Source: Wickerhamiella versatilis (taxonomy: Eukaryota). Taken from it: DNA of 61,855 bases. Below are positions 1 to 61,855 of this stretch, one piece after another. The stretch is taken from the NCBI GenBank assembly GCA_030867685.1, contig JAQOWU010000001.1, positions 1,054,001 to 1,115,855 on the forward strand, in the 5' to 3' direction. The number at the start of each line of letters is the position of its first letter. Within the stretch, counting starts at the first letter, position 1. The translations under genes and the position numbers were made by a program. The notes below the pieces were generated by a model that saw only the letters and a program-made list of their open reading frames with translations, ran no database searches and was not told the origin of the DNA.

Positions 1-1
1 A

Positions 2-190
2 GGTTGCGGTGAAACAGACACCATCGAATATCCTGAATTATATGTTGAGGATTTTCTTGGTGCACAAGACTATCTGATAACGCTTTCTCATGTCGTTAAG
101 GATCTCATTGGAGTTTTTAGCGTTTTCAGAGGGGTAGATACTCGATCAATGCAGCAATAGTCAAACACCGAATTAAAGCAGTCAACAATA
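2..190 (+). pseudogene. Decayed alpha/beta-hydrolase fragment (YcjY-like), running off the left edge
   Basis: Manual translation gives GETDTIEYPELYVEDFLGAQDYLITLSHVVKDLIGVFSVFRG, then after a frameshift GRYSINAAIVKHRIKAV. This resembles the family pattern E.P..R.ED.SA..DYL.TL..VD..RIG.MGIC.G.GY..NAA..D.RIKA. The nucleophile elbow is degraded. Confidence 0.55.
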
Positions 191-249
191 TATGCAAATA
201 AAACTCTCGTGATAGCGTTTGGGCACGAGATACCACTTTTTATTAGTTC

Positions 250-1341
250 CTAGGTTAACAAGTCATAAATAGAGACAATGTAGTTTCCATTCAGAAAGAG
301 ACTAATTGCGATGAAAATACTTCTCTCCTGAAAGACTGCTGTTAATAGACATCCGAAAATTGTGAGAAATCGAAAGAGGAGAATAACAGAGATCATATCT
401 TGTTTTACACCAGCTAGACGAAAATCCTCAAACATACTCTCACACAAAATCCAACATATAAGGATATCTGCGATGCAAATTGTCACTATGAATATGGCAA
501 AACATGTTATCCACTTAGGATCACTATTCTGACCTGACAAGAATCCAGTAGATTTAAGAACGAGATAGCTGGATAGCAATATAGCGCCAGCATCAGAAAT
601 TGTTCGCGTTATAGGATCCACCTCATGGAATGAGGTGCGTACATCTTCGGGTGCCATCGATATGTTGGTTTCAGGGGTAGACGTTCTCCCTGAAAATGGT
701 GTTATGATGCTGGATACCGACCTCAGAAGAGCATTGCCATCTAAAGAGGAAGATGCGGACAGTTGTGCCTGAGGATTTTCGTGAAGAATCTTCAATCGCT
801 CTACATTTTTAAGTATAGCAAGGTAATTTGTTAAGAACCAGGAGACAACAAGTAGAAGAAAAATTATCGCAAAGATTGTGTTACTTTCATACACTGCGAC
901 TATCATACAACTGCAAGCAGTAACGAACTTGACAGATGAAGCGATAGCAAAACTCAAAGACTCATGCGAGCTTATTGTAAAATTCATATGAAGTTTTCTG
1001 TTCAGAATTATTTCAGTAACACAGAAGACTGTTATAAATATATTAAAGCCAAATATTCCATTTAAAGGGATAGAATCGTAGGAGAGGTATCTGAGCGTAT
1101 TGAAAATATTAAAAGAGCACAAACAAATGACCGAAATACTTAATACCATCGAAGAGGCAGCAATAGTACTCGACGAGCACACTGCCATCAGAATGACCTG
1201 ATTAGTACACAATGATAAATAAACAAATCTAAATCCGACTAAAAGTCGAAGGAAAGAGCAGATAGTATACAGATTCAAGAAAGCTATAATCGCATGGGCT
1301 GTAGGAGAATCAGGGCAAAGCTGATAACCACCTAAAACCAA
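250..1341 (-). CDS. Uncharacterised polytopic membrane protein (start uncertain; first in-frame ATG at 1188)
   Basis: 363-codon ORF with two blocks of hydrophobic segments separated by an S/T/P-rich hydrophilic loop. No family recognised. The ORF track start is TTG. Confidence 0.55.
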   Translation of the reverse strand: MVLGGYQLCPDSPTAHAIIAFLNLYTICSFLRLLVGFRFVYLSLCTNQVILMAVCSSSTIAASSMVLSISVICLCSFNIFNTLRYLSYDSIPLNGIFGFNIFITVFCVTEIILNRKLHMNFTISSHESLSFAIASSVKFVTACSCMIVAVYESNTIFAIIFLLLVVSWFLTNYLAILKNVERLKILHENPQAQLSASSSLDGNALLRSVSSIITPFSGRTSTPETNISMAPEDVRTSFHEVDPITRTISDAGAILLSSYLVLKSTGFLSGQNSDPKWITCFAIFIVTICIADILICWILCESMFEDFRLAGVKQDMISVILLFRFLTIFGCLLTAVFQERSIFIAISLFLNGNYIVSIYDLLT

Positions 1342-2272
1342 GCCAATGTTACCCCGTTTTTCTGCTTACTTAGCTCCGCAGCGCTGCTGACTATTAAGTG
1401 TAGATGCTTACTGCTAGGCTTGGTGCTTTAGAAGGTCCAAGTATATATCACTCTAACTAGTGGATTTTAGATGGTAAAATGTGCCTCTTGCTCACTTCTG
1501 AAAAGAAGTGGAATAGGTTAGATGAGTAATCCAACACCTCGGAAAGAACCCGAAGTATGCCTTTCGGTACTACTCAACGAATTCGAACTTTCACCTACCT
1601 GTGAATTTTCTTTTTTTTGCATGAGGTTATATGTATATGCTTAGGTAAATCCGCTTCTCAAGAAAGTCTCAAGAAATGTTGCTCTCAAAAATACTTTTTA
1701 ATTACAGAAATTATGTTTACTAATTAGTAGCTCTAGTTTTTCAAATTTTAAGATATCAATATTTGTTTACGATTATCCTAGTTTTTACTCAAACCCATAT
1801 TGGTAAAAGAGGCAACCCTATTTCTTATGATTTATTAGAAGTCGAGGCTACAGCGTGTAGCTTCACATATCTCTATTAATTTATTGACTGACTAGTAGAC
1901 CATCGAGAGAAGATGGGAGAACCCTAGCAACAAACTTTAATTTACGAGAGTCTTTTTGTTACAATATTCTGCGTGACAGAAGCGCTGGTGTCCGGAAGAT
2001 CATTAGTATTAATATTTGGAGCCCGCCTGATTGGAAACCGATGAACTCGAACTGGTCTCGCGACTTTCAGCGTCATAGATATATCCACTTATAGTTCACC
2101 AAGCCTAAATTTCGCAAGTGTACAAATTGTCAATTTTTGGTCATCGAACGTGTAATTTTTCATCTGTGCCCAATATCAGTAGTATCGTTTATGGACCTGT
2201 CATTGTACCACGTGATGAATTAGCTAATCAACTTATATAACGCAATAAGTAGTTATGGTGTTTAGTTAGCGT

Positions 2273-4570
2273 ATGGAAAACAAAGGTATATCCACTTCCC
2301 AGGCTCTTCGCTATCTCAGGGAAGTGGGATATAATGAAGTTGATACGCAAGATGCATATCTGTTTACTAACGTATTGCATCGGCTGTGGGGCTTCAAACT
2401 CTGGATGCTCGAATTTGCATTGATCCTGGAAATAGTACAGAGAAAAAGGCCTGAAGCTATATCTATATTCATTTTTATCTCGTTCCAGACTGTTATAGAT
2501 GGCTTTGGGGATTGGTTGAGCCACGATCTTTCTAAATCTCTAAAAAGGAGACTAAAAGTTGCTGCTAGGATCAAGAGAGATGGTCGTTGGCAATTAATAC
2601 CTTCCAGGGTCATAGTTCCTGGAGACGTTATATCATTAAAATCTGGCGATATGGCTCCCGCAGACGTAATTCTCACTTCAGGAGCTGTTGAAGTCGATCA
2701 ATCAGCATTCACTGGTAATCCATCCCCAGTATATCGCATGTCTGGAAGCATCATACTGTCTAATACAATTATTGAACATGGAGAGGCAATTGGTACTATT
2801 CAAAATACTGGCCCAAGAACCCGTTTTGGCCAGGCTAGCGATATTGATAGCGTGCGAATTCATAATGCTCCAAATAATATTGAGAGATCAGTATCATCAG
2901 TGCAACAGATTCTTGCAGGGATAGTTGTGGTTACCTTGACATTCTTGGCCAGTGTGGGTTTTTGGTATGTTGGAGAAACTGTTGAGCCGATTCCGTATTT
3001 TTTGGTTCTGGCTTCTGTTATAGTACCTATTGATGTACCAGAATTATCTGAAAATCTCATCACAATTTTGACAAGGTGGTTAGCCAAAAATGGAGTTCTC
3101 CTTACCGATTCTTCAGCATTATATGGCATAGCGGCCATAGACACACTTTGCGTGGATCGATCCAGTATTTTAACCACACATTCATCGCTGGACAAGATTG
3201 TTACGTTTAATAATGCAAAAGAGGATGAAATCCTTGGATGGGCTGCATCAACCTGTGATATCACTTCCAGCAGTTCTTTGGAAAAAGCGGTATGCCGTGA
3301 AGTTTCCAAACGCAAAATAACAGCCCCTAAAGTTGCGAAACGCTTGAGTTTTGACCCCAGCAGCAGACAATCAGGTGCAATTTTGCAGTCAGGTACTAGG
3401 ATTGTATGGGGATCCCCATCATCTATCGCCTTTTTTGTTGGCCCGGAGGCGATTCCCGAGCTATTCTATGAGCTATTAGACAGTCTAAGCTTATATGGGT
3501 CGCAGGTTCTCGCTATTGCCATGCAGCATGAAGGACAGCGGTTTGCTATACAGGGATTAATCTCTTTTCATGCTCAAATTGAGGAGAACTCTCGTTCGTT
3601 AATAAGTTCACTTAAAGATCTTGGATTGAAAATTATAATGGTCACTGGTGATACCATGTTGGCGACGCGAGCAAATGTCAGCAAGACTAGTATTGGGTAC
3701 CGCGTTTCTGAGGGAAGGGAGGGTATAGCTGACCCTGAGTTATTCCAAGCATTTGCAGACCTCTATCCAGAGGAAAAGGTTGATATAATTAATTCTTTGA
3801 AGAGAAAGGGGCACATTGTTGGTGTAGTGGGACGTGGAATAAATGATGTGGCTGCTTTGAGCTCTGCAGATATCGGTATTGCAGTAGATTCTGCATCCAG
3901 CATAGCCAAATTGTTTTCAGGTTTTATTCTGGGTACCCCTGGACTGGCGGGAATATTGACTGCAGTTGAGTTAGGACGTAAGGTGTCCCAGCGATTCTCC
4001 ACGTATATTACATTAGAATTTGTTTCAGTGCTTCAGCTTTCTTTTTTCCTGACCACCTGCTTCATTGCTACTGGGCATATTTTGCTTCCCTTAGTTGGAC
4101 TGTCATTCATAGGTCTTACTGGATGCATTATGCGAGTTGCAATAGCTACAGATAACACATATGTACCCCGACTACCTCAAGAATGGCGGGTCCGCTTTGT
4201 TTTTCGTGTTAGTTCGTTACTTGCATTAGCATGGCTCGGACTTGGGTTATCGCTAGTGTACGTGGCGACGCAATATCTCAAACTTCCAATAGAGAGCATT
4301 CAGACATTGTGTTTTGTTTATTTTCTGTTCACGTATCTTTTAACAGTAGCCATTACTAGGACTCCGAGGATATCTTGGACTCTGCCCCCTGGTTATCTGC
4401 TTCTAATCACGATGCTATGCAGCGGCATTTTTGCGGTTTCTATCAGTTGTTTTGGCTGGGGTCTTAGACCCGCTGATTTCAGGATCACAATTTCACTTGT
4501 GGGTATTATTATGATTGTGGGTATTGTGCTAGATTGGATTAAATCAAGAGTTCTATCTAAATCGACCTGA
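2273..4570 (+). CDS. P-type ATPase-like protein, P3A (H+-efflux) type, with degenerate catalytic motifs
   Basis: VPGDVI, VDQSAFTGN (for TGES), CVDRSSILT (for CSDKTGTLT), MVTGD, PEEK, GRGIND (for GDGVND), IATDN, ~10 TM segments, short N-terminus. Confidence 0.85.
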   Translation: MENKGISTSQALRYLREVGYNEVDTQDAYLFTNVLHRLWGFKLWMLEFALILEIVQRKRPEAISIFIFISFQTVIDGFGDWLSHDLSKSLKRRLKVAARIKRDGRWQLIPSRVIVPGDVISLKSGDMAPADVILTSGAVEVDQSAFTGNPSPVYRMSGSIILSNTIIEHGEAIGTIQNTGPRTRFGQASDIDSVRIHNAPNNIERSVSSVQQILAGIVVVTLTFLASVGFWYVGETVEPIPYFLVLASVIVPIDVPELSENLITILTRWLAKNGVLLTDSSALYGIAAIDTLCVDRSSILTTHSSLDKIVTFNNAKEDEILGWAASTCDITSSSSLEKAVCREVSKRKITAPKVAKRLSFDPSSRQSGAILQSGTRIVWGSPSSIAFFVGPEAIPELFYELLDSLSLYGSQVLAIAMQHEGQRFAIQGLISFHAQIEENSRSLISSLKDLGLKIIMVTGDTMLATRANVSKTSIGYRVSEGREGIADPELFQAFADLYPEEKVDIINSLKRKGHIVGVVGRGINDVAALSSADIGIAVDSASSIAKLFSGFILGTPGLAGILTAVELGRKVSQRFSTYITLEFVSVLQLSFFLTTCFIATGHILLPLVGLSFIGLTGCIMRVAIATDNTYVPRLPQEWRVRFVFRVSSLLALAWLGLGLSLVYVATQYLKLPIESIQTLCFVYFLFTYLLTVAITRTPRISWTLPPGYLLLITMLCSGIFAVSISCFGWGLRPADFRITISLVGIIMIVGIVLDWIKSRVLSKST

Positions 4571-5624
4571 TATCATGTATTCCCTATCTCCACTCAGTGA
4601 TACAGGATAGCGTTAAAAACGCATTCCAGCTAATTATTCTAGGTAAATGTTCCATTGTCAGTTATCCAAGCTTTTACCAATATCACCTACAACTACTGTT
4701 ACATACCTTCGACAAGAACTAAGATATACCTCATTCGCCCAAGAAACACGATTATACCTAATCCAAATATACTAGGAAGGGATTAAAAGCCCTGTTCTTA
4801 TGTCGATTAGTTATTTGCCGGGGCTAAGAAAAAGTATGTAAGCGTCGGTAATCCCCTGATACAAAATTGAGTTAATCATGAGGTATACTGTAAATATGCT
4901 TTTATAAAAAAAGAGCTGTGAGCTCCCAGGGGTGCCTTTGTCAAAATATTTTCGAGTGTTATTGTTTGGATAGGTTCATTGGCTGCATGCCTTGTAATGT
5001 TTGCAAATTTTTTTTCGGATCTCTATGTGACCCAGATACCAGCGTGGGAAGTCATTGTTAGAGTATGCAAAAAAAAATAACACTTATATATTGGGACAGC
5101 AATTGACAATTACTCGAGAGCTCAAAAGCATCTGAAATCGATTACGATAGATTTTATTGAATACGGTTGTCACAGCAGCACTTAGGGCTAGGTTGAGCTG
5201 CACATGTGCAGAAATGTAACCATTATCATAACGACATATCTCCATTTATACAGTTCTAGAGCATTATTAATCATTATTTTATTTTATTTTTCTATTACCT
5301 GGTTCAAGAGAATACGATATTTTGCTCCAAAAAGCTCAACACCGTTCCAATTCCAATAATCTGCTTTATGCTTATGCAAGGACAAGTTAGTAGATTGCCG
5401 CGTACTTAGTCACTATATATATTGGAATAGTAGGGTTTATCCTCGCCAATCACGTATCTGCGCAAAGAAGTTGATAAAGACAGTAAAACTTGGTTATCAC
5501 AGATAAAAAGCAAAAGTATATCACTTCATAGAGGTTATATAGATTTAGGTCTTAACAGGCTCTTTGCATGACTTTATGTGAATGATCGATGCAATATAAA
5601 TGGTGCATAGCGCATGGTATAGGG

Positions 5625-5638
5625 CTGGCACGTGCCAG
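5625..5638. promoter_or_regulatory. CACGTG E-box in a 14-bp perfect palindrome (Pho4-type site) upstream of the acid phosphatase
   Basis: CTGGCACGTGCCAG ~70 bp before the ATG at 5707. Confidence 0.55.
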
Positions 5639-5706
5639 TGGTGAGTCTTTAAATTGAGTTGAATTGCGCATGATTTCAAATTCACCAAGAGGCCTTTGGT
5701 GATAAT

Positions 5707-7230
5707 ATGCTTTCTGCCGTGGTGTTTGCTGCTGGAGTTCTAGCTTATGGGCCTATGGCCCCTTACGACCAGGACTTCCTGGAAAATTATAATATCCTCA
5801 AGTATTTAGGAAATGGAGGACCGTATAATACTCGTCGTGGTCTCGGTATTAGCCTCGATGCGCCAGAAGGGTGCTCGGTTGACCAGGTAGCGATGGTGAT
5901 GCGTCACGGTGAGCGTTATCCAGATTTGGGTTCTGTAAAGTCATATGAAGAAGTTTGGGCCAAATTCGATCAGAAAAAGGGGACATACGTTAATGACCTC
6001 GAATTTGTCAACTACTGGGAACCATTCGTTTCTCATGATGATCCTTTTGTTTCACAAGAATCCACAGTTGGTCCCTATTCTGGTCTTCAGACTGGTTACC
6101 TTGCTGGAACAATCTATCGCCAACGGTATGGTCATCTTTGGGACAGTCAAACAATTACCCCTGTATTCACTTCAGGGAGTGAGCGTGTTGTTGATACGGC
6201 TCGCCGTTTTGCTGAAGGGTTTTTCGGCTACAATATTTCTGCGGCCGCGGTCAATATTGTTCCGGAGGTCGCAGACCAGGGTGCTAACTCTCTAGTACCT
6301 GTGTGCAACAATGCTTCCTATGAAAAATCAAACGAGTCTGCTTGTTCGGGCAAAGGTGATTACCCACCTTTATATGCCCTCGCGAAGAAGTGGAACCAGA
6401 AGTTTGGGCTCAACCTCACATGGTTTGATATTCAAACACTATGTTCAGCTGCTGGATTCGAGCTTCAGGTCCGTGGAGATTCCCCGTGGATTAAAGCTAT
6501 CCCTCAGGATGTTTGGATTGCTTATGAACACTATCTATCGGCGTCATTCTGGTGCACAAACGGCCCAGGGTCTCCTTCAGCTCTTGCACGTGGATCCAAC
6601 TGGGCTAATGCCACACGTCAACTATTCCTTGGTGGCCCTAGTAAAGGGCTTCCTCTTGCTTTCTCCTTCTCTCATGATACTGACATAGCCCCGATTAAGG
6701 CGTTTTTGGGACTTGACGCGGCGCCCCAAACCAACCTCAGCCAGGTCCAGGCGGATAGTGGCTATCATATTTCGGATGTTATGCCTATGGCAGGTCGTCT
6801 CGTTCTCGAGCGGCTCGTTTGCACCGGTGAAGAAACTGATAAGACTCGCTTTGCGAATGCTAACCCTCCTGCCTTCAATGGGTCGTATGTCAGCTCGAAT
6901 GTGTCACGTCCTTCCAATGCAACAGATGCTGGTGATGGAAAGAGTTACTACGTACGGGTAGTCTCTAATGATGCTGTTGTACCAATTAACGACTGCCTTT
7001 CGGGCCCTGGCTACTCCTGCCCTCTTCAGGAGTATAGTGATTACATCGACAGGCGCTTGGTTGGCAGAGAATACTCTCAGGTTTGCAATTTGACCGAGAG
7101 CGCACCAAAATATCTGGACTTTTTCTGGAATTATAATACCACTACCGATTTGAACCCCATTAATAACACAGTTGCGTACCAGGCCTACTTGGTTAACTAC
7201 CTTGGTCAAGCCATACCAAGGGATTCTTAG
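5707..7230 (+). CDS. Secreted histidine acid phosphatase / phytase (PHO5-like family)
   Basis: Signal peptide, RHGERYP catalytic motif, FSHD, many N-x-S/T sequons, C-terminal VRVVSNDAVVP..C..GPGYSCPL. Confidence 0.95.
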   Translation: MLSAVVFAAGVLAYGPMAPYDQDFLENYNILKYLGNGGPYNTRRGLGISLDAPEGCSVDQVAMVMRHGERYPDLGSVKSYEEVWAKFDQKKGTYVNDLEFVNYWEPFVSHDDPFVSQESTVGPYSGLQTGYLAGTIYRQRYGHLWDSQTITPVFTSGSERVVDTARRFAEGFFGYNISAAAVNIVPEVADQGANSLVPVCNNASYEKSNESACSGKGDYPPLYALAKKWNQKFGLNLTWFDIQTLCSAAGFELQVRGDSPWIKAIPQDVWIAYEHYLSASFWCTNGPGSPSALARGSNWANATRQLFLGGPSKGLPLAFSFSHDTDIAPIKAFLGLDAAPQTNLSQVQADSGYHISDVMPMAGRLVLERLVCTGEETDKTRFANANPPAFNGSYVSSNVSRPSNATDAGDGKSYYVRVVSNDAVVPINDCLSGPGYSCPLQEYSDYIDRRLVGREYSQVCNLTESAPKYLDFFWNYNTTTDLNPINNTVAYQAYLVNYLGQAIPRDS

Positions 7231-7417
7231 AAAACATCCCCTAGACTAGTCGTAATATACCTTTGTGAAAATTATTGTAAGCAATGAATGTGTATTTTTA
7301 TCTTTACGGGGAAAATGACAAGACTCTCCATTATCAAGCTATTCATTCATACCTTAAATCGGTAGGTAGCTACTTAATGTCATTTTGACGATGTGAGATA
7401 TTTCACTTCTGAAATAA

Positions 7418-7420
<3 letters not shown>

Positions 7421-7450
<30 letters not shown>
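7421..7450. repeat. (TC)15 microsatellite
   Basis: Read directly from sequence. Confidence 0.95.
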
Positions 7451-7452
<2 letters not shown>

Positions 7453-8069
7453 ATTATATTGAATATTAAGTATATTTATCCCACTTAACTCTTTTCTTTG
7501 TGACCCATGGCTCCTTCAGCCATGCAAAATAGCCCAATCTAGTTGGGCAAAGCAAAATAGCCTACTTCTTTGATAATTACTTGGAGCAATTGACTGTGGT
7601 TCTGACAGCGTATGTTACACTAAATTATTTGGTTGCGTGAATGAGAATGGCGCTAGTTGTGGTGCAGTCCTGGACCTTCGGCATGGACTGCTGTCTAATG
7701 CAAACATTTATCTACTGAAATGGAGTTATTTCATCGTATATTGATTGCAATATTCTCTCATATGACTTTTAGCACCAGTTAATCAGTCCGTTAACGGTTG
7801 AACGGGAAAGATACTCCTGTTTATGGGGTTGCTTTGTCATAATATACTCTGAAAGGAGGTGGTTTATTCAAAGCAAACGTTTGGGGACCTACTACGTTTC
7901 CAAGAATGCTTTAGTGTTTTCTAATAAAATTGTGGCTCTTGATTATACAGATAATGTCAACCTTGAGGCTGAGTAAATTGTTAGAGGAATGTCGTGATCA
8001 GCTTACTCAGTATCCCTGCTGCGTCGTCGGAGACAAACTTTATCAACTACTTTTGTCGGTGCCGCTCAA

Positions 8070-10064
8070 ATGGCAGAGCAGACCTTGGAAAAAAGTAGGC
8101 AAAAGAGAAATCGTGCTTCGCTAGCCTGTGATAAGTGTCGCGAAAGAAAAGTGCGCTGTGACTCTGCTCGCCCCAGGTGCAACCAATGTTGTCGGTCTGG
8201 GTTCTCCTGCACTTACAAAGTGAATCAGGGCACGGTAAAGCATCCTTCAACTCACAAACGTACAGAAAGACCTGATATTTACACCCGTGTTCAGCGGCTC
8301 GAACACTTAGTTGACGATATTATGCAGAACTCAAACATGGGGTCTACAGCAGTTTCTGGCTCTCTAGAAAGAGATTCAAACCAGCTCGAAGAATCAAACA
8401 GACCTTTATTTGGAGATTCAACTGTGAATGACCAAATAAAAGATATGAGAGCTCTCGAATTCCAACTCACAGTAGAAGGGAGAGATCACAGGCCCCCACT
8501 CTACAGCTACTCGATTCTGGGAATGTTGGCGACAGCGCAGAATCTTCAATTAATTGGAAATAGAATCGGTCAGCCTGATATGCCTCAAAAACTTATGTCC
8601 AGCATTCAAAGAAGCCACAGAGCGCACGAGGATCGAAAAAAGGCTTTGTTTCGGCAGCAACCAGCTGAACATTCATTGCTAGATGCTGATTTGAAATCAT
8701 TCTGCCAAAGACATTTTCATACACTTGGTTCCGACTACATATACGCTATCTTAACTCCAGAAGAATCTGATTATGCTTTCAGGAATGATTCTGGCATGTC
8801 AGCCATGATAGAACCCTTGGTTGTTCTCCTTGTGATATGTCACATGCGCTTTGTGGGAAATACCCATGGTATCTCAGAAGAACTGTTAGAACAACAGACG
8901 GTAGTCGCGTTTATGCATGCAACAAGACATTGGGCATTGAGCGGTCTTTTGCCATGTAGTTCCGGTCTATTCCGCTCACTTGTTTTTTATGCATTGGTCA
9001 CACTATTGTTCACGCCTCTATCACAGGACTTTCGGGCTCTGGCAGTTGCTCATTCTGCTGGGCATCAGTTGGGTGTAGATGATATGGAATACTGTCAGGC
9101 ACATGATCAGTCGGTCTGGAAACGAAATATAATTGTTTGGAATATCTTGAGAGAACTTGATAGTAACATATCTCTAAGTGCGTCCCAGCCACCAGGAGTT
9201 CGTGTTTACGAGAACTCAAAGATTTCACCAAATTTGTCATTAAGAAGCGACTCCGACCTAAAGATCCAGTTGTACCAATGGCGACTTTGTGAAATTTATG
9301 AAAAATGTTACAAAGAAGTGTTCAGCAGAGAAGCCCTCAAGAAATCCCATCGAAATATTTTCGAAAATATTCTTCGGCTAGATGGAGAATTGGAAGTTTG
9401 GCGATCAGGACTACCTGATAGTATGACTACTCCGTCTGAAGATGGAATTTTTTATCTGGATAACACATCTACCTTACCACTGCCACCTATAGCTTCTTTT
9501 ATGCTATTGACGATGAACATGTCCTTTTTTGCACTTAAGGCGCAGCTCCATATTTTACCAGCTTTTGTCCGATCTTTTTTGAAGAACGTTGATGACGATG
9601 TTCTCCTGTCAAAAGCCTCAAAATCACCGATAATAGCATCAGAAGCTGCTCGAGACATATTTCGTCTGGCATTGTCCACCAAAAAAGCCTTGAAACACTT
9701 GCCGTTGTACCAATTCTGTGTTATTACAGCTCATCAAGTACTCTCCCTTTATTGCATGATGTTTCCTGGGAACGACAGCTTTTATAGAGACCTTAGTCTA
9801 TTGCTTGACGGTCCACAAGCGAGGGGCGCCACTCCTATAGTATTTGATGAGACTTTTGAAACAGTGAACGAAATACTCTCGCGGTTTCGTGAAGATGTAG
9901 TTCAGCAGGGTCATTCTTCCGGTGGGGGTAATACGACTACCACACACCCCATGGGTAATCCCCTGTTAGCTGAGGGGCAACCACCTTCAAATCTCGCACC
10001 TTGGTTCGATATTGAGCCGACTACCTTTGATCAATTACCTGTGGACTCGTGTCAAGCAATGTGA
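8070..10064 (+). CDS. Zn(II)2Cys6 fungal transcription factor
   Basis: ACDKCRERKVRCDSARPRCNQCCRSGFSC, followed by a coiled coil (RVQRLEHLV) and a fungal TF middle region. Confidence 0.93.
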   Translation: MAEQTLEKSRQKRNRASLACDKCRERKVRCDSARPRCNQCCRSGFSCTYKVNQGTVKHPSTHKRTERPDIYTRVQRLEHLVDDIMQNSNMGSTAVSGSLERDSNQLEESNRPLFGDSTVNDQIKDMRALEFQLTVEGRDHRPPLYSYSILGMLATAQNLQLIGNRIGQPDMPQKLMSSIQRSHRAHEDRKKALFRQQPAEHSLLDADLKSFCQRHFHTLGSDYIYAILTPEESDYAFRNDSGMSAMIEPLVVLLVICHMRFVGNTHGISEELLEQQTVVAFMHATRHWALSGLLPCSSGLFRSLVFYALVTLLFTPLSQDFRALAVAHSAGHQLGVDDMEYCQAHDQSVWKRNIIVWNILRELDSNISLSASQPPGVRVYENSKISPNLSLRSDSDLKIQLYQWRLCEIYEKCYKEVFSREALKKSHRNIFENILRLDGELEVWRSGLPDSMTTPSEDGIFYLDNTSTLPLPPIASFMLLTMNMSFFALKAQLHILPAFVRSFLKNVDDDVLLSKASKSPIIASEAARDIFRLALSTKKALKHLPLYQFCVITAHQVLSLYCMMFPGNDSFYRDLSLLLDGPQARGATPIVFDETFETVNEILSRFREDVVQQGHSSGGGNTTTTHPMGNPLLAEGQPPSNLAPWFDIEPTTFDQLPVDSCQAM

Positions 10065-10904
10065 CTTCAAGATAAGAGACCTCAAGTTTACCTTGCTAAG
10101 CCAAGTTTTTTTTTCAAATTGTGTGTCGAAATATCGAGATCCACTCCACCACCTGAGATTGGTTGGATTGATGCTAAGAGATACATATTTATCAAATTAT
10201 AGAAATAGAAAGAGTCCTATTGAATTGGCATTTGAAATTTGATGAACCTCGAAAAGACTATTCCATCAGTTATTTTGTCATTAATAACTGGTGACCTGAC
10301 GCATCTCAACTATAGTAGAAACCATTTCTAATCCTTTTCTTGTGTCTATACCGGTTAACACCCACTGATAGTAAAAGAGTTACCATAACGCCAACCAGGA
10401 TGCCTACAACGAGTCCCGCCTTCTCTTCCTCTGCCCACTTTGGCCAGGACTCCACATATACAAGCTAATATTTTCAACATATGTCTTGGAAGCTTTTGTT
10501 GTTACACTCGCACTTCTGCTTGGCACAGGAGCACCCTTTCTTATCTGTGATAACGTTAAATAGCTAATATTTCATTACGCGCCTTGGTGGTCTTTGCTTG
10601 GTCAATTTGAAGCATCACCAGTGCTGTAGAACTGTAAAAAAAATACCCCAACTGAGAAAATGATGAGTCATAGAGATATGTATTATGTGTGTATAACCAA
10701 AGCGCATTTAACTTCCTCATTAGTCATTATGAACTTCATAACGTTTCACTGACTCGAGGAAAAATCTATCGACAAGTTAGACAGTCTGATCAGTGTATAT
10801 TAGTTACTTAGACCCCTTTTGCTACCCAAAAGTGTGAGGTGAGTAGATGTGACGCCTTTTTTGGTTGCAGATTAGCCTAGTGTTACGTCATAGCTCTCCT
10901 TGCG

Positions 10905-12890
10905 ATGAATGTCGGGAAATTGTTCGGGGAGCTTGAAGCCAGCTTGGATGTAGGGAAGCCTCAGGGTGGCTTCTTTACAAAGGGCGATGCTGTTAAAGGT
11001 ACTTTACACCTGAACGTGGCTAAAAAGGAACAAATCAAGAAGATAGAGATGTGTCTTCGATGCACCGAAGAATCAGTTGTGTTGAGGAAGGAGGATATGG
11101 ACAAGTTATCCAAGGGCACTCCCATAAAGAAGAACTCTTTGCAGTCACGTGCTACGGAGTCGAAAGTTCACTGGGAAAGTGTGCAGGTATTCATTGCAGA
11201 GGGAAAGAGTGATATTATACCGATACACGAGACAAGCAGAGGAGAATATACACATCAGTTTTCTTTTAACATACCAGAAAACCTGGACCTTATTCCGGGT
11301 AGTGCCATTATAAATGTATCCGACGGCCAAGAAATCGGCATTAAGTGGACTATAGAGGCTGTTGTTCACCGCCCAGGTCTTGCACCCAAGCGTAAAATCA
11401 CCACTATAATATCAGTTTTGAACGATGGGCCTGTCCTTCCAAAACACCAAGATAGAGCTTTCTTTACTGGCTCTAGATACGTGAGATCCTATAGACCGGG
11501 CGATTTGTCGGGCATTAGTGGAATACGCAAAATGATCGCGGGAAAAAATCGGGAGAAGGCATTAATGAGCTTCCGAGCTTCCTATCCAGCTACTATTTTA
11601 CCACAGATCCCTTTGAGGTGTCAAATTGGATTAACTTTAACTTCCAGTCATCCCGGACTGATATATTTGGATGACATTCATATTAATCTTATTCAGCACT
11701 GTTCTGCCCAGGCTAAGAATCAGAAGGCTGACTACTTCAAGAAGCATGAAATCGGCTGTATTACAGAGCATCGTATTCTCTATGAAAATTCTGTTGATTT
11801 CACGCCCAAGTTGGAGAAATGGGGTCTCAACGTACCCTTCCCGCCTAATTTTGAGACAAATATGCTGAAATGCTCCTACAAAATAGAGGTTGAAATGAAC
11901 TTCAAGTATCTTAATACCAAGAAAGGAAGGGAAATTGACTCCATTGAAACCCTTTCTTCGACAATTCCTGTGATTCTGGCATCACTTGTGGATTCAGCGA
12001 AAGTATACGAGGACACAAAGGAAAAGGAGCTGGTCGCGGCTCAAGTAATTCCCAAAACGCCTGACATTAGTATGGGACTCGACTTTAGATCTCAAAAAGG
12101 TGAAAATAAACTTTCATCATCAGAGGGTAAATCTACTCATAAAAGAAAACTAGAATTGTCACCTGCTGCACCAGTTGAAGCAGAAATCTCGATCACGCAG
12201 TCAAAAGAAGGCGAAACTGCGCTATTGCCTCAAATTAGTGCCAAAGAGAAAGTTATTTGCGAGGAAGAACTTAATGCTCCTTTGAGCTCCATATTGGAGT
12301 TGTTTGTGAATAATTCGTCTTCGTGGTACGAAAAATTTCTCACAGATGTTGAGCATAATACTGATTTGTCGTGTATCCCGAATTTCCAAAAGAATGATTC
12401 CGGAAGAGAAAATCGAGCCTACGAGTACACAAAGCATATGAATGCGTCCGTTGGGCCTAAGTCGACCAAGTGTATCTGTGTTGATGAGATAGAATCGTTC
12501 GAGCCTGATAAAAGTGTTGTCGTATTAACAACCACGAAGACTCCTGATGTCCCAAATGGGGATATTTTTACAACATTTACAAGACTTTGTGTGGCTCGTA
12601 GGGAGAACAATGGAACTAAAATTCGCATTTCTTCATGGTTAGAGTGGAAAGGGAAATCATGGCTGAAGTCAGCGATAGAAAAGGGTGCCGTAAAAGGTCA
12701 AATGGAACATTCGCTACTTTTCGTAAACCATCTTAAAGAATCAAACGGGGAGAAAGTCGTGGAGTCTCCTCAGCAATTGCGTATTTCAGAAAATGGCAGT
12801 TTCAATATTTATATTATTGCGTGTATCATTTCGGGTTTGGTGCTATTTGTATTATACTTGAATAATTATTGGGCACCATGGGCTAAGTAA
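10905..12890 (+). CDS. Arrestin-fold N-terminal region fused to a VASt/StARkin sterol-transfer-like domain with a C-terminal TM anchor
   Basis: N-term FTKGDAVKGTLHL..I..C.E and GEYTHQFSFNIP (arrestin_N pattern). C-term TPDVPNGDIFTT..RLC..LEWKGKSWLKSAIEKG (Lam/Ysp2 VASt pattern). Hydrophobic tail. Confidence 0.7.
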   Translation: MNVGKLFGELEASLDVGKPQGGFFTKGDAVKGTLHLNVAKKEQIKKIEMCLRCTEESVVLRKEDMDKLSKGTPIKKNSLQSRATESKVHWESVQVFIAEGKSDIIPIHETSRGEYTHQFSFNIPENLDLIPGSAIINVSDGQEIGIKWTIEAVVHRPGLAPKRKITTIISVLNDGPVLPKHQDRAFFTGSRYVRSYRPGDLSGISGIRKMIAGKNREKALMSFRASYPATILPQIPLRCQIGLTLTSSHPGLIYLDDIHINLIQHCSAQAKNQKADYFKKHEIGCITEHRILYENSVDFTPKLEKWGLNVPFPPNFETNMLKCSYKIEVEMNFKYLNTKKGREIDSIETLSSTIPVILASLVDSAKVYEDTKEKELVAAQVIPKTPDISMGLDFRSQKGENKLSSSEGKSTHKRKLELSPAAPVEAEISITQSKEGETALLPQISAKEKVICEEELNAPLSSILELFVNNSSSWYEKFLTDVEHNTDLSCIPNFQKNDSGRENRAYEYTKHMNASVGPKSTKCICVDEIESFEPDKSVVVLTTTKTPDVPNGDIFTTFTRLCVARRENNGTKIRISSWLEWKGKSWLKSAIEKGAVKGQMEHSLLFVNHLKESNGEKVVESPQQLRISENGSFNIYIIACIISGLVLFVLYLNNYWAPWAK

Positions 12891-13333
12891 TACCACACAT
12901 GATATCTACTTAGTAATCGGGTGGTCATTGCTAGAGATCCCAATTTCTTGACGTAAAACGTAGCAGCAGATTTTATATTGAGTAATATTTTATAGCTATA
13001 CAAATACACGGTATTTCGCTGCATAGTGCTTCAGCTGCATACCCTTGATAAAGTTCGACCTACGTCCGGCACCGTACTAGTGACATACCTGATTTCCCCC
13101 ATATAAAATGTCAGGATTCGTTACAATTAGCCCTGCAGGCCACGGTAAAGGAAGAGAAATCGCGCATCTATCCATCAGTAAACGTAATATTTAGTAATTC
13201 CTAGGCAGCAATATATTTCGACCATGAATACCTACTAATCACATTGCCATAACCAGAATTATGGCAATCATTCTCTAAAAAAAATCGTGCTTCACTATAG
13301 AGCTTTTTATGCATTTCGGGTCCCCTTAATGTT

Positions 13334-14284
13334 TCAACAAAGAGGATTCAGCCATCTCTCTACCGGATCTTCAGGCTGAAAAGTCGAAAAGTAGTGTGGA
13401 TCAGACTTCATAATGGCCAAGAGGTCCTCAGCTATATGGGCTCCCTCCCTGGTAGGGTTTACCACTGCCAATACGTTATGATCGGGTACGCACCAGTCTG
13501 GAAGGATTCTAGTAAGCCTGCCAGCTTTAATCTCTTCGGAAACTGTCCATTCAGTGCCTTGGATAATGCCTTGACCTTCTATGGCCCACTTGTACACAAC
13601 ATCGACGTCATTGCAAACAAAACTGGGACAAAACCTTGCCTCGAAACTTTTTCCGCTTTGGCCTTCCAATCGCCAACATGCATTCGCGACATCTCTGCTT
13701 TCCTGAACAACACCACAAGAATGCTTCCATAACTGCTCAGGATGACTAGGATTTTCACATTTCGAAAGATAACTGGGGGAAGCGCAAAGAAATCTGTGAT
13801 TGGGGCCAAGGTTAACCTGCTTTTTGTCGGTCCTGCGAGCCTCTCCGAGATAGATTATCAAGTCCCAGTCGGGTTTTGAGAGATGTTCACATGGATTTTC
13901 AAGAAGCACGAGTTGTATTTTAAGACTAGGCCTCATTTTTCTCAAAGATATAACCTTTTTAGCCACGAAATTTTGTCCAAATCCCAGTGGTGCCAGAATT
14001 CGCAATGTTTCGTCTCCTCCACCACGAACACTATTGAGCTCGCAAGTAATACCTGCGATCATAGCTAGCACAGCAGCTCCTCGCGAGGCTAAAAGTACCC
14101 CTGCTTCAGTGAGAGTGTATCCTGTCTGACGTCGCTTAACTAATTGCAACTGTAGCTTGCGCTCCAATTGTGTTAGTCTCTGGGAAACTGCGGGGGCTGA
14201 TACATGCAGAGCATGAGACACTTCTACAAATGTCTCTTGCAGGGCCACAGCCTGGAAGAATTTCATGTCGGAAGAATCCAGCAT
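13334..14284 (-). CDS. Bacterial-type LysR-family transcriptional regulator (CrgA-like)
   Basis: HTH F..VS.ALHVSAPAVSQRLTQLERKL..QLV.R....TLTEAG. Substrate-binding domain motifs PLGFG, CASPSYL, ND...WA.EGQGI, AGRL.RILPDW. ATG at 14284 (the ORF track starts at GTG 14329). Confidence 0.9.
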   Translation of the reverse strand: MLDSSDMKFFQAVALQETFVEVSHALHVSAPAVSQRLTQLERKLQLQLVKRRQTGYTLTEAGVLLASRGAAVLAMIAGITCELNSVRGGGDETLRILAPLGFGQNFVAKKVISLRKMRPSLKIQLVLLENPCEHLSKPDWDLIIYLGEARRTDKKQVNLGPNHRFLCASPSYLSKCENPSHPEQLWKHSCGVVQESRDVANACWRLEGQSGKSFEARFCPSFVCNDVDVVYKWAIEGQGIIQGTEWTVSEEIKAGRLTRILPDWCVPDHNVLAVVNPTREGAHIAEDLLAIMKSDPHYFSTFQPEDPVERWLNPLC

Positions 14285-15350
14285 TCTCAACAAGAAATAC
14301 ACGAAAAGCAGTTTGTTACTAATACTCACCGGGAGACCTTTTAGCTCCCAAAGGGATGGTTCTAGATAACGTCAGTCCCAATTGAAACCCACTGATTGCG
14401 CCACAAAAACTTAGTTATTCAAGCATACCATACATAATTGTTACTATCCTCAACATATTACTTGCAAGCTCGACCTACTTTGCATTGTTTTAGTATCACC
14501 ATATGGAACACAAAGGTCTCTTGGTCTCCAGCTACGTGTTGCTTGTCACATCAATACGTATTTATTCGCCATCATCGATTTTATTGCTTTTCTGAGATTT
14601 TATATGTAGCCTTGCGGACTCTCTGCGTTATATAAGCTTTAAATTGTCGATGTGGTCCAGTGCTTCGTCAACAAGTAGCTGATATAATTGGCTAAATATA
14701 GGCTTACTGGGCTACTGAAAGATTGATATCACTCTTATAGATATAACTGCAAACATTAGGATGACAATTATTAATGTATTCAAGTTTCTCTATTTCAAAA
14801 GGGTGTCCTGCACAAATTATCCACTGTAGCAAGTTCCACAATAATAAGATCAATATCTATCTTGCTATTTCTGTTTAAGTGGATGCATAGTTCATGCTAC
14901 GGGCTATCCTGCCTTTCTATGTCTTCTCAAATTATCTCTTGTCATCAGGGTCAGGGCTAGACAAACACTATGTGAGCAAACGCTTAACTTGCAGTTAATA
15001 TTAATAATATGCAGAAAGTTTTGCCACGATCTAGGTTTCCAGGCGACCAATGGACGGAACTGTAAATAAGTATTTACATAAAAAATTCAACTTAAAGAGG
15101 TATGCCAAGGACAGAGCCGAGACTATTTATTATGCTTCACTGATGAACCAGCAACGATTTGCCTTAACAACAAATATTTATGTGCTATGAATATAACAGG
15201 TTTGTTTTATTTATATCTACTCTTATCTCAAGTTTTCTCTGGAAGCAGTGGCAAAATGTTGGAGAACTCCGATGTTATATAATCTCGCAAGTTTTCCCTC
15301 ATGGTATATAAGCCGCAGCATGACGCACCACTCTCCACAGATTGCAAAAG

Positions 15351-15974
15351 ATGAAAATCACGAATCAAAGAGAGGTTGAAGAATATTCTAAGGCCTTAAT
15401 GTATGGCGGATTGAAAGGTGTAGCGATTGGTGCAGTGGGATCGCTGGGTGCTTTTTTTTATCTAAGGCGACGTCTCGGTAGCGCACTGACTGGAGCAAAG
15501 AGTAGTGGTCTTGTTAAAAACCTTATTTACATCTCTCCTCCAGTGTTTGCGGGTATTACATACGCTGAAGTTGAATCACGAAAGTTTGAAGCTCGTCAGC
15601 GCGAAAAGCAATACAGCATGGATCCGGTTCAGGAGAAAAGTGGCGATCCTGCAACAGAATCATGGGATCGCATTGTGAACTTCTTTGGAGAACACAAGTA
15701 TAAATTTGTTGTGGGTGGATGGGCTGCCTCTATGGCTGGATCATTTTACTTGGTGAATCGTAATAAATACATGACAAAGGCTCAGAAGGTTGTTCAAGCT
15801 CGTGTTTATGCCCAGGGTCTCACAGTAGCACTGCTACTAGCTACCGTTTTGTTATCTGTCGAGCCAAAGAAAAGTAAAGAAGAACAGATTGCGTCTGCAA
15901 AAGAAGAGGCAGCTAAAAGTTGGGAACGAGATATTCAGTACGTAGAACAAAGCAATCATAGCATGGGATCATAG
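15351..15974 (+). CDS. RCF2: Respiratory supercomplex factor 2 (HIG1-domain protein)
   Basis: HKYKFVVGGWAASM..S and MTKAQKVVQARVYAQGLTV HIG1 signature. TATATAA just upstream. Confidence 0.9.
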   Translation: MKITNQREVEEYSKALMYGGLKGVAIGAVGSLGAFFYLRRRLGSALTGAKSSGLVKNLIYISPPVFAGITYAEVESRKFEARQREKQYSMDPVQEKSGDPATESWDRIVNFFGEHKYKFVVGGWAASMAGSFYLVNRNKYMTKAQKVVQARVYAQGLTVALLLATVLLSVEPKKSKEEQIASAKEEAAKSWERDIQYVEQSNHSMGS

Positions 15975-16439
15975 AAAGGGAAGCTCTTTAACAGGCTCTC
16001 TTTTCAATCCTGAAAGCTATGACTTGATTTTCCGTTCTGCTTGTGCGAGGAAGCTTGTGCAAATGAGGTGGCCCACTTATGGTAAAGCCCGTTTGAAACC
16101 TATAATGTATGGATTGATTTGCTTGTAATTGTAGACAATCATAGGACGTATTGGCATTAATTTGATGAAATTACAGGTCTAAGAGACATATAAGCTAGAT
16201 AGCTACTTAAGTTTATAATGAGATCTTGACCAAGGAGGTATGTGATATGAGGGGACAAGATGGCTCGGTGCAAGTGCACCCTCCTGTCGATCTTCGCAGT
16301 GAAGTTATTTAGTCCGAAATATATATTGCTAACTGGAGATCTACATATTATAAAGATAGGATGACATCTCAAGATAGTTGAATACCAAGACAATATAATC
16401 CTAGTCAATGAAATTATTCAAGTGCTTGTCTCATCGAGT

Positions 16440-17510
16440 CTACAATTTGATATCATCACGGGTCCAACCAACAGGATGTTCTATTTGTCCTTCCAGTGTT
16501 TTCGTGGGCCTAGGTATTGACTTAGGAAGCCGCGAGTAGTCCAAAACATATGGATTAGGATCCACTTTTTGCAAGAGGTTTCCAAAAGTATGATTTACTT
16601 CTCGATGTTTGCTCTCATCTGCTCGCACATAGTAAATGAGATCCTTAACAGTGGCATTGTCTGGCATACCCCAATATTTCTTAGCAATGTCAGGGGCAGG
16701 TGTGTTAGCAAAATCAGTAATCTTGCCTTTTTCCATGTCCTCAATGCACCTAGTGTAAGTGACAACTGCTTCTTCTTCTAGGTACCCCACAAATCTGTGG
16801 CAGACTCGTGGCCATATGAGATAACACACAAAGAACATATTGAAAAAAACACCTTGGGCTCCAAGAACCATGAGACGCATCAACATACCTGGATCCTTTA
16901 GCTTGATAAATGTGAGGAGATGCATTCGCTCATTATAGGCTTCCTCCAGCAGGCTTTCAATCCAGGCCCGATCTCGCTTAAAAAGCCTTAGGCTTTGAAG
17001 ATGTCTTACCATTCCACCCACCATACCTGGAACGCCCGCCACACTTTCTAGAAATACGAATCTTGTAAGCCATTGGTTTCTGTCCATGTTGTATTTCGGG
17101 TCGAATTCATGAGCTTGGTCAGGAGGCGGATGCTTATACCCAGTGAACAAATCAAAAGTCGCTCTTATAAATTGAAGCGTTCGCCAAGCAACTCTATCTG
17201 ACATTTTCTTCGGTTGTAGATGAGATACTTGAACTTGGTGCATTTGTTCCACATCAAAACCTGGATGCTTCCATCCGCTCGATAGATGATACTCATCAGC
17301 TTTGAACAAATCCCTCGCAGATGAGCGTGGCAAATCTATTTGTGACAACTCCCTTGGATGCTCGTTCTCTCCTGTGTTGGGAGACTGAACTGGTTTACTT
17401 GGGCTCATGGTGCTGGCCGCATAGCGAGCTGGATATGTTGAAAAGTGTGATGCTGAGGCCAACGGGAGGCAAGGATTAACAACGCGGAGATTACTGGTGA
17501 ATAGTTTCAT
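16440..17510 (-). CDS. AOX1: Mitochondrial alternative oxidase
   Basis: FLESVAGVPGM, EAYNERMHL, GYLEEEA, RADESKH di-iron motifs and an N-terminal presequence. ATG at 17510. Confidence 0.97.
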   Translation of the reverse strand: MKLFTSNLRVVNPCLPLASASHFSTYPARYAASTMSPSKPVQSPNTGENEHPRELSQIDLPRSSARDLFKADEYHLSSGWKHPGFDVEQMHQVQVSHLQPKKMSDRVAWRTLQFIRATFDLFTGYKHPPPDQAHEFDPKYNMDRNQWLTRFVFLESVAGVPGMVGGMVRHLQSLRLFKRDRAWIESLLEEAYNERMHLLTFIKLKDPGMLMRLMVLGAQGVFFNMFFVCYLIWPRVCHRFVGYLEEEAVVTYTRCIEDMEKGKITDFANTPAPDIAKKYWGMPDNATVKDLIYYVRADESKHREVNHTFGNLLQKVDPNPYVLDYSRLPKSIPRPTKTLEGQIEHPVGWTRDDIKL

Positions 17511-19004
17511 GCGGTTCAAATTACGGGAAGCGGCCTCTATTATAGCTGTAACTCACAAATTTTATTTGTCATACTATTTCGGGGGGGTGATACAAATGGG
17601 CGCGAATAACGAGCTCTTACACGGCAATCTCACTCGGAGTTCTTTCAAGAAGTGTATTTAAGTGTCGAGAACACCATATCAGTACCTATTGCCCCTTGGC
17701 AGCCAGGTAAACTTACTGTCGGAGATAGGGTACGGTAACCCCCAAGCCTTAATGCAATGAAAAGGTGCAGCATATTGACGTATGCACCGAGGTGGGCCAT
17801 CTTGCATTATCGGATGATTTCTCACCTATATGATGAAAATAGCACGTTAGTACTTGAACACCCTTTAGGTAGCAACGCCTTTATCCTTTTTACACTATAG
17901 AACGCGATTCATCTTGGTGGCAAAAAACTGGCCCTTAATCTAGCTGACAAATAAATCTCTCGTTTTATGCTCAATGCATTAATGTCATATGAGAAATTCT
18001 ACCAGAGCAACCGCACGTTGGCTATGACTTATATGAGACGCCCTCGGGTAGGAATATAGGAATATCCACGTGTAGCGATATTAAAGCTACGCTTTAGATT
18101 ATACTCATACATATACTTATGTTAGAACTTGACCCAACCCTAAAAACCTATATTTACTATCTTCTCTCCAGGAAAGTCGGCGGTATTTTGCGCTATAATA
18201 CCCTCTTATCTTGACACACTATTAGTATGTAGCGTCCACACTATCCAAATTTGTTATATTTGAGGGTCTGCGGTACTATTTTCGAAGAGTAGTACCCAAC
18301 GCACTTGTTAGCTACAAACTATCAACATCTAACAGTTAATCCCCAGTCTCCCTTCCTGATAAAAGACCACATTAGCAACATATTTCACTCTAGTCGAGGA
18401 GTTCCATTTCTACTATTGCTTTTATCACAGTTTGCATTGTCCTACTACAACCCCTTCCAATCAGGCATACTGCAAAGTTCTCATGAAAATTCGTTCGACT
18501 GCTTACCACTCTTACCAGTTATCTGATTTCAATCAGTATCTCACTGAGGGTTGCCTCCTCAACCGATATTTTTTCCCTGCTGTTACGATACTACGACCCC
18601 ACATAGCAGGGTAAGGTAAACTAAACGTGATGCGCGCCCGCAGTTCATGTCTGCTTAATATTATTAAATATCCGACGATAAGTCAGCACCAATGAGTCAA
18701 ATGCGAATGCCGCGATAGGGCAATTTACGCGATTGTCAGCAAAGAAAAAAGGAAAAATTAAGACAGGCCAATCCAAGAAGTACTTTTAATCTTGGATTGT
18801 GGAGATATTGACACCGAATACAGATGTTATGATACTGTGTGAAATTGCTTTCAGAAAGTATCTGACACTGGCATCAGGGTTGCCTGTATGTCCATATACA
18901 CTATAGTTATATTATATTATGTTATTATGTTATTTTATGTCATTTCATGTTATGTTTGATTCGTATTCCCAGCTACGAGCCACGGTGCTATAGCTAAGAT
19001 GATA

Positions 19005-22000
19005 TCAGCCTTCTTTCCTGCTGTCAGTGTCCTTGTTGAAAACACTTGAAGCATAAGATATGCTAGTGTAAGTTCGGAAAGGATGATGTGCAACTTCAGC
19101 GGTTCCGGACTCTTCGTCACCACTGGTGGTGCTTCCATACTTCCTACGAATATATACTCGCTTTGCCCACTTCCATAATTCTGACCCAATCAAATAAACC
19201 AGCGAAAATCCGACAGCCACGCCCCATTCATAGCCAATCCCCTTATGCTGGAATACTTTGTCGTTAATAACTGGAATATACACCAGAGGGAATACTGTGA
19301 TGAACCCACCTAATAGCGACCAGAAGAGGAATTTGTTTGACCACAGTTGGTGCCAAGTTTGCACATACCATCGGTCTCCACTGTGTGGACGCGGGAAGAA
19401 TATAGAATTGCGTAGATGTACACATTCCCAGGCGAGTATCAGCGCTGTCCAAGTCATAGTGACAAATGCTGCAGCTCTTGCCTCAAGAACTAAATCACAA
19501 CCCACTAGATTTGAAGAAAGACTCTCGTTGCAGTTTTCACCGAGCTGACCATCGCCTCTACCGTGCCAGACTACTGTAAAAGATGCCATACAGCAACTTG
19601 CCATCCAAAGACCATAGACAAACATATCAAGGAGTAGCTCTGGCGTGAATATGGAATTGCTCGGTGGTAGGTCAAGAATATCCTCCTGGGCTGCTTCTTG
19701 GCCTAGCCCCATGGCTGGAAAGCAGGAGGTGACAACGAGAACCCAGAGAACTTCAACAGGGGAGAGAGGAAATACGGAAAACCACTCGTTGTCTTTAAAC
19801 GCTAAACCAGCCGTCAAATAGATGCCCTCAGCGATGTTTTCAGCTAGCAGTTGAAGCACAAATTTTTGAATATTTGCGGCAATTCTGCGACCCTCTCGAA
19901 TGGCCGCCAAAATTGAGGCAAAGTTATCATCCGTCAGAACGATGTCTGAAGCATCCTTTGCAACATCCGAGCCATTTTGGCCCATCGCAATGCCCACATC
20001 GGCTATTTTGAGAGAAGGACTATCATTTACACCATCACCAGTCATGGCACATAGCATCTTGCGGCGATGAAGGGCTTCAATCATTCTCACTTTTGTCTGT
20101 GGTGCACAGCGGGCTATAACCAAGGGCAGGACTGGCAGGCGATCTATCTGTTCATCAGTAAGTTCATCAAACTGCATCGCAGTCATAACCATAGCGTCGG
20201 CAACTTCTTTACTAAAAGCTTCCATATGTTTAGGAAGGATCCCAACCTCCTTTGCGATTGCCGCTGCGGTGGATGGATGATCACCTGTTACCATGTGTAC
20301 ACTAACCCCCGCATTGTGGCAGAGTCGTACGGATTCTGCTGTTTCCAAACGCGGTGGATCATAGATGCCAACAAGACCCAGGAAAATCAAATTGCTTTCA
20401 ACGGCTTCGCGGTCGTCAGAATCTTCGTTGTCCTCGTCAAAAGGCCGGCAGGTTAGAGCCAAGACTCTCAGTCCTGACGAGGAAAGTGCATCGACATTTT
20501 TCTCGATCATAGCTATATCATCCTCGGTGAGATCGCATAAAGCTTCCTCTGAGCCTTTAACTTCATTCTCGCCTTTCCATTTAGTACATAGTCTCAGGAC
20601 ACGTTCCACGGCACCTTTTGCGTATACCTTCACGGGAACATTTTCGTCCTCACCAAGCCTCCAGATAGATGACATCCTTTTAATTGAGGAGTCAAATGGA
20701 TGCTCCTTAAGATGCTCATAATTTCTTTCGTTGACAATATTTTCGCGCTGGAAACCTAGCCGCGAACAAAACACTTCGATCGCTATTTCGGTGGCATCTC
20801 CATTAGCCTTCCACACCAAATCGCCACTTTCGCCGTCTGCTGGCTGCTGACTGACATTTGCAACATTGGCCAGCGTGCCACAATGAAGCCACTCGACAAG
20901 GTGGGGATGAAACTCTGCTTCATTCTTTCGATCGATATCGCTAAACGAACTGGAACCAGGATTACCCTTGAGCTCCAGTGGCGAGCTTGAGGAAACCCGT
21001 AAACTTCCAATATCTGGGTGATATGGATCGTTAGAGTCATCCATGCGATACGTCCCCGCGCCCGGAACCCATATAGTCCTTACAACCATCTTTCCCTGGG
21101 TGAGAGTTCCGGTTTTGTCTGAACAAATATCATTAATTCCCCCAAGCGCTTCTAACGAATTAAACTTGCGGACGATTACGTTGTTGGCGATCATTGCCTC
21201 AGCCCCAATGGCCATGGTTATTGTCAACGTAACCACTAGTGCAGCAGGAATCAGAGATACCGCAACGCATACGGCATAAATACCGATCTCTTTCGTTACA
21301 TCCATCTTCTGGGCCGCCATGACGATTATGGCAAAAACCACAGCAATCCAGAACAGGATCACTGCCAGCCAGGATAACTTGCGCTGAAGTGGTGTGCCTA
21401 CGTTAGTCCCGAGGAAGTATCCGATCATGTTTTTACAGGTCAGTCCACATGATCGTGAATAATCTTTGAAATGTCGCGTCCCATCCTCACGTTTCTCAAC
21501 TGGAACAATTATTCCACCCTGATTCCGTAGTGTTTTGGCAATACTCCCTATTTCTGTGTCCAACCCAATGGCCGTTACGATCCCTATGCCTCGTCCTTTT
21601 GCGATTAGGGAGGATGAGTACAATAAATTGAGACGATCACCCACGGGTATAGGGATTGATGTATCTTCGTATATTTCATGTGGATCCTTTGCGATGGGTA
21701 AAGACTCTCCAGTGAGGAGTGCCTCGTCCGCCTCAAGATTAGTAGCCTCAATCAGTCTCATGTCCGCTGGCACTGAGTCACCTGATGTGACATGTACGAT
21801 GTCACCGGGCACCAGTATGGATGCCTCCACGGTCTTCAGCTCTCCATCCCGCAATACCCGGGCCGAAGGGGTGCTGAGCATGCGCAGAGCGCCCATAGTT
21901 CGTTCCGCCTTAACCTCCTGGATGAAGCCTATACCGACATTCATAAAAACTACAAAGCCGATTACTCCTCCAGAAATCCAGTCTTTAATAGCTAAAGCAA

Positions 22001-22301
22001 TAATCATAGATGCAAATAAAACTATAACCATGGCGTTGAAAAACTGATGAACTAGAATGCCCAAGTAATTCACTCGTTGGTCGTCACCCAGGGCGTTTTT
22101 ACCATATTTCGTGCTACGCTCCGCAGCCTGGGTGGAGTTGAGCCCAACGTCCAGATTTACTTCCAATTTATTTGCACAATCGTCCACGCTCAGCCGATAC
22201 GGCTCGAACGCTGAAGCAGCGACGTCGTTTTTCTGAACACTATTACCCTGATCACTTAATGTATTTGCCTGTTGCAATGCTGGATTATTAGGTGAGGGCA
22301 T
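19005..22301 (-). CDS. ENA1: P2D-type Na+/K+ efflux ATPase
   Basis: LTGES, CSDKTGTLTQGKM, KGAVE, TGDH, TGDGVND, LLAENIAE; fungal ENA features. Confidence 0.95.
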   Translation of the reverse strand: MPSPNNPALQQANTLSDQGNSVQKNDVAASAFEPYRLSVDDCANKLEVNLDVGLNSTQAAERSTKYGKNALGDDQRVNYLGILVHQFFNAMVIVLFASMIIALAIKDWISGGVIGFVVFMNVGIGFIQEVKAERTMGALRMLSTPSARVLRDGELKTVEASILVPGDIVHVTSGDSVPADMRLIEATNLEADEALLTGESLPIAKDPHEIYEDTSIPIPVGDRLNLLYSSSLIAKGRGIGIVTAIGLDTEIGSIAKTLRNQGGIIVPVEKREDGTRHFKDYSRSCGLTCKNMIGYFLGTNVGTPLQRKLSWLAVILFWIAVVFAIIVMAAQKMDVTKEIGIYAVCVAVSLIPAALVVTLTITMAIGAEAMIANNVIVRKFNSLEALGGINDICSDKTGTLTQGKMVVRTIWVPGAGTYRMDDSNDPYHPDIGSLRVSSSSPLELKGNPGSSSFSDIDRKNEAEFHPHLVEWLHCGTLANVANVSQQPADGESGDLVWKANGDATEIAIEVFCSRLGFQRENIVNERNYEHLKEHPFDSSIKRMSSIWRLGEDENVPVKVYAKGAVERVLRLCTKWKGENEVKGSEEALCDLTEDDIAMIEKNVDALSSSGLRVLALTCRPFDEDNEDSDDREAVESNLIFLGLVGIYDPPRLETAESVRLCHNAGVSVHMVTGDHPSTAAAIAKEVGILPKHMEAFSKEVADAMVMTAMQFDELTDEQIDRLPVLPLVIARCAPQTKVRMIEALHRRKMLCAMTGDGVNDSPSLKIADVGIAMGQNGSDVAKDASDIVLTDDNFASILAAIREGRRIAANIQKFVLQLLAENIAEGIYLTAGLAFKDNEWFSVFPLSPVEVLWVLVVTSCFPAMGLGQEAAQEDILDLPPSNSIFTPELLLDMFVYGLWMASCCMASFTVVWHGRGDGQLGENCNESLSSNLVGCDLVLEARAAAFVTMTWTALILAWECVHLRNSIFFPRPHSGDRWYVQTWHQLWSNKFLFWSLLGGFITVFPLVYIPVINDKVFQHKGIGYEWGVAVGFSLVYLIGSELWKWAKRVYIRRKYGSTTSGDEESGTAEVAHHPFRTYTSISYASSVFNKDTDSRKEG

Positions 22302-22720
22302 ATATACTAGTATAACGGTATGCTGTCGCCGACTCTTATAGTTTCTATAGCATATCTCTACCCTTACCTGAATATGGGATACCCGTACCCAGACAGGTTA
22401 GTAATAGCAATGTTTTAATCCTTGCGGTATATAAAATTATCGATATCAGTTAGATAACAGGTCTCTTCTTTCCAAGTACGAGTACAGCGTTACTGTAAAT
22501 TTCTTTCTACGTCACATTTCAGGCATTCAGCCGTATAGAGCGTACTAACTGTCTCATTTCTAACTGTTTTATTATTAATTAGTTTTATCCCATGAGGGAC
22601 CATCCCCACATTTACCCCTGCTGAGGAACCACCTGTACCCCTACCACATGAGAAGCCACTGATTTTGTCGTGTTACGAGTTAGTATTTTTCATTTTTTTA
22701 CCAGAACCTCTAAAAGACAT

Positions 22721-22785
22721 AAAAAAAATTATGCGGGGAATCGGTGCTGGGTTAGGGCAATCGGTGCTGGAAGTGGGCAATCGGT
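22721..22785. promoter_or_regulatory. Mig1/CreA-like site (AT-rich flank + GCGGGG) overlapping a 3x 20-bp-period repeat GGG(C/G)AATCGGT, upstream of ENA
   Basis: aaaaaaaattatGCGGGGaatcggtgctgg..gggcaatcggtgctgg..gggcaatcggt. Confidence 0.45.
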
Positions 22786-23854
22786 AACACCTGTTCCGAG
22801 CCGAAGTTAAAAATAACATCTCAATGACCTAGTATACCGTGCTCTGCTAGCTCGTGTCCTTAACGACAAATGCAGAGGGTAGCTCCGTGATTAGATTCCC
22901 AATCCTAGTAGACTCAGGTACGCATTTTCTTCTTAATCCTCAGACTTTTCATCTCAGGATCCGAGAAGCAATAGAACTTCAAGGGGCAAGAAGAGGCTTA
23001 CTGGAATGGAGGGAATTGGTGGGATTGAAACAGAAGGAAAGAAATGACGTCTGGCTCAGCACATGAGAGGTAGAGTAAACTTGTAATGCTCAAGTGGCAG
23101 TGAACTCCGATAATCTTCAGGTTTTCATGCCACATAAACAAGGCGTTTGTCGTCCTAAGCAGGGTCTCAAGCTAAGTATAATTTACGGTCTTAGCATTCC
23201 TTGGTCTCCAACTGTTATTTCGGTGTATCTTGGTGACTACCATGGTGGCAGGACAAAATTCAAATGAGGAATTCAAACCCCATGCAAAAATGCTTGTAAA
23301 GGCTTTAAATACTTGCCACCATTGACGTTTAATACTGTGTGCGACCCTGGCTCCGTAGTCCATCATCTTAGCTTAAAAATCATTTTAGCATCGAATGTAT
23401 TAATAATAAAGGTAAGGGCGGCAACGGCGGGGCGGCGAAGTTCCCGAGGTCCCTGCGTACCTTCAGCTCACCTTCCGAACAATGATTTGTGGGGTTAAAT
23501 TAGTCTTTCTCGGTTTTTGGATTTTTTGAATAGGAATTTTTAGCCTCGGCACCCTTGGAAGTGGTCCATTGAACATGCAGTCTCGAGAGGCTAGTCCTAG
23601 TCCCATTACGTCCCGCTATGTGCGACGCATAGGCCTAGTGGAGTCAGAGGCAATGCGGAGGGTTGTTGACTAATAATATGCAATGCTATTATTGTGGACG
23701 CATGGCACTACTTTAGATCCTGCTTCTCATTAAGTTTGAGAGGTTCGGTACGAAAAGGTGGGTTATCAAAAGGTACTGCAATGTGGCGTTTCAATTGTAA
23801 TGCCAATGTACGATGATATTTTAAGCGTAAAATAAAATCGGATGTATCCTAGAT

Positions 23855-24292
23855 TTACTGATATACGACAAAGCGTGCCCATTTCATGAAGTAATCCCCA
23901 CCTTTGATCTTTCTTACCATAAATCCAAAAGGGGTGAGACAGGACATCTGTCCTGTACCTGTCTCTGGACCTATTGGTACTAGCGTTATCCAGCCGCCCT
24001 TGCTATGGGTTTTGCTTGGGGACTTACCAGACAATTCAGACTTAGCATTTGACGATGCCACGGATGCTTGTTAAACCGCCCGGATAAACAGCTTCTGCTT
24101 GTGCTGTGTCACATCGCCTGGAGCATATATCCTGTCGGCAACCTTCATATGCTTATCGACCTTCACGAATCCATCTTCATCCAAATACGATTTGGGGACG
24201 AAATCGCTGTTAGCCTTAACACCAATAGATAGAATGTATAAATCAGTATCAATGGTCTTACCTGAGTCGTCGGATGTTAACCAATCTATCAT
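23855..24292 (-). pseudogene. 3' remnant of an AIF/AMID-like pyridine nucleotide-disulfide oxidoreductase
   Basis: GKTIDTDL..IGVKANSDF..LDEDGFVKVD..IYAPGDV, then an in-frame TAA (24071-24073), continuing QAS.ASSN..LVPIGP..G.GQ..IKGGDYF. The N-terminal half is absent. Confidence 0.75.
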
Positions 24293-24529
24293 GTTGGAGT
24301 CATTAATTTAGTGTTGCAGTATCGCACTAGTATACGTTCTGATTTTGCGTCAGTCAAACGCATGGTACCCAATTTATTCTACTTACTTGCCCTTTAAACA
24401 CCATCTCGAGGTTTCAGGGAGTCTCAAATTGCTTATTGTTCATTTGTAATATTACAAATCTTAGTGTTGTATTTTTCAGGAGGAAGGTTATATAAGAGTG
24501 GTTATAGTTATCGTCAGACCAGAACCTAG

Positions 24530-25537
<1,008 letters not shown>

Positions 25538-26237
25538 CTTGTTGTTTTACAGAAATAGGCATTGCCAATATGGGTTAACTACCAGCTCTAAGTTGTAAAA
25601 ACTAGCAACTTTCACTATTTTTTAAGTGCGAGGTAATAAGTCAGATGGTTGTACTCATCAGATGCTATTTCATGGGAACTGGTGGATAAACTATTCAAGC
25701 ATACATGATGCTATTTTTAACCATAGGCCATATTATTGGAGGCTCTCACTTAGAAGATTCTGCTAGCCTTTACTGACAGAAATTATGATATAATGTTGAT
25801 TTAAGCACGAAGAAATCGAGTGGATTGAGTTTTTGCCCTTGACAAACTACCTTGCCTTGCTTGACAGCTTCGAGCAGTTATGCTTTATGTATGACATTTG
25901 TATATTCATAAGCGAAGGTGCAGATGGCTAAATTTCCTATTAGGACCATACATTGGGCATAGAAAGAGTAATTAGATGACTTAATTTATTATTATGTGCA
26001 CCTTGGCCAGATTTGAGCTTAAACCTGATTATTGGCTCATCTCTGCGATTATAAATTGTTGCTTATCACCTTTACTAAGACGGTAGATCTAATACTTGGT
26101 TATGTAAGTAGGTACCATATATAATTATATACGAATGCGTAGATGTGAGAGTAGCAAGTCTTACTGATTGTAAGCAATAAATGAATTTCTTTTGAATAAA
26201 GTTGCGCTTGCCATTGGTTGGACAATGCAAAATAGCT

Positions 26238-26768
26238 ACTGGGGCAAGTGAGGTATTTGTTTTGCTACAAGCAGCGCTTCATGAAAGAAGGTGCCACCGC
26301 AGTTTTCGTGGCTGGTCAGAGATCGGAAAACTTGGAGAACACGGCACTGGATATTGGTGAAAGAGTAGTTCCAATCACCGTTGATCCTTGATTCTTCTGA
26401 TACCGCTGATCTTGATAAAGTGTTCAAAGTTATCGAGAAGTAAAACAGCACGGAAAGTTAGATGTCTTTTTATTCAATGCTTCGGTTGCAACTATGGGCC
26501 CGCTCGAAGCTGTAACTAAATATTCTATGGAAAATACGTATTCCATCAACGTACCGTGTGTGGTTTTAACGGTTCAGAAGGCCCCTAACTTGCTAGCAGA
26601 TAAGGTCTCTGTAATGCTTAACGCATCCATACCTACTTCTTTTGTGGAGGGTGGATCAATATAGGCCTTCACCAAGGCTACTGTGATTCACTTGGTTAGA
26701 ATTTGATCTTTTGACTAAAGTCGAGACGAATCCGTATTAATACCGTGCACCTGGGTCCAATTCAGACT
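26238..26768 (+). pseudogene. Decayed classical short-chain dehydrogenase/reductase (absent from the ORF track)
   Basis: Manual translation across frameshifts gives TGAS/GICFAT, RFMKEGA..VFVAG, DLDKVF, HGKLDVFLFNAS, INV..VVLTVQKA..LL, NASI, SI*AFTKA (catalytic Tyr codon is TAG at 26662-26664), LKSRRIRINTVHLGPIQT. Confidence 0.85.
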
Positions 26769-27272
26769 TGCATACTAGAATCCTTGAACGAGTATCCTTA
26801 ATAACTCATCTACCATGATTCTATGTTAGTCATGTGTAAGTATACAATCTAATTTGGCAACGTAGCATAACATATCCATATTCGTCTCAATCAAAATGTA
26901 ATTTTAGCAAGAGAAGGCAAAATGTACTTGGTATCGAGTGGGATATCACAAGTTGTCTCTTTAGAACAGCCAAATTTTCCTTTCCAGGCCGGGTGTTCAG
27001 GAAACACTTTCCGAATCCCGATGGTCCCTTTAAGTTTTATACGGATTACACTAAAACAACCTTGAACGTGGACCAGCTCATTCTTCATTGAAATATAAGG
27101 GGCACTTCCAATATTAAGGCTTGTCTAAATGAAACCTGCTAGATGTCATTGGACAGCCTACATTGGGTCTCACTCGCACCTTTAACTGGTACTATGTCAT
27201 TCGAGAGTACTTAGGCTGTGAGGTTCACATGGTTCTCTTTTCTAGGAAATTTACCATTGTTGGCTATTCTAT

Positions 27273-27803
27273 CTAGTGAGTCTCGCTAGTGTTTATTTCA
27301 CCGATATATTCAACGGGGAAATCATCAACTCTATTCAGTATAAAAAAGTAGTAATAATTTCCTCCTTGAACAATTGCAGGAAGGCTTGACGTGGTTTTAC
27401 CATTCATGACACCTAAGAGGGTATTGTCATCCACCTTTCGGAAATGGTCGAAAACAGGTATACCGTCGTAGACCATGGTGCCTGACACCTTTCCTCTAAA
27501 CTCAACCATCCATAATGAGGCCTCACCATTGAATTTCGTATCAGCAAATAGCTTATTGTCTTCATTGAAGCATACCAATGGATGCGCATCGAATTTGCTT
27601 GGATACCACTTACCAAACCAGTTCATATCATCCATGGATTTTGTCACCCAATGACCAACACAGTTAATACTAGAACCCTTCCACTTACCAATCATTTCTT
27701 CAATTGTCACTGGGGGTAATTTATCGTAGAATTCGAAAAGTTCCTCGCTTCCATGATATGATTTTTTTTGAATTTCGTTCAACTCACTCTTGTAATTTGT
27801 CAT
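27273..27803 (-). CDS. GXWXG / DUF4334 domain protein
   Basis: LPPVTIEEMIGKWKG, WFGK, ASLWMVEFRGKVSGTMVYDGIPVFDHFRKVDDNTLLGVMNGK. The ATG at 27803 follows a TATATAA. Confidence 0.88.
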   Translation of the reverse strand: MTNYKSELNEIQKKSYHGSEELFEFYDKLPPVTIEEMIGKWKGSSINCVGHWVTKSMDDMNWFGKWYPSKFDAHPLVCFNEDNKLFADTKFNGEASLWMVEFRGKVSGTMVYDGIPVFDHFRKVDDNTLLGVMNGKTTSSLPAIVQGGNYYYFFILNRVDDFPVEYIGEINTSETH

Positions 27804-28198
27804 TGTCTGCTTAGCAAAATTGCAAGCAAGAAAAGTACCCCTTATATAGATCTCCAATGAATAAATTACTAACGTTATACCGTTGCGGCTGTGATTCATC
27901 GGCACTAAGTTGCCGTAATCTGGGCAGAAGAGTATCGACGGAACTTCTCTTATGATCGCTCGTTGTTGAGCAAGACCGTTTTTTAGACTCATATATTTGT
28001 AACCAGGCCTACAATCAATACGTAAAGCTGCTCAATGATTTATGAATTCTATCATCTATAAAATGGTCTCGAAATATGAGACATGGCAATGTAACACTAC
28101 TTACCGGGCCAAGGGTTCGGAAGAAGCCTTTCCGTATCCCGATTTGAGCTTAAATTTCGTAAGCAAAATAAAACTCTCTTTTCGTCCTGGAACATTCT

Positions 28199-29746
28199 AT
28201 GGAAAATAATTCAATGAAAGAGAATTCTCAATCGCCCACTAAGGGCAGTAATTTGGATAGAGTGACTGAAAATATTGCTATTGCACCAGGTCGTTATCTT
28301 CCACCCGTTCCCGAAACGCCGGAAAATGACTACATGGTAGAGTTTCTTGGTCCAGATGATCCGGACAGACCTACTAATTGGCCCTTGGGGAAGAAAACCT
28401 ACCTTTCTGTGGTCATGACTTTGTCCACATTGGTAGTGGCATGGGGCTCTGCGGTATTAGCTGCCGGTGTAGAAGAAGTTGCCGAGCAATTTCACGTAGG
28501 CAGAGTGGTAGCTACTCTTGCAGGAATATCTCTCTATGTAGTAGGATTTGCTGCTGGTCCAGTGGTGTGGGGCCCCAGCTCCGAAATTGTTGGCCGAAAA
28601 CTTCCTCTAGTTTTAGGGCTCTTTGGATTTACATGCTTTACTTTTGCCACTGCCACGTGTAAAGATTTCCAAACATTCGCGCTTTCTCGTTTTTTCATGG
28701 GGACTCTTGGTTCTTGTGTCCTTGTTGTTGCACCCGCCACCATATCCGATTTATTTACCACAAAGACAAGAGGCAAGATTATGGCTATCGTTTCAGCAGT
28801 AATCGTTGCGGGACCAATGATCGCCCCTGTTGTTGGAGGCTATATTGCTGCCTCTTATCTTCACTGGAGGTGGACGATGTATATTACAGGGTTTATGTCG
28901 TCGGCAATCCTTGTTCTCGTAACCTTCACGCAAGAGGAGAGTTTCTGCCCTAGGATCCTCCAGTACAAAGCTAACCGCCTTCGGGAGGAAACAGGTGTCT
29001 GGCCCCTGCACTCGGCTATGGACAAGGAAACTCTGAATGTTAAAAGTATCGCGCAAAAAGTCCTTGTTAAACCTATCAAGATGCTTGTAGTCGAGCCGAT
29101 TCTCCTTCTACTTTCGGTATACATGGGATTGGTATATGGGATATTGTACTTGTGCTTAGAGGCTGAACCTTTAATCTTCCAAGGAGTATACCAATGGAAG
29201 GGAGGCAATGTGTTCTTGCCATATCTCGGTATGGTTACAGGGGCTATCATAGTCGTAATTGTTCAGGTACTCTTCTTTGAGAGAGTATTTTATGACGGAC
29301 TCAAGGCCCGTGGTGTTCCCGTTTGGCCGGAAGGGCGCCTTCCTGCAATGATGGTGTCAGGATTTGTATTCCCCTCAGGAATATTTTTGCTCTGTTGGTC
29401 GGGAGCATACGGGGTACATTGGATAGCACCGACAATTGGACTTGCTTTGATAGGTTTTGGGCTGATAGGAATATTCTTGGCAGGCTTTAATTATATTATT
29501 GATACCTATCTGATGAATGCCGCCTCCGCGCTTGCGGCTAACACGTTTCTCCGCTCAGGAATGGGGGCTGCATTTCCAATATTTGCCACTGCAATGTTCA
29601 AGAATCTTGGAATTCAGTGGGCAGGAACTCTGCTTGGGTGCTTAGCTGCGATATTGGCACCGGTACCTATTCTCTTCTATGTATTTGGTGAAAAGATACG
29701 TGGGGCCTCCAAGCACAGTATGGATCTTTCAGATCTGAAGAATTGA
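28199..29746 (+). CDS. MFS drug:H+ antiporter, DHA1 family (Tpo/Flr1/Mdr1-like)
   Basis: DDPDRPTNW, GP..WGP.SE..GRK, WRW, PEGRL, AASALAANTFLRS. Confidence 0.95.
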   Translation: MENNSMKENSQSPTKGSNLDRVTENIAIAPGRYLPPVPETPENDYMVEFLGPDDPDRPTNWPLGKKTYLSVVMTLSTLVVAWGSAVLAAGVEEVAEQFHVGRVVATLAGISLYVVGFAAGPVVWGPSSEIVGRKLPLVLGLFGFTCFTFATATCKDFQTFALSRFFMGTLGSCVLVVAPATISDLFTTKTRGKIMAIVSAVIVAGPMIAPVVGGYIAASYLHWRWTMYITGFMSSAILVLVTFTQEESFCPRILQYKANRLREETGVWPLHSAMDKETLNVKSIAQKVLVKPIKMLVVEPILLLLSVYMGLVYGILYLCLEAEPLIFQGVYQWKGGNVFLPYLGMVTGAIIVVIVQVLFFERVFYDGLKARGVPVWPEGRLPAMMVSGFVFPSGIFLLCWSGAYGVHWIAPTIGLALIGFGLIGIFLAGFNYIIDTYLMNAASALAANTFLRSGMGAAFPIFATAMFKNLGIQWAGTLLGCLAAILAPVPILFYVFGEKIRGASKHSMDLSDLKN

Positions 29747-30662
29747 AGCACAAGCATCAGGAAGAAAAATAGAAATTTTATAGAGTGGACTTTTTTATCA
29801 GTTTTCCACAAGAAGGTGAGACTAATACAAAAAGTCCATGTCATTAATTGCATAGTAAGATCTTGTCAGTTTTCCGAGACGGTAAGACCTGAATGTTTCG
29901 AAAAGGGAGTAATTACTTAGAACCATCTCGCTGCTTGAGACTGGTTGAATAATTGAAGATAGCATTCTTACTGTTCAGAACTTAGAATAATCACGACGTG
30001 ATAAACTGTTATCGCCATACTTTACTAGCAATTCCCTTAAGGTCACTATTGTCCTTTTTTAGGTTCAGCACGTCATGAGGGTGAATATTATAGCGACCTT
30101 CACACTATCTGAGACTGGTTGGAAACTGCAAGATGACAAATATTACAGGATTAGTCGCAGTTTAAACGTTCATGCTGAGTAATTTCAGATAAGGACTGGA
30201 AGCGAGGTTTCCCCACTAGCTGCATTGTATAAGCGATGTGATAATACAGAAATAGTTGCATTTCTGAAGACACTTCAATAGCATTGTAGTAACAAGCTCG
30301 AAATTTGTAAATATGGAAAGCATTGGGATATTAAAAGCTTCGAATTTGGGTAATGACAACGAATCACCGAAATAAATTAGTATGGCCATTATAGGTGTAG
30401 CAATATCGAACAAGAGAGAATCTGTGGGCACTTAAACTATCTGAAGCGAGAAAACCTACCCGATACCACTTCCGCCAGGAGAAACCTTCCGATAAATCAA
30501 TCTGCATTGCCCCTAAGCATTTCAGTCTCCGCTGACAAACTAGCGAAGATTAGAAATCCAACCGCATGATGTCTGGTGTGACATCACGTGGTATAACGCA
30601 TTTCCTTTCGAAGATATAACATTTCAATCTCGTAAAAGCCACTTGTAGTGTCAACGGCCTGA

Positions 30663-33071
30663 ATGTCTCTTTTTGAGCCGGTGGGTCTAGGTGATGTCGA
30701 GCTAGGCCATAGAATTGTCTTGCCACCACTCACCCGATTGCGAGCCAACGAGAAAGGAGTTCCAAGTGGACTGGATGCGGAGTACTACAGGCAACGAGCC
30801 CAAGCAACCGGAACCTTGCTAATTGCAGGTGCCTTAATCAATGATGATGACGAGGCACATCCGTCGACACCAGGCATATACACTAGTGATCAGATAAAAG
30901 GCTGGAAGAAAGTCACTGCTGCTGTACATCAGCAGAAATCTTTAATATTTCTACAGCTATGGTCGATTGGTAGGTATTCGGCTGGTAAAAACTATGGAGG
31001 TAAAGGTGAGCCAGTAGGTGCCCCAATAGATGAGCTTTCCACAGCGGATATAAGTGATGTTGTCAAGGATCATGTGAAGGCAGCTAGGAATGCTATTGCT
31101 GCTGGATTTGATGGTGTCGAGATTCATGGAGCTCACGGCTGCTTGCTAAATCGATTCCTGTATGACGATAACAGTAGGAATGATAGATATGGTTGTTCAA
31201 TTGAAAACAAAGTGAGGATATTTTTTGACATCATAGACGCCGTATCAGATGCCATAGGGTCCCCAAAAGTCGGATTGCGCCTTTCTCCATTTGATAGCGA
31301 CTATGCCTATGGCCCTATCCCCATATTTTCTTACTTATTAGCAAGGTTGGAACAAAAGAAGAAGGAGGGAAGAGAAATTGCATATGTACATCTCGTAGAA
31401 CCTCGAAATCCAGGCGAGAATTCGGACTTTATCCGCCATATTTGGTCAGGCATACTTATTAGGGCTGGTGGCTTCACTCCAAAGACAGCAGCAGAGGCTG
31501 TGAAGGATGATCCTAAGCTACTGATAGCTTTTGGTAGGTATTTTATATCGAATCCTGACCTTGTAAGGCGCTTGCGGGATAACCTCCCTCTCACCAAATA
31601 CGATAGAAGTACGTTCTACAGTCAGGATGCAAAAGGCTATACCGATTATCCAACTTATGACGAACAGATAGAGCGGGAACGGTTACATCAACCCAAGAAA
31701 TCCCGCCTGCAGAAAAAGCTCATTCTAAATGCGTTTGCGATGACGACGCCAAACCATCTGTCACCCGGTTTATGGAGGCATCCAAGTAGTGACACCTCCA
31801 ATTATAACAAGGTTGAATACTGGGTGAACTTAGCGAAGTTGCTTGAACGGGGGAAATTACATGCACTTTTTATCGCTGATACGCTTGGACCCTATGATGT
31901 ATATGGAGGCCCAAGGAACATTAAGCCTGCTGTCACAACTGGCACTCAGTTTCCAGTTGGTGATCCTGCACTAGCTGTATCTGCAATGGCTGATGTGACC
32001 CAAAAACTTGCCTTTGACGTGACGACAAGCACAACTTATGAGCATCCCTACACTGTAGCTCGAAGGTTTTCGACCTTAGATCATTTGTCAAATGGACGGG
32101 TTATCTGGAATATAGTAACTTCTTACTTAGAAAGTGCAGCCCAAATGTATGGTCTGGAAACGCAGATTGATCATGATGAGAGGTATGGTAAAGGTGAAGA
32201 GTTCCTAGAAGTTTGCTATAAGCTCTGGGAATCCAGCTGGAAGGACGATGCTGTCCTTCGCGATAAAGCTCAAGGGATATTTGCTGATGTGAACAAAGTA
32301 CGACCTATTCATCATGAAGGGAAGTATTTCAAGGTTGATGGTGTGCATATCAATGAGCCATCTCCTCAGCGCACACCTCTACTTTTTCAAGCAGGAACCT
32401 CCAAGCGCGGAAGTGAATTTGGTACAAAGCATAGCGAGCTGATCTTTATATCCGGATTTAATTCTGCTCGTACAGGTCAAACGGTAGCGGGCCTTAGAAA
32501 ACAAGCTGAAGAGCAGGGGCGCCGTGCCGACCAAATCAAGATCGTGGTTAGCGTTGCTTTGATTTTAGGAGAAACAGATGAAGAGGCGCAGCAGAAGTAT
32601 AATGATTTCTTGTCTTATGCGGATGTTGAGGGTGCTCTCACCCTTTTTGGTGGATGGACAGGGAGTGATCTGGCGAAATTTCGTGACGATGATGACTTTC
32701 GTTTTGAAGGTCCGCCCGCCATTCAGTCAACTGTACTTAGTATTGACGATTCCAGACGGTGGACTAAAGCAGATATTGCCAAGGAATTGATTCTTGGCGG
32801 GTTTAGCCGCAAGATAGTCGGTAGCCCAACTACTGTGGCAGATGAGCTGGAGCGTTGGGCGACCGAATCGGATCTTGATGGGTTCAACCTTGCCCATATT
32901 ACATCTCCTGGGTCTTTTGAGGACATCGTCAACTTGCTTGTGCCGGAGCTCCAGCGGCGCGGCATATTTCACGATGACTATGACAGCGCTGAAACCGCAA
33001 GAGGCCAGGTTTTTGGCCATGACCATTTGCCAAGCGAACACCCAGGGTATCAGTACAAGTGGCTTGATTGA
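30663..33071 (+). CDS. Fusion: Old Yellow Enzyme barrel + NtaA/DszA/DmoA-type luciferase-like monooxygenase
   Basis: aa ~1-333: PLTRLRA, GFDGVEIHGAHG, AYVHLVEPR, FGRYFISNPDL, GYTDYP. aa ~350-802: LNAF..GLWRHP, LERG..HALFIAD, STLDHLS.GR..WNIVTS, PSPQRTP.LFQAGTS, PELQRRG. One uninterrupted ORF. Confidence 0.92.
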   Translation: MSLFEPVGLGDVELGHRIVLPPLTRLRANEKGVPSGLDAEYYRQRAQATGTLLIAGALINDDDEAHPSTPGIYTSDQIKGWKKVTAAVHQQKSLIFLQLWSIGRYSAGKNYGGKGEPVGAPIDELSTADISDVVKDHVKAARNAIAAGFDGVEIHGAHGCLLNRFLYDDNSRNDRYGCSIENKVRIFFDIIDAVSDAIGSPKVGLRLSPFDSDYAYGPIPIFSYLLARLEQKKKEGREIAYVHLVEPRNPGENSDFIRHIWSGILIRAGGFTPKTAAEAVKDDPKLLIAFGRYFISNPDLVRRLRDNLPLTKYDRSTFYSQDAKGYTDYPTYDEQIERERLHQPKKSRLQKKLILNAFAMTTPNHLSPGLWRHPSSDTSNYNKVEYWVNLAKLLERGKLHALFIADTLGPYDVYGGPRNIKPAVTTGTQFPVGDPALAVSAMADVTQKLAFDVTTSTTYEHPYTVARRFSTLDHLSNGRVIWNIVTSYLESAAQMYGLETQIDHDERYGKGEEFLEVCYKLWESSWKDDAVLRDKAQGIFADVNKVRPIHHEGKYFKVDGVHINEPSPQRTPLLFQAGTSKRGSEFGTKHSELIFISGFNSARTGQTVAGLRKQAEEQGRRADQIKIVVSVALILGETDEEAQQKYNDFLSYADVEGALTLFGGWTGSDLAKFRDDDDFRFEGPPAIQSTVLSIDDSRRWTKADIAKELILGGFSRKIVGSPTTVADELERWATESDLDGFNLAHITSPGSFEDIVNLLVPELQRRGIFHDDYDSAETARGQVFGHDHLPSEHPGYQYKWLD

Positions 33072-33902
33072 GTCTGGGTGTAGCTAGTCTAAGCTATAAT
33101 CATTTATAGAGATTATAGAGAGTTACATGATCATTAAATCTGTAGCTACATAGTCAATTTGATTTGATAGGTCAAGCTTTCTCGGGAATAGACAGTTCTG
33201 TATATGTATAGTTATCATATAAGAACCGTCTCTGGTCGTCACAGCAGTGACAGTCCACTCTGAAGATTTCCCGTATGTATAATAATGTGCACTTTTTATG
33301 ATACTATATCAGTAGATGAAAATCTCTAGGCTTTTTGAAAGACCCATATTTTTTCTTGGCATGAAGTTAGGATCTTTTATTTGGGGACTCGAAGGAGTAT
33401 TAGAGCCGTCAGACGAATGGATATAGAAAAAAAAACACATTATATTCTACACATGAAAATTCATTGCTCAACTCTGCATTAAAGACAGCCTTCATCATCT
33501 CACGTGTAATTGGTAATGGTCACGTGCCTAGCCGAGACCGTTGGCTTGACTCCAACCGGGGGCTATCTTGCATTGTCCAACCAGTTTGGTGCGGAATATA
33601 TATATATATATATATTGAAACCTCAGCTTTAATTTAGCGACAAAGCTTTGATCGGGGTCCTCTACGTTGAACAATAATAAGGTTCGTGAGGCAATGAAGT
33701 ATAGTCCATAGTCAACATCCAAGCTTCAAAAAAGGGTCAAATCCCCGTCTTCAAAAGTATTTTCTCCGAAATCAAACTGCTCTCATTCGGTTTTACAATG
33801 TTTTTAGCCGCATTATTACAAAGATATGACGATCACGCCATTGAATTTAATAATGGGCCATCAATGCATTTAGTTTAGCGAATTTGTCGACTAGCCCCCA
33901 CG

Positions 33903-35966
33903 ATGTCTGGTCAGAGTGGATCGGCGATCCTAAGTCTAGCTGAAGGTTATGGTGTCACAGTTGGTCTAGGCGTAGCATTTGCCCTCGTTATTGTGCTGGC
34001 GGTCTATCTGCAGAAAGTGTACTTGAGTGAGGATTCTGAGCACACAGAAATGTTTATGGTCGCCAATCGATCTGTTGGTACAGGACTCACTACCTCAGCT
34101 GTGTTTTCTTCCTGGATGTGGGTTAATGAGACTATATACTGTGCTCTTCAGACTTACAATTACGGGATTGCGCTTCCAATTTGGTGGGGTGGAGGACTCA
34201 GTTTCCAGATAGCGCTAATGGCTGTCTTGGGTGTCTTGGCGAAAATAAGAATCCCACATGCTCATACTTCCCTGGAAATAGTGCGAATAAGATATGGGAG
34301 ATTGGGCCATATTGCGTTCATGATCTTATGTTTAGTCTTGAACATACTTGGTTGTTCGAATTTGCTTTTTACTGGATCATCGGTTCTGAGTGCCATGACG
34401 GGTATGCATTTCGTAGCATCTACTATCTTACTACCAGCGGGTGTGGTGGTTTACACCGTACTCGGTGGTATCAAGGCTACTTTTTTGACAGACTTTCTTC
34501 ATACCACCATTGCCTTGATACTGATAATATATTTCACAATTGGAGTACTTACTAGTGATCATGTTGGTGGGCTTTCTGGGCTTTACGACAAATTGGTAGC
34601 TACAGCACCAAATCAATATATCGATGGAAATTACAAGGGCTCGCTTTTGACGTTCAGGTCACAGCAATCTGCCATTTGGGGATTGATGTTGAAGTTCGGA
34701 AACTTGGCATTGGTTGTCATGGATACCTCATTCTGGCAGAAGTCATTTGCTTCGGAGGCAAGGTCAACTGTACCTGCTTATGACTTAGCTTCTATAGCTA
34801 TATTTGCGATACCGTGGGGGCTTGGAACTGTGATAGGGCTGACCTGCAGGGCCATTGAGCTGACTCCCATATTTCCGACTCATGGCATGAGTGCAAAAGA
34901 TCTAGGTAATGGACTAGTCATGCCATACACAGTTTATGCGGTTCTGGGGAAGGGATCCGCAGGTGGTGTCATAGTTCTGATATTCATGGCAGTTACCAGT
35001 AGTCTTTCCTCCACATTTATTGGTGTTGGCAGCATCTTATCGTTCGACCTCTATCGTACGTATTTCCATCCCGCGGCAAACGACAAGCACACTGTAAGAG
35101 CTTCACATATTTCGGTTGTTATATTTGGGGTATTCCTGACAGGTTTTACGATAATGCTCAAATATGTGGGTGCCGATATCAATTGGGTCAATTATTCTTA
35201 CGCTGTAATTACTGTCCCAGGAATCATACCCATAATACTAACACTCTTCTGGAAGGACCAATCTAAATTCGCATTCATTACTTCCATGTACCTAGGTCTT
35301 GCATCTGGATTAGCCGTGTGGCTTTCATTATCTTGGTATATGTATGGTGCTATCAATCTCCAGACAACCCAGCAGCCGGTTGTGTGTCTTTATGGTGCAA
35401 TAACATGTTTTTTCACTCCAGCAATATATTCACTGGTATTTTCTCTTATGAGACCACAAAATTACAACTGGAAAGAGTTTCTGCACCTTGAAACTCTGGA
35501 TGATGTACCCTCCTCTCGGTCAGACGAGGTAGACTCCACAGAGAATGGAGAAAAGGCATTTGAAACAAGTATTGAAGAGGCGAAGGGTACTTCCCACTTC
35601 GATGAATCTTCTGTTTCCAGTAATAAGTTTTTCAAGTATTTCCAATGGGTTACTGCGCCCCAGGAATCTGATAGTTTGCACCCATTTTCTGCTCAAGAGC
35701 TGAAGGAGCTTCGAGAGTGGCTAGTAGTCTCATCGATTTTCTTTGTCGTCATTGTTCTCCTAACGTTCGTTTTATGGCCCATGCCTTTATACCGTAACTG
35801 GATTTTTAATAAGCCCTTTTTTAAGGGATGGATTGTCGTTGCTATTATTTGGCAGTTTTTTGCGCTAGCGGCGGTTGTGGTATTTCCGGTTTATGATGGG
35901 AGACATGCGCTCTGGAAGGGGCTGGTAGGGCTATTAAAAGAGCTGCATCTTAAGAAAAGGAATTAG
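33903..35966 (+). CDS. DUR3-family sodium:solute-symporter-fold urea/polyamine-type transporter
   Basis: E.FMVANRSVGTGLT.SAVFSSW.W, P.AHTSLE..R.RYG, GGIKATFLTD.LHT, LWPMPLY. Confidence 0.9.
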   Translation: MSGQSGSAILSLAEGYGVTVGLGVAFALVIVLAVYLQKVYLSEDSEHTEMFMVANRSVGTGLTTSAVFSSWMWVNETIYCALQTYNYGIALPIWWGGGLSFQIALMAVLGVLAKIRIPHAHTSLEIVRIRYGRLGHIAFMILCLVLNILGCSNLLFTGSSVLSAMTGMHFVASTILLPAGVVVYTVLGGIKATFLTDFLHTTIALILIIYFTIGVLTSDHVGGLSGLYDKLVATAPNQYIDGNYKGSLLTFRSQQSAIWGLMLKFGNLALVVMDTSFWQKSFASEARSTVPAYDLASIAIFAIPWGLGTVIGLTCRAIELTPIFPTHGMSAKDLGNGLVMPYTVYAVLGKGSAGGVIVLIFMAVTSSLSSTFIGVGSILSFDLYRTYFHPAANDKHTVRASHISVVIFGVFLTGFTIMLKYVGADINWVNYSYAVITVPGIIPIILTLFWKDQSKFAFITSMYLGLASGLAVWLSLSWYMYGAINLQTTQQPVVCLYGAITCFFTPAIYSLVFSLMRPQNYNWKEFLHLETLDDVPSSRSDEVDSTENGEKAFETSIEEAKGTSHFDESSVSSNKFFKYFQWVTAPQESDSLHPFSAQELKELREWLVVSSIFFVVIVLLTFVLWPMPLYRNWIFNKPFFKGWIVVAIIWQFFALAAVVVFPVYDGRHALWKGLVGLLKELHLKKRN

Positions 35967-36393
35967 TATTGGACATATCTAAGTTCTCCTGAGTGGTCCC
36001 AAAGTTCCCATATAGATTTTACACAGTGATAGATTCAATAAGTATAATAATTCCATACACTTCACGATGTTATCTGTAGACTGATTGCAAGATAGCAATG
36101 CAAGATAACCTACTGATGTGGGATCGAAACTTGGCAACCTGGTAGGTATATTTTAGTTGTTTATTTTTTATAGTAGCAGTGTGGCATAAGGGCGGTGGAT
36201 TCGTATAAATACTAATTTTGCCCGCGAATTTAGATAATTATATATGAAAAGCCCTAATTCGTGAATTAATATATAATCGCTAGAAGCACCCCACAGATAG
36301 TACTGTACTCAACATGACTACCTACAAATTTCATTACTAGCAGTACATGAAGTTTCAAAAAAGGGCTGCCTCCGATGGCATTCAGAGCTTCAA

Positions 36394-37346
36394 TCAGTTG
36401 AACCCGTCGTCAATCTCATAGTCACCCGCGCGTTTTTCATACGACGCATTGTCATGGTAGTTCTTCACGCGTTGACGTACATACTCTGTCCCTGTAACGG
36501 GATTATGTTTCTGGTCCAAGCCTAGTCGCTGGAGAAGGGGCGATGGTGCAGTCTCAATTGCTGCCTGGCCGGGCTGCACAAAATAGAAAAGACCGATTCG
36601 AGGTCGATCGGCCTGATCCGGAGGAGGCCTAACCACACGATGTACGGTGCTCTTAAAGTAACCATTTGACCAAAATGACAGCGTGTCTCCAACGTTGCAA
36701 ATTATCCCATCATCAACCGGTGGTATATATTTCCATTCACCAGTCCTAGTTTTCAGTTGGAGCCCCCTAACTACTTGGCTCCAGAGCAAAGTTAGGCTAC
36801 CAAAGTCGGTGTGGGCACGGACCCAAATATTCTCAACCAATTGATCATCCTCCACGGACCGAGAGTGTATTTCATATAGCGTAAGTGATCATCGCTGGGG
36901 TCGTCATATAGATGTCGCTCAACAAAGTAGTTCTCATTCTCCAGCTCAAGAACAATGGCAAACTTTGGAATGTTTATAAACTCTGAGTTCTCTAGGACTG
37001 CTGTTCCGAAAACTGGACGTCGATTTAGACGCTTGTAGCCAAAATAATTACCGTTCGAAAAGTCGCATTCGAGGACAGTTTTTTCCTCCAAGGGTTGATT
37101 AAAAAACGCTTGGGCCAGAGAAAGCTGGATTTGTACTTCCCTTTTGCTGATTCCAGAGCCTACCACGGCCCAAAATCCGTCTTTTTTTAATGCATCCTTG
37201 AGAACTTCAGCTAATTGTTGCTTGCCGCCTGGGTTGTCGAAATTCGACAGATCTATCTTAGTTAACTGAGCCTAGTCAAGCTCATAAGCTGTGTCTGGCG
37301 GACTCTCCCAGTCGGTAATCGTCGAGGTTCCCGTGACAGATGTCAT
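36394..37346 (-). pseudogene. Broken 2OG-Fe(II) oxygenase (DIOX_N / isopenicillin N synthase-like family)
   Basis: ATG at 37346, TAG at codon 25 (37272-37274), IDLS.FD.PGGKQ.LA, a frameshift near 36862, then HTDFGSLTLL and FKSTVHRV..PP.DQ..R. Confidence 0.85.
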
Positions 37347-37607
37347 TTATGGATTTTGAATCAACGAAACTCCGGCCAGGTACATACATACAAGCTGTTC
37401 ACCATATATTGCGTGATGATTGTATAATCCTCCGACTGATGCATATAGTTTCACGAGTGGGGTAAAAAAGCCACGCAATTACAGGAAATTACAAAAAAAA
37501 TAGAGATCAAGCTACTGCATGGTTTAATTTAGATAAGAGTAATATGTGCCATACTGCGTAAGTGAGGAAAGGACTACGGTATCACCTCTGGAGCTATAAA
37601 CCTAATT

Positions 37608-38693
37608 TCAGACACCCCTTTCCTCCAAGACACGGCGGACTCGTGGTATTATCTCCCGCCCGTAGTCGATCGCATCGTTAAGATTGTCATAGCCTCTAAT
37701 AGATATGAGGTCAGCACCAAGATCAACATAGTCAAGTATCGAGTCAGCGATAGTCTTTGGAGAACCAACTAGGGCAGTGGAGGCTCCACGGGCATTAGTT
37801 GCCTGGACAGTGGGGTACCAAAGTGCTCGGTCCTGGATCTCCCCCTTTGCAGCAATCTCGAGAAGGCGCTGCGACCCCACATTCTGCGGGGGAGGCGCAT
37901 TTGCGGGTGTTTTAACCAACTCGCCAGCTGCCCGGTTCTTCTTAAGTATCTCAAGCGTTCTATGAGCCTTTTCCCAGGCCAAGTCATCAGTTTCAGCAGT
38001 AATTGGGCGGAATGTAACCCAGATTCTTGGTTTGTCAGTTCTACCGGCCTTCTCTGCCTCCGCGTAGATACGATCAATTTGCTCCTTGGTCTCTTTGAGT
38101 GGTTCACCCCAAAGACCGAAAATATCTGCTAATGACCCCCCGATCCTGTATGCTTCTGGAGACGAGCCACCTACTGAGATTGGGATCTTGCCATTCACAG
38201 GTAGAACCCGATTGCTGAATTGCTTGAACTGATAGAACTTGCCGTCCCAGTCGAAAGGCTCCGATGACTTCCAAGCCCTCTTAAGGATCTTGATGTATTC
38301 CTCTAGACGAGCATACCGCTCTTCCTTGGTCAAGAAGTCGCCCTCCCTAGCCTGCTCGGCATCATTTCCACCAGCAATGAAATGCACGACTGCCCGGCCT
38401 TTGCTGAGCTGGTCTAGAGTAGCAAGTGCCTTAGCGGCCACTGTTGGATATAGGGTGTTGGGACGGAGTGCGACAATGACCTTTAGCTGTTTTGTCACGG
38501 AGGCGATTGTGGCTGCTGTGGTGAAAGGATCAAATCCACCAGAATCATATGGCTGCAGTGTGTAATTAAATCCGTAGTCATCTAAATTACGAGCGTAGCG
38601 GACCAGATAATCGGGGTCCACACCTGCTTTGGGCTGTGGATTGATCTCAGTAGACGCATTCGGAAACGCCAAGCTGATGAATTCAACCGGCAT
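37608..38693 (-). CDS. Luciferase-like (SsuD-like) FMNH2-dependent alkanesulfonate monooxygenase
   Basis: IVALRP, ATLDQLSKGR, EQAREGD..K.ERYAR..EY, VGGSS.EA, WGEPL, TALVGSP. Likely start MPVEF at 38693 (an upstream in-frame ATG lies at 38759). Confidence 0.92.
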   Translation of the reverse strand: MPVEFISLAFPNASTEINPQPKAGVDPDYLVRYARNLDDYGFNYTLQPYDSGGFDPFTTAATIASVTKQLKVIVALRPNTLYPTVAAKALATLDQLSKGRAVVHFIAGGNDAEQAREGDFLTKEERYARLEEYIKILKRAWKSSEPFDWDGKFYQFKQFSNRVLPVNGKIPISVGGSSPEAYRIGGSLADIFGLWGEPLKETKEQIDRIYAEAEKAGRTDKPRIWVTFRPITAETDDLAWEKAHRTLEILKKNRAAGELVKTPANAPPPQNVGSQRLLEIAAKGEIQDRALWYPTVQATNARGASTALVGSPKTIADSILDYVDLGADLISIRGYDNLNDAIDYGREIIPRVRRVLEERGV

Positions 38694-39389
38694 TGTAACT
38701 TTTCTCGTCTTTGCCCTATCTGTAGAATACTGTTTCTGTATATACTCGACCTTAGGCATTTTTAAATGTATCCCACTTTAGTCACAAAGGGATTGCGACA
38801 AAGGCTCAGTGATCACGCCATATCAGATATGTGATGACTAATACATTAAGCTACTGAAGACAACCAACAAGACAGCAAGCTTTACAATTGACGAGTCTTA
38901 ACTCTCCAGCTTTTGCCCCAGACTTATCTTGAATTTATGTGGTTGCATAGTACGTATATACATATACACTGGTCTATCCGGAATTATCTACACGATACTC
39001 AAACTAAGGTTCACGACTTGTTGCAATCCAAACATTTAAATAAAATACCAGCAAATATTTCGCGAATTAAAATGATTATACAGCTATAAGATGATGTTAA
39101 AGACTATGCTGGAGGCACAGTGCAGGAGATAAGACATATTCTCGCGTAATAGCAAATTCAATAGTTGAGGATAAGGAAATAGGTTGTCTAGAAAATCAGG
39201 TAGTAAAACAATATCAGAAATGAAATAAATTGCCGAAATTGTGTTCGTCTTGTCATTTTACAATTGCTTTCAGATATCTGAGAAAGATTCAACGATCTTA
39301 CTGATAATGAGGTTCGTGATGTCACGTGCCATGGGGCAAGACACAGTATTTAGCGTAGGCTCTGCCGATTTCTAACCTCAACCTCGAGA

Positions 39390-40577
39390 ATGGCACCAAT
39401 TTCCACACAGGCTGAAGCTATCCCAAGCGAAGTTGATGGGTCTAAGGCTTCACATGGTCCTATCACTGGTCTAGATATTCAAAGATTGTATCTGGAGGAT
39501 TCGCAGTCGAATTTACTGGATAATTACGAATTTAAGGATTTACTGCCAACCTTTCCTGATCTCAAATGGGAGCCACTCCCTGTTCATGAATACACGGATA
39601 GAGCGCTTAGTGCTGACCCCACGTTCCCCACACTATTCAAAAGTGTGACTCGGGTGGAGCATCTAACCCCTAAATTTGGTTCAGTTCTCCATGGAGCTGA
39701 TCTCTCGAAGCTTTCTGATTCGCAAAAGGATGAGCTCGCACTATTCACTGCTTACCGAGGGGTCGTGTTTTTTAAAGATCAGAGAAACCTTGATATCAAG
39801 AAGCAGTTAGAGTTGGGCCGATACTGGGGGAGATTGCATCGCCATGCTACAACTGGAATCCCCCGAGAGGCTGAAAATGATCCTAACTTGCTTGACGTCC
39901 ATGTGGTATATGCATCGGAAAAGCGCGCAACTAGCCTGGGAGGAGGGTCACCATGGCATTCGGATGTATCATACGAAAAACAGCCGCCGTCGTATACTAC
40001 GCTCAAACTACTTCATGGTCCACCAACTGGCGGTGATACTGCTTGGGGTAGTGCTTATGGTCTATATGACAGCCTGTCCCCCCGTTTCCAACGCTACCTT
40101 GAGGGTCTCACAGCACTCCATTCGGCTGTTGAACAGGCAGATGGTGCACGCAGACTTGGTAAGACTATACGAAGGGAGCCTGTCATTACTGAGCACCCAA
40201 TTGTTCGAACACATCCTGTGACTGGTTATAAAGGGGTGTATGTTAATCCTGGATTCACTCGTCGTATAGTCGGGGTGCCAGGAGCCGAATCTGACTTTGT
40301 GCTCAAATATCTGTTTAAGCTGATCGAGGAAAATGTGACACATACCGCGCGCTGGCACTGGGACCCGCAGGATGTTGCTCTGTGGGATAATCGGTCAACT
40401 GTGCATGCAGCCTCCTACGGTTTTTACCCACATCGCAGGCATGCAGTAAGGGTAACTACCCATGGCGAAGTTCCATACTTTGATGGAGGTAAGTCAGAAC
40501 AAGAAACGATTGATGCAACTCTCGGGCTTCATAGTTTCGAGAAAGATTGTGCCAAACCTCCTGCATTCGCAGACTAG
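39390..40577 (+). CDS. TauD/TfdA-family 2-oxoglutarate-dependent sulfonate dioxygenase
   Basis: RGVVFF.DQ, WHSD, GGDT, HPIVRTHPVTG, WDNR.T.H, R..VRV. Confidence 0.95.
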   Translation: MAPISTQAEAIPSEVDGSKASHGPITGLDIQRLYLEDSQSNLLDNYEFKDLLPTFPDLKWEPLPVHEYTDRALSADPTFPTLFKSVTRVEHLTPKFGSVLHGADLSKLSDSQKDELALFTAYRGVVFFKDQRNLDIKKQLELGRYWGRLHRHATTGIPREAENDPNLLDVHVVYASEKRATSLGGGSPWHSDVSYEKQPPSYTTLKLLHGPPTGGDTAWGSAYGLYDSLSPRFQRYLEGLTALHSAVEQADGARRLGKTIRREPVITEHPIVRTHPVTGYKGVYVNPGFTRRIVGVPGAESDFVLKYLFKLIEENVTHTARWHWDPQDVALWDNRSTVHAASYGFYPHRRHAVRVTTHGEVPYFDGGKSEQETIDATLGLHSFEKDCAKPPAFAD

Positions 40578-40829
40578 TATCAACTGGTAGAACTTAAAAT
40601 ATATTTATGTCCTCGCACACATTGCTATATAGCTTTTGAAATGCAAGTCATACTGCTGTCCCCTATATATATAGCTTTCTGAAGCCTTCGAGTTTAAGGT
40701 TTATGACATAACATAGCATAGCATCTGGAGACATGGAGCAAAAGTCATGAATCGTTATCGTCATATAACGTGACCACAGGTGATCGCCGCAAAAGGGTTA
40801 TCAGGTAATTTTCAGGGTCATCTGAAACC

Positions 40830-42518
40830 ATGGGATTCAAAGAAATTTTGAAGCGTGGTGAATCCATATTCTCGTCTTCGGACTCTACAGAGAAGAAGGA
40901 GGATGCTAATGTGGAAGTTAGCTCGGATGTGGCTGAGGAGTATGAAGAGAATAACCATCAAACAATAAATGTATTCCAACATCCTGAGACTGCTAAATAC
41001 TATATGAGTCTTTATGAAAATGCCAATTACGAGTGCCGTCATCTCGTGGACCCAGACTTCCGCTGGACAAAAGAGGAGGAGCGGAAGCTGGTGCGAAAAA
41101 CCGACTGGTATGTCACATTCTGGGCATTCATCATGTTCTGTGGTTTGAACCTTGATAGATATAATTTGACTTTTCTTACTGCTACGAATATGCTTGATGA
41201 CATTGGAATCTCCACCAACGATTACAATACAGGTAATGTAGTCAACCTTGTATGTTTCCTTGGGTGCGAGCTTCCTTCGCAGCTGATTTCGAAGTGGCTG
41301 GGGCCCGACCGCTGGATTCCTGCCCAACTCACACTTTGGAGTGTTGTTTCGATCTCACAATGCAAAATGCACTCACGAGGCGCTTTTTTGGCCACCCGTG
41401 CGCTCATAGGTGGACTCGAAGGAGGTTTCATACCAGATGTCAGTCTATGGATGTCATACTTTTACACTAACAAAGAGCTAACGGTACGGTTTGCATGGTT
41501 TTATATCAGTAACCCGTTCACTCAGGCGATAACCGGGCTATTATCGGCAGCAATCTTCCCCATAGAAAACAGACCCGGTGTAAAGCATCTTGGGATGTAT
41601 AACTGGCAATGGACGTTCCTTATTGAAGGACTGATTACTCTTGTAATTGGGCTTTGTTCGTTTTTTAAAATGCCGGCATCCGTTGCGCAAACAAGAAAAT
41701 GGTTCCGCCGTGAGGGCTGGTTCACAGAGAGGGAAGAAAAAATCATGGTAAATCGAGTCATCCGAGATGATCCTTCTAAAGGTACAATGAACAACCGCCA
41801 GGCTATCAGTCCCAAAATGTTATGGCATTCTCTTACTGACTATGACCTGTGGCCATTATATTTCATTCGTGTCTTGATAGACATCATTTCCACTCCCCTA
41901 TCAAAGTATTCTTCCATTATTTTGAAACAGCAGGGATTCTCAGCTGCGATCAATAATCTTCTTCAAGTGCCATGGTCCTGTTTATCCATTATTACGCTGG
42001 TAAGCGCTAGCCATGGAGCGCAATATTTCAAAAAGTTTGGATGGTTTCTTGTCCTTTCACCTCTTTGGCTTATGCCATGTATAGTTGCCATGAGGTGGTG
42101 GCCTGATTACGCCGAGAAAGGCTATACTTGGCAAAGTTACATTATACTTTTCTTCGCGCTGGGCTACCCTCCGTCATGGGCTATTTCAATCTCTTGGACA
42201 TCAGAAAACTCAAATAGTGTCCGTACTCGATCGGTTTCTGCAGCGTTGGTTAACATGTTCTCCCAAGCAGGATCTATCATTGGTTCCGAGCTGTTCCGCA
42301 AAGACGATCAACCGAAATTTCATCGCGGCCTGGAACAAGACTTTGGTATTTCTATTGGGGCTATTGCCGCCGTAATACTAGGAGTTTTCTATTATATCCT
42401 GAAAAACAAATGGCGTGATCGTAAGTGGGCCAGTATGTCAGAAGAGGAACAACTTGATTACACGCTGCATACCAAAGATATTGGTAACAAGAGGTTGGAT
42501 TTTCGCTTTTCTTACTGA
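40830..42518 (+). CDS. SOA1: Allantoate-permease-family MFS transporter, Soa1-like (sulfonate/inorganic sulfur)
   Basis: ELPSQLISK.LGPDRWIP.Q, EGGFIPD, RDDPSKG.MNNRQ, C-terminal RLDFRF. Confidence 0.85.
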   Translation: MGFKEILKRGESIFSSSDSTEKKEDANVEVSSDVAEEYEENNHQTINVFQHPETAKYYMSLYENANYECRHLVDPDFRWTKEEERKLVRKTDWYVTFWAFIMFCGLNLDRYNLTFLTATNMLDDIGISTNDYNTGNVVNLVCFLGCELPSQLISKWLGPDRWIPAQLTLWSVVSISQCKMHSRGAFLATRALIGGLEGGFIPDVSLWMSYFYTNKELTVRFAWFYISNPFTQAITGLLSAAIFPIENRPGVKHLGMYNWQWTFLIEGLITLVIGLCSFFKMPASVAQTRKWFRREGWFTEREEKIMVNRVIRDDPSKGTMNNRQAISPKMLWHSLTDYDLWPLYFIRVLIDIISTPLSKYSSIILKQQGFSAAINNLLQVPWSCLSIITLVSASHGAQYFKKFGWFLVLSPLWLMPCIVAMRWWPDYAEKGYTWQSYIILFFALGYPPSWAISISWTSENSNSVRTRSVSAALVNMFSQAGSIIGSELFRKDDQPKFHRGLEQDFGISIGAIAAVILGVFYYILKNKWRDRKWASMSEEEQLDYTLHTKDIGNKRLDFRFSY

Positions 42519-42829
42519 TATTTCTTGTCTTATCTTCGAATTAATAGCATTTTTACAATTAAGAATCGTGGTTTCGCTTCACACACAAATTATGTAAATT
42601 ATCATCATAGATCAATCCAATGCGGTTTGATGAAAAAGTGATATAGAAAATTTGCGCTTCAATAACTTTGGCTGGCTGTAGAACGCAATATAGGCTAACT
42701 ACATGGCATTTAGCAGCATTCTGCAACAGACATCCAATTCACAATGGTCACGTGAATTGTAGTGATATTCTCATTACTTTGAAAAATTCTTTCGTCTCTG
42801 GTTTCCTTCTTGAGCTCAAAGAGAGGTTG

Positions 42830-44311
42830 ATGGCAATACTCCCACTGAAAAAGTTTGGGATAGAAGACAAAAAATTAAATGATAGGAAGACAGAGTCAAG
42901 CGAGACAGAGTCAAATGAGACAGACAGCCAAACGAAGTGGTATCATTCAACATTTTTTAACGCCACAATTCTAGGACTTTGTGACTTCACAGCTCCTGGT
43001 CTATGGAACGCTATGAGCTCTCTCGGTGCTAGTGGCATGGAAAAGCCCTATCTTGTCAATGCTTCGAGTGCGCTCACTTTTGGACTTATGTTCGTCGTAT
43101 CATTCTTTGGTTCTGCTGTGGTGCAGAGAGTTGGCTTAAGACAAGCTCTTGCGATTGGATGTGTGGGATATGCCCCCTATTCTGCCGCGTTGTACTGTAA
43201 TAATAGATTCGGTACTGAGTGGTATGTGATTTTCGGAGCAGCGTTGTGCGGGTTAAGTGCAGGGATATTCTGGACCGCTGAAGCAGCTATAGCTTTGAGT
43301 TATCCAGAGGTTAATCGTAAGGGTAAAATTTTGGCGTATTGGATGTGTTTCAATGTTGGTGGTGAACTTGTTGGCGGCTCAGTTAATTTGGGTCTTGACG
43401 CCAATAGGAATACCAAGGGCTCTGTATCCTCCAAAGTTTATTTGGTATTCATTGCGTTGCAGTGTCTTGGGCCGTTTATTGCCTTTTTACTCTCCCCGCC
43501 AGAAAAAGTTCAGCGCGTTGATGGCAAAAGGGTGAGACTTTACACTGACAATTCCGTCCTTAAAGAACTGCGAGAAACCGCTAGGTTCTTCATTAGAAAA
43601 GAATTTCTACTAATCTTACCCTTTGTTCTACAGAAAATGTTTCCAGGTCCATTCTTCAGCACTTATGAGACCCAGTTTTTCAGCGTACGGGCACGGGCCT
43701 TGGCATCCTTCCTTGGTTCTGTCGTATCTATGTTCTCCGGTCTACTTCTTGGCTTCTTATTCGACCGTAAATCGGTATCCAACAAGAATAAGGCTCGTAT
43801 TGGGTTTTGTATTATTGAAATATTGCAAGGAGGTATATTCATCTGGTCTACTATTAACACATTCTACTTCGAAAAGGAGGACAGGAACTACAACGTATTT
43901 GACTGGAGCGATCCCGGGTTTGGCAAGGCATTCGGTGTTCTTATGTTTTCTGACATTGCAACACAGCTAACAAGTCTTTATTTATATTACCTCATTGGTA
44001 ATTTGGCTAATAACCCTCAGGAAATCATAAGGCTTTCTGCAATTATGAGAGGATCAGAATCGGCATCTGAAGCAGTGAGCTATGGTCTTAATGCGGTTAA
44101 TGACCTGATAACTATCCCAAATAATGCTATAAACTTTGGTTTATGGGCAATTTCTCTGATAACTCCTGCGATCTTCGCTTGGAGAATTGGTATTCCTGGC
44201 GGTATAGGGGCAATACATGGCACGCTGAAGACTGACGAATCTGATAGTGACAGTGATGAGTTTATAGAAAATAGGGAAAAGGAGCCCACTACCACAGTTC
44301 AGCCGGCATAG
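42830..44311 (+). CDS. UNC-93-like MFS membrane protein
   Basis: PGLWNAMSSLGA.G, GYAPYSAALY, CGLSAGIFW.AEAAI..SYPE, FSVRARAL. ATG at 42830. Confidence 0.85.
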   Translation: MAILPLKKFGIEDKKLNDRKTESSETESNETDSQTKWYHSTFFNATILGLCDFTAPGLWNAMSSLGASGMEKPYLVNASSALTFGLMFVVSFFGSAVVQRVGLRQALAIGCVGYAPYSAALYCNNRFGTEWYVIFGAALCGLSAGIFWTAEAAIALSYPEVNRKGKILAYWMCFNVGGELVGGSVNLGLDANRNTKGSVSSKVYLVFIALQCLGPFIAFLLSPPEKVQRVDGKRVRLYTDNSVLKELRETARFFIRKEFLLILPFVLQKMFPGPFFSTYETQFFSVRARALASFLGSVVSMFSGLLLGFLFDRKSVSNKNKARIGFCIIEILQGGIFIWSTINTFYFEKEDRNYNVFDWSDPGFGKAFGVLMFSDIATQLTSLYLYYLIGNLANNPQEIIRLSAIMRGSESASEAVSYGLNAVNDLITIPNNAINFGLWAISLITPAIFAWRIGIPGGIGAIHGTLKTDESDSDSDEFIENREKEPTTTVQPA

Positions 44312-44806
44312 TATATTGAAGCAACAGCAATTTTAGTTGCAATTAACAATGCCACTCCAAATATTGACTCATGTAGTGTACACTAGCATACCCATTAAGG
44401 TGATGCGTCTGTCAAGATAAGATAAATAAGTAGACGGTTAATAGACCAGAAAAGACGCAGATACTTTCGTATTTGCTGGAAGTTCATATTTATAGTGTAT
44501 CCTAAAGTAATTTATCCACCAAACATAATTCTATGCTTCTATGATCTTGCCATCCTTGTAGTGCATTTACTTCTGTAGATAAGAATCTATGTTGATTATT
44601 AATCGGAGTCCTTGGTTTTCTGTGGGGAAATACGAGGCATCACGCAATAGTGTAGTACAAACCCTTATATCCGTAATTCGAGAACTCTTCATTTCCGGAA
44701 GTAAAGGAAAAACTCTGGAGAGTACTAGATAGAGTTAAGGCTAAAGTTTAGGTCTCGTTCTCAGTGGTGACATATTGGCGAATTGCCTCCAAACAACTCA
44801 ACCGAT

Positions 44807-46120
44807 ATGGCACCTCCAGCAGCTCTCAAGGCAGAGCCAGAACCTACACTACAATCCATTGACTCCAATGCGATTGGCAAGCTAACCTTGAATAGTAGCT
44901 CACCTTCCTATAGAGAGGGGACAAATTCACTCACTATACCCAAGCCGTCACCAAATAATGTGAACGCGGTGAAACATCTTCCAAAGCAAACCAGATCTAG
45001 ATTCCAGCGGCATGGGGTGGACCTTTCAAAAGGTTACCCTGAGTATCCTGAGAACCCTCCGTTTTACTTGGATGAAGGATATGCGATTCGCGGCGAGCCG
45101 TGGACACACATCGAGCGCGGGAAAAATGCAGACCCTGATAAGAAAGCTCTTTTTGACGCGGCTAAGGAGGTAAAACATCTTACTAAATACATCGGAACCG
45201 AGATTGTAGGCCTTCAGATCTCTGAACTTACTGATCAGCAGAGAGATGAATTAGCCCGGCTTATCGCTGAAAGAGTTGTAGTTTTCTTCCGCGACCAGGA
45301 CTTGTCACCCCAGAAACAACTCGAATTAGGCCACTACTACGGTAAAGTTGAGATCCATCCGAAGGTTCCTCACGTACCTGGACTTAATGGAACAACCGTT
45401 ATTTGGCCCAAACTAGCGAATCTCTCAGCGAAGAACAAATTCAGCTTCAAACATCCGGCAGGTACGTCATACTGGCATACCGATCTGGTGCACGAAATCC
45501 AGCCAGCTGGGATCACACACCTCCACAATGATACAATTCCTTCCGTAGGTGGTGACACCGTGTGGGCATCGGGATATGCGGCATATGATAAGTTGTCCAG
45601 ACCTTTCCAGAAATTTCTCGACGGTAAGAAAGCTGTCTACCGGTCCGCACACACATACTTGGACCGCAATGATCCTTTGTCAGGACCTAAATACATTGAA
45701 CGTGAGCACTATCTAGTACGGACCCATCCTGTTACTGCTTGGAAGTCTCTGTTTGTGAACCGGAGCATGACTGTGAGAATTGTCGGTCTCGAGCCAAAAG
45801 AATCAGCTACAATTCTGGAGCTACTCTACGAGGTTTACGAGGGTAATCCAGATATTCAAGTACGGTTTAGTTGGCAACCCACAGTTGAAGGTCTTGGTAC
45901 TTCCGCGTTATGGGACAATCGTATATCCCAGCATTTTGCCGTATGGGACTACGCAAACGAATCTTCTGCAGATGGCATAGAAGATGAAAGTATCGCCCGT
46001 CATGGTACACGTGTTACCTCTCTCGCAGATAAGACTTTTTTGATCCGAATTCGAAATCTCAGAGGGATAGCCTTGGCCTATCGAATCCTTGAACTGGTCC
46101 CATTCATATCTATCTTTTAG
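44807..46120 (+). CDS. JLP1: Jlp1-type sulfonate/2OG dioxygenase; C-terminal tail apparently frameshifted at a T6 run (46036-46041)
   Basis: DLSKGYP, AERVVVFFRDQDLSPQKQL, WHTDLVHE.QPAGITHLHND, WDNRISQH, RHGTRVT. One extra T would give the family-like tail FFDPNSKSQRDSLGLSNP* ending at 46092. Confidence 0.9.
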   Translation: MAPPAALKAEPEPTLQSIDSNAIGKLTLNSSSPSYREGTNSLTIPKPSPNNVNAVKHLPKQTRSRFQRHGVDLSKGYPEYPENPPFYLDEGYAIRGEPWTHIERGKNADPDKKALFDAAKEVKHLTKYIGTEIVGLQISELTDQQRDELARLIAERVVVFFRDQDLSPQKQLELGHYYGKVEIHPKVPHVPGLNGTTVIWPKLANLSAKNKFSFKHPAGTSYWHTDLVHEIQPAGITHLHNDTIPSVGGDTVWASGYAAYDKLSRPFQKFLDGKKAVYRSAHTYLDRNDPLSGPKYIEREHYLVRTHPVTAWKSLFVNRSMTVRIVGLEPKESATILELLYEVYEGNPDIQVRFSWQPTVEGLGTSALWDNRISQHFAVWDYANESSADGIEDESIARHGTRVTSLADKTFLIRIRNLRGIALAYRILELVPFISIF

Positions 46121-46353
46121 ATTTGAATAACTTGAAACATTGCTATTAGAGATTATTTAACTACTATGTGGGATAATTCTTGGTTTTTAAGATCTTCATA
46201 TATATATACGAGGGACTACACTGCGGAATGCTTTTGCTTCCTCATTGATTTTTTCAATATGGAATTTCGGTTTTATTGTCTGGGCTGGCAAACACAAAAA
46301 GGTCCTGGTAAATAAAACAAGCTATTTGCTAGATTTAGAAGTAAAATACTTGA

Positions 46354-47958
46354 TTAAATACTGTGTTCCGCAATTCCATCCTTCTCTGTGAAAGATATTT
46401 GAGCATCTTTCTCATGAATGAAATGCTCATCATGTCTCCCACCCAACCCTGGTAGCGCTCTGTCCTGATAGCTTAGATATATCGCGATGAGTGTTAATAT
46501 CAGGCCTCCTGTACACAAACATGCTGTATATGTCCAGCCAATGAAAAACTCGGGCTTGTAGTCTGTATCCCAGACAAGTATAGGTACAAATGCACCCGTC
46601 ACATACGCAAGATTATTTGTTAATGTGAGAACAATGTGTCTTTTCTCAGTATCACCTCTTAACAATTGGTTAGCCCAGCTGAATATATGGGGCTGACCCC
46701 AGGCTGTAGGTGCACCTACCACGAAATAAGCAAACCAATGCAGTCCAATAGGAACATCCCAGCCAGCTAGAACACCATTGCCAAAAATCTCACAGACAAA
46801 AAATGCTAACACAAAAGGGTAATTGAGACTTCCAAAATAATCACAAACCCAGCCAAGTATCAAAGCTATACCAATCCCAGTACCTAGTATCGCTGTAGGA
46901 TAAGTATTTTTTGCTTCTGGACCAAAGCCAAGATCCTCTTGAAGCCAATATAAAAACTGATTCTGTGACGATACCTCGCAGCTGTTGTTATAAGCCAAAA
47001 ATATCCACGGAAAGATGTATACTTCCCAAGACATAAAGGCTTTCTTAAAAGAGCTCCACGTAAAACTTTTCTGAGGACGCGCTCCAAACTTTTTCCGCCG
47101 AAGTAGAGCAATTTGTCGATCTTCATGTGTAAAATACCAGGATGTTGTTGTCTCTGGCGTGTTGGGATTCATTAGTATTGTATAGAGAGCAATAGGGAAT
47201 GATACAATTCCATCAATGATAAACACCCACTTGTAGGGTGGTTGAACACTAGTATGTTGCAGCCCTTTGATGACGGCAACCTGGAAGTAACTAGTAACCA
47301 TCTGACCAGCGACACCTGAAACTGCGAAAAGAGTAGAGCGCTTGGTGATCTCTCCACTGCTATACCAGCAGCCCAGAAGATACTCTACAACAGGAAAGTA
47401 GCCACTTTCCACAAGACCAACGAAGAATCTCAATGCACAAAGCTTGCCTATTGTATTACATGTTGGAGTGAGGAATGTGAGTGCCATCCAAACCAGCTCC
47501 AATACTCCAAGAAACCAGCGCGCGGGGAACCTATGAACTAGGTAGTTAGAAGGAATTTGGCCAACGATATATCCTGCAGTCCAGCAGGAAGTGAAAACTT
47601 GCTGGTCATTACCACTAGCATGCATATATTCAGCCAAGCCATTGGCGTATGCCACCGTGACATTGTTTTGGTCGACATACTTCAGGAAATAGCCAAAGCA
47701 TACTGAGCTCAGAAAGAATGCATCAAGCTTGAATAAGAAGTTTCTTTCTTTTGGAGGCTTATCGGCGGTATCCCAGAACACCTTAGCAAGCTTGTATTTC
47801 CAGCCACTTCTCCTTTCCAGTTCTCTATCATCCACGGTATTATCAAGTAGTCCCTCCCAGTCTCGATCAAGGTCTGTATACTCCGAATTTGTATCAGAAG
47901 CACCATGGACCCAGTATTCGTCCTTCGTACTTGGATTTACTTCCAAGCTTTGAGCCAT
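46354..47958 (-). CDS. SEO1: Allantoate/pantothenate-family MFS permease, Seo1-like
   Basis: KLD.FFL..C.GYF.KY.DQ.N..AY..G, GQIPSN, LRFFVGL.ES..FP..Y.LG.WY, W.FIIDG. ATG at 47958. Confidence 0.75.
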   Translation of the reverse strand: MAQSLEVNPSTKDEYWVHGASDTNSEYTDLDRDWEGLLDNTVDDRELERRSGWKYKLAKVFWDTADKPPKERNFLFKLDAFFLSSVCFGYFLKYVDQNNVTVAYANGLAEYMHASGNDQQVFTSCWTAGYIVGQIPSNYLVHRFPARWFLGVLELVWMALTFLTPTCNTIGKLCALRFFVGLVESGYFPVVEYLLGCWYSSGEITKRSTLFAVSGVAGQMVTSYFQVAVIKGLQHTSVQPPYKWVFIIDGIVSFPIALYTILMNPNTPETTTSWYFTHEDRQIALLRRKKFGARPQKSFTWSSFKKAFMSWEVYIFPWIFLAYNNSCEVSSQNQFLYWLQEDLGFGPEAKNTYPTAILGTGIGIALILGWVCDYFGSLNYPFVLAFFVCEIFGNGVLAGWDVPIGLHWFAYFVVGAPTAWGQPHIFSWANQLLRGDTEKRHIVLTLTNNLAYVTGAFVPILVWDTDYKPEFFIGWTYTACLCTGGLILTLIAIYLSYQDRALPGLGGRHDEHFIHEKDAQISFTEKDGIAEHSI

Positions 47959-48021
47959 TTTGTCAGATTTGGCAATTTCGCCACTGCTCACTTTTTTATC
48001 AATTCTAACACTGGTTTGATA

Positions 48022-48048
48022 TCACGTGAATTATGTATTTTCACGTGA
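48022..48048. promoter_or_regulatory. Tandem TCACGTGA (Cbf1-type) sites upstream of the SEO1-like gene
   Basis: TCACGTGA at 48022-48029 and 48041-48048; ACTGTGG (Met31/32-like core) at 48166-48172. Confidence 0.7.
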
Positions 48049-48666
48049 CGTTTATCCTCGAGATAGCGTCTGAAAGTAGAGAGCAGAACGACACAACCGA
48101 TAAATGAAGAATTCCCTCCAGTATTGCTTTTTGGCAATACTTATGTTATCTTGTGGGCTACTTTCACTGTGGTAATTCGCCCTTCTTAGAATCTTTACCC
48201 TAAACCGATCACGTATGACCAGGCCCGGATGGACATGATAAGATTCTTGACTGAATATTGAGAGTTGTGGTTCCTTGAATATATCAAAAATTAGCCTTTT
48301 GAAGCTAATAAGCCAAGCTTCCTGCTCTAGTGAGCTATTGCTGGGTATTTAATAACAACAATAATCCGTTTTCTGTCGTTCTTCAAGTCTTTGCCATGAT
48401 ACTCAGGACTTTTTAGTACTCAGTTCGCTGATATAAACCTATTCTCAGTCATTCAGCCGCATGAGCCAAAACAAGCTGAAACATACCGCTCGAAAGTATA
48501 AGCAATTCTCGCAATTTCTCTGGTGGAGTGAAGATGGTGCTCCTTTTGCTAGTAACTCGAGATCTAGCAGTAAACAGAGCTTAAATTAGATAGTTTAACT
48601 TATTTATTAGAATAGTTATTTCATTGGTAGGAGATAGTGATAAGACTCACTTAATTGAAACTATGC

Positions 48667-51072
48667 TTATCGGTTCTCGTATTGTTTCTTTTTGAAAGAC
48701 ACCGAATCAAAGAGTATCTGCGTCCATTCTCTTGGCCAATCGCGTAAGAGTTCATCATCTATTGCCTCTGGACGATTAAGGTAATCGCTTGCAATGAGAT
48801 TTAGGTTTTCAAGGAACAAAGTCCTATCACTCAACGATAGCAGTGAGTGAGCATTTCTTTGACCACCAGGCCGACTAAGTCTCTCTGCTTCCCAATGCTC
48901 CATCAGCTCGCGATTCGGAAGTTTAGCCAATTTATTGAATACGAGTGCAGCCACAAAGGCTTGCTTTTCCCAGGCCGTGAAAGAGGGAGTACCAGTAGGT
49001 GGCCCAACAAAGGCAATATGATTGGAGTATATGTCGAACGTATGCTCGAAAATACCTGGTATATAATGAGCACCACCAGGAGATGAATAGGGTACCTTTT
49101 TGTGAGATTCTGGGTGGCGCCGATCCAAGTTCTGGAGAAACGGGAAGTGAAAGCGGTAGCCCGTTGCCAATATAATAGCATCAACAGTTTCTCCAGCATC
49201 AGTGTCCGAAAAATAAACGGAATTCCCAGCTACTTTTACCAAACTGCTTCGAAGTTCGACTCCTTTGCTCTCCACAGATCGTCCATAGGGGTGTTCCGAC
49301 CTTTGAGCAAGGAAAATCTTTGAAGCCGCAGTTCTGAGCTGATCCTTGATATCTAGACCACTTTCCCGTGTACCTACAACAAGAACCTTCTTATTTCGAA
49401 ATGGCGTGGGACCACGATAATCCGCGGAGTGAATCAGTTTTCCTGGAAACTTATCTAACCCTGGCACATCGGGTACTCGAGGCTCCCAGTTGTGGCCTAC
49501 CGCAACAATCAAGAAATCATAGTCCTTTTCCTCCCAGAGATTCTCGGATTCATTCACTTTTTGGCAGGTTATGATTCTGAATTTGGGATGATCCTCAGAC
49601 CCATGATTTTTTACATCCTCCACGGATGTGTTAAAATGAATATACTTTTCATATGGTTTTATTGAATTATCAACACGCTCCGCAACTTCCTCGCCAGAAA
49701 TAAAAAAAGGGCTTTCTTTTTGCAAGTCTTGTTTGAAGGCAGTAAAGCCAAACATAATCTGCTGGGGTACATTTGTCACAAGACCTGGATAAACAGGTGA
49801 TTCACTGTATTTCTCCCTAGAATTGCTGGGTAGTTTTGAAGGAAAGGGTCCATTTGGTATCTGCAAAGACTTTTTCGGTTGCCTTAAGTCTTCAGAATCT
49901 GAGAAATCTTTTTCATTTCTTTTTGCCCATATCCCCCCAGGTTTATCTCGCCGCTCAAAAATATCAATTTGATGATGAGGAAACTTAAGAAATGCTCTGG
50001 CTGAGGATATTCCAGATGGACCTGAGCCAATTATGGCTACACGTTTGGGCTCAAGTTCATAAGATGGCGACGGGAGCTGAGAGCCGAATGATATATAGTT
50101 CGGAGCTCCATGCGCTTGTCCATACGGAAGCTTTTTAAATGGCTCTGTCGGCTTACCTTGCTCCAAAAGTTGCCTCAAACTGGGATTGCTGATAAAATGA
50201 TCCGAAAAACTTACTGCTTGCGCAGTATTTAATGCCTCCCCGATCAAAGAGGGATCTGGCAAAGACCATATTACTGGGAACCGTTTTGAAGGAAGTTTTG
50301 TTCCAAATGGTAGTCTCAAATATGCAATCTTGATACCTAGAGAACTTAGATCAACTTCTCGGTCCAGGTAAACACCCACCCTACCCGGAAAGATGCCCGA
50401 TAAGGCTGAAATTGTCTCTTTCAGGAGTCGTAGTGGGTCAGCATACTTATCACTACGCAAATTGCTCTGAGGATCCAGAAATTGACCTATGAGGGAATTA
50501 CCCCCAGCATTCACCTCTACTCCATCGGCACCTGAAAGTTTTGCATTTTGTGAGCTGATGGCAAAGCTGTCGATGATTCGCGCTATCTCCTCTGCAGTAA
50601 GCTCTCGAGGAATACTCGATTTATCACACCATTCGTCATTGAGCTCTACCACTGGCGTAGTGGTAGATGGACCTACGGTCTCAGTGTCCTCAAAAGATGA
50701 GGGAGTGAGTTTATCGTAGTAATAGACCTGGTTGCGCAACAGAACACCTTTAGTAGTGCTTCGCCCAGGATGAAATAACTGAATATAGAACTTGCCACCT
50801 GATTGGTGAATTAGGTCAACTATCGCCTTCCACGCTGCTACCTGTTCCAAACTTGCAATGAGAGGAGCGAATAACGATGTGCCAGCACTATATCCAACCC
50901 CCACAGGTTCTGAAATGGTGAGCGACTTACCTTGAGACCTTTCAATGTAAAACTTTCTGGCTAATTGAGATGGTATTCCCCAAGGAGCACGTCGATTATC
51001 AGAAGATGCGTGAACAACGCGATTATCGACTACTTGGCCACCAATTTCAATTTCTGAGAACACAGCGGCCAT
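48667..51072 (-). CDS. Fusion: degenerate Old Yellow Enzyme barrel + class B flavin-containing monooxygenase (FMO)
   Basis: N-term NRVV.A, WK.IVD.IH..G.KFYIQLFHPGR, PRELT.EEI, GADGVEVN, QFL...SN.R.DKY, FISNP. C-term AIIGSGPSG, FPGKLIHSADYR (FxGxxxHxxxY), VVGTRESGLD, ATGY. Confidence 0.88.
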   Translation of the reverse strand: MAAVFSEIEIGGQVVDNRVVHASSDNRRAPWGIPSQLARKFYIERSQGKSLTISEPVGVGYSAGTSLFAPLIASLEQVAAWKAIVDLIHQSGGKFYIQLFHPGRSTTKGVLLRNQVYYYDKLTPSSFEDTETVGPSTTTPVVELNDEWCDKSSIPRELTAEEIARIIDSFAISSQNAKLSGADGVEVNAGGNSLIGQFLDPQSNLRSDKYADPLRLLKETISALSGIFPGRVGVYLDREVDLSSLGIKIAYLRLPFGTKLPSKRFPVIWSLPDPSLIGEALNTAQAVSFSDHFISNPSLRQLLEQGKPTEPFKKLPYGQAHGAPNYISFGSQLPSPSYELEPKRVAIIGSGPSGISSARAFLKFPHHQIDIFERRDKPGGIWAKRNEKDFSDSEDLRQPKKSLQIPNGPFPSKLPSNSREKYSESPVYPGLVTNVPQQIMFGFTAFKQDLQKESPFFISGEEVAERVDNSIKPYEKYIHFNTSVEDVKNHGSEDHPKFRIITCQKVNESENLWEEKDYDFLIVAVGHNWEPRVPDVPGLDKFPGKLIHSADYRGPTPFRNKKVLVVGTRESGLDIKDQLRTAASKIFLAQRSEHPYGRSVESKGVELRSSLVKVAGNSVYFSDTDAGETVDAIILATGYRFHFPFLQNLDRRHPESHKKVPYSSPGGAHYIPGIFEHTFDIYSNHIAFVGPPTGTPSFTAWEKQAFVAALVFNKLAKLPNRELMEHWEAERLSRPGGQRNAHSLLSLSDRTLFLENLNLIASDYLNRPEAIDDELLRDWPREWTQILFDSVSFKKKQYENR

Positions 51073-51598
51073 AACCTTACTTTATAGTGAGTAAAAACGC
51101 AAATATTAATCTCTAGTCTGCTTATTCGCCTAATCTCTATCGATGGTGCAACAACATGTGATTTGACATGCGTGATGACTTACCATGGTCTATCTATGTG
51201 ATAGCACTTACGAACGGAGAAATGGTCAAGCAATTAGGTCTGAAATAATTACTAGCAACCCGATGAGTTGAGTGGTTACCCTCTCAATATTAAGTTTTTT
51301 CTTCTTTATCACCCTGCCGTGAAAACCTTCTAGTCCATCTGAGCAGACATGCCAGTATTACTGGTGTTTGGTAAGTGCAATGCGGTATCATTTGATGGTT
51401 TAAATGCTATTTAAATGGCGTGAGTTCTAATCAGTAAGATAAGCCGCATTCTCGTGCAGGAAGTAGTTATCATTATGTCTACTTCACTACCTTAGGCTGC
51501 CTGGGCGATGCACGGTAGCTTTTGTCGTGGTGGGTTACCAATGAATGTATTTCGGGCAATATTTTATATCTATACAAAGTACAGGTCTATTCCGCAGT

Positions 51599-52156
51599 CT
51601 AGTGCTTGAGCTGCATGAGCCGAGTGTTGGCATTGGTCAGCGCATTAACCTTGTTATCACTAACATGGTAGTCCTTGGATGCCATGTCATTCAGCTTGCC
51701 AATGGCTTCTGAGAGATCCTTGACCCCGCCGTCGGTTATCATGTCAATAGCACCACCACCGATGTTACCGATCAGAACTTCGACACCATTGGTCACCGAC
51801 TGGAAGAAGTCGCCGAGAAGGAAGTTGCCAATGTCCTTGTTGATACCGAGGGAAGCATATGTCAACAGCTTGGAGTCCGTGAGCATACCCAGAACATTGT
51901 CAATCTGGGAATCAGTCCCAGTAATCAAGGCGTTGAGGGAGCTGGCAACTGCATGGCCGTCTCCAGATTTGATTTGTCCTGCCAGAGTATCAACGACTTG
52001 CTTCGAGTTTGTTATCGCATTGTGGAGGCCAGCCATGTTAGGGTTGGAGTTGGAATCATAGTCGCTCTGGTCGAAGCAATCCTCAACAGTGTTGTCGAAG
52101 TTTGAAGGGGCAGCAAGGACGGCAGAGACAAGTAGGGAAAGAGTGGTAAATTGCAT
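51599..52156 (-). CDS. Small secreted protein of unknown function
   Basis: Signal peptide MQFTTLSLLVSAVLA-AP, 185 aa, visibly C/G-ending codon bias. Confidence 0.8.
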   Translation of the reverse strand: MQFTTLSLLVSAVLAAPSNFDNTVEDCFDQSDYDSNSNPNMAGLHNAITNSKQVVDTLAGQIKSGDGHAVASSLNALITGTDSQIDNVLGMLTDSKLLTYASLGINKDIGNFLLGDFFQSVTNGVEVLIGNIGGGAIDMITDGGVKDLSEAIGKLNDMASKDYHVSDNKVNALTNANTRLMQLKH

Positions 52157-53800
52157 GAGCGAGTGAATGATGAATTATTTGGTGAAATTTGCTACTGTAT
52201 TTAAGCGACCACTGCAAAATTAGCTCATACTCCTGAAACAATCATCCAAATTTCTTAAGCTTTAGGGTTATGTCGGCTAATATCGCTTCGAGGCCTTAAT
52301 GTATCAGTGAAATGAACCTAATTCCTTTCACTATGACTACGCATAGTACCTCTCTCCCTTTCGAGTATATTGATAACAATCGATCCAATTTGTCATATAT
52401 GTACACACGTGTCCGGACAATATATATATAAAGCCGGTTGCTCTTCGACTCAAATAATCTCATTAAACATTTATCTAGTCAGTGATGTATAGGATTGAAT
52501 AACTGTCATGTAAAAATATACAGTCTAATTTGGCATTACAAATGAACTGAACTCATCTAAGCTGCAATGTATTAAGCCGATTAACCCAACACATCCAAGA
52601 TGGATAACAACTAGAAATCTCTCGAAGCCGGGGATGTGTATATATCGGAAAAGAAGAAAACAAGCCAAGAAACTGCCTAAGACCACCAGGACAATAAAAA
52701 GTTAGCCACTTCTCGTGGTGAGAAGAACATTATATTTCACAAAATCTACTAGATAGTACTCTCAAGAGCGTTTTGCTGGTGAATTGTAAGACTTGTGAGA
52801 TATCTTTCAACGTACTTGTCAAACCTCACCAATATTTGAGGGTTGATCACCGCATTTACAAACAAGGTTAAATATTTCGCAGCAGAATTAAGCCAGAAAC
52901 AAGGAAACGAGGAAAAAACAACGCAACAATAGACGGTGAAAAAGATGCAAAAAAAAACTACAGCACCTGCCGTTCTCACGTGGTCTCCCACCGTAATACT
53001 GAATCAGGCTCTCAGCAGCTTATGTATGGCTGATCGGACGGGAAGCCCAGTTACCTGCTGGATATGGCCGTAGCTGTTAATGAAGTTTGTACAATACTTT
53101 ATAATCATACTTCTGAGAAGTGCCTTGTGCTAGCTCTAGGTACGTCCACGGTATGCAAAGATAAGAATATACGAGAGGTTGAATACTCGCGCATCAGCTT
53201 CTGCTATGATAAGAGCTATAGTATGCAAATGTACCAATGGTATGTAGATAATCGATTGGTTCCCACAATAACAAGCGGGAAAATGGACTGGTAAAACCTG
53301 CCAGTAACATTGAAAGCTTTCGGGCTTTTCAACGATACCACTGAGACCCTACTTGCGGTGAAAAACCTGTCCCAGCGGACGCTAAATTTGAATTTTAACC
53401 TACCTTAACGGCACCCATTTTATTCCTGGCGCCCCGGAAAACCAGCAATACATGACGGAAACGCTTCTGGAATGGCTACCTAATCTATAAGCGCTGACTG
53501 GGCCCATTCGAACAATATAATTAGTTTGATTATTCGCCTAGCCCGTGTAGATATCAGCCTGTGAATACTAGATAGTATTACCAGCGACCGGGAGATATTG
53601 CGCTCATGTAATTTGGGTAGCGGCTGGTAGGATAAGCAGACCGAGGGGCAAATCTATGTCATTCTTAGATGATTAAATTGTGGGTTTATACAGCAATTTG
53701 ATTTATAAAGAATTCAATCTGTTTCAAACACATAAATGGATCCAATAGCCATTGTGGTAATCACAAATAACGTTATTCTATTCTTAAAGAAAATAGCTCT

Positions 53801-55085
53801 CTAATCGCGATTCCAAGAAGATCCTGCTTTTTCCTTTTCCTTTGCTGCATTCGCCAGGTCCTCTGTGCGGAGCTTCGAATTTGGATCCAAAAATGGTCGC
53901 TCACCTAGAGAAAGTGCACGTATACCTACGCGGGGTAGAATATCGCGGTTGGGAAGTCTGAGGTCGTGAATTATCGTGTGATAAGTTGATCTATTGTCCC
54001 AAATTGCGATATCATATTTGTTCCACTTGTAACGCAGTTGAATCTCAGGGCTGCTCTTCAACAAGTCGCTCAAATACCTTTTGACATAGTCGTTTTCTTG
54101 ACCACTGACTTCGTTGATCTTAGTGAAATGGTGTCCGATTCCGAATATAGACTTCCAGCCGGTAACTGGATTGGTACCAACTATTGGATGAGTAGCTGTT
54201 AGCTCGGTGCCTACGTTTTCCGGTGCACCTCGCTCTTCAGACCAGAAAGGAACCTTCTGTTTCGCTGAGACATTAGCAAATTGCGGCTGAGAGTACTCTC
54301 CTGTAAGCTTTTCCAAGTATGAAAGAAACTCGGGACTGACTTTTTCAGCCAATCCATAGCCAGATGCCCAGATTGTATCGCCGCCACTGCCCCCCTACAC
54401 TACCTGAATGGACTTGGGAAAGTTCACTTTCATCAGCCGAGCTGCTAGGGGTCTTTGTAAGCCTCAAACCAGCATAACTAGCTGGCACAGGCTCAAAAGT
54501 GATATCACTGTGGAATCCTCCCGCGGGATCCCACCCAGATGAACGACTGATGCCTTTGAATTATTCCGCAAGCAGTTCAGAGTCAAGCACATGGACTTCT
54601 GGAATCGCTTTCCCGTTGTGGGGATCAATTGCAGAATTAGTAAATGATGTGGGGTGAATGTGGAGACCTGAAGAAGATGGTTTATTTGCGGCTCGACCCA
54701 GAGCGTCCACCAGGCGTTTCTGCTGGTCAACGGATAGATCATACTGATTCTTGAAAAAGACCACACCTCTTTCGCTAACCGTTATAGCTAGATCACGCAA
54801 GAGCTCTTCATCCTGTAGTATGTCTGTTAGCCTGGCTTCTTCGTAGAATTTTCGGCCCAGACCTGGCGTCACTTCAGTAAACTTGTACTTTCCACTTAGT
54901 TTTCCCGAGTGTTTCAGAGGCTTGTAATTTTTGAGAACCGATGGGCCTTCTTTAGGCGTATGCGCCCAAGGAGATGGTCCTACCAGCTTAGATTTGGGGT
55001 TGTTCCTGAATGGGGTAGGATCTTCTTGATAACTAACAAATTTAAGCGAGTCTAAAGGAGAATCAACCGAGAGAGCCGGTGCCAT
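53801..55085 (-). pseudogene. Third TauD-family dioxygenase, interrupted
   Basis: RDLAITVSERGVVFF, an in-frame TAA at 54561-54563, FHSDITFEPVP, a +1 shift in a G6 run (54390-54395), then GGDTIWASGY, HPIV.TNPVTGWK, WDNRSTYH. Confidence 0.88.
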
Positions 55086-55272
55086 TTTCTGCTCACTTGT
55101 TGAAATAGTAGGACCATCGTCGTTCCTTTATACTTGCAAATTGCATCATAGCATTACAAAACACGTGATACATGTTATACACGACAACTAAGCTAGCCCA
55201 ATTGCAATCAACATATCAAAATACGTATAGCAGCCGTGAAAAGCTAGTGAACTGTCTCGTTAAAAGATATCT

Positions 55273-56979
55273 CTATGTAGTAAATCTGAAATCTAATCTC
55301 GCCGTGTCTTCCTTCTCAGAGCGATCCAAATAGTCCATTTGCTGCTTATGCGTCATTCCGCTCCACTGTTTCTCTTTCTGGGAGTTTCGCATGTAATAAT
55401 ATAAGTACGAAAGAGCGATGGTGAAGAAACTCGCTATTGTTATCGCGATTAGTTGGGTAAGACCACGTCGATAGTAAGGTGAATCATCGGCACGGAACAT
55501 CTGCGATGCAATGATGCCCGCCAACTGAGAAAAAACATTGGTTACAGCTCCAGATACTGTACGCATACCAACTCCTGCTGAATTGTGCGAGGCCCAGGTC
55601 ACATTAAGTGCTTCCACACGAGGAGCACCAAGGGCTAGAAGAAGGAGAGCATAGGATCCCCAATGGTCTTTGAGAAATCCAGGCCACCATCGCATTGCAG
55701 CAAAACACGGAAGCATCCATAGAGGAACAATGACCATGGGTATCCAGTAGGATTTCAGAGCTCTACGTCCGTAAATCTGAGCCAGAAGTGTGATTATCTG
55801 GAGAAAGTTTTGTGGAATCATGAGAAGACTTGTGTTCACTGATGAGAAGCCCATCCTCCTCAGAAGAACAGGCATATAATTGGTTAATGGTCGGTTTTGT
55901 AAATCACCGAATATTCTTACAATATATATCGGCCACAAATCATAATTTAGGATGCAGCGAACAATTTGTTTCAACCCCATGGGTGCTCGATTATTCATTG
56001 TGCCTTTTGCTGGTTCATCTCTTAATACATGATTGATAATGACCTTCTCTTCATGAGGAGAATACCATCCATGTGGCCTATACCACGCTCGGGTCTGAGA
56101 TGGTGAAGGAGACATCAGAAAGAATGCGAGCACGCCGATTAACAAAGAAAATAGTCCTTCAATCAGAAATACATACTGCCATCCATGCCAGCCATTGGAT
56201 CCCTCAAGATTAGAGTAGATGCCGTATGAAATAAGGGAGCTGAATGCTTGCGTCAGGGGATTAGCCGTGTATAGCCAGCCGACCCGAGTAGCGAGCTCAG
56301 GTCCGGTGTAGAAATAGCTCATCCATAATATCATATCACTTTTGTTAGCATCGAATTGAAATATTTTCCCTCTTTTGAATACTTACGGAATAAATCCTCC
56401 TTCCATCGCACCTATTAAGCATCGAGTTACCAAGAAGCCCGCCCGTGACTTTATCCGACATTGAACAATGGCGACGATTGACCAGAGGCACATTTGCGTA
56501 GGAATCCAAATATCGGGTCCGATCCATTTTGAGATCAAATTTGAAGGAAGCTCCATTCCTAAGAAGCACACGAGATTAACGGTGTTTCCCAGGTTGTAAT
56601 CGTCAGTCGATAATTTCAAATCGGAGAGGAAATTATCTGAAACAGCATTTTGAAGATTGAACCTATCGATATTCAGAGCAAATAACATGATGAATGCGAA
56701 AAGACATACATGAAGATCAGTTTTCCTAAGCGTAATTTTCCGGACTTCTGCTTTCGTGTAATAGAAGACAGGATCAAATAAATGCCTATTTTCGTATCCT
56801 GATTCTTCGTAAAGCCTTTTCCAGTATTTTGCTACTTCTTTATCACTGAATGGGTTTTTCAAGCCACCGTCGCACTCAGGCTCTTTGTGCAAATTCTCGC
56901 ATGTAACAGCGTTTTCAGAATTCCTGCTGAGACTATGGGAGCCAATCTCTTGGACTTCCACTTGTGGTTCTTCTTTCAT
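55273..56979 (-). CDS. Second Soa1-like MFS sulfonate transporter, two exons: 56979-56387 and 56338-55273
   Basis: Splicing joins the two ORF-track entries as EGGFIP-DMILWMSYFY, colinear with EGGFIPDVSLWMSYFY in the paralog at 40830. Ends RLDFRFTT. Confidence 0.9.
56339..56386 (-). other. 48-nt spliceosomal intron
   Basis: GTAAGT donor and TGCTAAC branch point followed by AAAAG acceptor. It contains an in-frame stop and its removal restores the protein. Confidence 0.9.
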
Positions 56980-57163
56980 TTCTTGCTTTACTTTGCTGCT
57001 GCCAGTAATCTCAATTTATCACAGACTGTGTCTCCTATCACGCAACTGATCATAATTACTAACACGCTGATATCTCGGGGAAAGTGCCACATTTACCGCG
57101 AATGCCGTATTTAGTAAAGAGTGACCCAAGTCTTCGTGTCATTATCGTCAGAAAATTTTAATA

Positions 57164-58285
57164 ATGACTTGCGTAGACCAAATTTCTTTGAGGCGCCGCG
57201 GCGTGGGCTTGATAAGTGTGGATCGGGAAAAGTCTGCTGGCGGCTATGTCCTGATTGCCCCCCAAACTGCCGATGGAAAAGTATTCCTTGTTGAGGCGAT
57301 TTCGGGGGATATCGCTCATGAATGGAAACTACCGGTGAGGCCTGGTAGGCATGCAGTACTACTACCTAATGGGAACCTGGGGTACAATGGTAATCATGCA
57401 AATTCATTTAACAGGTACGCCCCATGGTCAATGTGGCACGGTGGTGATTTTTACGAGGTATCTCCAGAAAATAGGATACTGTGGCATTATGAGGATCCAG
57501 ATCACCATCACGATGCTCAGTGGCTTCCTAATGGCAACATTTTGTACTCTGCATGCGAGAAAGCCTCTCCCTCGTTCGCAGCAAGAATACAGGGAGGAAC
57601 ACCTAGCTATCAAAATGACAATATGTGGATCGATGTCATCAAGGAAGTAGACCGCGAAGGGACAGTTCTGTGGCAGTGGAAAGCTTCAGAGCACTTAGAT
57701 CCGAAGGACTTTCCAATTCATCCAGGATTTGGACGAACACACTGGCCGCTTATCAATGGTTTAGATATCACTGATAATGGCGCGACAGTACTGATGAGTT
57801 TGCGTGTCACTTCAGGAATAATAGGAGTTAATAAGAAGAGTGGGGTTGTAAACCTTCATATACCGCCAGGACCTCTATCGCATCAGCATGCACCAGTCCC
57901 ACTTTCGAATGGAAACATACTAGCATTCGACAACGGGAACTTTCGGCCTGGCGCACATGTTCCGTTTTCCAGAATAGTAGAGATCAATACCTCCGACAAC
58001 ACCCTTGCCTGGAGTTATGCCGATGAGCATGTGAGTGCTTTTTTCTCACCATATATGGGTAATGCGCAACCGCTGCCAAATGGAAACGTGCATATTACGG
58101 ATTCTACTTCAGGAAGGCTCTTTGAGGTGACGAGAGAAGGTGAGGTTGTCTGGGAATATGTTATACCCTGGTTTAACTGCTATCCTGATGTTGAAGCTCG
58201 TAAAACTGGACCAGGAAGAGTGAACACCGTTTTCAAGACATATAGATACTCACCAGAGGAGATACCGTGGCTTAAACGAAACTAG
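57164..58285 (+). CDS. Arylsulfotransferase (ASST)-like beta-propeller protein, no signal peptide
   Basis: Repeated LPNGN blades, HHHDAQWL, W.WKASEHL, HWPLING, HQHAP..L.NGNIL.FDNG, FFSPYMG.AQ.LPNGN..IT, GRLFEVT..GEVVWEY. Confidence 0.85.
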   Translation: MTCVDQISLRRRGVGLISVDREKSAGGYVLIAPQTADGKVFLVEAISGDIAHEWKLPVRPGRHAVLLPNGNLGYNGNHANSFNRYAPWSMWHGGDFYEVSPENRILWHYEDPDHHHDAQWLPNGNILYSACEKASPSFAARIQGGTPSYQNDNMWIDVIKEVDREGTVLWQWKASEHLDPKDFPIHPGFGRTHWPLINGLDITDNGATVLMSLRVTSGIIGVNKKSGVVNLHIPPGPLSHQHAPVPLSNGNILAFDNGNFRPGAHVPFSRIVEINTSDNTLAWSYADEHVSAFFSPYMGNAQPLPNGNVHITDSTSGRLFEVTREGEVVWEYVIPWFNCYPDVEARKTGPGRVNTVFKTYRYSPEEIPWLKRN

Positions 58286-58440
58286 TATTTAATTGAATCT
58301 CTGAATTAATAGAACAGTGTGTATTTAACTAGAATTGAGTTCTGGGTATCGTCGCTTTCCATCTAGCAACGCTATCAATCAACGGTAAACGAGCTATTAT
58401 ATAATACGCGGAAACTGCTTGTCGTGTCCGCGAGACGTCC

Positions 58441-60306
58441 ATGTCTTCACGAATCGAGAAGCAGCGCCGTACGAGGGTATCAATTGCTTGTGACAGCTGC
58501 AGAAGACGGAAGATACGCTGTAATGGGGGAAGTCCGAGATGTAGCAACTGTGAAACATATGGCGATGAATGCGTATATGCATTTCTACCTGACAGCCAGA
58601 GCGATCCGAAACTTGTGGAGATAAGCAAAAGACTGGAAAAAATCGAGGGATTGATTCGAGCAAAACATGACTCACACTGCTCCCCTGTTATTGACAGGCA
58701 TTTCGATATAGTCAACAACGAAAATGCACATCGAGGGATTAATCAGGAGGTATCCTTGTTCAATAATGTTCAAGGGAAGGAGAAAAATCTTGGACCGACG
58801 TTCAATGATAAAATTACACATTTAAAGGCGCATACTAGTGGAATAAAGGAAAGCTCGACAGTGTACATGTCGGGAGTGTTTCTCTCAATTCTCAGTACAT
58901 CCGACATATCACTGCTTTCAGAAAAGTTGAATGATCCATATTTGTGGCAAAGTCTAGAGGAAAAATCATACAACATGTGGCGCTTGTCTCACGCGTTACT
59001 AGGACGTCTTCTAGAGCCATCGAAAAATTTCTCTCCCGATCCATTATACTTTATGAATTGTATAAGAATTTATCGGCAGATCGATGGTCCATACGTTCAT
59101 CCTCTCATTTCACCCGAGGAGCTGTCAGATGACTTTTTGAATAATCTAACTGAGCCTGTTAAGAATGGCATTTTGGCTGCTGTAGTAATTATTGGGAGCC
59201 TTGGGATGCGAATGTATCCCTCATCAGAGCTAACTCATTTAGCTACAATCAAGGAACATGAAGATTCTGCTTATTACCAGGTGATTCGCAGTCTAAATAT
59301 GATTCGCTTTTCTCAGCCTGGATTCATCGAAGTCAGGATATCTATGTTACTTTGGTGGCTACTCCACTCATTCAGCTTCTTCCCGTCTACTGCACACTTC
59401 TTCGCGCCAATAGTCGAAATGGCGAAGGCTATTGGGATTGACCGGCGTGAGCTAAATGAACGATATGATCCAGATGATGCTATGCGGCGGAATAAAGTGT
59501 GGTTCTTGTTAACTAACTATCAGTATATTCTTTGCATACCACTTTCCTTGAAGGCTGCAGTCCCTCAGTCCACAATTGATTCAAGCTCGGATTCAATGGC
59601 GGATGAAATCCTCAAATATGCAATAGGTATCCACAAAATATATGACAAATCTCGTGATCGTTTATTTTCAGTTCTTAGCCGTAACTGCTCCTCAACTCAG
59701 CTTCTGAATGATATTACTTCGCTAAGCAAAGAACTAGAAAATTGGCGTGAGTCGCTCCCTGGTGCTCTATGGACAAACCATTTCGAACCTCAGCTCAGTC
59801 TCAAAGAATTTTTACACAAGTTCCCTGCAGATAATTTGAGATATAAGTACTACTACACAGTTATAGCCATTCACTCCATTCCCGCGTACGATGGTAATCT
59901 GCTCCCCCAAAGGATCTTGGTGTCTTTACAAAAAGTATCCGATGTCGCAAAAGAACTATTTAATATGGCTGTTCAGTCACAAAAGTTAAAAGGAGGTTGT
60001 ACATTACTACATAATTGCAATATTACCACTGCGTTGTCATGCTTTCTCTATAAACAGCTGCGCTATCCTGACGAGTACTCTAACTTTGAGGACTTATGTA
60101 TGCTCCAGGAGCATATCAAGCTGTTCAGAGAGAACAGCTGGTCTCCGACTGGGAAGGAAAACCCTATCTCACAAATTTGGGAAGTGTTGATAGATATAAT
60201 GGCACGACACCATGATATTTATTGTGCGACTTCCTCAGAAGAGGTGTATAATGAAATGATATCTACGGCCGGTATAGGTGGCAAAGATCAATGCCTCATT
60301 GGGTAA
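58441..60306 (+). CDS. Zn(II)2Cys6 fungal transcription factor
   Basis: ACDSCRRRKIRCNGGSPRCSNCETYGDEC, RLEKIE coiled coil and a fungal TF middle region. Confidence 0.93.
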   Translation: MSSRIEKQRRTRVSIACDSCRRRKIRCNGGSPRCSNCETYGDECVYAFLPDSQSDPKLVEISKRLEKIEGLIRAKHDSHCSPVIDRHFDIVNNENAHRGINQEVSLFNNVQGKEKNLGPTFNDKITHLKAHTSGIKESSTVYMSGVFLSILSTSDISLLSEKLNDPYLWQSLEEKSYNMWRLSHALLGRLLEPSKNFSPDPLYFMNCIRIYRQIDGPYVHPLISPEELSDDFLNNLTEPVKNGILAAVVIIGSLGMRMYPSSELTHLATIKEHEDSAYYQVIRSLNMIRFSQPGFIEVRISMLLWWLLHSFSFFPSTAHFFAPIVEMAKAIGIDRRELNERYDPDDAMRRNKVWFLLTNYQYILCIPLSLKAAVPQSTIDSSSDSMADEILKYAIGIHKIYDKSRDRLFSVLSRNCSSTQLLNDITSLSKELENWRESLPGALWTNHFEPQLSLKEFLHKFPADNLRYKYYYTVIAIHSIPAYDGNLLPQRILVSLQKVSDVAKELFNMAVQSQKLKGGCTLLHNCNITTALSCFLYKQLRYPDEYSNFEDLCMLQEHIKLFRENSWSPTGKENPISQIWEVLIDIMARHHDIYCATSSEEVYNEMISTAGIGGKDQCLIG

Positions 60307-61630
60307 TTTTTGATGCTAATATCGCTGCAATTAAGTACACATATGTTCTGTCAAACTATGTATTATGTACCTAGCCCAGTTCACTCGAGTATTTGAACGG
60401 TATTCTTCCCGCCACGCTCAACTTATTCCAGCCAGTCACCGGAACAACCAGGAAAACAAGATGGTTGTTATCATGGAGATTATCTATTAAAGCTTTACTT
60501 AGTGATATCAAGCAAATGATAACTTTATGCACAAATGCTAGTGCTGATTATGGAAGGAAGTCGAGTACGCGGCACAATTTATATCTACTAATTGCGTTTT
60601 ACCATACTGACATATTGATCACGTGATAATTTGCAATTGGTCTCAGACGGTTTATCATCGTCAGCCGCAAGATTCAACTAAAGCTGATCCTGGATACACA
60701 CGCTTAATTATCTTCGCAAGCTATTCCACTTCCAATTCACCACGCGAAACTTTGGAAGGTGGCTCAAGTTTTTCTCTGTTACCTATCAAAAGCTAGTCTC
60801 GACATCTTAGGTAAGAATATCTGAATGATATGAGAATCGACTTCAATAAGGTTTTTTTTGGCGAGATGACCAAGCAAGGTTATCGGTAGTAGTGTGCACA
60901 ACCAGAATAGGACGGGGTTAGAACGGGCCACTGAATTCTGGGTACTTTCTATCCAGAAAGTCACAAATTTGACACCATTTCCGCTGTACAGGGTTCATCA
61001 TTAAACCCATGTGCTCACTACTCTATTGATCAAAGTAAAGAGCTGGTGAAATACCCATAGAACATGACAACAATATTATCGCAATGGTTAGCTCTAAGAT
61101 GCAAGCTTCGGATATCCATCCCCGATATCCCAGAGGCGCTATCTGAAAGTGGTGTCTCAAAATATTTTAACAATACCTTACAGGAGTATGCTCGCTTTGA
61201 ACACTTCGGATTCTCGATGGCTATCTAAGCAGCTAGGGATCTCTGTCGACTCGCAATTATTATGGTTCTTAAGAAATTATAATGGTGACCCACTTGATAG
61301 CTTTTAAATTCAAAATAAGAAGTGTCGAATATCTAATAAATATCTTGTGGACGGATTCCTGTACAGTCAGACAACAGGGCATTCCACCAAACCGAGCCGA
61401 ATCATGCATGCTGAATCATAATGAACGAGCCACGCAGCCAGGACCAATCCATCCTGCGCCCAGCTTCAAGACTAAGGGACGACTTTGAGTTGTGGATTGC
61501 CACGGAGTAATCGTTTATCAGTGGAGCTTAGGTTGCTTTCCTGGCTGACAATGTTTGGTGGATGTAGATTTTCATAAGGTAGAGCAAATAGCGTCGGACT
61601 GCTGCAGAATTATTATATTTGTGTATTATA

Positions 61631-61855
61631 GACTGGTTGGACAATGCAAGATAGCCCACTTCACTACCTGAGACTGGTTGGACAATGCAAATAGCCCACT
61701 TCACTACCTGAGACTGGTTGGACAATGCAAGATAGCCCACTTCACTACCTGAGACTGGTTGGACAATGCAAGATAGCCCACTTCACTACCTGAGACTGGT
61801 TGGACAATGCAAGATAGCCCACTTCACTACCTGAGACTGGTTGGACAATGCAAGA
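61631..61855 (+). repeat. 41-bp tandem repeat, 5.5 copies, running off the window end (candidate telomeric or subtelomeric satellite)
   Basis: Unit GACTGGTTGGACAATGCAAGATAGCCCACTTCACTACCTGA starts at 61631, 61672, 61712, 61753, 61794 and 61835. Copy 2 lacks one G; the others are identical. Confidence 0.97.

Follow-up and report, generated by a model that had tools for sequence, protein, structure and literature searches.

An OYE-type barrel with altered FMN-contact and catalytic positions fused to a flavin-containing monooxygenase in a sulfur-poor gene cluster of Wickerhamiella versatilis

Classical OYEs (morphinone reductase 2r14/1gwj, NemA 3gka/8bpp, PETN reductase, OPR1/3 and OYE1 1oya) have a set of FMN contacts, a His/Asn/Tyr catalytic set and a full second half of the barrel. 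The solved class B flavin-containing monooxygenases (FMOs), such as S. pombe 2gv8/1vqw, bacterial FMO/Tmm 2xve, 8b2d, ZvPNO 5nmw and garlic 6wpu, are single-domain proteins of about 410–460 aa without an N-terminal barrel. Few enzymes of fungal thioether, sulfoxide and sulfone assimilation are known, and the accessible text of the Linder review (PMC5857272) does not assign an enzyme to the steps from sulfide to sulfone in sulfur assimilation.

The protein analysed here is encoded in a window of 61,855 nucleotides, the whole stretch of Wickerhamiella versatilis DNA under study. In contrast to the solved FMOs, its FMO domain follows an N-terminal barrel, while the barrel, in contrast to the classical OYEs, lost most FMN contacts, the catalytic set and part of the second half. 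The barrel matched the classical OYEs with E values of 1e-24 to 3e-18 (morphinone reductase 2r14 with E 1.6e-24 in the PDB sequence search) and shares with them the conserved GADGVE, QFLDP and FISNP blocks, while the FMO domain matched the class B FMOs in fold (TMt 0.74–0.81), in sequence (E 1e-27 to 1e-29) and in all motifs, at an identity of 21–24%. The literature searched contained no description of an OYE-FMO fusion, and the fusion family appears to be undescribed.

Gene structure and the FMO half

The ORF (48667..51072, on the minus strand, as are all parts of this gene given below) has an ATG start, codes for 801 aa followed by a stop codon and contains zero internal stops. It consists of an OYE-derived (beta/alpha)8 barrel at residues 1–335 (50068..51072), recognized by Pfam, PDB sequence search, AlphaFold and Foldseek, the OYE C-terminal tail with the interdomain linker at residues 305–342 (50047..50160; pLDDT about 58–67) and a class B FMO at residues 343–801 (48670..50046), recognized by Pfam, PDB sequence searches and Foldseek. 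The Pfam matches to Oxidored_FMN (PF00724; residues 4–210, profile positions 2–194 of 342, E 4.4e-27) and to FMO-like (PF00743; E 1.9e-31) scored 95.7 and 109.5 bits, where the curated cut-offs are 27 and 22 bits, respectively. Both are far above the chance level, and the single-ORF fusion of an OYE-type barrel with an FMO, proposed in the first-pass annotation, stands. At the sequence level the two halves also belong to one reading frame in the relatives, the junction being free of stops in all four yeast-type sequences, which include three further full-length relatives found in this work.

The AlphaFold model of the whole protein had a mean pLDDT of 85.1 and a pTM of 0.86, with the barrel mostly at pLDDT 85–98. 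Foldseek matched the model to solved OYEs at TMt 0.71–0.74 (8qnm, 3gka, 7tmb and 4ab4 at 0.74), which supports the OYE fold assigned earlier to the N-terminal region, and to solved FMOs at TMt 0.79–0.81 (5nmx 0.79 and 1vqw 0.81 for the FMO domain). Comparison of the barrel with the Protein Atlas returned OYE clusters exclusively, with scores of 0.91–0.93. Complex prediction for the barrel (1–335) against the FMO domain (343–801) gave 0.37, 0.31 and 0.32, values on both sides of the mark of 0.34, with controls at 0.00–0.01, and was given no weight in either direction.

Every FAD, NADPH and FMO signature motif examined was retained in the FMO half. The FAD-binding GxGxxG is represented by GSGPSG (residues 349–354, 50011..50028), whose G349, G351 and G354 were invariant in 5/5 sequences of a five-sequence alignment, while FPGKLIHSADY (residues 542–552, 49417..49449) matches FxGxxxHxxxY, a form of the FMO-identifying motif FxGxxxHxxxY/F, and ATGY (residues 636–639, 49156..49167) matches a further conserved FMO motif. 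The second dinucleotide (NADPH) motif, GTRESGLD (residues 567–574, 49351..49374), is a variant form that also occurs in solved FMOs, and not the textbook GxGxxG; its counterparts in the alignment are GSSYSAED in the bacterial FMO 8b2d, whose deposited structure is an NADP+ complex, and GGASSAND in the S. pombe FMO 2gv8. These four motifs and Asn434 were present and invariant in 4/4 yeast-type sequences. By its sequence the FMO half is a class B flavin-containing monooxygenase with complete motifs and predicted activity, in which NADPH and O2 would be used to oxygenate a soft nucleophile, and the earlier remark that an FMO needs no reductase was right for this protein, whose FMO motifs are intact.

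Erosion and constraint of the barrel

The barrels of the four yeast-type sequences were compared with 22 ordinary OYEs at eight FMN contacts of OYE1 (Pro35, Thr37, Gly72, Gln114, Arg243, Gly345, Gly347 and Arg348), taken from the accessible text of PMC4002455. Six of the eight positions have residues that are absent or rare among the ordinary OYEs: P35, T37, G72, R243, G347 and R348 are replaced by S, D, P, Y/H, S and D/T, respectively, while the ordinary OYEs kept P35 in 21, A/G72, T37, R243 and G347 in 19 each and R348 in 9 of the 22. Because Arg348 varies that much in ordinary OYEs, its loss carries little weight. Gln114 was the sole FMN contact retained, in 3/4 yeast-type sequences, and the Gly345 position is Ser in the window barrel, as it is in 7/22 ordinary OYEs. 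The ene-reductase positions H191, N194 (or His) and Y196, which bind the substrate and donate the proton, are kept as H, N and Y in 20, 19 and 20 of the 22 ordinary OYEs; in the window barrel they were all changed, to Asn188, Gly191 and Ser193.

HASSDN (residues 21–26, 50995..51012) replaces the FMN-contact motif (M)APLTR, with Pro35 changed to Ser and Thr37 to Asp; EVNAGGNS (residues 186–193, 50494..50517) replaces E-I/V-H-x-A-N-G-Y, with His191 changed to Asn, Asn194 to Gly and Tyr196 to Ser; PGRVGVY (residues 229–235, 50368..50388) has Tyr235 at the position of the ordinary-OYE Arg243 in the RLSP motif; and VSFSDH (residues 287–292, 50197..50214) replaces the phosphate-binding xxFGRx, with Gly347 changed to Ser and Arg348 to Asp. 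The first-pass annotation had described a much eroded OYE on the basis of the SSDN and EVNAGGNS segments, both of which were verified at their coordinates, and the six FMN contacts and 3/3 catalytic positions changed bear this out. Its suggestion that the barrel might serve as a flavin-binding module fared worse: judged by the replacements, among them Thr37 changed to Asp, Arg243 to Tyr and Gly347-Arg348 to Ser-Asp, such a role is unlikely.

The barrel is also trimmed. In the alignment to an OYE profile made for this analysis (366 positions), it matched only positions 2–229 (residues 1–245) and 313–346 (residues 277–332). Residues 246–276 (50245..50337), about 31 in number, thus stand where the profile has about 83 positions, and helices alpha5/alpha6 were lost there. 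About 50 residues are gone from the second half and the beta7 GGY loop of OYEs is replaced, in agreement with the shortened C-terminal half noticed earlier. Eight strands are still predicted, with helices absent between strands 5, 6 and 7.

Among the four yeast-type sequences, 100/335 columns of the barrel and 226/459 columns of the FMO half were invariant, and at the deepest yeast-type split the barrels were 38–41% and the FMO halves 54–55% identical. The Pezizomycotina fusions showed the opposite order (barrel 66–70%, FMO 56–62%), and this reversal points to a rate shift in the yeast-type lineage. The alignments indicate that the barrel is under weaker but real constraint. The replacement residues S23, D25, P56, S288 and S290 at the former FMN sites were kept in 4/4 yeast-type sequences and could form a new pocket rather than provide mere support; the invariance at the former functional sites (5/11) was, however, not clearly above the domain average of 100/335. 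The Cys149-Asp150 pair (50623..50628) lies in a low-confidence barrel loop (mean pLDDT 64 in the AlphaFold model for block 141–150). Cys149 is the sole Cys invariant across the four yeast-type sequences and is absent from the Pezizomycotina fusions.

Fusion family and gene cluster

The PF00724+PF00743 architecture was present in 15/47 matches, all 15 being named Pezizomycotina proteins. In BLASTP, the window protein was collinear with Chaetothyriales sp. DV735_g5639 over residues 4–798 (29% identity, E 1e-96), and its FMO half scored 225–288 bits against the Pezizomycotina fusions, compared with 130 bits for the highest-scoring stand-alone FMO among the proteins compared. The FMO half clearly groups with the Pezizomycotina fusions in these comparisons, and the window protein is, as judged by sequence similarity, a divergent member of an ascomycete OYE-FMO fusion family defined here. 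The FMN contacts of the Pezizomycotina fusions were mostly intact, with Gln114, Arg243 and Gly347-Arg348 in 8/8, while positions 191/194/196 were occupied by Leu/Asn/Phe. Identity of these barrels with the fungal 'Class III' OYEs was rejected, since members of that class retain His191/Asn194/Tyr196 according to the accessible text of PMC3915301, where the terms monooxygenase and fusion had 0 occurrences. A five-sequence profile search recovered 11 proteins at E ≤1e-10, 10 already known and 1 new, and, because it missed Chaetothyriales sp. DV735_g5639, added no family members.

The cluster contains another fusion, of a full OYE (Pfam 6e-75) with an NtaA/DmoA(DszA)-type luciferase-like monooxygenase (LLM) at 30663..33071 (+), 15.6 kb from the OYE-FMO gene, close to the 16 kb noted before. 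Two such fusions had been taken to suggest a recurrent design, but since 15 Pezizomycotina proteins share the same N-to-C architecture, collinear over both halves, the OYE-FMO fusion did not arise within this cluster, which contains two pre-existing fusion types. The supposed independence of the two was upheld in part: the barrels were only 21% identical and the FMO half grouped with the Pezizomycotina fusions, which makes independent origins likely, while the barrel tree on its own is no proof of them. The AU test did not reject the union of the two window barrels (p 0.313), and the identity of the window barrel to Pezizomycotina barrels (26.9%), to others (28.6%) and to the window OYE-LLM (24.2%) was non-discriminating, so that barrel-only phylogeny was discarded as a proof of independent origin. 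In the ML barrel tree, a branch with SH-aLRT 87 has the yeast-type and Pezizomycotina barrels on the same side, but the stem is long (1.43) and only 2 derived columns were common to them.

Between the two fusions lie an SsuD-like LLM (37608-38759, (-)), two TauD genes (39390-40577 and 44783-46120, both (+)) and two MFS transporters (40830-42518 and 42668-44311, both (+)). The soluble enzymes within 37608..46120 had 0.46–0.52% Cys+Met. With 2 Cys and 3 Met in 801 aa (0.62%), of which residues 1–335 hold 1 Cys and the start Met only, the OYE-FMO protein is sulfur-spared, as had been claimed, in comparison with 2–6% in the non-cluster ORFs of the window. The depletion is family-wide: 19 fusions had 0.41–1.28% (median 0.66%; 19/19 ≤1.28% and 17/19 <0.9%), while the median of 179 other proteins compared was 2.74%.

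CACGTG occurred at 18 sites in the window against 7.9 expected, a number reached in 0/100 shuffles; none of the sites was in the 5' region of the OYE-FMO gene (51073-51598), though several cluster promoters have this motif. CTGTGGC and AACTGTGG, cores of the Met31/32 type, had 7 and 4 matches in the window, respectively, all inside ORFs and 0 intergenic. In other yeasts, LLM (PF00296) and TauD (PF02668) genes of C. parapsilosis are induced by sulfur starvation according to the accessible text of PMC11502921, and that of PMC13170222 gives FMO-named genes of C. albicans as induced, one of them with predicted dimethylaniline monooxygenase activity.

Possible function and comparison with known systems

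On balance, and with moderate confidence, we favor a sulfur-starvation S-oxygenase feeding its DszA-, SsuD- and TauD-type neighbors, with the barrel as a constrained non-flavin accessory domain. The FMO domain alone would do the chemistry, with FAD, NADPH and O2, on an imported organosulfur compound that it would S-oxygenate, for example from thioether through sulfoxide to sulfone, or from thiol/sulfinate to sulfonate. The products would pass to the neighboring DszA-type OYE-LLM and to the SsuD-like LLM and TauD dioxygenases of the cluster, which would release sulfite in sulfur starvation. The barrel would lack FMN and support the folding, assembly or substrate access of the FMO in a non-redox manner; the intact OYE on the neighboring LLM fusion may have made its redox function superfluous.

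Several other explanations were weighed against this. The barrel might bind FMN or another flavin non-canonically and serve either the FMO or the two FMNH2-dependent LLMs of the cluster, which require a reductase, as an internal NAD(P)H:flavin reductase or electron relay. The ancestral barrel probably did bind FMN, since Gln114, Arg243 and Gly347-Arg348 are retained in 8/8 Pezizomycotina relatives, and the yeast-type barrel still has the eight-stranded OYE fold and, in 3/4 sequences, Gln114; with six contacts changed (Asp at Thr37 and Arg348, Tyr/His at Arg243), the beta7 GGY loop replaced, helices alpha5/alpha6 gone, the rate increased relative to the FMO half, opposite to the Pezizomycotina, and an intact OYE already present on the DszA-type LLM 15.6 kb away, this is improbable. 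A new non-flavin function, either as an organosulfur ligand-binding/gating site or as a thiol-based catalytic site at Cys149, is doubtful. It would fit the replacement residues kept in 4/4, the single invariant Cys of a protein with only 2 Cys in 801 residues and the statement in the accessible text of the Linder review (PMC5857272) that the desulfinase DszB is without a fungal homologue, but the 5/11 invariance at the old functional sites, the poorly modelled loop of Cys149 and a similarity to OYE alone in Pfam, PDB sequence search and Protein Atlas speak against it.

The opposite extreme, a functionless relic heading for loss and leaving only the FMO to matter, is quite unlikely: the domain did lose catalytic and cofactor residues, was trimmed and evolved faster than the FMO half, but it remains in frame and stop-free in 4/4 yeast-type sequences, conserved (38–41% identity where the FMO has 54–55%, with 100/335 columns invariant), sulfur-poor and confidently modelled. 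Little probability was also given to an FMO outside of sulfur scavenging, that is, an N-oxygenase or a general xenobiotic/thiol-redox FMO merely adjoining the cluster. In its favor, some of the closest solved FMOs are N-oxygenases (ZvPNO 5nmw and trimethylamine monooxygenases) and the gene's own 5' region lacks CACGTG; this is countered by the family-wide Cys+Met depletion, the position among sulfur-poor TauD/LLM genes and transporters and the presence of the garlic S-allyl-L-cysteine S-oxygenase 6wpu (TMt 0.74) among the ten best Foldseek matches, with Tmm soaked with DMS (7d4m) lower in the list.

A more far-reaching scenario is a long shot. It assumes a two-flavin ancestor for sulfur starvation, with an FMN barrel carrying the Leu/Asn/Phe site and a FAD/NADPH oxygenase, that gave the LLMs reduced flavin or handled the S-oxygenated product, and a yeast-type barrel rebuilt as a flavin-free pocket (Ser23, Asp25, Asn188, Tyr235, Cys149) binding or processing an organosulfur intermediate, e.g., in a sulfinate step. 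If true, this pocket would be a candidate for sulfinate handling, for which fungi have no known enzyme.

Under the favored reading of an S-oxygenase with an accessory barrel, the OYE-FMO family, being sulfur-poor and clustered with DszA-, SsuD- and TauD-type enzymes, is a testable candidate for the sulfide-to-sulfone step. Exophiala spinifera, among the fungi reported to desulfurize dibenzothiophene according to the accessible text of PMC5857272, has a family member, PV08_06585. The family also offers a natural series from a cofactor domain to a pseudoenzyme domain, with the full FMN-type barrel in Pezizomycotina and, in the yeast-type proteins, a barrel that is eroded and shortened yet conserved, and the Leu/Asn/Phe site of the Pezizomycotina barrel is of interest to OYE biocatalysis.

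Among the known systems, FadH, 2-naphthoyl-CoA reductase and TMADH-type proteins (1ps9, 6qkg) have the same fold order, a barrel followed by dinucleotide-binding domains, and were at the top of the Foldseek list by E-value (8e-30), although their sequence matches to the window protein were weak. Identity with this family was rejected: the whole-length TM was 0.32–0.42 with an rmsd of 13–15 Å, and the C-terminal half is of the FMO type with the FMO signature. The FadH/TMADH-type family has a Cys cluster for 4Fe-4S, and such a site is impossible in the window protein because its barrel and linker contain a single Cys. The OYE-LLM of the same cluster likewise joins an N-terminal OYE-type barrel to an oxygenase in about 800 aa and is sulfur-poor (0.87%), but its barrel is complete (profile 1–341, with PPLTR, EIHGAHGC, LRLSP and FGR) and its partner is an FMNH2-dependent NtaA/DmoA-type LLM needing a reductase, in contrast to the FMO of the OYE-FMO. 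DszC of the bacterial dibenzothiophene 4S pathway has an acyl-CoA dehydrogenase-type fold, is FMNH2-dependent and had no visible sequence relation to the window FMO. The role proposed for the latter is nevertheless the same: it would convert sulfide via sulfoxide into sulfone, the step ahead of a DszA-type sulfone monooxygenase, as suggested by the cluster content and the 4S pathway outline in the accessible text of PMC5857272.

The closest counterparts are the uncharacterised Pezizomycotina OYE-FMO fusions with the same domain order, such as Exophiala spinifera PV08_06585, Chaetothyriales sp. DV735_g5639 and a Fusarium tjaetaba 'thiol-specific monooxygenase'. Their FMO halves are 32–37% identical to that of the window protein, they have the same Cys+Met depletion, and their barrels share with the window barrel His21 and Gly58, present in none of 45 other barrels. 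They differ in their length of 860–966 aa with a full-length barrel (profile 3–365), compared with 801 aa and the loss of about 50 residues and of the contacts in the window protein, and in the FMO signature, which is WxGxLxHxxxW in the Pezizomycotina fusions and FPGKLIHSADY in the window protein.

Domain organization and the altered barrel

The interval 48667..51072 (-) represents one ORF of 801 codons with an ATG start and zero internal stops, the CTG codon being read in the standard way in all translated window ORFs. Its product, P0001, carried both expected Pfam families above cut-off: Oxidored_FMN (PF00724) at residues 4–210, matching only positions 2–194 of the 342-position profile (E 4.4e-27, 95.7 bits vs cut-off 27), and FMO-like (PF00743) in the C-terminal half (E 1.9e-31, 109.5 bits vs cut-off 22). 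The OYE-FMO fusion proposed in the first-pass annotation therefore holds, and the motifs quoted there were verified at residues 21–26 (HASSDN) and 186–193 (EVNAGGNS).

The N-terminal region proved to have an OYE fold. A sequence search of solved structures with the barrel (residues 1–335) returned 129 distinct chains at E ≤0.001, the best 60 of the 129 being OYE-family enzymes with morphinone reductase 2r14 on top (E 1.6e-24); this match was split into residues 4–242 and 282–320, with about 40 residues in P0001 replacing about 75 in morphinone reductase. A 366-position OYE profile built from 31 ordinary OYEs was covered only at positions 2–229 and 313–346. AlphaFold modelling of full-length P0001 from a 46-row alignment (mean pLDDT 85.1, pTM 0.86) predicted eight barrel strands (residues 19–22, 51–58, 94–100, 184–188, 232–235, 252–255, 267–270 and 286–289), the helices intervening between strands 5, 6 and 7 being absent, and Foldseek against the PDB found OYEs at TMt 0.74 (OPR3 8qnm, NemA 3gka and 7tmb, XenB 4ab4).

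The functional-site columns were compared in 22 ordinary OYEs, eight Pezizomycotina OYE-FMO fusions and four yeast-type sequences (P0001 with its full-length relatives P0002–P0004), using OYE1 numbering and the OYE1 FMN contacts listed in the accessible part of PMC4002455. Among the ordinary OYEs, P35 was present in 21/22, T37 in 19/22, A or G at 72 in 19/22, Q114 in 22/22, R243 in 19/22, G347 in 19/22 and R348 in 9/22, the corresponding residues of P0001 being S, D, P, Q, Y, S and D. The catalytic H191, N194 and Y196 (20, 19 and 20 of the 22, respectively) are N, G and S in P0001, and the beta7 'GGY' loop became 'SLP'. The barrel is thus both eroded and shortened, as was noticed at first reading. 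With the FMN-contact and catalytic residues replaced, canonical FMN binding and ene-reductase chemistry are very unlikely, with the caveats that Arg348 is variable among real OYEs and that Gln114 is retained. One of the two Cys in the 801 residues of P0001, Cys149 (50623–50625, -), is located in a barrel loop and is the sole invariant Cys among the four yeast-type sequences; the Pezizomycotina fusions have Gly at this position.

The FMO half (residues 343–801) matched in a sequence search the solved FMOs ZvPNO (5nmw, 1.8e-29), a bacterial FMO (8b2d, 2.3e-29) and the S. pombe FMO (2gv8, 3.3e-27, over residues 8–416 of the domain), while its Foldseek matches included 5nmx (TMt 0.79), 1vqw (0.81) and the garlic S-allyl-cysteine S-oxygenase 6wpu (0.74). 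The motifs GSGPSG (FAD), FPGKLIHSADY (FMO signature) and ATGY, together with Asn434, were invariant in all four yeast-type sequences. The second dinucleotide motif, GTRESGLD, is unlike the textbook GxGxxG, but in HMMER alignments it corresponds to GSSYSAED of the bacterial FMO and GGASSAND of the S. pombe FMO, and is therefore a variant normal for the FMO class. This half looks like a working FMO and should need nothing beyond FAD, NADPH and O2.

Family affiliation and probable independence from the OYE-LLM fusion

The first homology search gave 11 matches among 7995 scored candidates, only three of which were full-length relatives of P0001 (93, 66 and 46% identity; 801, 802 and 830 aa). A barrel-only search of the full library (5398 matches at E ≤0.001) brought up P0084, a 912-aa Chaetothyriales protein with Oxidored_FMN and FMO-like domains, collinear with P0001 over residues 4–798 (29% identity, E 1e-96). 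With P0084 as query, 47 matches were obtained at E ≤1e-20, of which 15 had both Pfam families, all named as Pezizomycotina: Fusarium (6), Exophiala (3), Verticillium (3), Chaetothyriales sp. (1), Penicillium (1) and Aspergillus (1). Their database labels were hypothetical, NADH:flavin oxidoreductase or thiol-specific monooxygenase. The FMO half of P0001 scored 225–288 bits against these fusions, whereas the best of the stand-alone FMOs compared reached 130 bits, and on such sequence grounds P0001 is a member of a pre-existing, hitherto undescribed fusion family. Unlike in P0001, the Pezizomycotina barrel is full length; Gln114, Arg243 and Gly347-Arg348 are retained in 8/8 proteins, with Gly in place of Thr37 and Leu/Asn/Phe at 191/194/196.

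Many eukaryote-type relatives contained complete OYE barrels as tandem repeats, two or three per protein (P0015, P0016, P0017, P0018, P0021, P0183, P0185-P0187, P0189), and P0015 (E 3e-40) and P0016 (E 3e-32) were the best non-orthologous matches of the eroded barrel. Two short proteins, P0013 (162 aa) and P0014 (163 aa), were 77–90% identical to its first 119–149 residues and divergent beyond, and are probably frame-shifted or fragmentary copies from related assemblies.

The first fusion of the window, OYE-LLM (30663..33071, +), is located 15.6 kb from the P0001 gene and combines a complete OYE (6e-75) with a luciferase-like monooxygenase (LLM) of the NtaA/DmoA(DszA) type (TIGR03860, 488.8 bits vs cut-off 279.7); this type of monooxygenase depends on FMNH2, and the OYE is plausibly a built-in flavin reductase. 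The two window barrels shared 21% identity (79/369 aligned columns, E 2e-12). An ML tree computed from 60 barrels recovered the yeast-type clade with SH-aLRT 100 and that of the Pezizomycotina fusions with 99, both lying to one side of a branch supported at 87; the OYE-LLM barrel was placed elsewhere, adjoining a tandem-OYE protein (support 93). The yeast-type stem was very long (1.43), the derived states common to yeast-type and Pezizomycotina barrels were limited to two columns (His21 and Gly58), and none was shared by the yeast-type and OYE-LLM barrels. The low identity, the tree placement and the whole-protein homology to the fusion family make a second, independent fusion likely, but the AU test did not reject a tree uniting the yeast-type barrels with that of OYE-LLM (delta lnL 8.5, p 0.313). 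The homology of the whole protein to a family with a different oxygenase partner is the stronger argument.

Sulfur-related gene neighbourhood

The window is fungal, since it carries Zn2Cys6 regulators and an alternative oxidase. The P0001 gene is surrounded by the DszA-type OYE-LLM, an LLM resembling SsuD (2e-54 with the alkanesulfonate monooxygenase model), three TauD genes (intact or broken), an SSF transporter and several transporters of the MFS type. Two adjacent S-free or S-poor ORFs, 53801–54352 (-) and 54561–55085 (-), encode the C-terminal (profile 137–251) and N-terminal (3–87) TauD parts, representing either a broken gene or a gene with an intron; the neighbouring 55273–56334 (-), with only the C-terminal part of MFS_1 (profile 113–346 of 347), looks truncated too. 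An arylsulfotransferase ASST gene (57164–58285, +; PF05935, 2.8e-21), followed by a Zn2Cys6 regulator (58441–60306, +), is present at the cluster's edge. Directly upstream of the P0001 gene, a 185-aa ORF (51599–52156, -), whose product starts with a hydrophobic stretch (MQFTTLSLLVSAVLAAPS...) and matched no Pfam family, possibly encodes a small secreted protein. A 331-aa ORF at 13334–14329 (-) has a bacterial-type LysR architecture (HTH_1 1.3e-13, LysR_substrate 1e-19) in the otherwise fungal window and was possibly acquired horizontally; bacterial LysR regulators control sulfur-starvation genes.

P0001 contains 2 Cys and 3 Met (0.62%) vs 2–6% Cys+Met in the window ORFs outside the cluster, in agreement with the sulfur sparing remarked on previously; the range in the cluster's soluble enzymes was 0.46–0.87%. 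In the 19 OYE-FMO fusions it was 0.41–1.28% (median 0.66), whereas 179 other proteins had a median of 2.74%, with the 5th percentile at 1.08%. A low sulfur content of sulfur-assimilation proteins is reportedly an established pattern, going back to Baudouin-Cornu in 2001 and Fauchon in 2002.

CACGTG occurred 18 times in the window vs 7.9 expected, a number reached in 0/100 shuffles, with TCACGTG copies concentrated in the promoters of several cluster genes, as would fit a Cbf1-type element. CACGTG/TCACGTG sites were found at 30584 (TCACGTG, 79 nt upstream of the first fusion), 33500, 33520, 39322, 42748, 48022, 48041, 52976 and 55162. The 5' region of the P0001 gene had no CACGTG site, which counts against tidy co-regulation.

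Possible role and comparison with known systems

The accessible text of PMC11502921 describes strong induction of the LLM and TauD families during sulfur starvation in C. parapsilosis, and that of PMC13170222 induction of FMO-named genes in C. albicans, one of which is predicted to act as a dimethylaniline monooxygenase and has its promoter bound by Met32. The fungal route outlined in the available portion of Linder's review (PMC5857272) leads from sulfide via sulfoxide and sulfone to sulfonate. Together with the S-poor family and the cluster neighbours, this suggests that the FMO might S-oxygenate an imported organosulfur compound, at a step that would be upstream of the DszA-, SsuD- and TauD-type enzymes. 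An FMO unrelated to sulfur, with which the absent CACGTG site would be compatible, is improbable given the same neighbourhood and composition.

For the barrel itself, we slightly favor a flavin-free accessory domain kept for folding, assembly or substrate access. Non-canonical flavin binding could appeal to the retained Gln114, but is quite unlikely with six contact positions changed; it is likewise unlikely that the barrel gained a pocket or active site of its own, for which the invariant Cys149 might be used. A functionless relic would fit the faster divergence of the barrel: invariant columns in the yeast-type sequences numbered 100/335 in the barrel and 226/459 in the FMO, with identities of 57 vs 73% between P0001 and P0003 and 38–41 vs 54–55% in the pairs with P0004. 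This order is reversed in the Pezizomycotina pairs (barrel 66–70%, FMO 56–62%), so the barrel had sped up in the yeast-type lineage, albeit without decay to noise; it is in frame in 4/4 sequences, and a relic is hardly probable.

P0001 is a good, testable candidate for a missing step in the assimilation of organosulfur compounds by fungi, and it cleanly illustrates how a cofactor domain can erode within a fusion. No description of an OYE-FMO fusion was found in the literature searched, while FMOs, OYEs and pseudoenzyme domains are already known as kinds and OYE-FMO proteins are present in public databases. The Leu/Asn/Phe signature of the Pezizomycotina fusions is not that of the fungal 'Class III' OYEs, described in the accessible part of PMC3915301 as having His/Asn/Tyr retained.

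Follow-up and report, generated by a model that had tools for sequence, protein, structure and literature searches.

Does the tandem repeat that closes this stretch of yeast DNA cap a chromosome, or is it a local amplification of a dispersed sequence? The window (the whole stretch of 61,855 bases analysed here) ends in a head-to-tail array of a 41-base unit, AGACTGGTTGGACAATGCAAGATAGCCCACTTCACTACCTG, which Tandem Repeats Finder placed at 61630-61855 (5.5 copies, score 445, 98% matches and 1% indels); among the 25 rows obtained for the whole window, no other was nearly as strong. The exact 41-mer was found four times, starting at 61630, 61711, 61752 and 61793, and in none of 100 shuffled sequences. 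The window end truncates the last copy. Of the five full copies, four are exact and copy 2 (61671-61710) lacks a single base, making the array homogeneous. It extends to the final base of the window, and no other repeat follows it there. The first-pass annotation had described near-perfect 41-bp copies running to the window end and had proposed that they might be an exceptionally long telomeric unit; the observation of the array is real. Its statement that the unit is not G-rich was reproduced by recounting (9 G, 11 C, 12 A and 9 T on the plus strand), and no G-rich strand runs 5′ to 3′ toward the end. The left window end is ordinary sequence. The right one looks like a contig end, as suggested by the odd length of the window and by a nearby cluster of differences from other samples.

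Comparisons of the unit with other known sequences and structures were negative within their respective scopes. No Rfam family was matched at the gathering threshold, the tRNA/tmRNA search with ARAGORN returned 0 tRNA genes, and the 22-base core of the unit had 0 matches in the JGI metagenomes. When four 14-base pieces of the unit were searched against the text of papers, a search that covers main text, one piece was found, in an unrelated rust-fungus study. Two units folded as DNA were weaker than shuffled sequences (z +2.5 and +1.6), and a hairpin model for the unit was dropped for this reason.

The window consists of gene-dense fungal DNA with ca. 43% G+C. CTG is read as leucine: conserved Leu columns coincide with 15 of the 24 CTG codons of ENA and with all three of AOX. 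The closest named relatives of AOX belong to Dipodascales (55-64% identity; Sugiyamaella 58%), and those of ENA to CUG-Ser yeasts (ca. 60%), so that the two proteins point to different orders. In a sister lineage, AOX is 91% identical. Eight of 10 window proteins belong to 90% protein clusters, in which the sole named member is a 43-aa 'hypothetical protein'. By these codon and protein comparisons, the host is a budding yeast with the standard code. The window encodes three TauD dioxygenases, one of them a fragment, five full-length MFS ORFs and a sixth limited to the later portion of the MFS profile, luciferase-like, old-yellow-enzyme and flavin monooxygenase flavoproteins, an arylsulfotransferase and two Zn2Cys6 regulators. 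The repeated TauD, MFS, flavin monooxygenase and Zn2Cys6 genes, together with likely decayed genes near the end, look like a subtelomeric neighbourhood.

Several individual loci were recorded in this gene array. Likely decayed genes occupy 54561-56979 on the minus strand, where a 174-aa TauD fragment covers only profile positions 3-87 and a 353-aa MFS ORF is restricted to profile positions 113-346; a 198-aa ORF without an assigned family lies immediately upstream of the latter. An intact 316-aa ORF at 13334-14284 (minus strand) combines a LysR HTH domain (PF00126) with a LysR substrate-binding domain (PF03466) and is a candidate for bacterial origin within the yeast genes. Two fusion proteins share an N-terminal old-yellow-enzyme (Oxidored_FMN) domain, which is joined to a luciferase-like monooxygenase at 30663-33071 (plus strand) and to an FMO-like flavin monooxygenase at 48667-51072 (minus strand). 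The sole Rfam find in the window was a lone 5S rRNA gene (RF00001, 77.6 bits) at 52955-53075 (minus strand) within a 2.4-kb spacer; given this solitary position, 5S genes seem to be dispersed rather than contained in the rDNA unit.

Approximately 1.3 kb of gene-free DNA precedes the array, in agreement with the first-pass annotation: the final ORF of at least 150 aa stops at 60306, and beyond it only stop-to-stop frames of at most 84 aa are present. This flank and the junction were compared over a 2.9-kb stretch with four public runs (X1, X2, X17 and X20), using contigs only and a likeness of at least 85%; the X1 and X2 contigs derive from short reads, and their samples belong to different studies. 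Records 19 and 20 of X2 (449 and 447 bases) match the window up to 61633 and then continue with 208 bases each that are unlike the window, and record 5 of X1 (2,783 bases) matches 60697-61633 and continues with 1,844 bases unlike the window. Among the contigs listed with the array-proximal flank, all pass 61633 into unrelated DNA and none enters the array. The window version and the X1 and X2 versions have only AGAC in common at the array start. Compared with these two independent samples, whose flank runs on past 61633, the window is therefore truncated, precisely at the array start. The possibility that the loose letters behind 61633 represent a worn unit was ruled out, since the first 30 of them in X2 showed no likeness to the unit (p 0.42) and the first 20 were absent from the window.

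The DNA closer to the genes also varies among samples. The homologous 16.3-kb contig of X17 and X20 departs from the window at 61139 and extends ca. 8.2 kb further, so that the end region is strain-variable, as subtelomeres are. No cover was found in these two runs at 61208-61591, which means only that no contig there reaches 85% likeness, and over 2,140 bases their neighbouring DNA shows 131 letter differences and 33 gaps relative to the window (ca. 6%). The segment 61357-61633 is present about twice in X2. Taken as a whole, the junction looks like a variable subtelomere that lost its end in the strain of the window and was capped by added units. Three substitutions and six indels separate the window from both X1 and X2 at 61450-61569, with only one such difference in the 2,422 bases preceding this cluster; either poor assembly of the contig tail or a paralogue may be responsible.

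Two further observations concern the same flank. A second copy of 60466-61007, roughly 90% alike, lies on contigs of 4.9-6.3 kb in X17, X20 and X1, not in X2, and this segment is a repeated element in some strains only. At 59945, all four runs have C and the window has T, representing either a private base or an assembly error.

The unit was also found singly inside the window (Table 1). An nhmmer search of 61.6 kb detected eight diverged copies (E 3.6e-05 to 0.045) and two weaker ones, and nine copies were counted in the window, spanning at least 54 kb at a density of ca. one per 7 kb. The first-pass annotation had reported fragments scattered internally; the scatter was borne out, but the pieces are not fragments: they are diverged copies, each roughly a unit in length. 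Aligned in register, they correspond to a one-unit element in another phase, CCACTTCACTACCTG followed by AGACTGG…GATAGC (41 bases), and some of them are 5′-truncated. Eight of the nine are on the plus strand, the same strand as the terminal array (binomial p ca. 0.04), and all nine lie outside the ORFs of at least 150 aa, which make up 63% of the window (0.367^9, ca. 1e-4). None falls in the six divergent spacers (5.4 of 21.1 kb; chance ca. 0.07), and two are located between convergent genes. With n = 9, the strand and spacer patterns are only suggestive. A reading of the single copies as promoter elements is unlikely, given their absence from divergent spacers in this small sample.

Table 1. 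Coordinates of the terminal array, its flank and the single unit copies in the window.
Feature	Position	Strand	Remarks
Diverged single copy, intergenic	7529..7568	+	Second partial match just upstream (7511-7538)
Diverged single copy, 5′ part of the element	10141..10168	+	76 bases past the stop of ORF 8070-10064
Single copy, restricted to the 3′ part	26213..26236	+	21/22 bases as in the unit; between convergent genes
Full-length diverged copy (41 bases)	29923..29963	+	177 bases past the stop of ORF 28199-29746
Full-length diverged copy	30097..30136	+	174 bases after the copy at 29923..29963
5′-truncated copy	33562..33588	-	33560-33585 identical to unit positions 3-28 (26/26 bases)
Weak, rearranged copy	36077..36108	+	E 0.16-0.5; between convergent genes
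Diverged copy	42657..42693	+	E 0.045 in the first pass; 138 bases past the stop of ORF 40830-42518
Full-length diverged copy	51479..51519	+	Between two minus-strand genes
Gene-free spacer	60307..61138	.	Behind the Zn2Cys6 regulator (58441-60306)
Lineage-specific subterminal segment	61139..61629	.	Absent from X17/X20 (depth 0-5.3)
AGAC, junction of the presumed capping event (microhomology)	61630..61633	+	Common to the first unit of the array and the continuing flank
Tandem array, 5.5 copies	61630..61855	+	Tandem Repeats Finder, exact-match counts

Inspection by eye revealed no inverted ends or flanking target duplications at any of the nine window copies, and the element, at just 41 bases, does not have the features of a mobile short element such as a MITE, SINE or solo LTR. 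Given this lack of inverted ends and target duplications, of tRNA or Rfam likeness and of a fold, the element fits no known mobile class. The reverse-strand copy, whose identity to the unit covers just 26 of 41 bases (33560-33585), cannot for that reason be the template of a telomerase RNA. As observations on this locus, the copy, which is the best kept on the reverse strand, is followed by an imperfect palindrome (CCGGTTGG…CCAACGG) within 33558-33640, and an (AT)10 run lies beside it at 33596-33615.

The scatter extends far beyond the window. The stretch or part of it was found in 20 of the 24 listed runs, from 13 studies; these runs are mostly food-fermentation metagenomes, together with four runs of one coded organism, of ca. 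10 million contig letters each. Contigs matching the 2.9-kb stretch numbered 161 in X2, 226 in X17, 222 in X20 and 159 in X1, and judging from the depth table and the listed pieces, nearly all of these 159-226 contigs per run lie on the repeat. The unit occurs in more than 100 contexts per genome and in both orientations. For example, a copy lies mid-contig at 2511-2563 of record 24 of X2 (5,307 bases), and another at 3345-3407 of record 13 of X17 (5,000 bases). With nine copies in the window and 159-226 contigs per run, the unit is not confined to chromosome ends. The summed depth over the repeat in X2 was 35,832-47,522 versus 129 for single-copy sequence, i.e., 278-368 times higher. Loose ends on both sides of the copies showed low agreement with one another, indicating that the flanks are many and different. 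Five of the 15 listed joints between nearby copies join opposite strands, and such pairs occur at single-copy depth.

For the phases of the copy edges, 24 of 347 loose-end rows were listed: 14 of the 15 listed rows behind the copies (63 contigs) have the 3′ edge at unit positions 27-32, and the nine listed rows before the copies fall at positions ca. 1-6 (four rows, 11 contigs) or 27-39 (five rows, 12 contigs). The 3′ edge of the copies varies rather little and their 5′ edges form two classes, which fits a templated product with a fixed stop. No short G-rich repeat was present among the same 24 of 347 rows.

Tandem units were found at high summed depth in all four runs. Where 58-60-base contigs extend over more than one tandem unit, their depth was 15-17 versus 129 in X2, and 3.6-4.8 versus 18 in X17 and X20. 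These low-depth contigs would be error bubbles of a very deep tandem path, and tandem units should accordingly number far more than 5.5 in both lineages. The unit itself is unchanged in X17 and X20, where 110 of 226 and 108 of 222 contigs, respectively, are at least 99% alike.

Confirmed telomere units of yeasts include those of Candida albicans (23 nt) and Kluyveromyces lactis (25 nt) (PMC7857110). The first-pass annotation had treated 23-25 bp as the range of long yeast units, which is outdated, as the same 2020 review and its supplementary table give putative units of 30, 33, 34 and 43 nt. Its supplementary table 1 contains Wickerhamiella domercqiae (30 nt) and Starmerella bombicola (20 nt); putative units of 33-34 nt are reported for Kodamaea, Hyphopichia burtonii and Spathaspora passalidarum (the latter two with 34 nt), and Pichia norvegensis, with a putative unit of 43 nt, has one of the longest motifs proposed for yeast telomeres (PMC7857110). 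Because published putative units reach 43 bases, a unit of 41 bases is long, not unprecedented. Several of the putative units in the table are not G-rich, and judging from the putative motifs of S. bombicola and W. domercqiae, G-richness is no strict requirement in budding yeasts. The 41-base unit is absent from this supplementary telomere table. Compared with nine published motifs of related or long-unit yeasts on both strands (18 tests), it showed no convincing likeness; the best match was the Blastobotrys proliferans motif, TGGAGACAGG, on the plus strand (nominal p 0.003, ca. 0.05 after correction; all others at least 0.09), and this likeness was discounted as support. No repeat sequence is given in the available part of the Starmerella genome paper (PMC12983215).

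Long-unit yeast telomeres resemble the array in having a precise, long head-to-tail unit, a position at the contig end and adjoining genes of subtelomeric type. They differ in that intergenic single-copy scatter, as found here, is not mentioned in the available part of the review (PMC7857110). A literature search likewise yielded no yeast telomere unit scattered like the 41-base unit. To our knowledge, a yeast telomere unit dispersed as single intergenic copies has not been described.

Chromosome healing offers a second point of comparison. SiRTAs, the sites in Saccharomyces cerevisiae where de novo telomere addition is especially frequent, consist of short TG-rich tracts, are bound by Cdc13 and occur mainly within coding sequence, and the internal telomere-like sequences of this yeast show subtelomeric enrichment and an orientation that stabilises the side with the centromere (PMC10055226). 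As in healing, the window end combines a truncation relative to other isolates with repeats that begin from a short overlap, and eight of the nine window copies have the SiRTA-like orientation if the chromosome end is on the right. Unlike SiRTAs, the copies here are whole 41-base units and exclusively intergenic. S. cerevisiae also carries interstitial telomeric TG tracts between the subtelomeric X and Y′ elements. The copies would be comparable to these tracts as internal, end-pointing telomere units marking old junctions, whereas they differ in being single units spread over at least 54 kb and in more than 100 contexts.

On the evidence above, we tentatively favour a telomerase-type telomere with a 41-base unit formed at a healed truncation, with the scattered copies as by-products or relics of the same activity. 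An account in which the 41-base sequence is a dispersed intergenic element, amplified or inserted locally at the contig end while another repeat forms the true telomere, is possible but less likely. It readily accommodates the more than 100 contexts per genome, in both orientations and within multi-kb contigs, the confinement of all nine window copies to the 37% outside ORFs of at least 150 aa, and the nearby copy pairs, direct as well as inverted (5 of 15 listed joints), at single-copy depth; the start phase of the array also coincides with a recurrent 5′ edge of the copies. However, such an element would belong to no known mobile class, having no inverted ends, duplications, tRNA or Rfam likeness or fold, and it would leave the identity of the unit in lineages ca. 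6% apart unexplained. Moreover, an interstitial array of 225 bases should not halt a long-read assembly, and from a long array one would normally expect over 5.5 units to remain at the contig end.

The end could also be a real chromosome end that is maintained without telomerase, by recombination or rolling-circle (ALT-like) copying, and that was seeded from a scattered copy. Telomerase-negative yeasts of the Microstromatales, basidiomycetes in which the loss of Est2 has been shown, provide the precedent: non-canonical, non-G-rich tandem repeats of 52-178 bp, mostly end-specific and in arrays of 1.6-21.6 kb, form their physical chromosome ends (PMC13234504). The 41-base unit is likewise not G-rich, and the scattered single copies offer seeds. 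The precedent is nevertheless imperfect, as the Microstromatales units are longer and mostly end-specific, and the occurrence of the 41-base unit in tandem at high depth, in a second lineage too, argues against an end-specific motif. In addition, the array begins within a unit at an overlap of four bases, and the X1 and X2 sequences offer no homologous seed, which is better matched by templated addition; we therefore consider maintenance of this kind improbable. Still less probable is that the array is partly an assembly artefact, that is, a low-quality tail built from few noisy or chimeric long reads, with the short-read contigs giving the true sequence. This would account for the nine differences (six of them indels) from X1 and X2 within 61450-61569 against one in the 2,422 bases before, for the lack of any listed X2 contig joining the flank to the array, for the depth of the bin 61496-61591 (209), which is close to that expected from X2 records 19 and 20 alone (ca. 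212), and for the finding that none of the 24 listed runs contains more than 0.97 of the sampled window words. Yet, with a single error-like indel in 225 bases, the array is much cleaner than the flank, a consensus requires reads that truly join flank and array, X2 is not necessarily the assembled strain, and tandem units are real in all four runs.

Returning to the telomerase-type telomere, its plausibility derives from a homogeneous array, a flank that runs on elsewhere, a variable end region, a unit kept across lineages, an apparently deep tandem path, a subtelomere-like neighbourhood, the published long units and the edge phases of the copies. Against it stand the dispersal of the unit, the differences at 61450-61569, the lack of G/C strand bias and the lack of likeness to published motifs. 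The telomeric proposal of the first-pass annotation is retained as the single most likely reading on account of the X1 and X2 flank continuation, the homogeneity and the conservation across lineages, but without confinement of the unit to ends. Because the unit also sits singly at more than 100 intergenic places, it is not a simple end-only telomere repeat. The window array probably caps a shortened yeast chromosome, and the window end would then be a physical chromosome end.

The steps of such an event can be proposed as follows. The subtelomere would have broken inside the lineage-specific element, and perfect 41-base units would have been added head to tail from the 4-base AGAC overlap. The likeliest agent would be a telomerase whose RNA template comprises one unit plus a few bases. 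Given that the single copies begin around unit position 27 and end around positions 27-32, the template may be ca. 45 bases long, from CCAC to CCAC. The single copies themselves might be by-products or relics of this end-adding activity. One possibility is that they are former, healed ends that became buried by regrowth of the subtelomere, another that they are units written into breaks that were later rejoined. The array starts at unit position 1, which is a recurrent 5′ edge of the copies (four of the nine listed rows before the copies, 11 contigs), so AGAC may be a boundary of the repeat family rather than a chance microhomology.

A more far-reaching version of the same idea is that an end-adding enzyme, either a telomerase with a template of ca. 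45 bases or another reverse transcriptase, builds 41-base telomeres and has also written single units into hundreds of internal breaks or former ends. These would constitute a mostly end-pointing, genome-wide set that could be reused as seeds, and the window end would be one such rescue, seen as a difference between strains. We regard this as a speculative and rather improbable extension.

The kind of finding is otherwise familiar from long-unit telomeres and interstitial telomere-like sequences, and the unexpected part is the intergenic scatter of whole units at more than 100 places. If the array is not a telomere, the 41-base sequence would be an unclassified dispersed repeat of a food-fermentation yeast that is able to form arrays, and it would be a cautionary case for software that identifies telomere motifs solely by contig ends. 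If it is a telomere, the unit would be among the longest in yeasts, with only the putative 43-nt unit of P. norvegensis being longer in the available table of PMC7857110, and an unusually long telomerase RNA template would be predicted. The scattered units would then represent a natural record of chromosome healing and subtelomere growth, raising the question of how the cell would distinguish an internal 41-base unit from a telomere.
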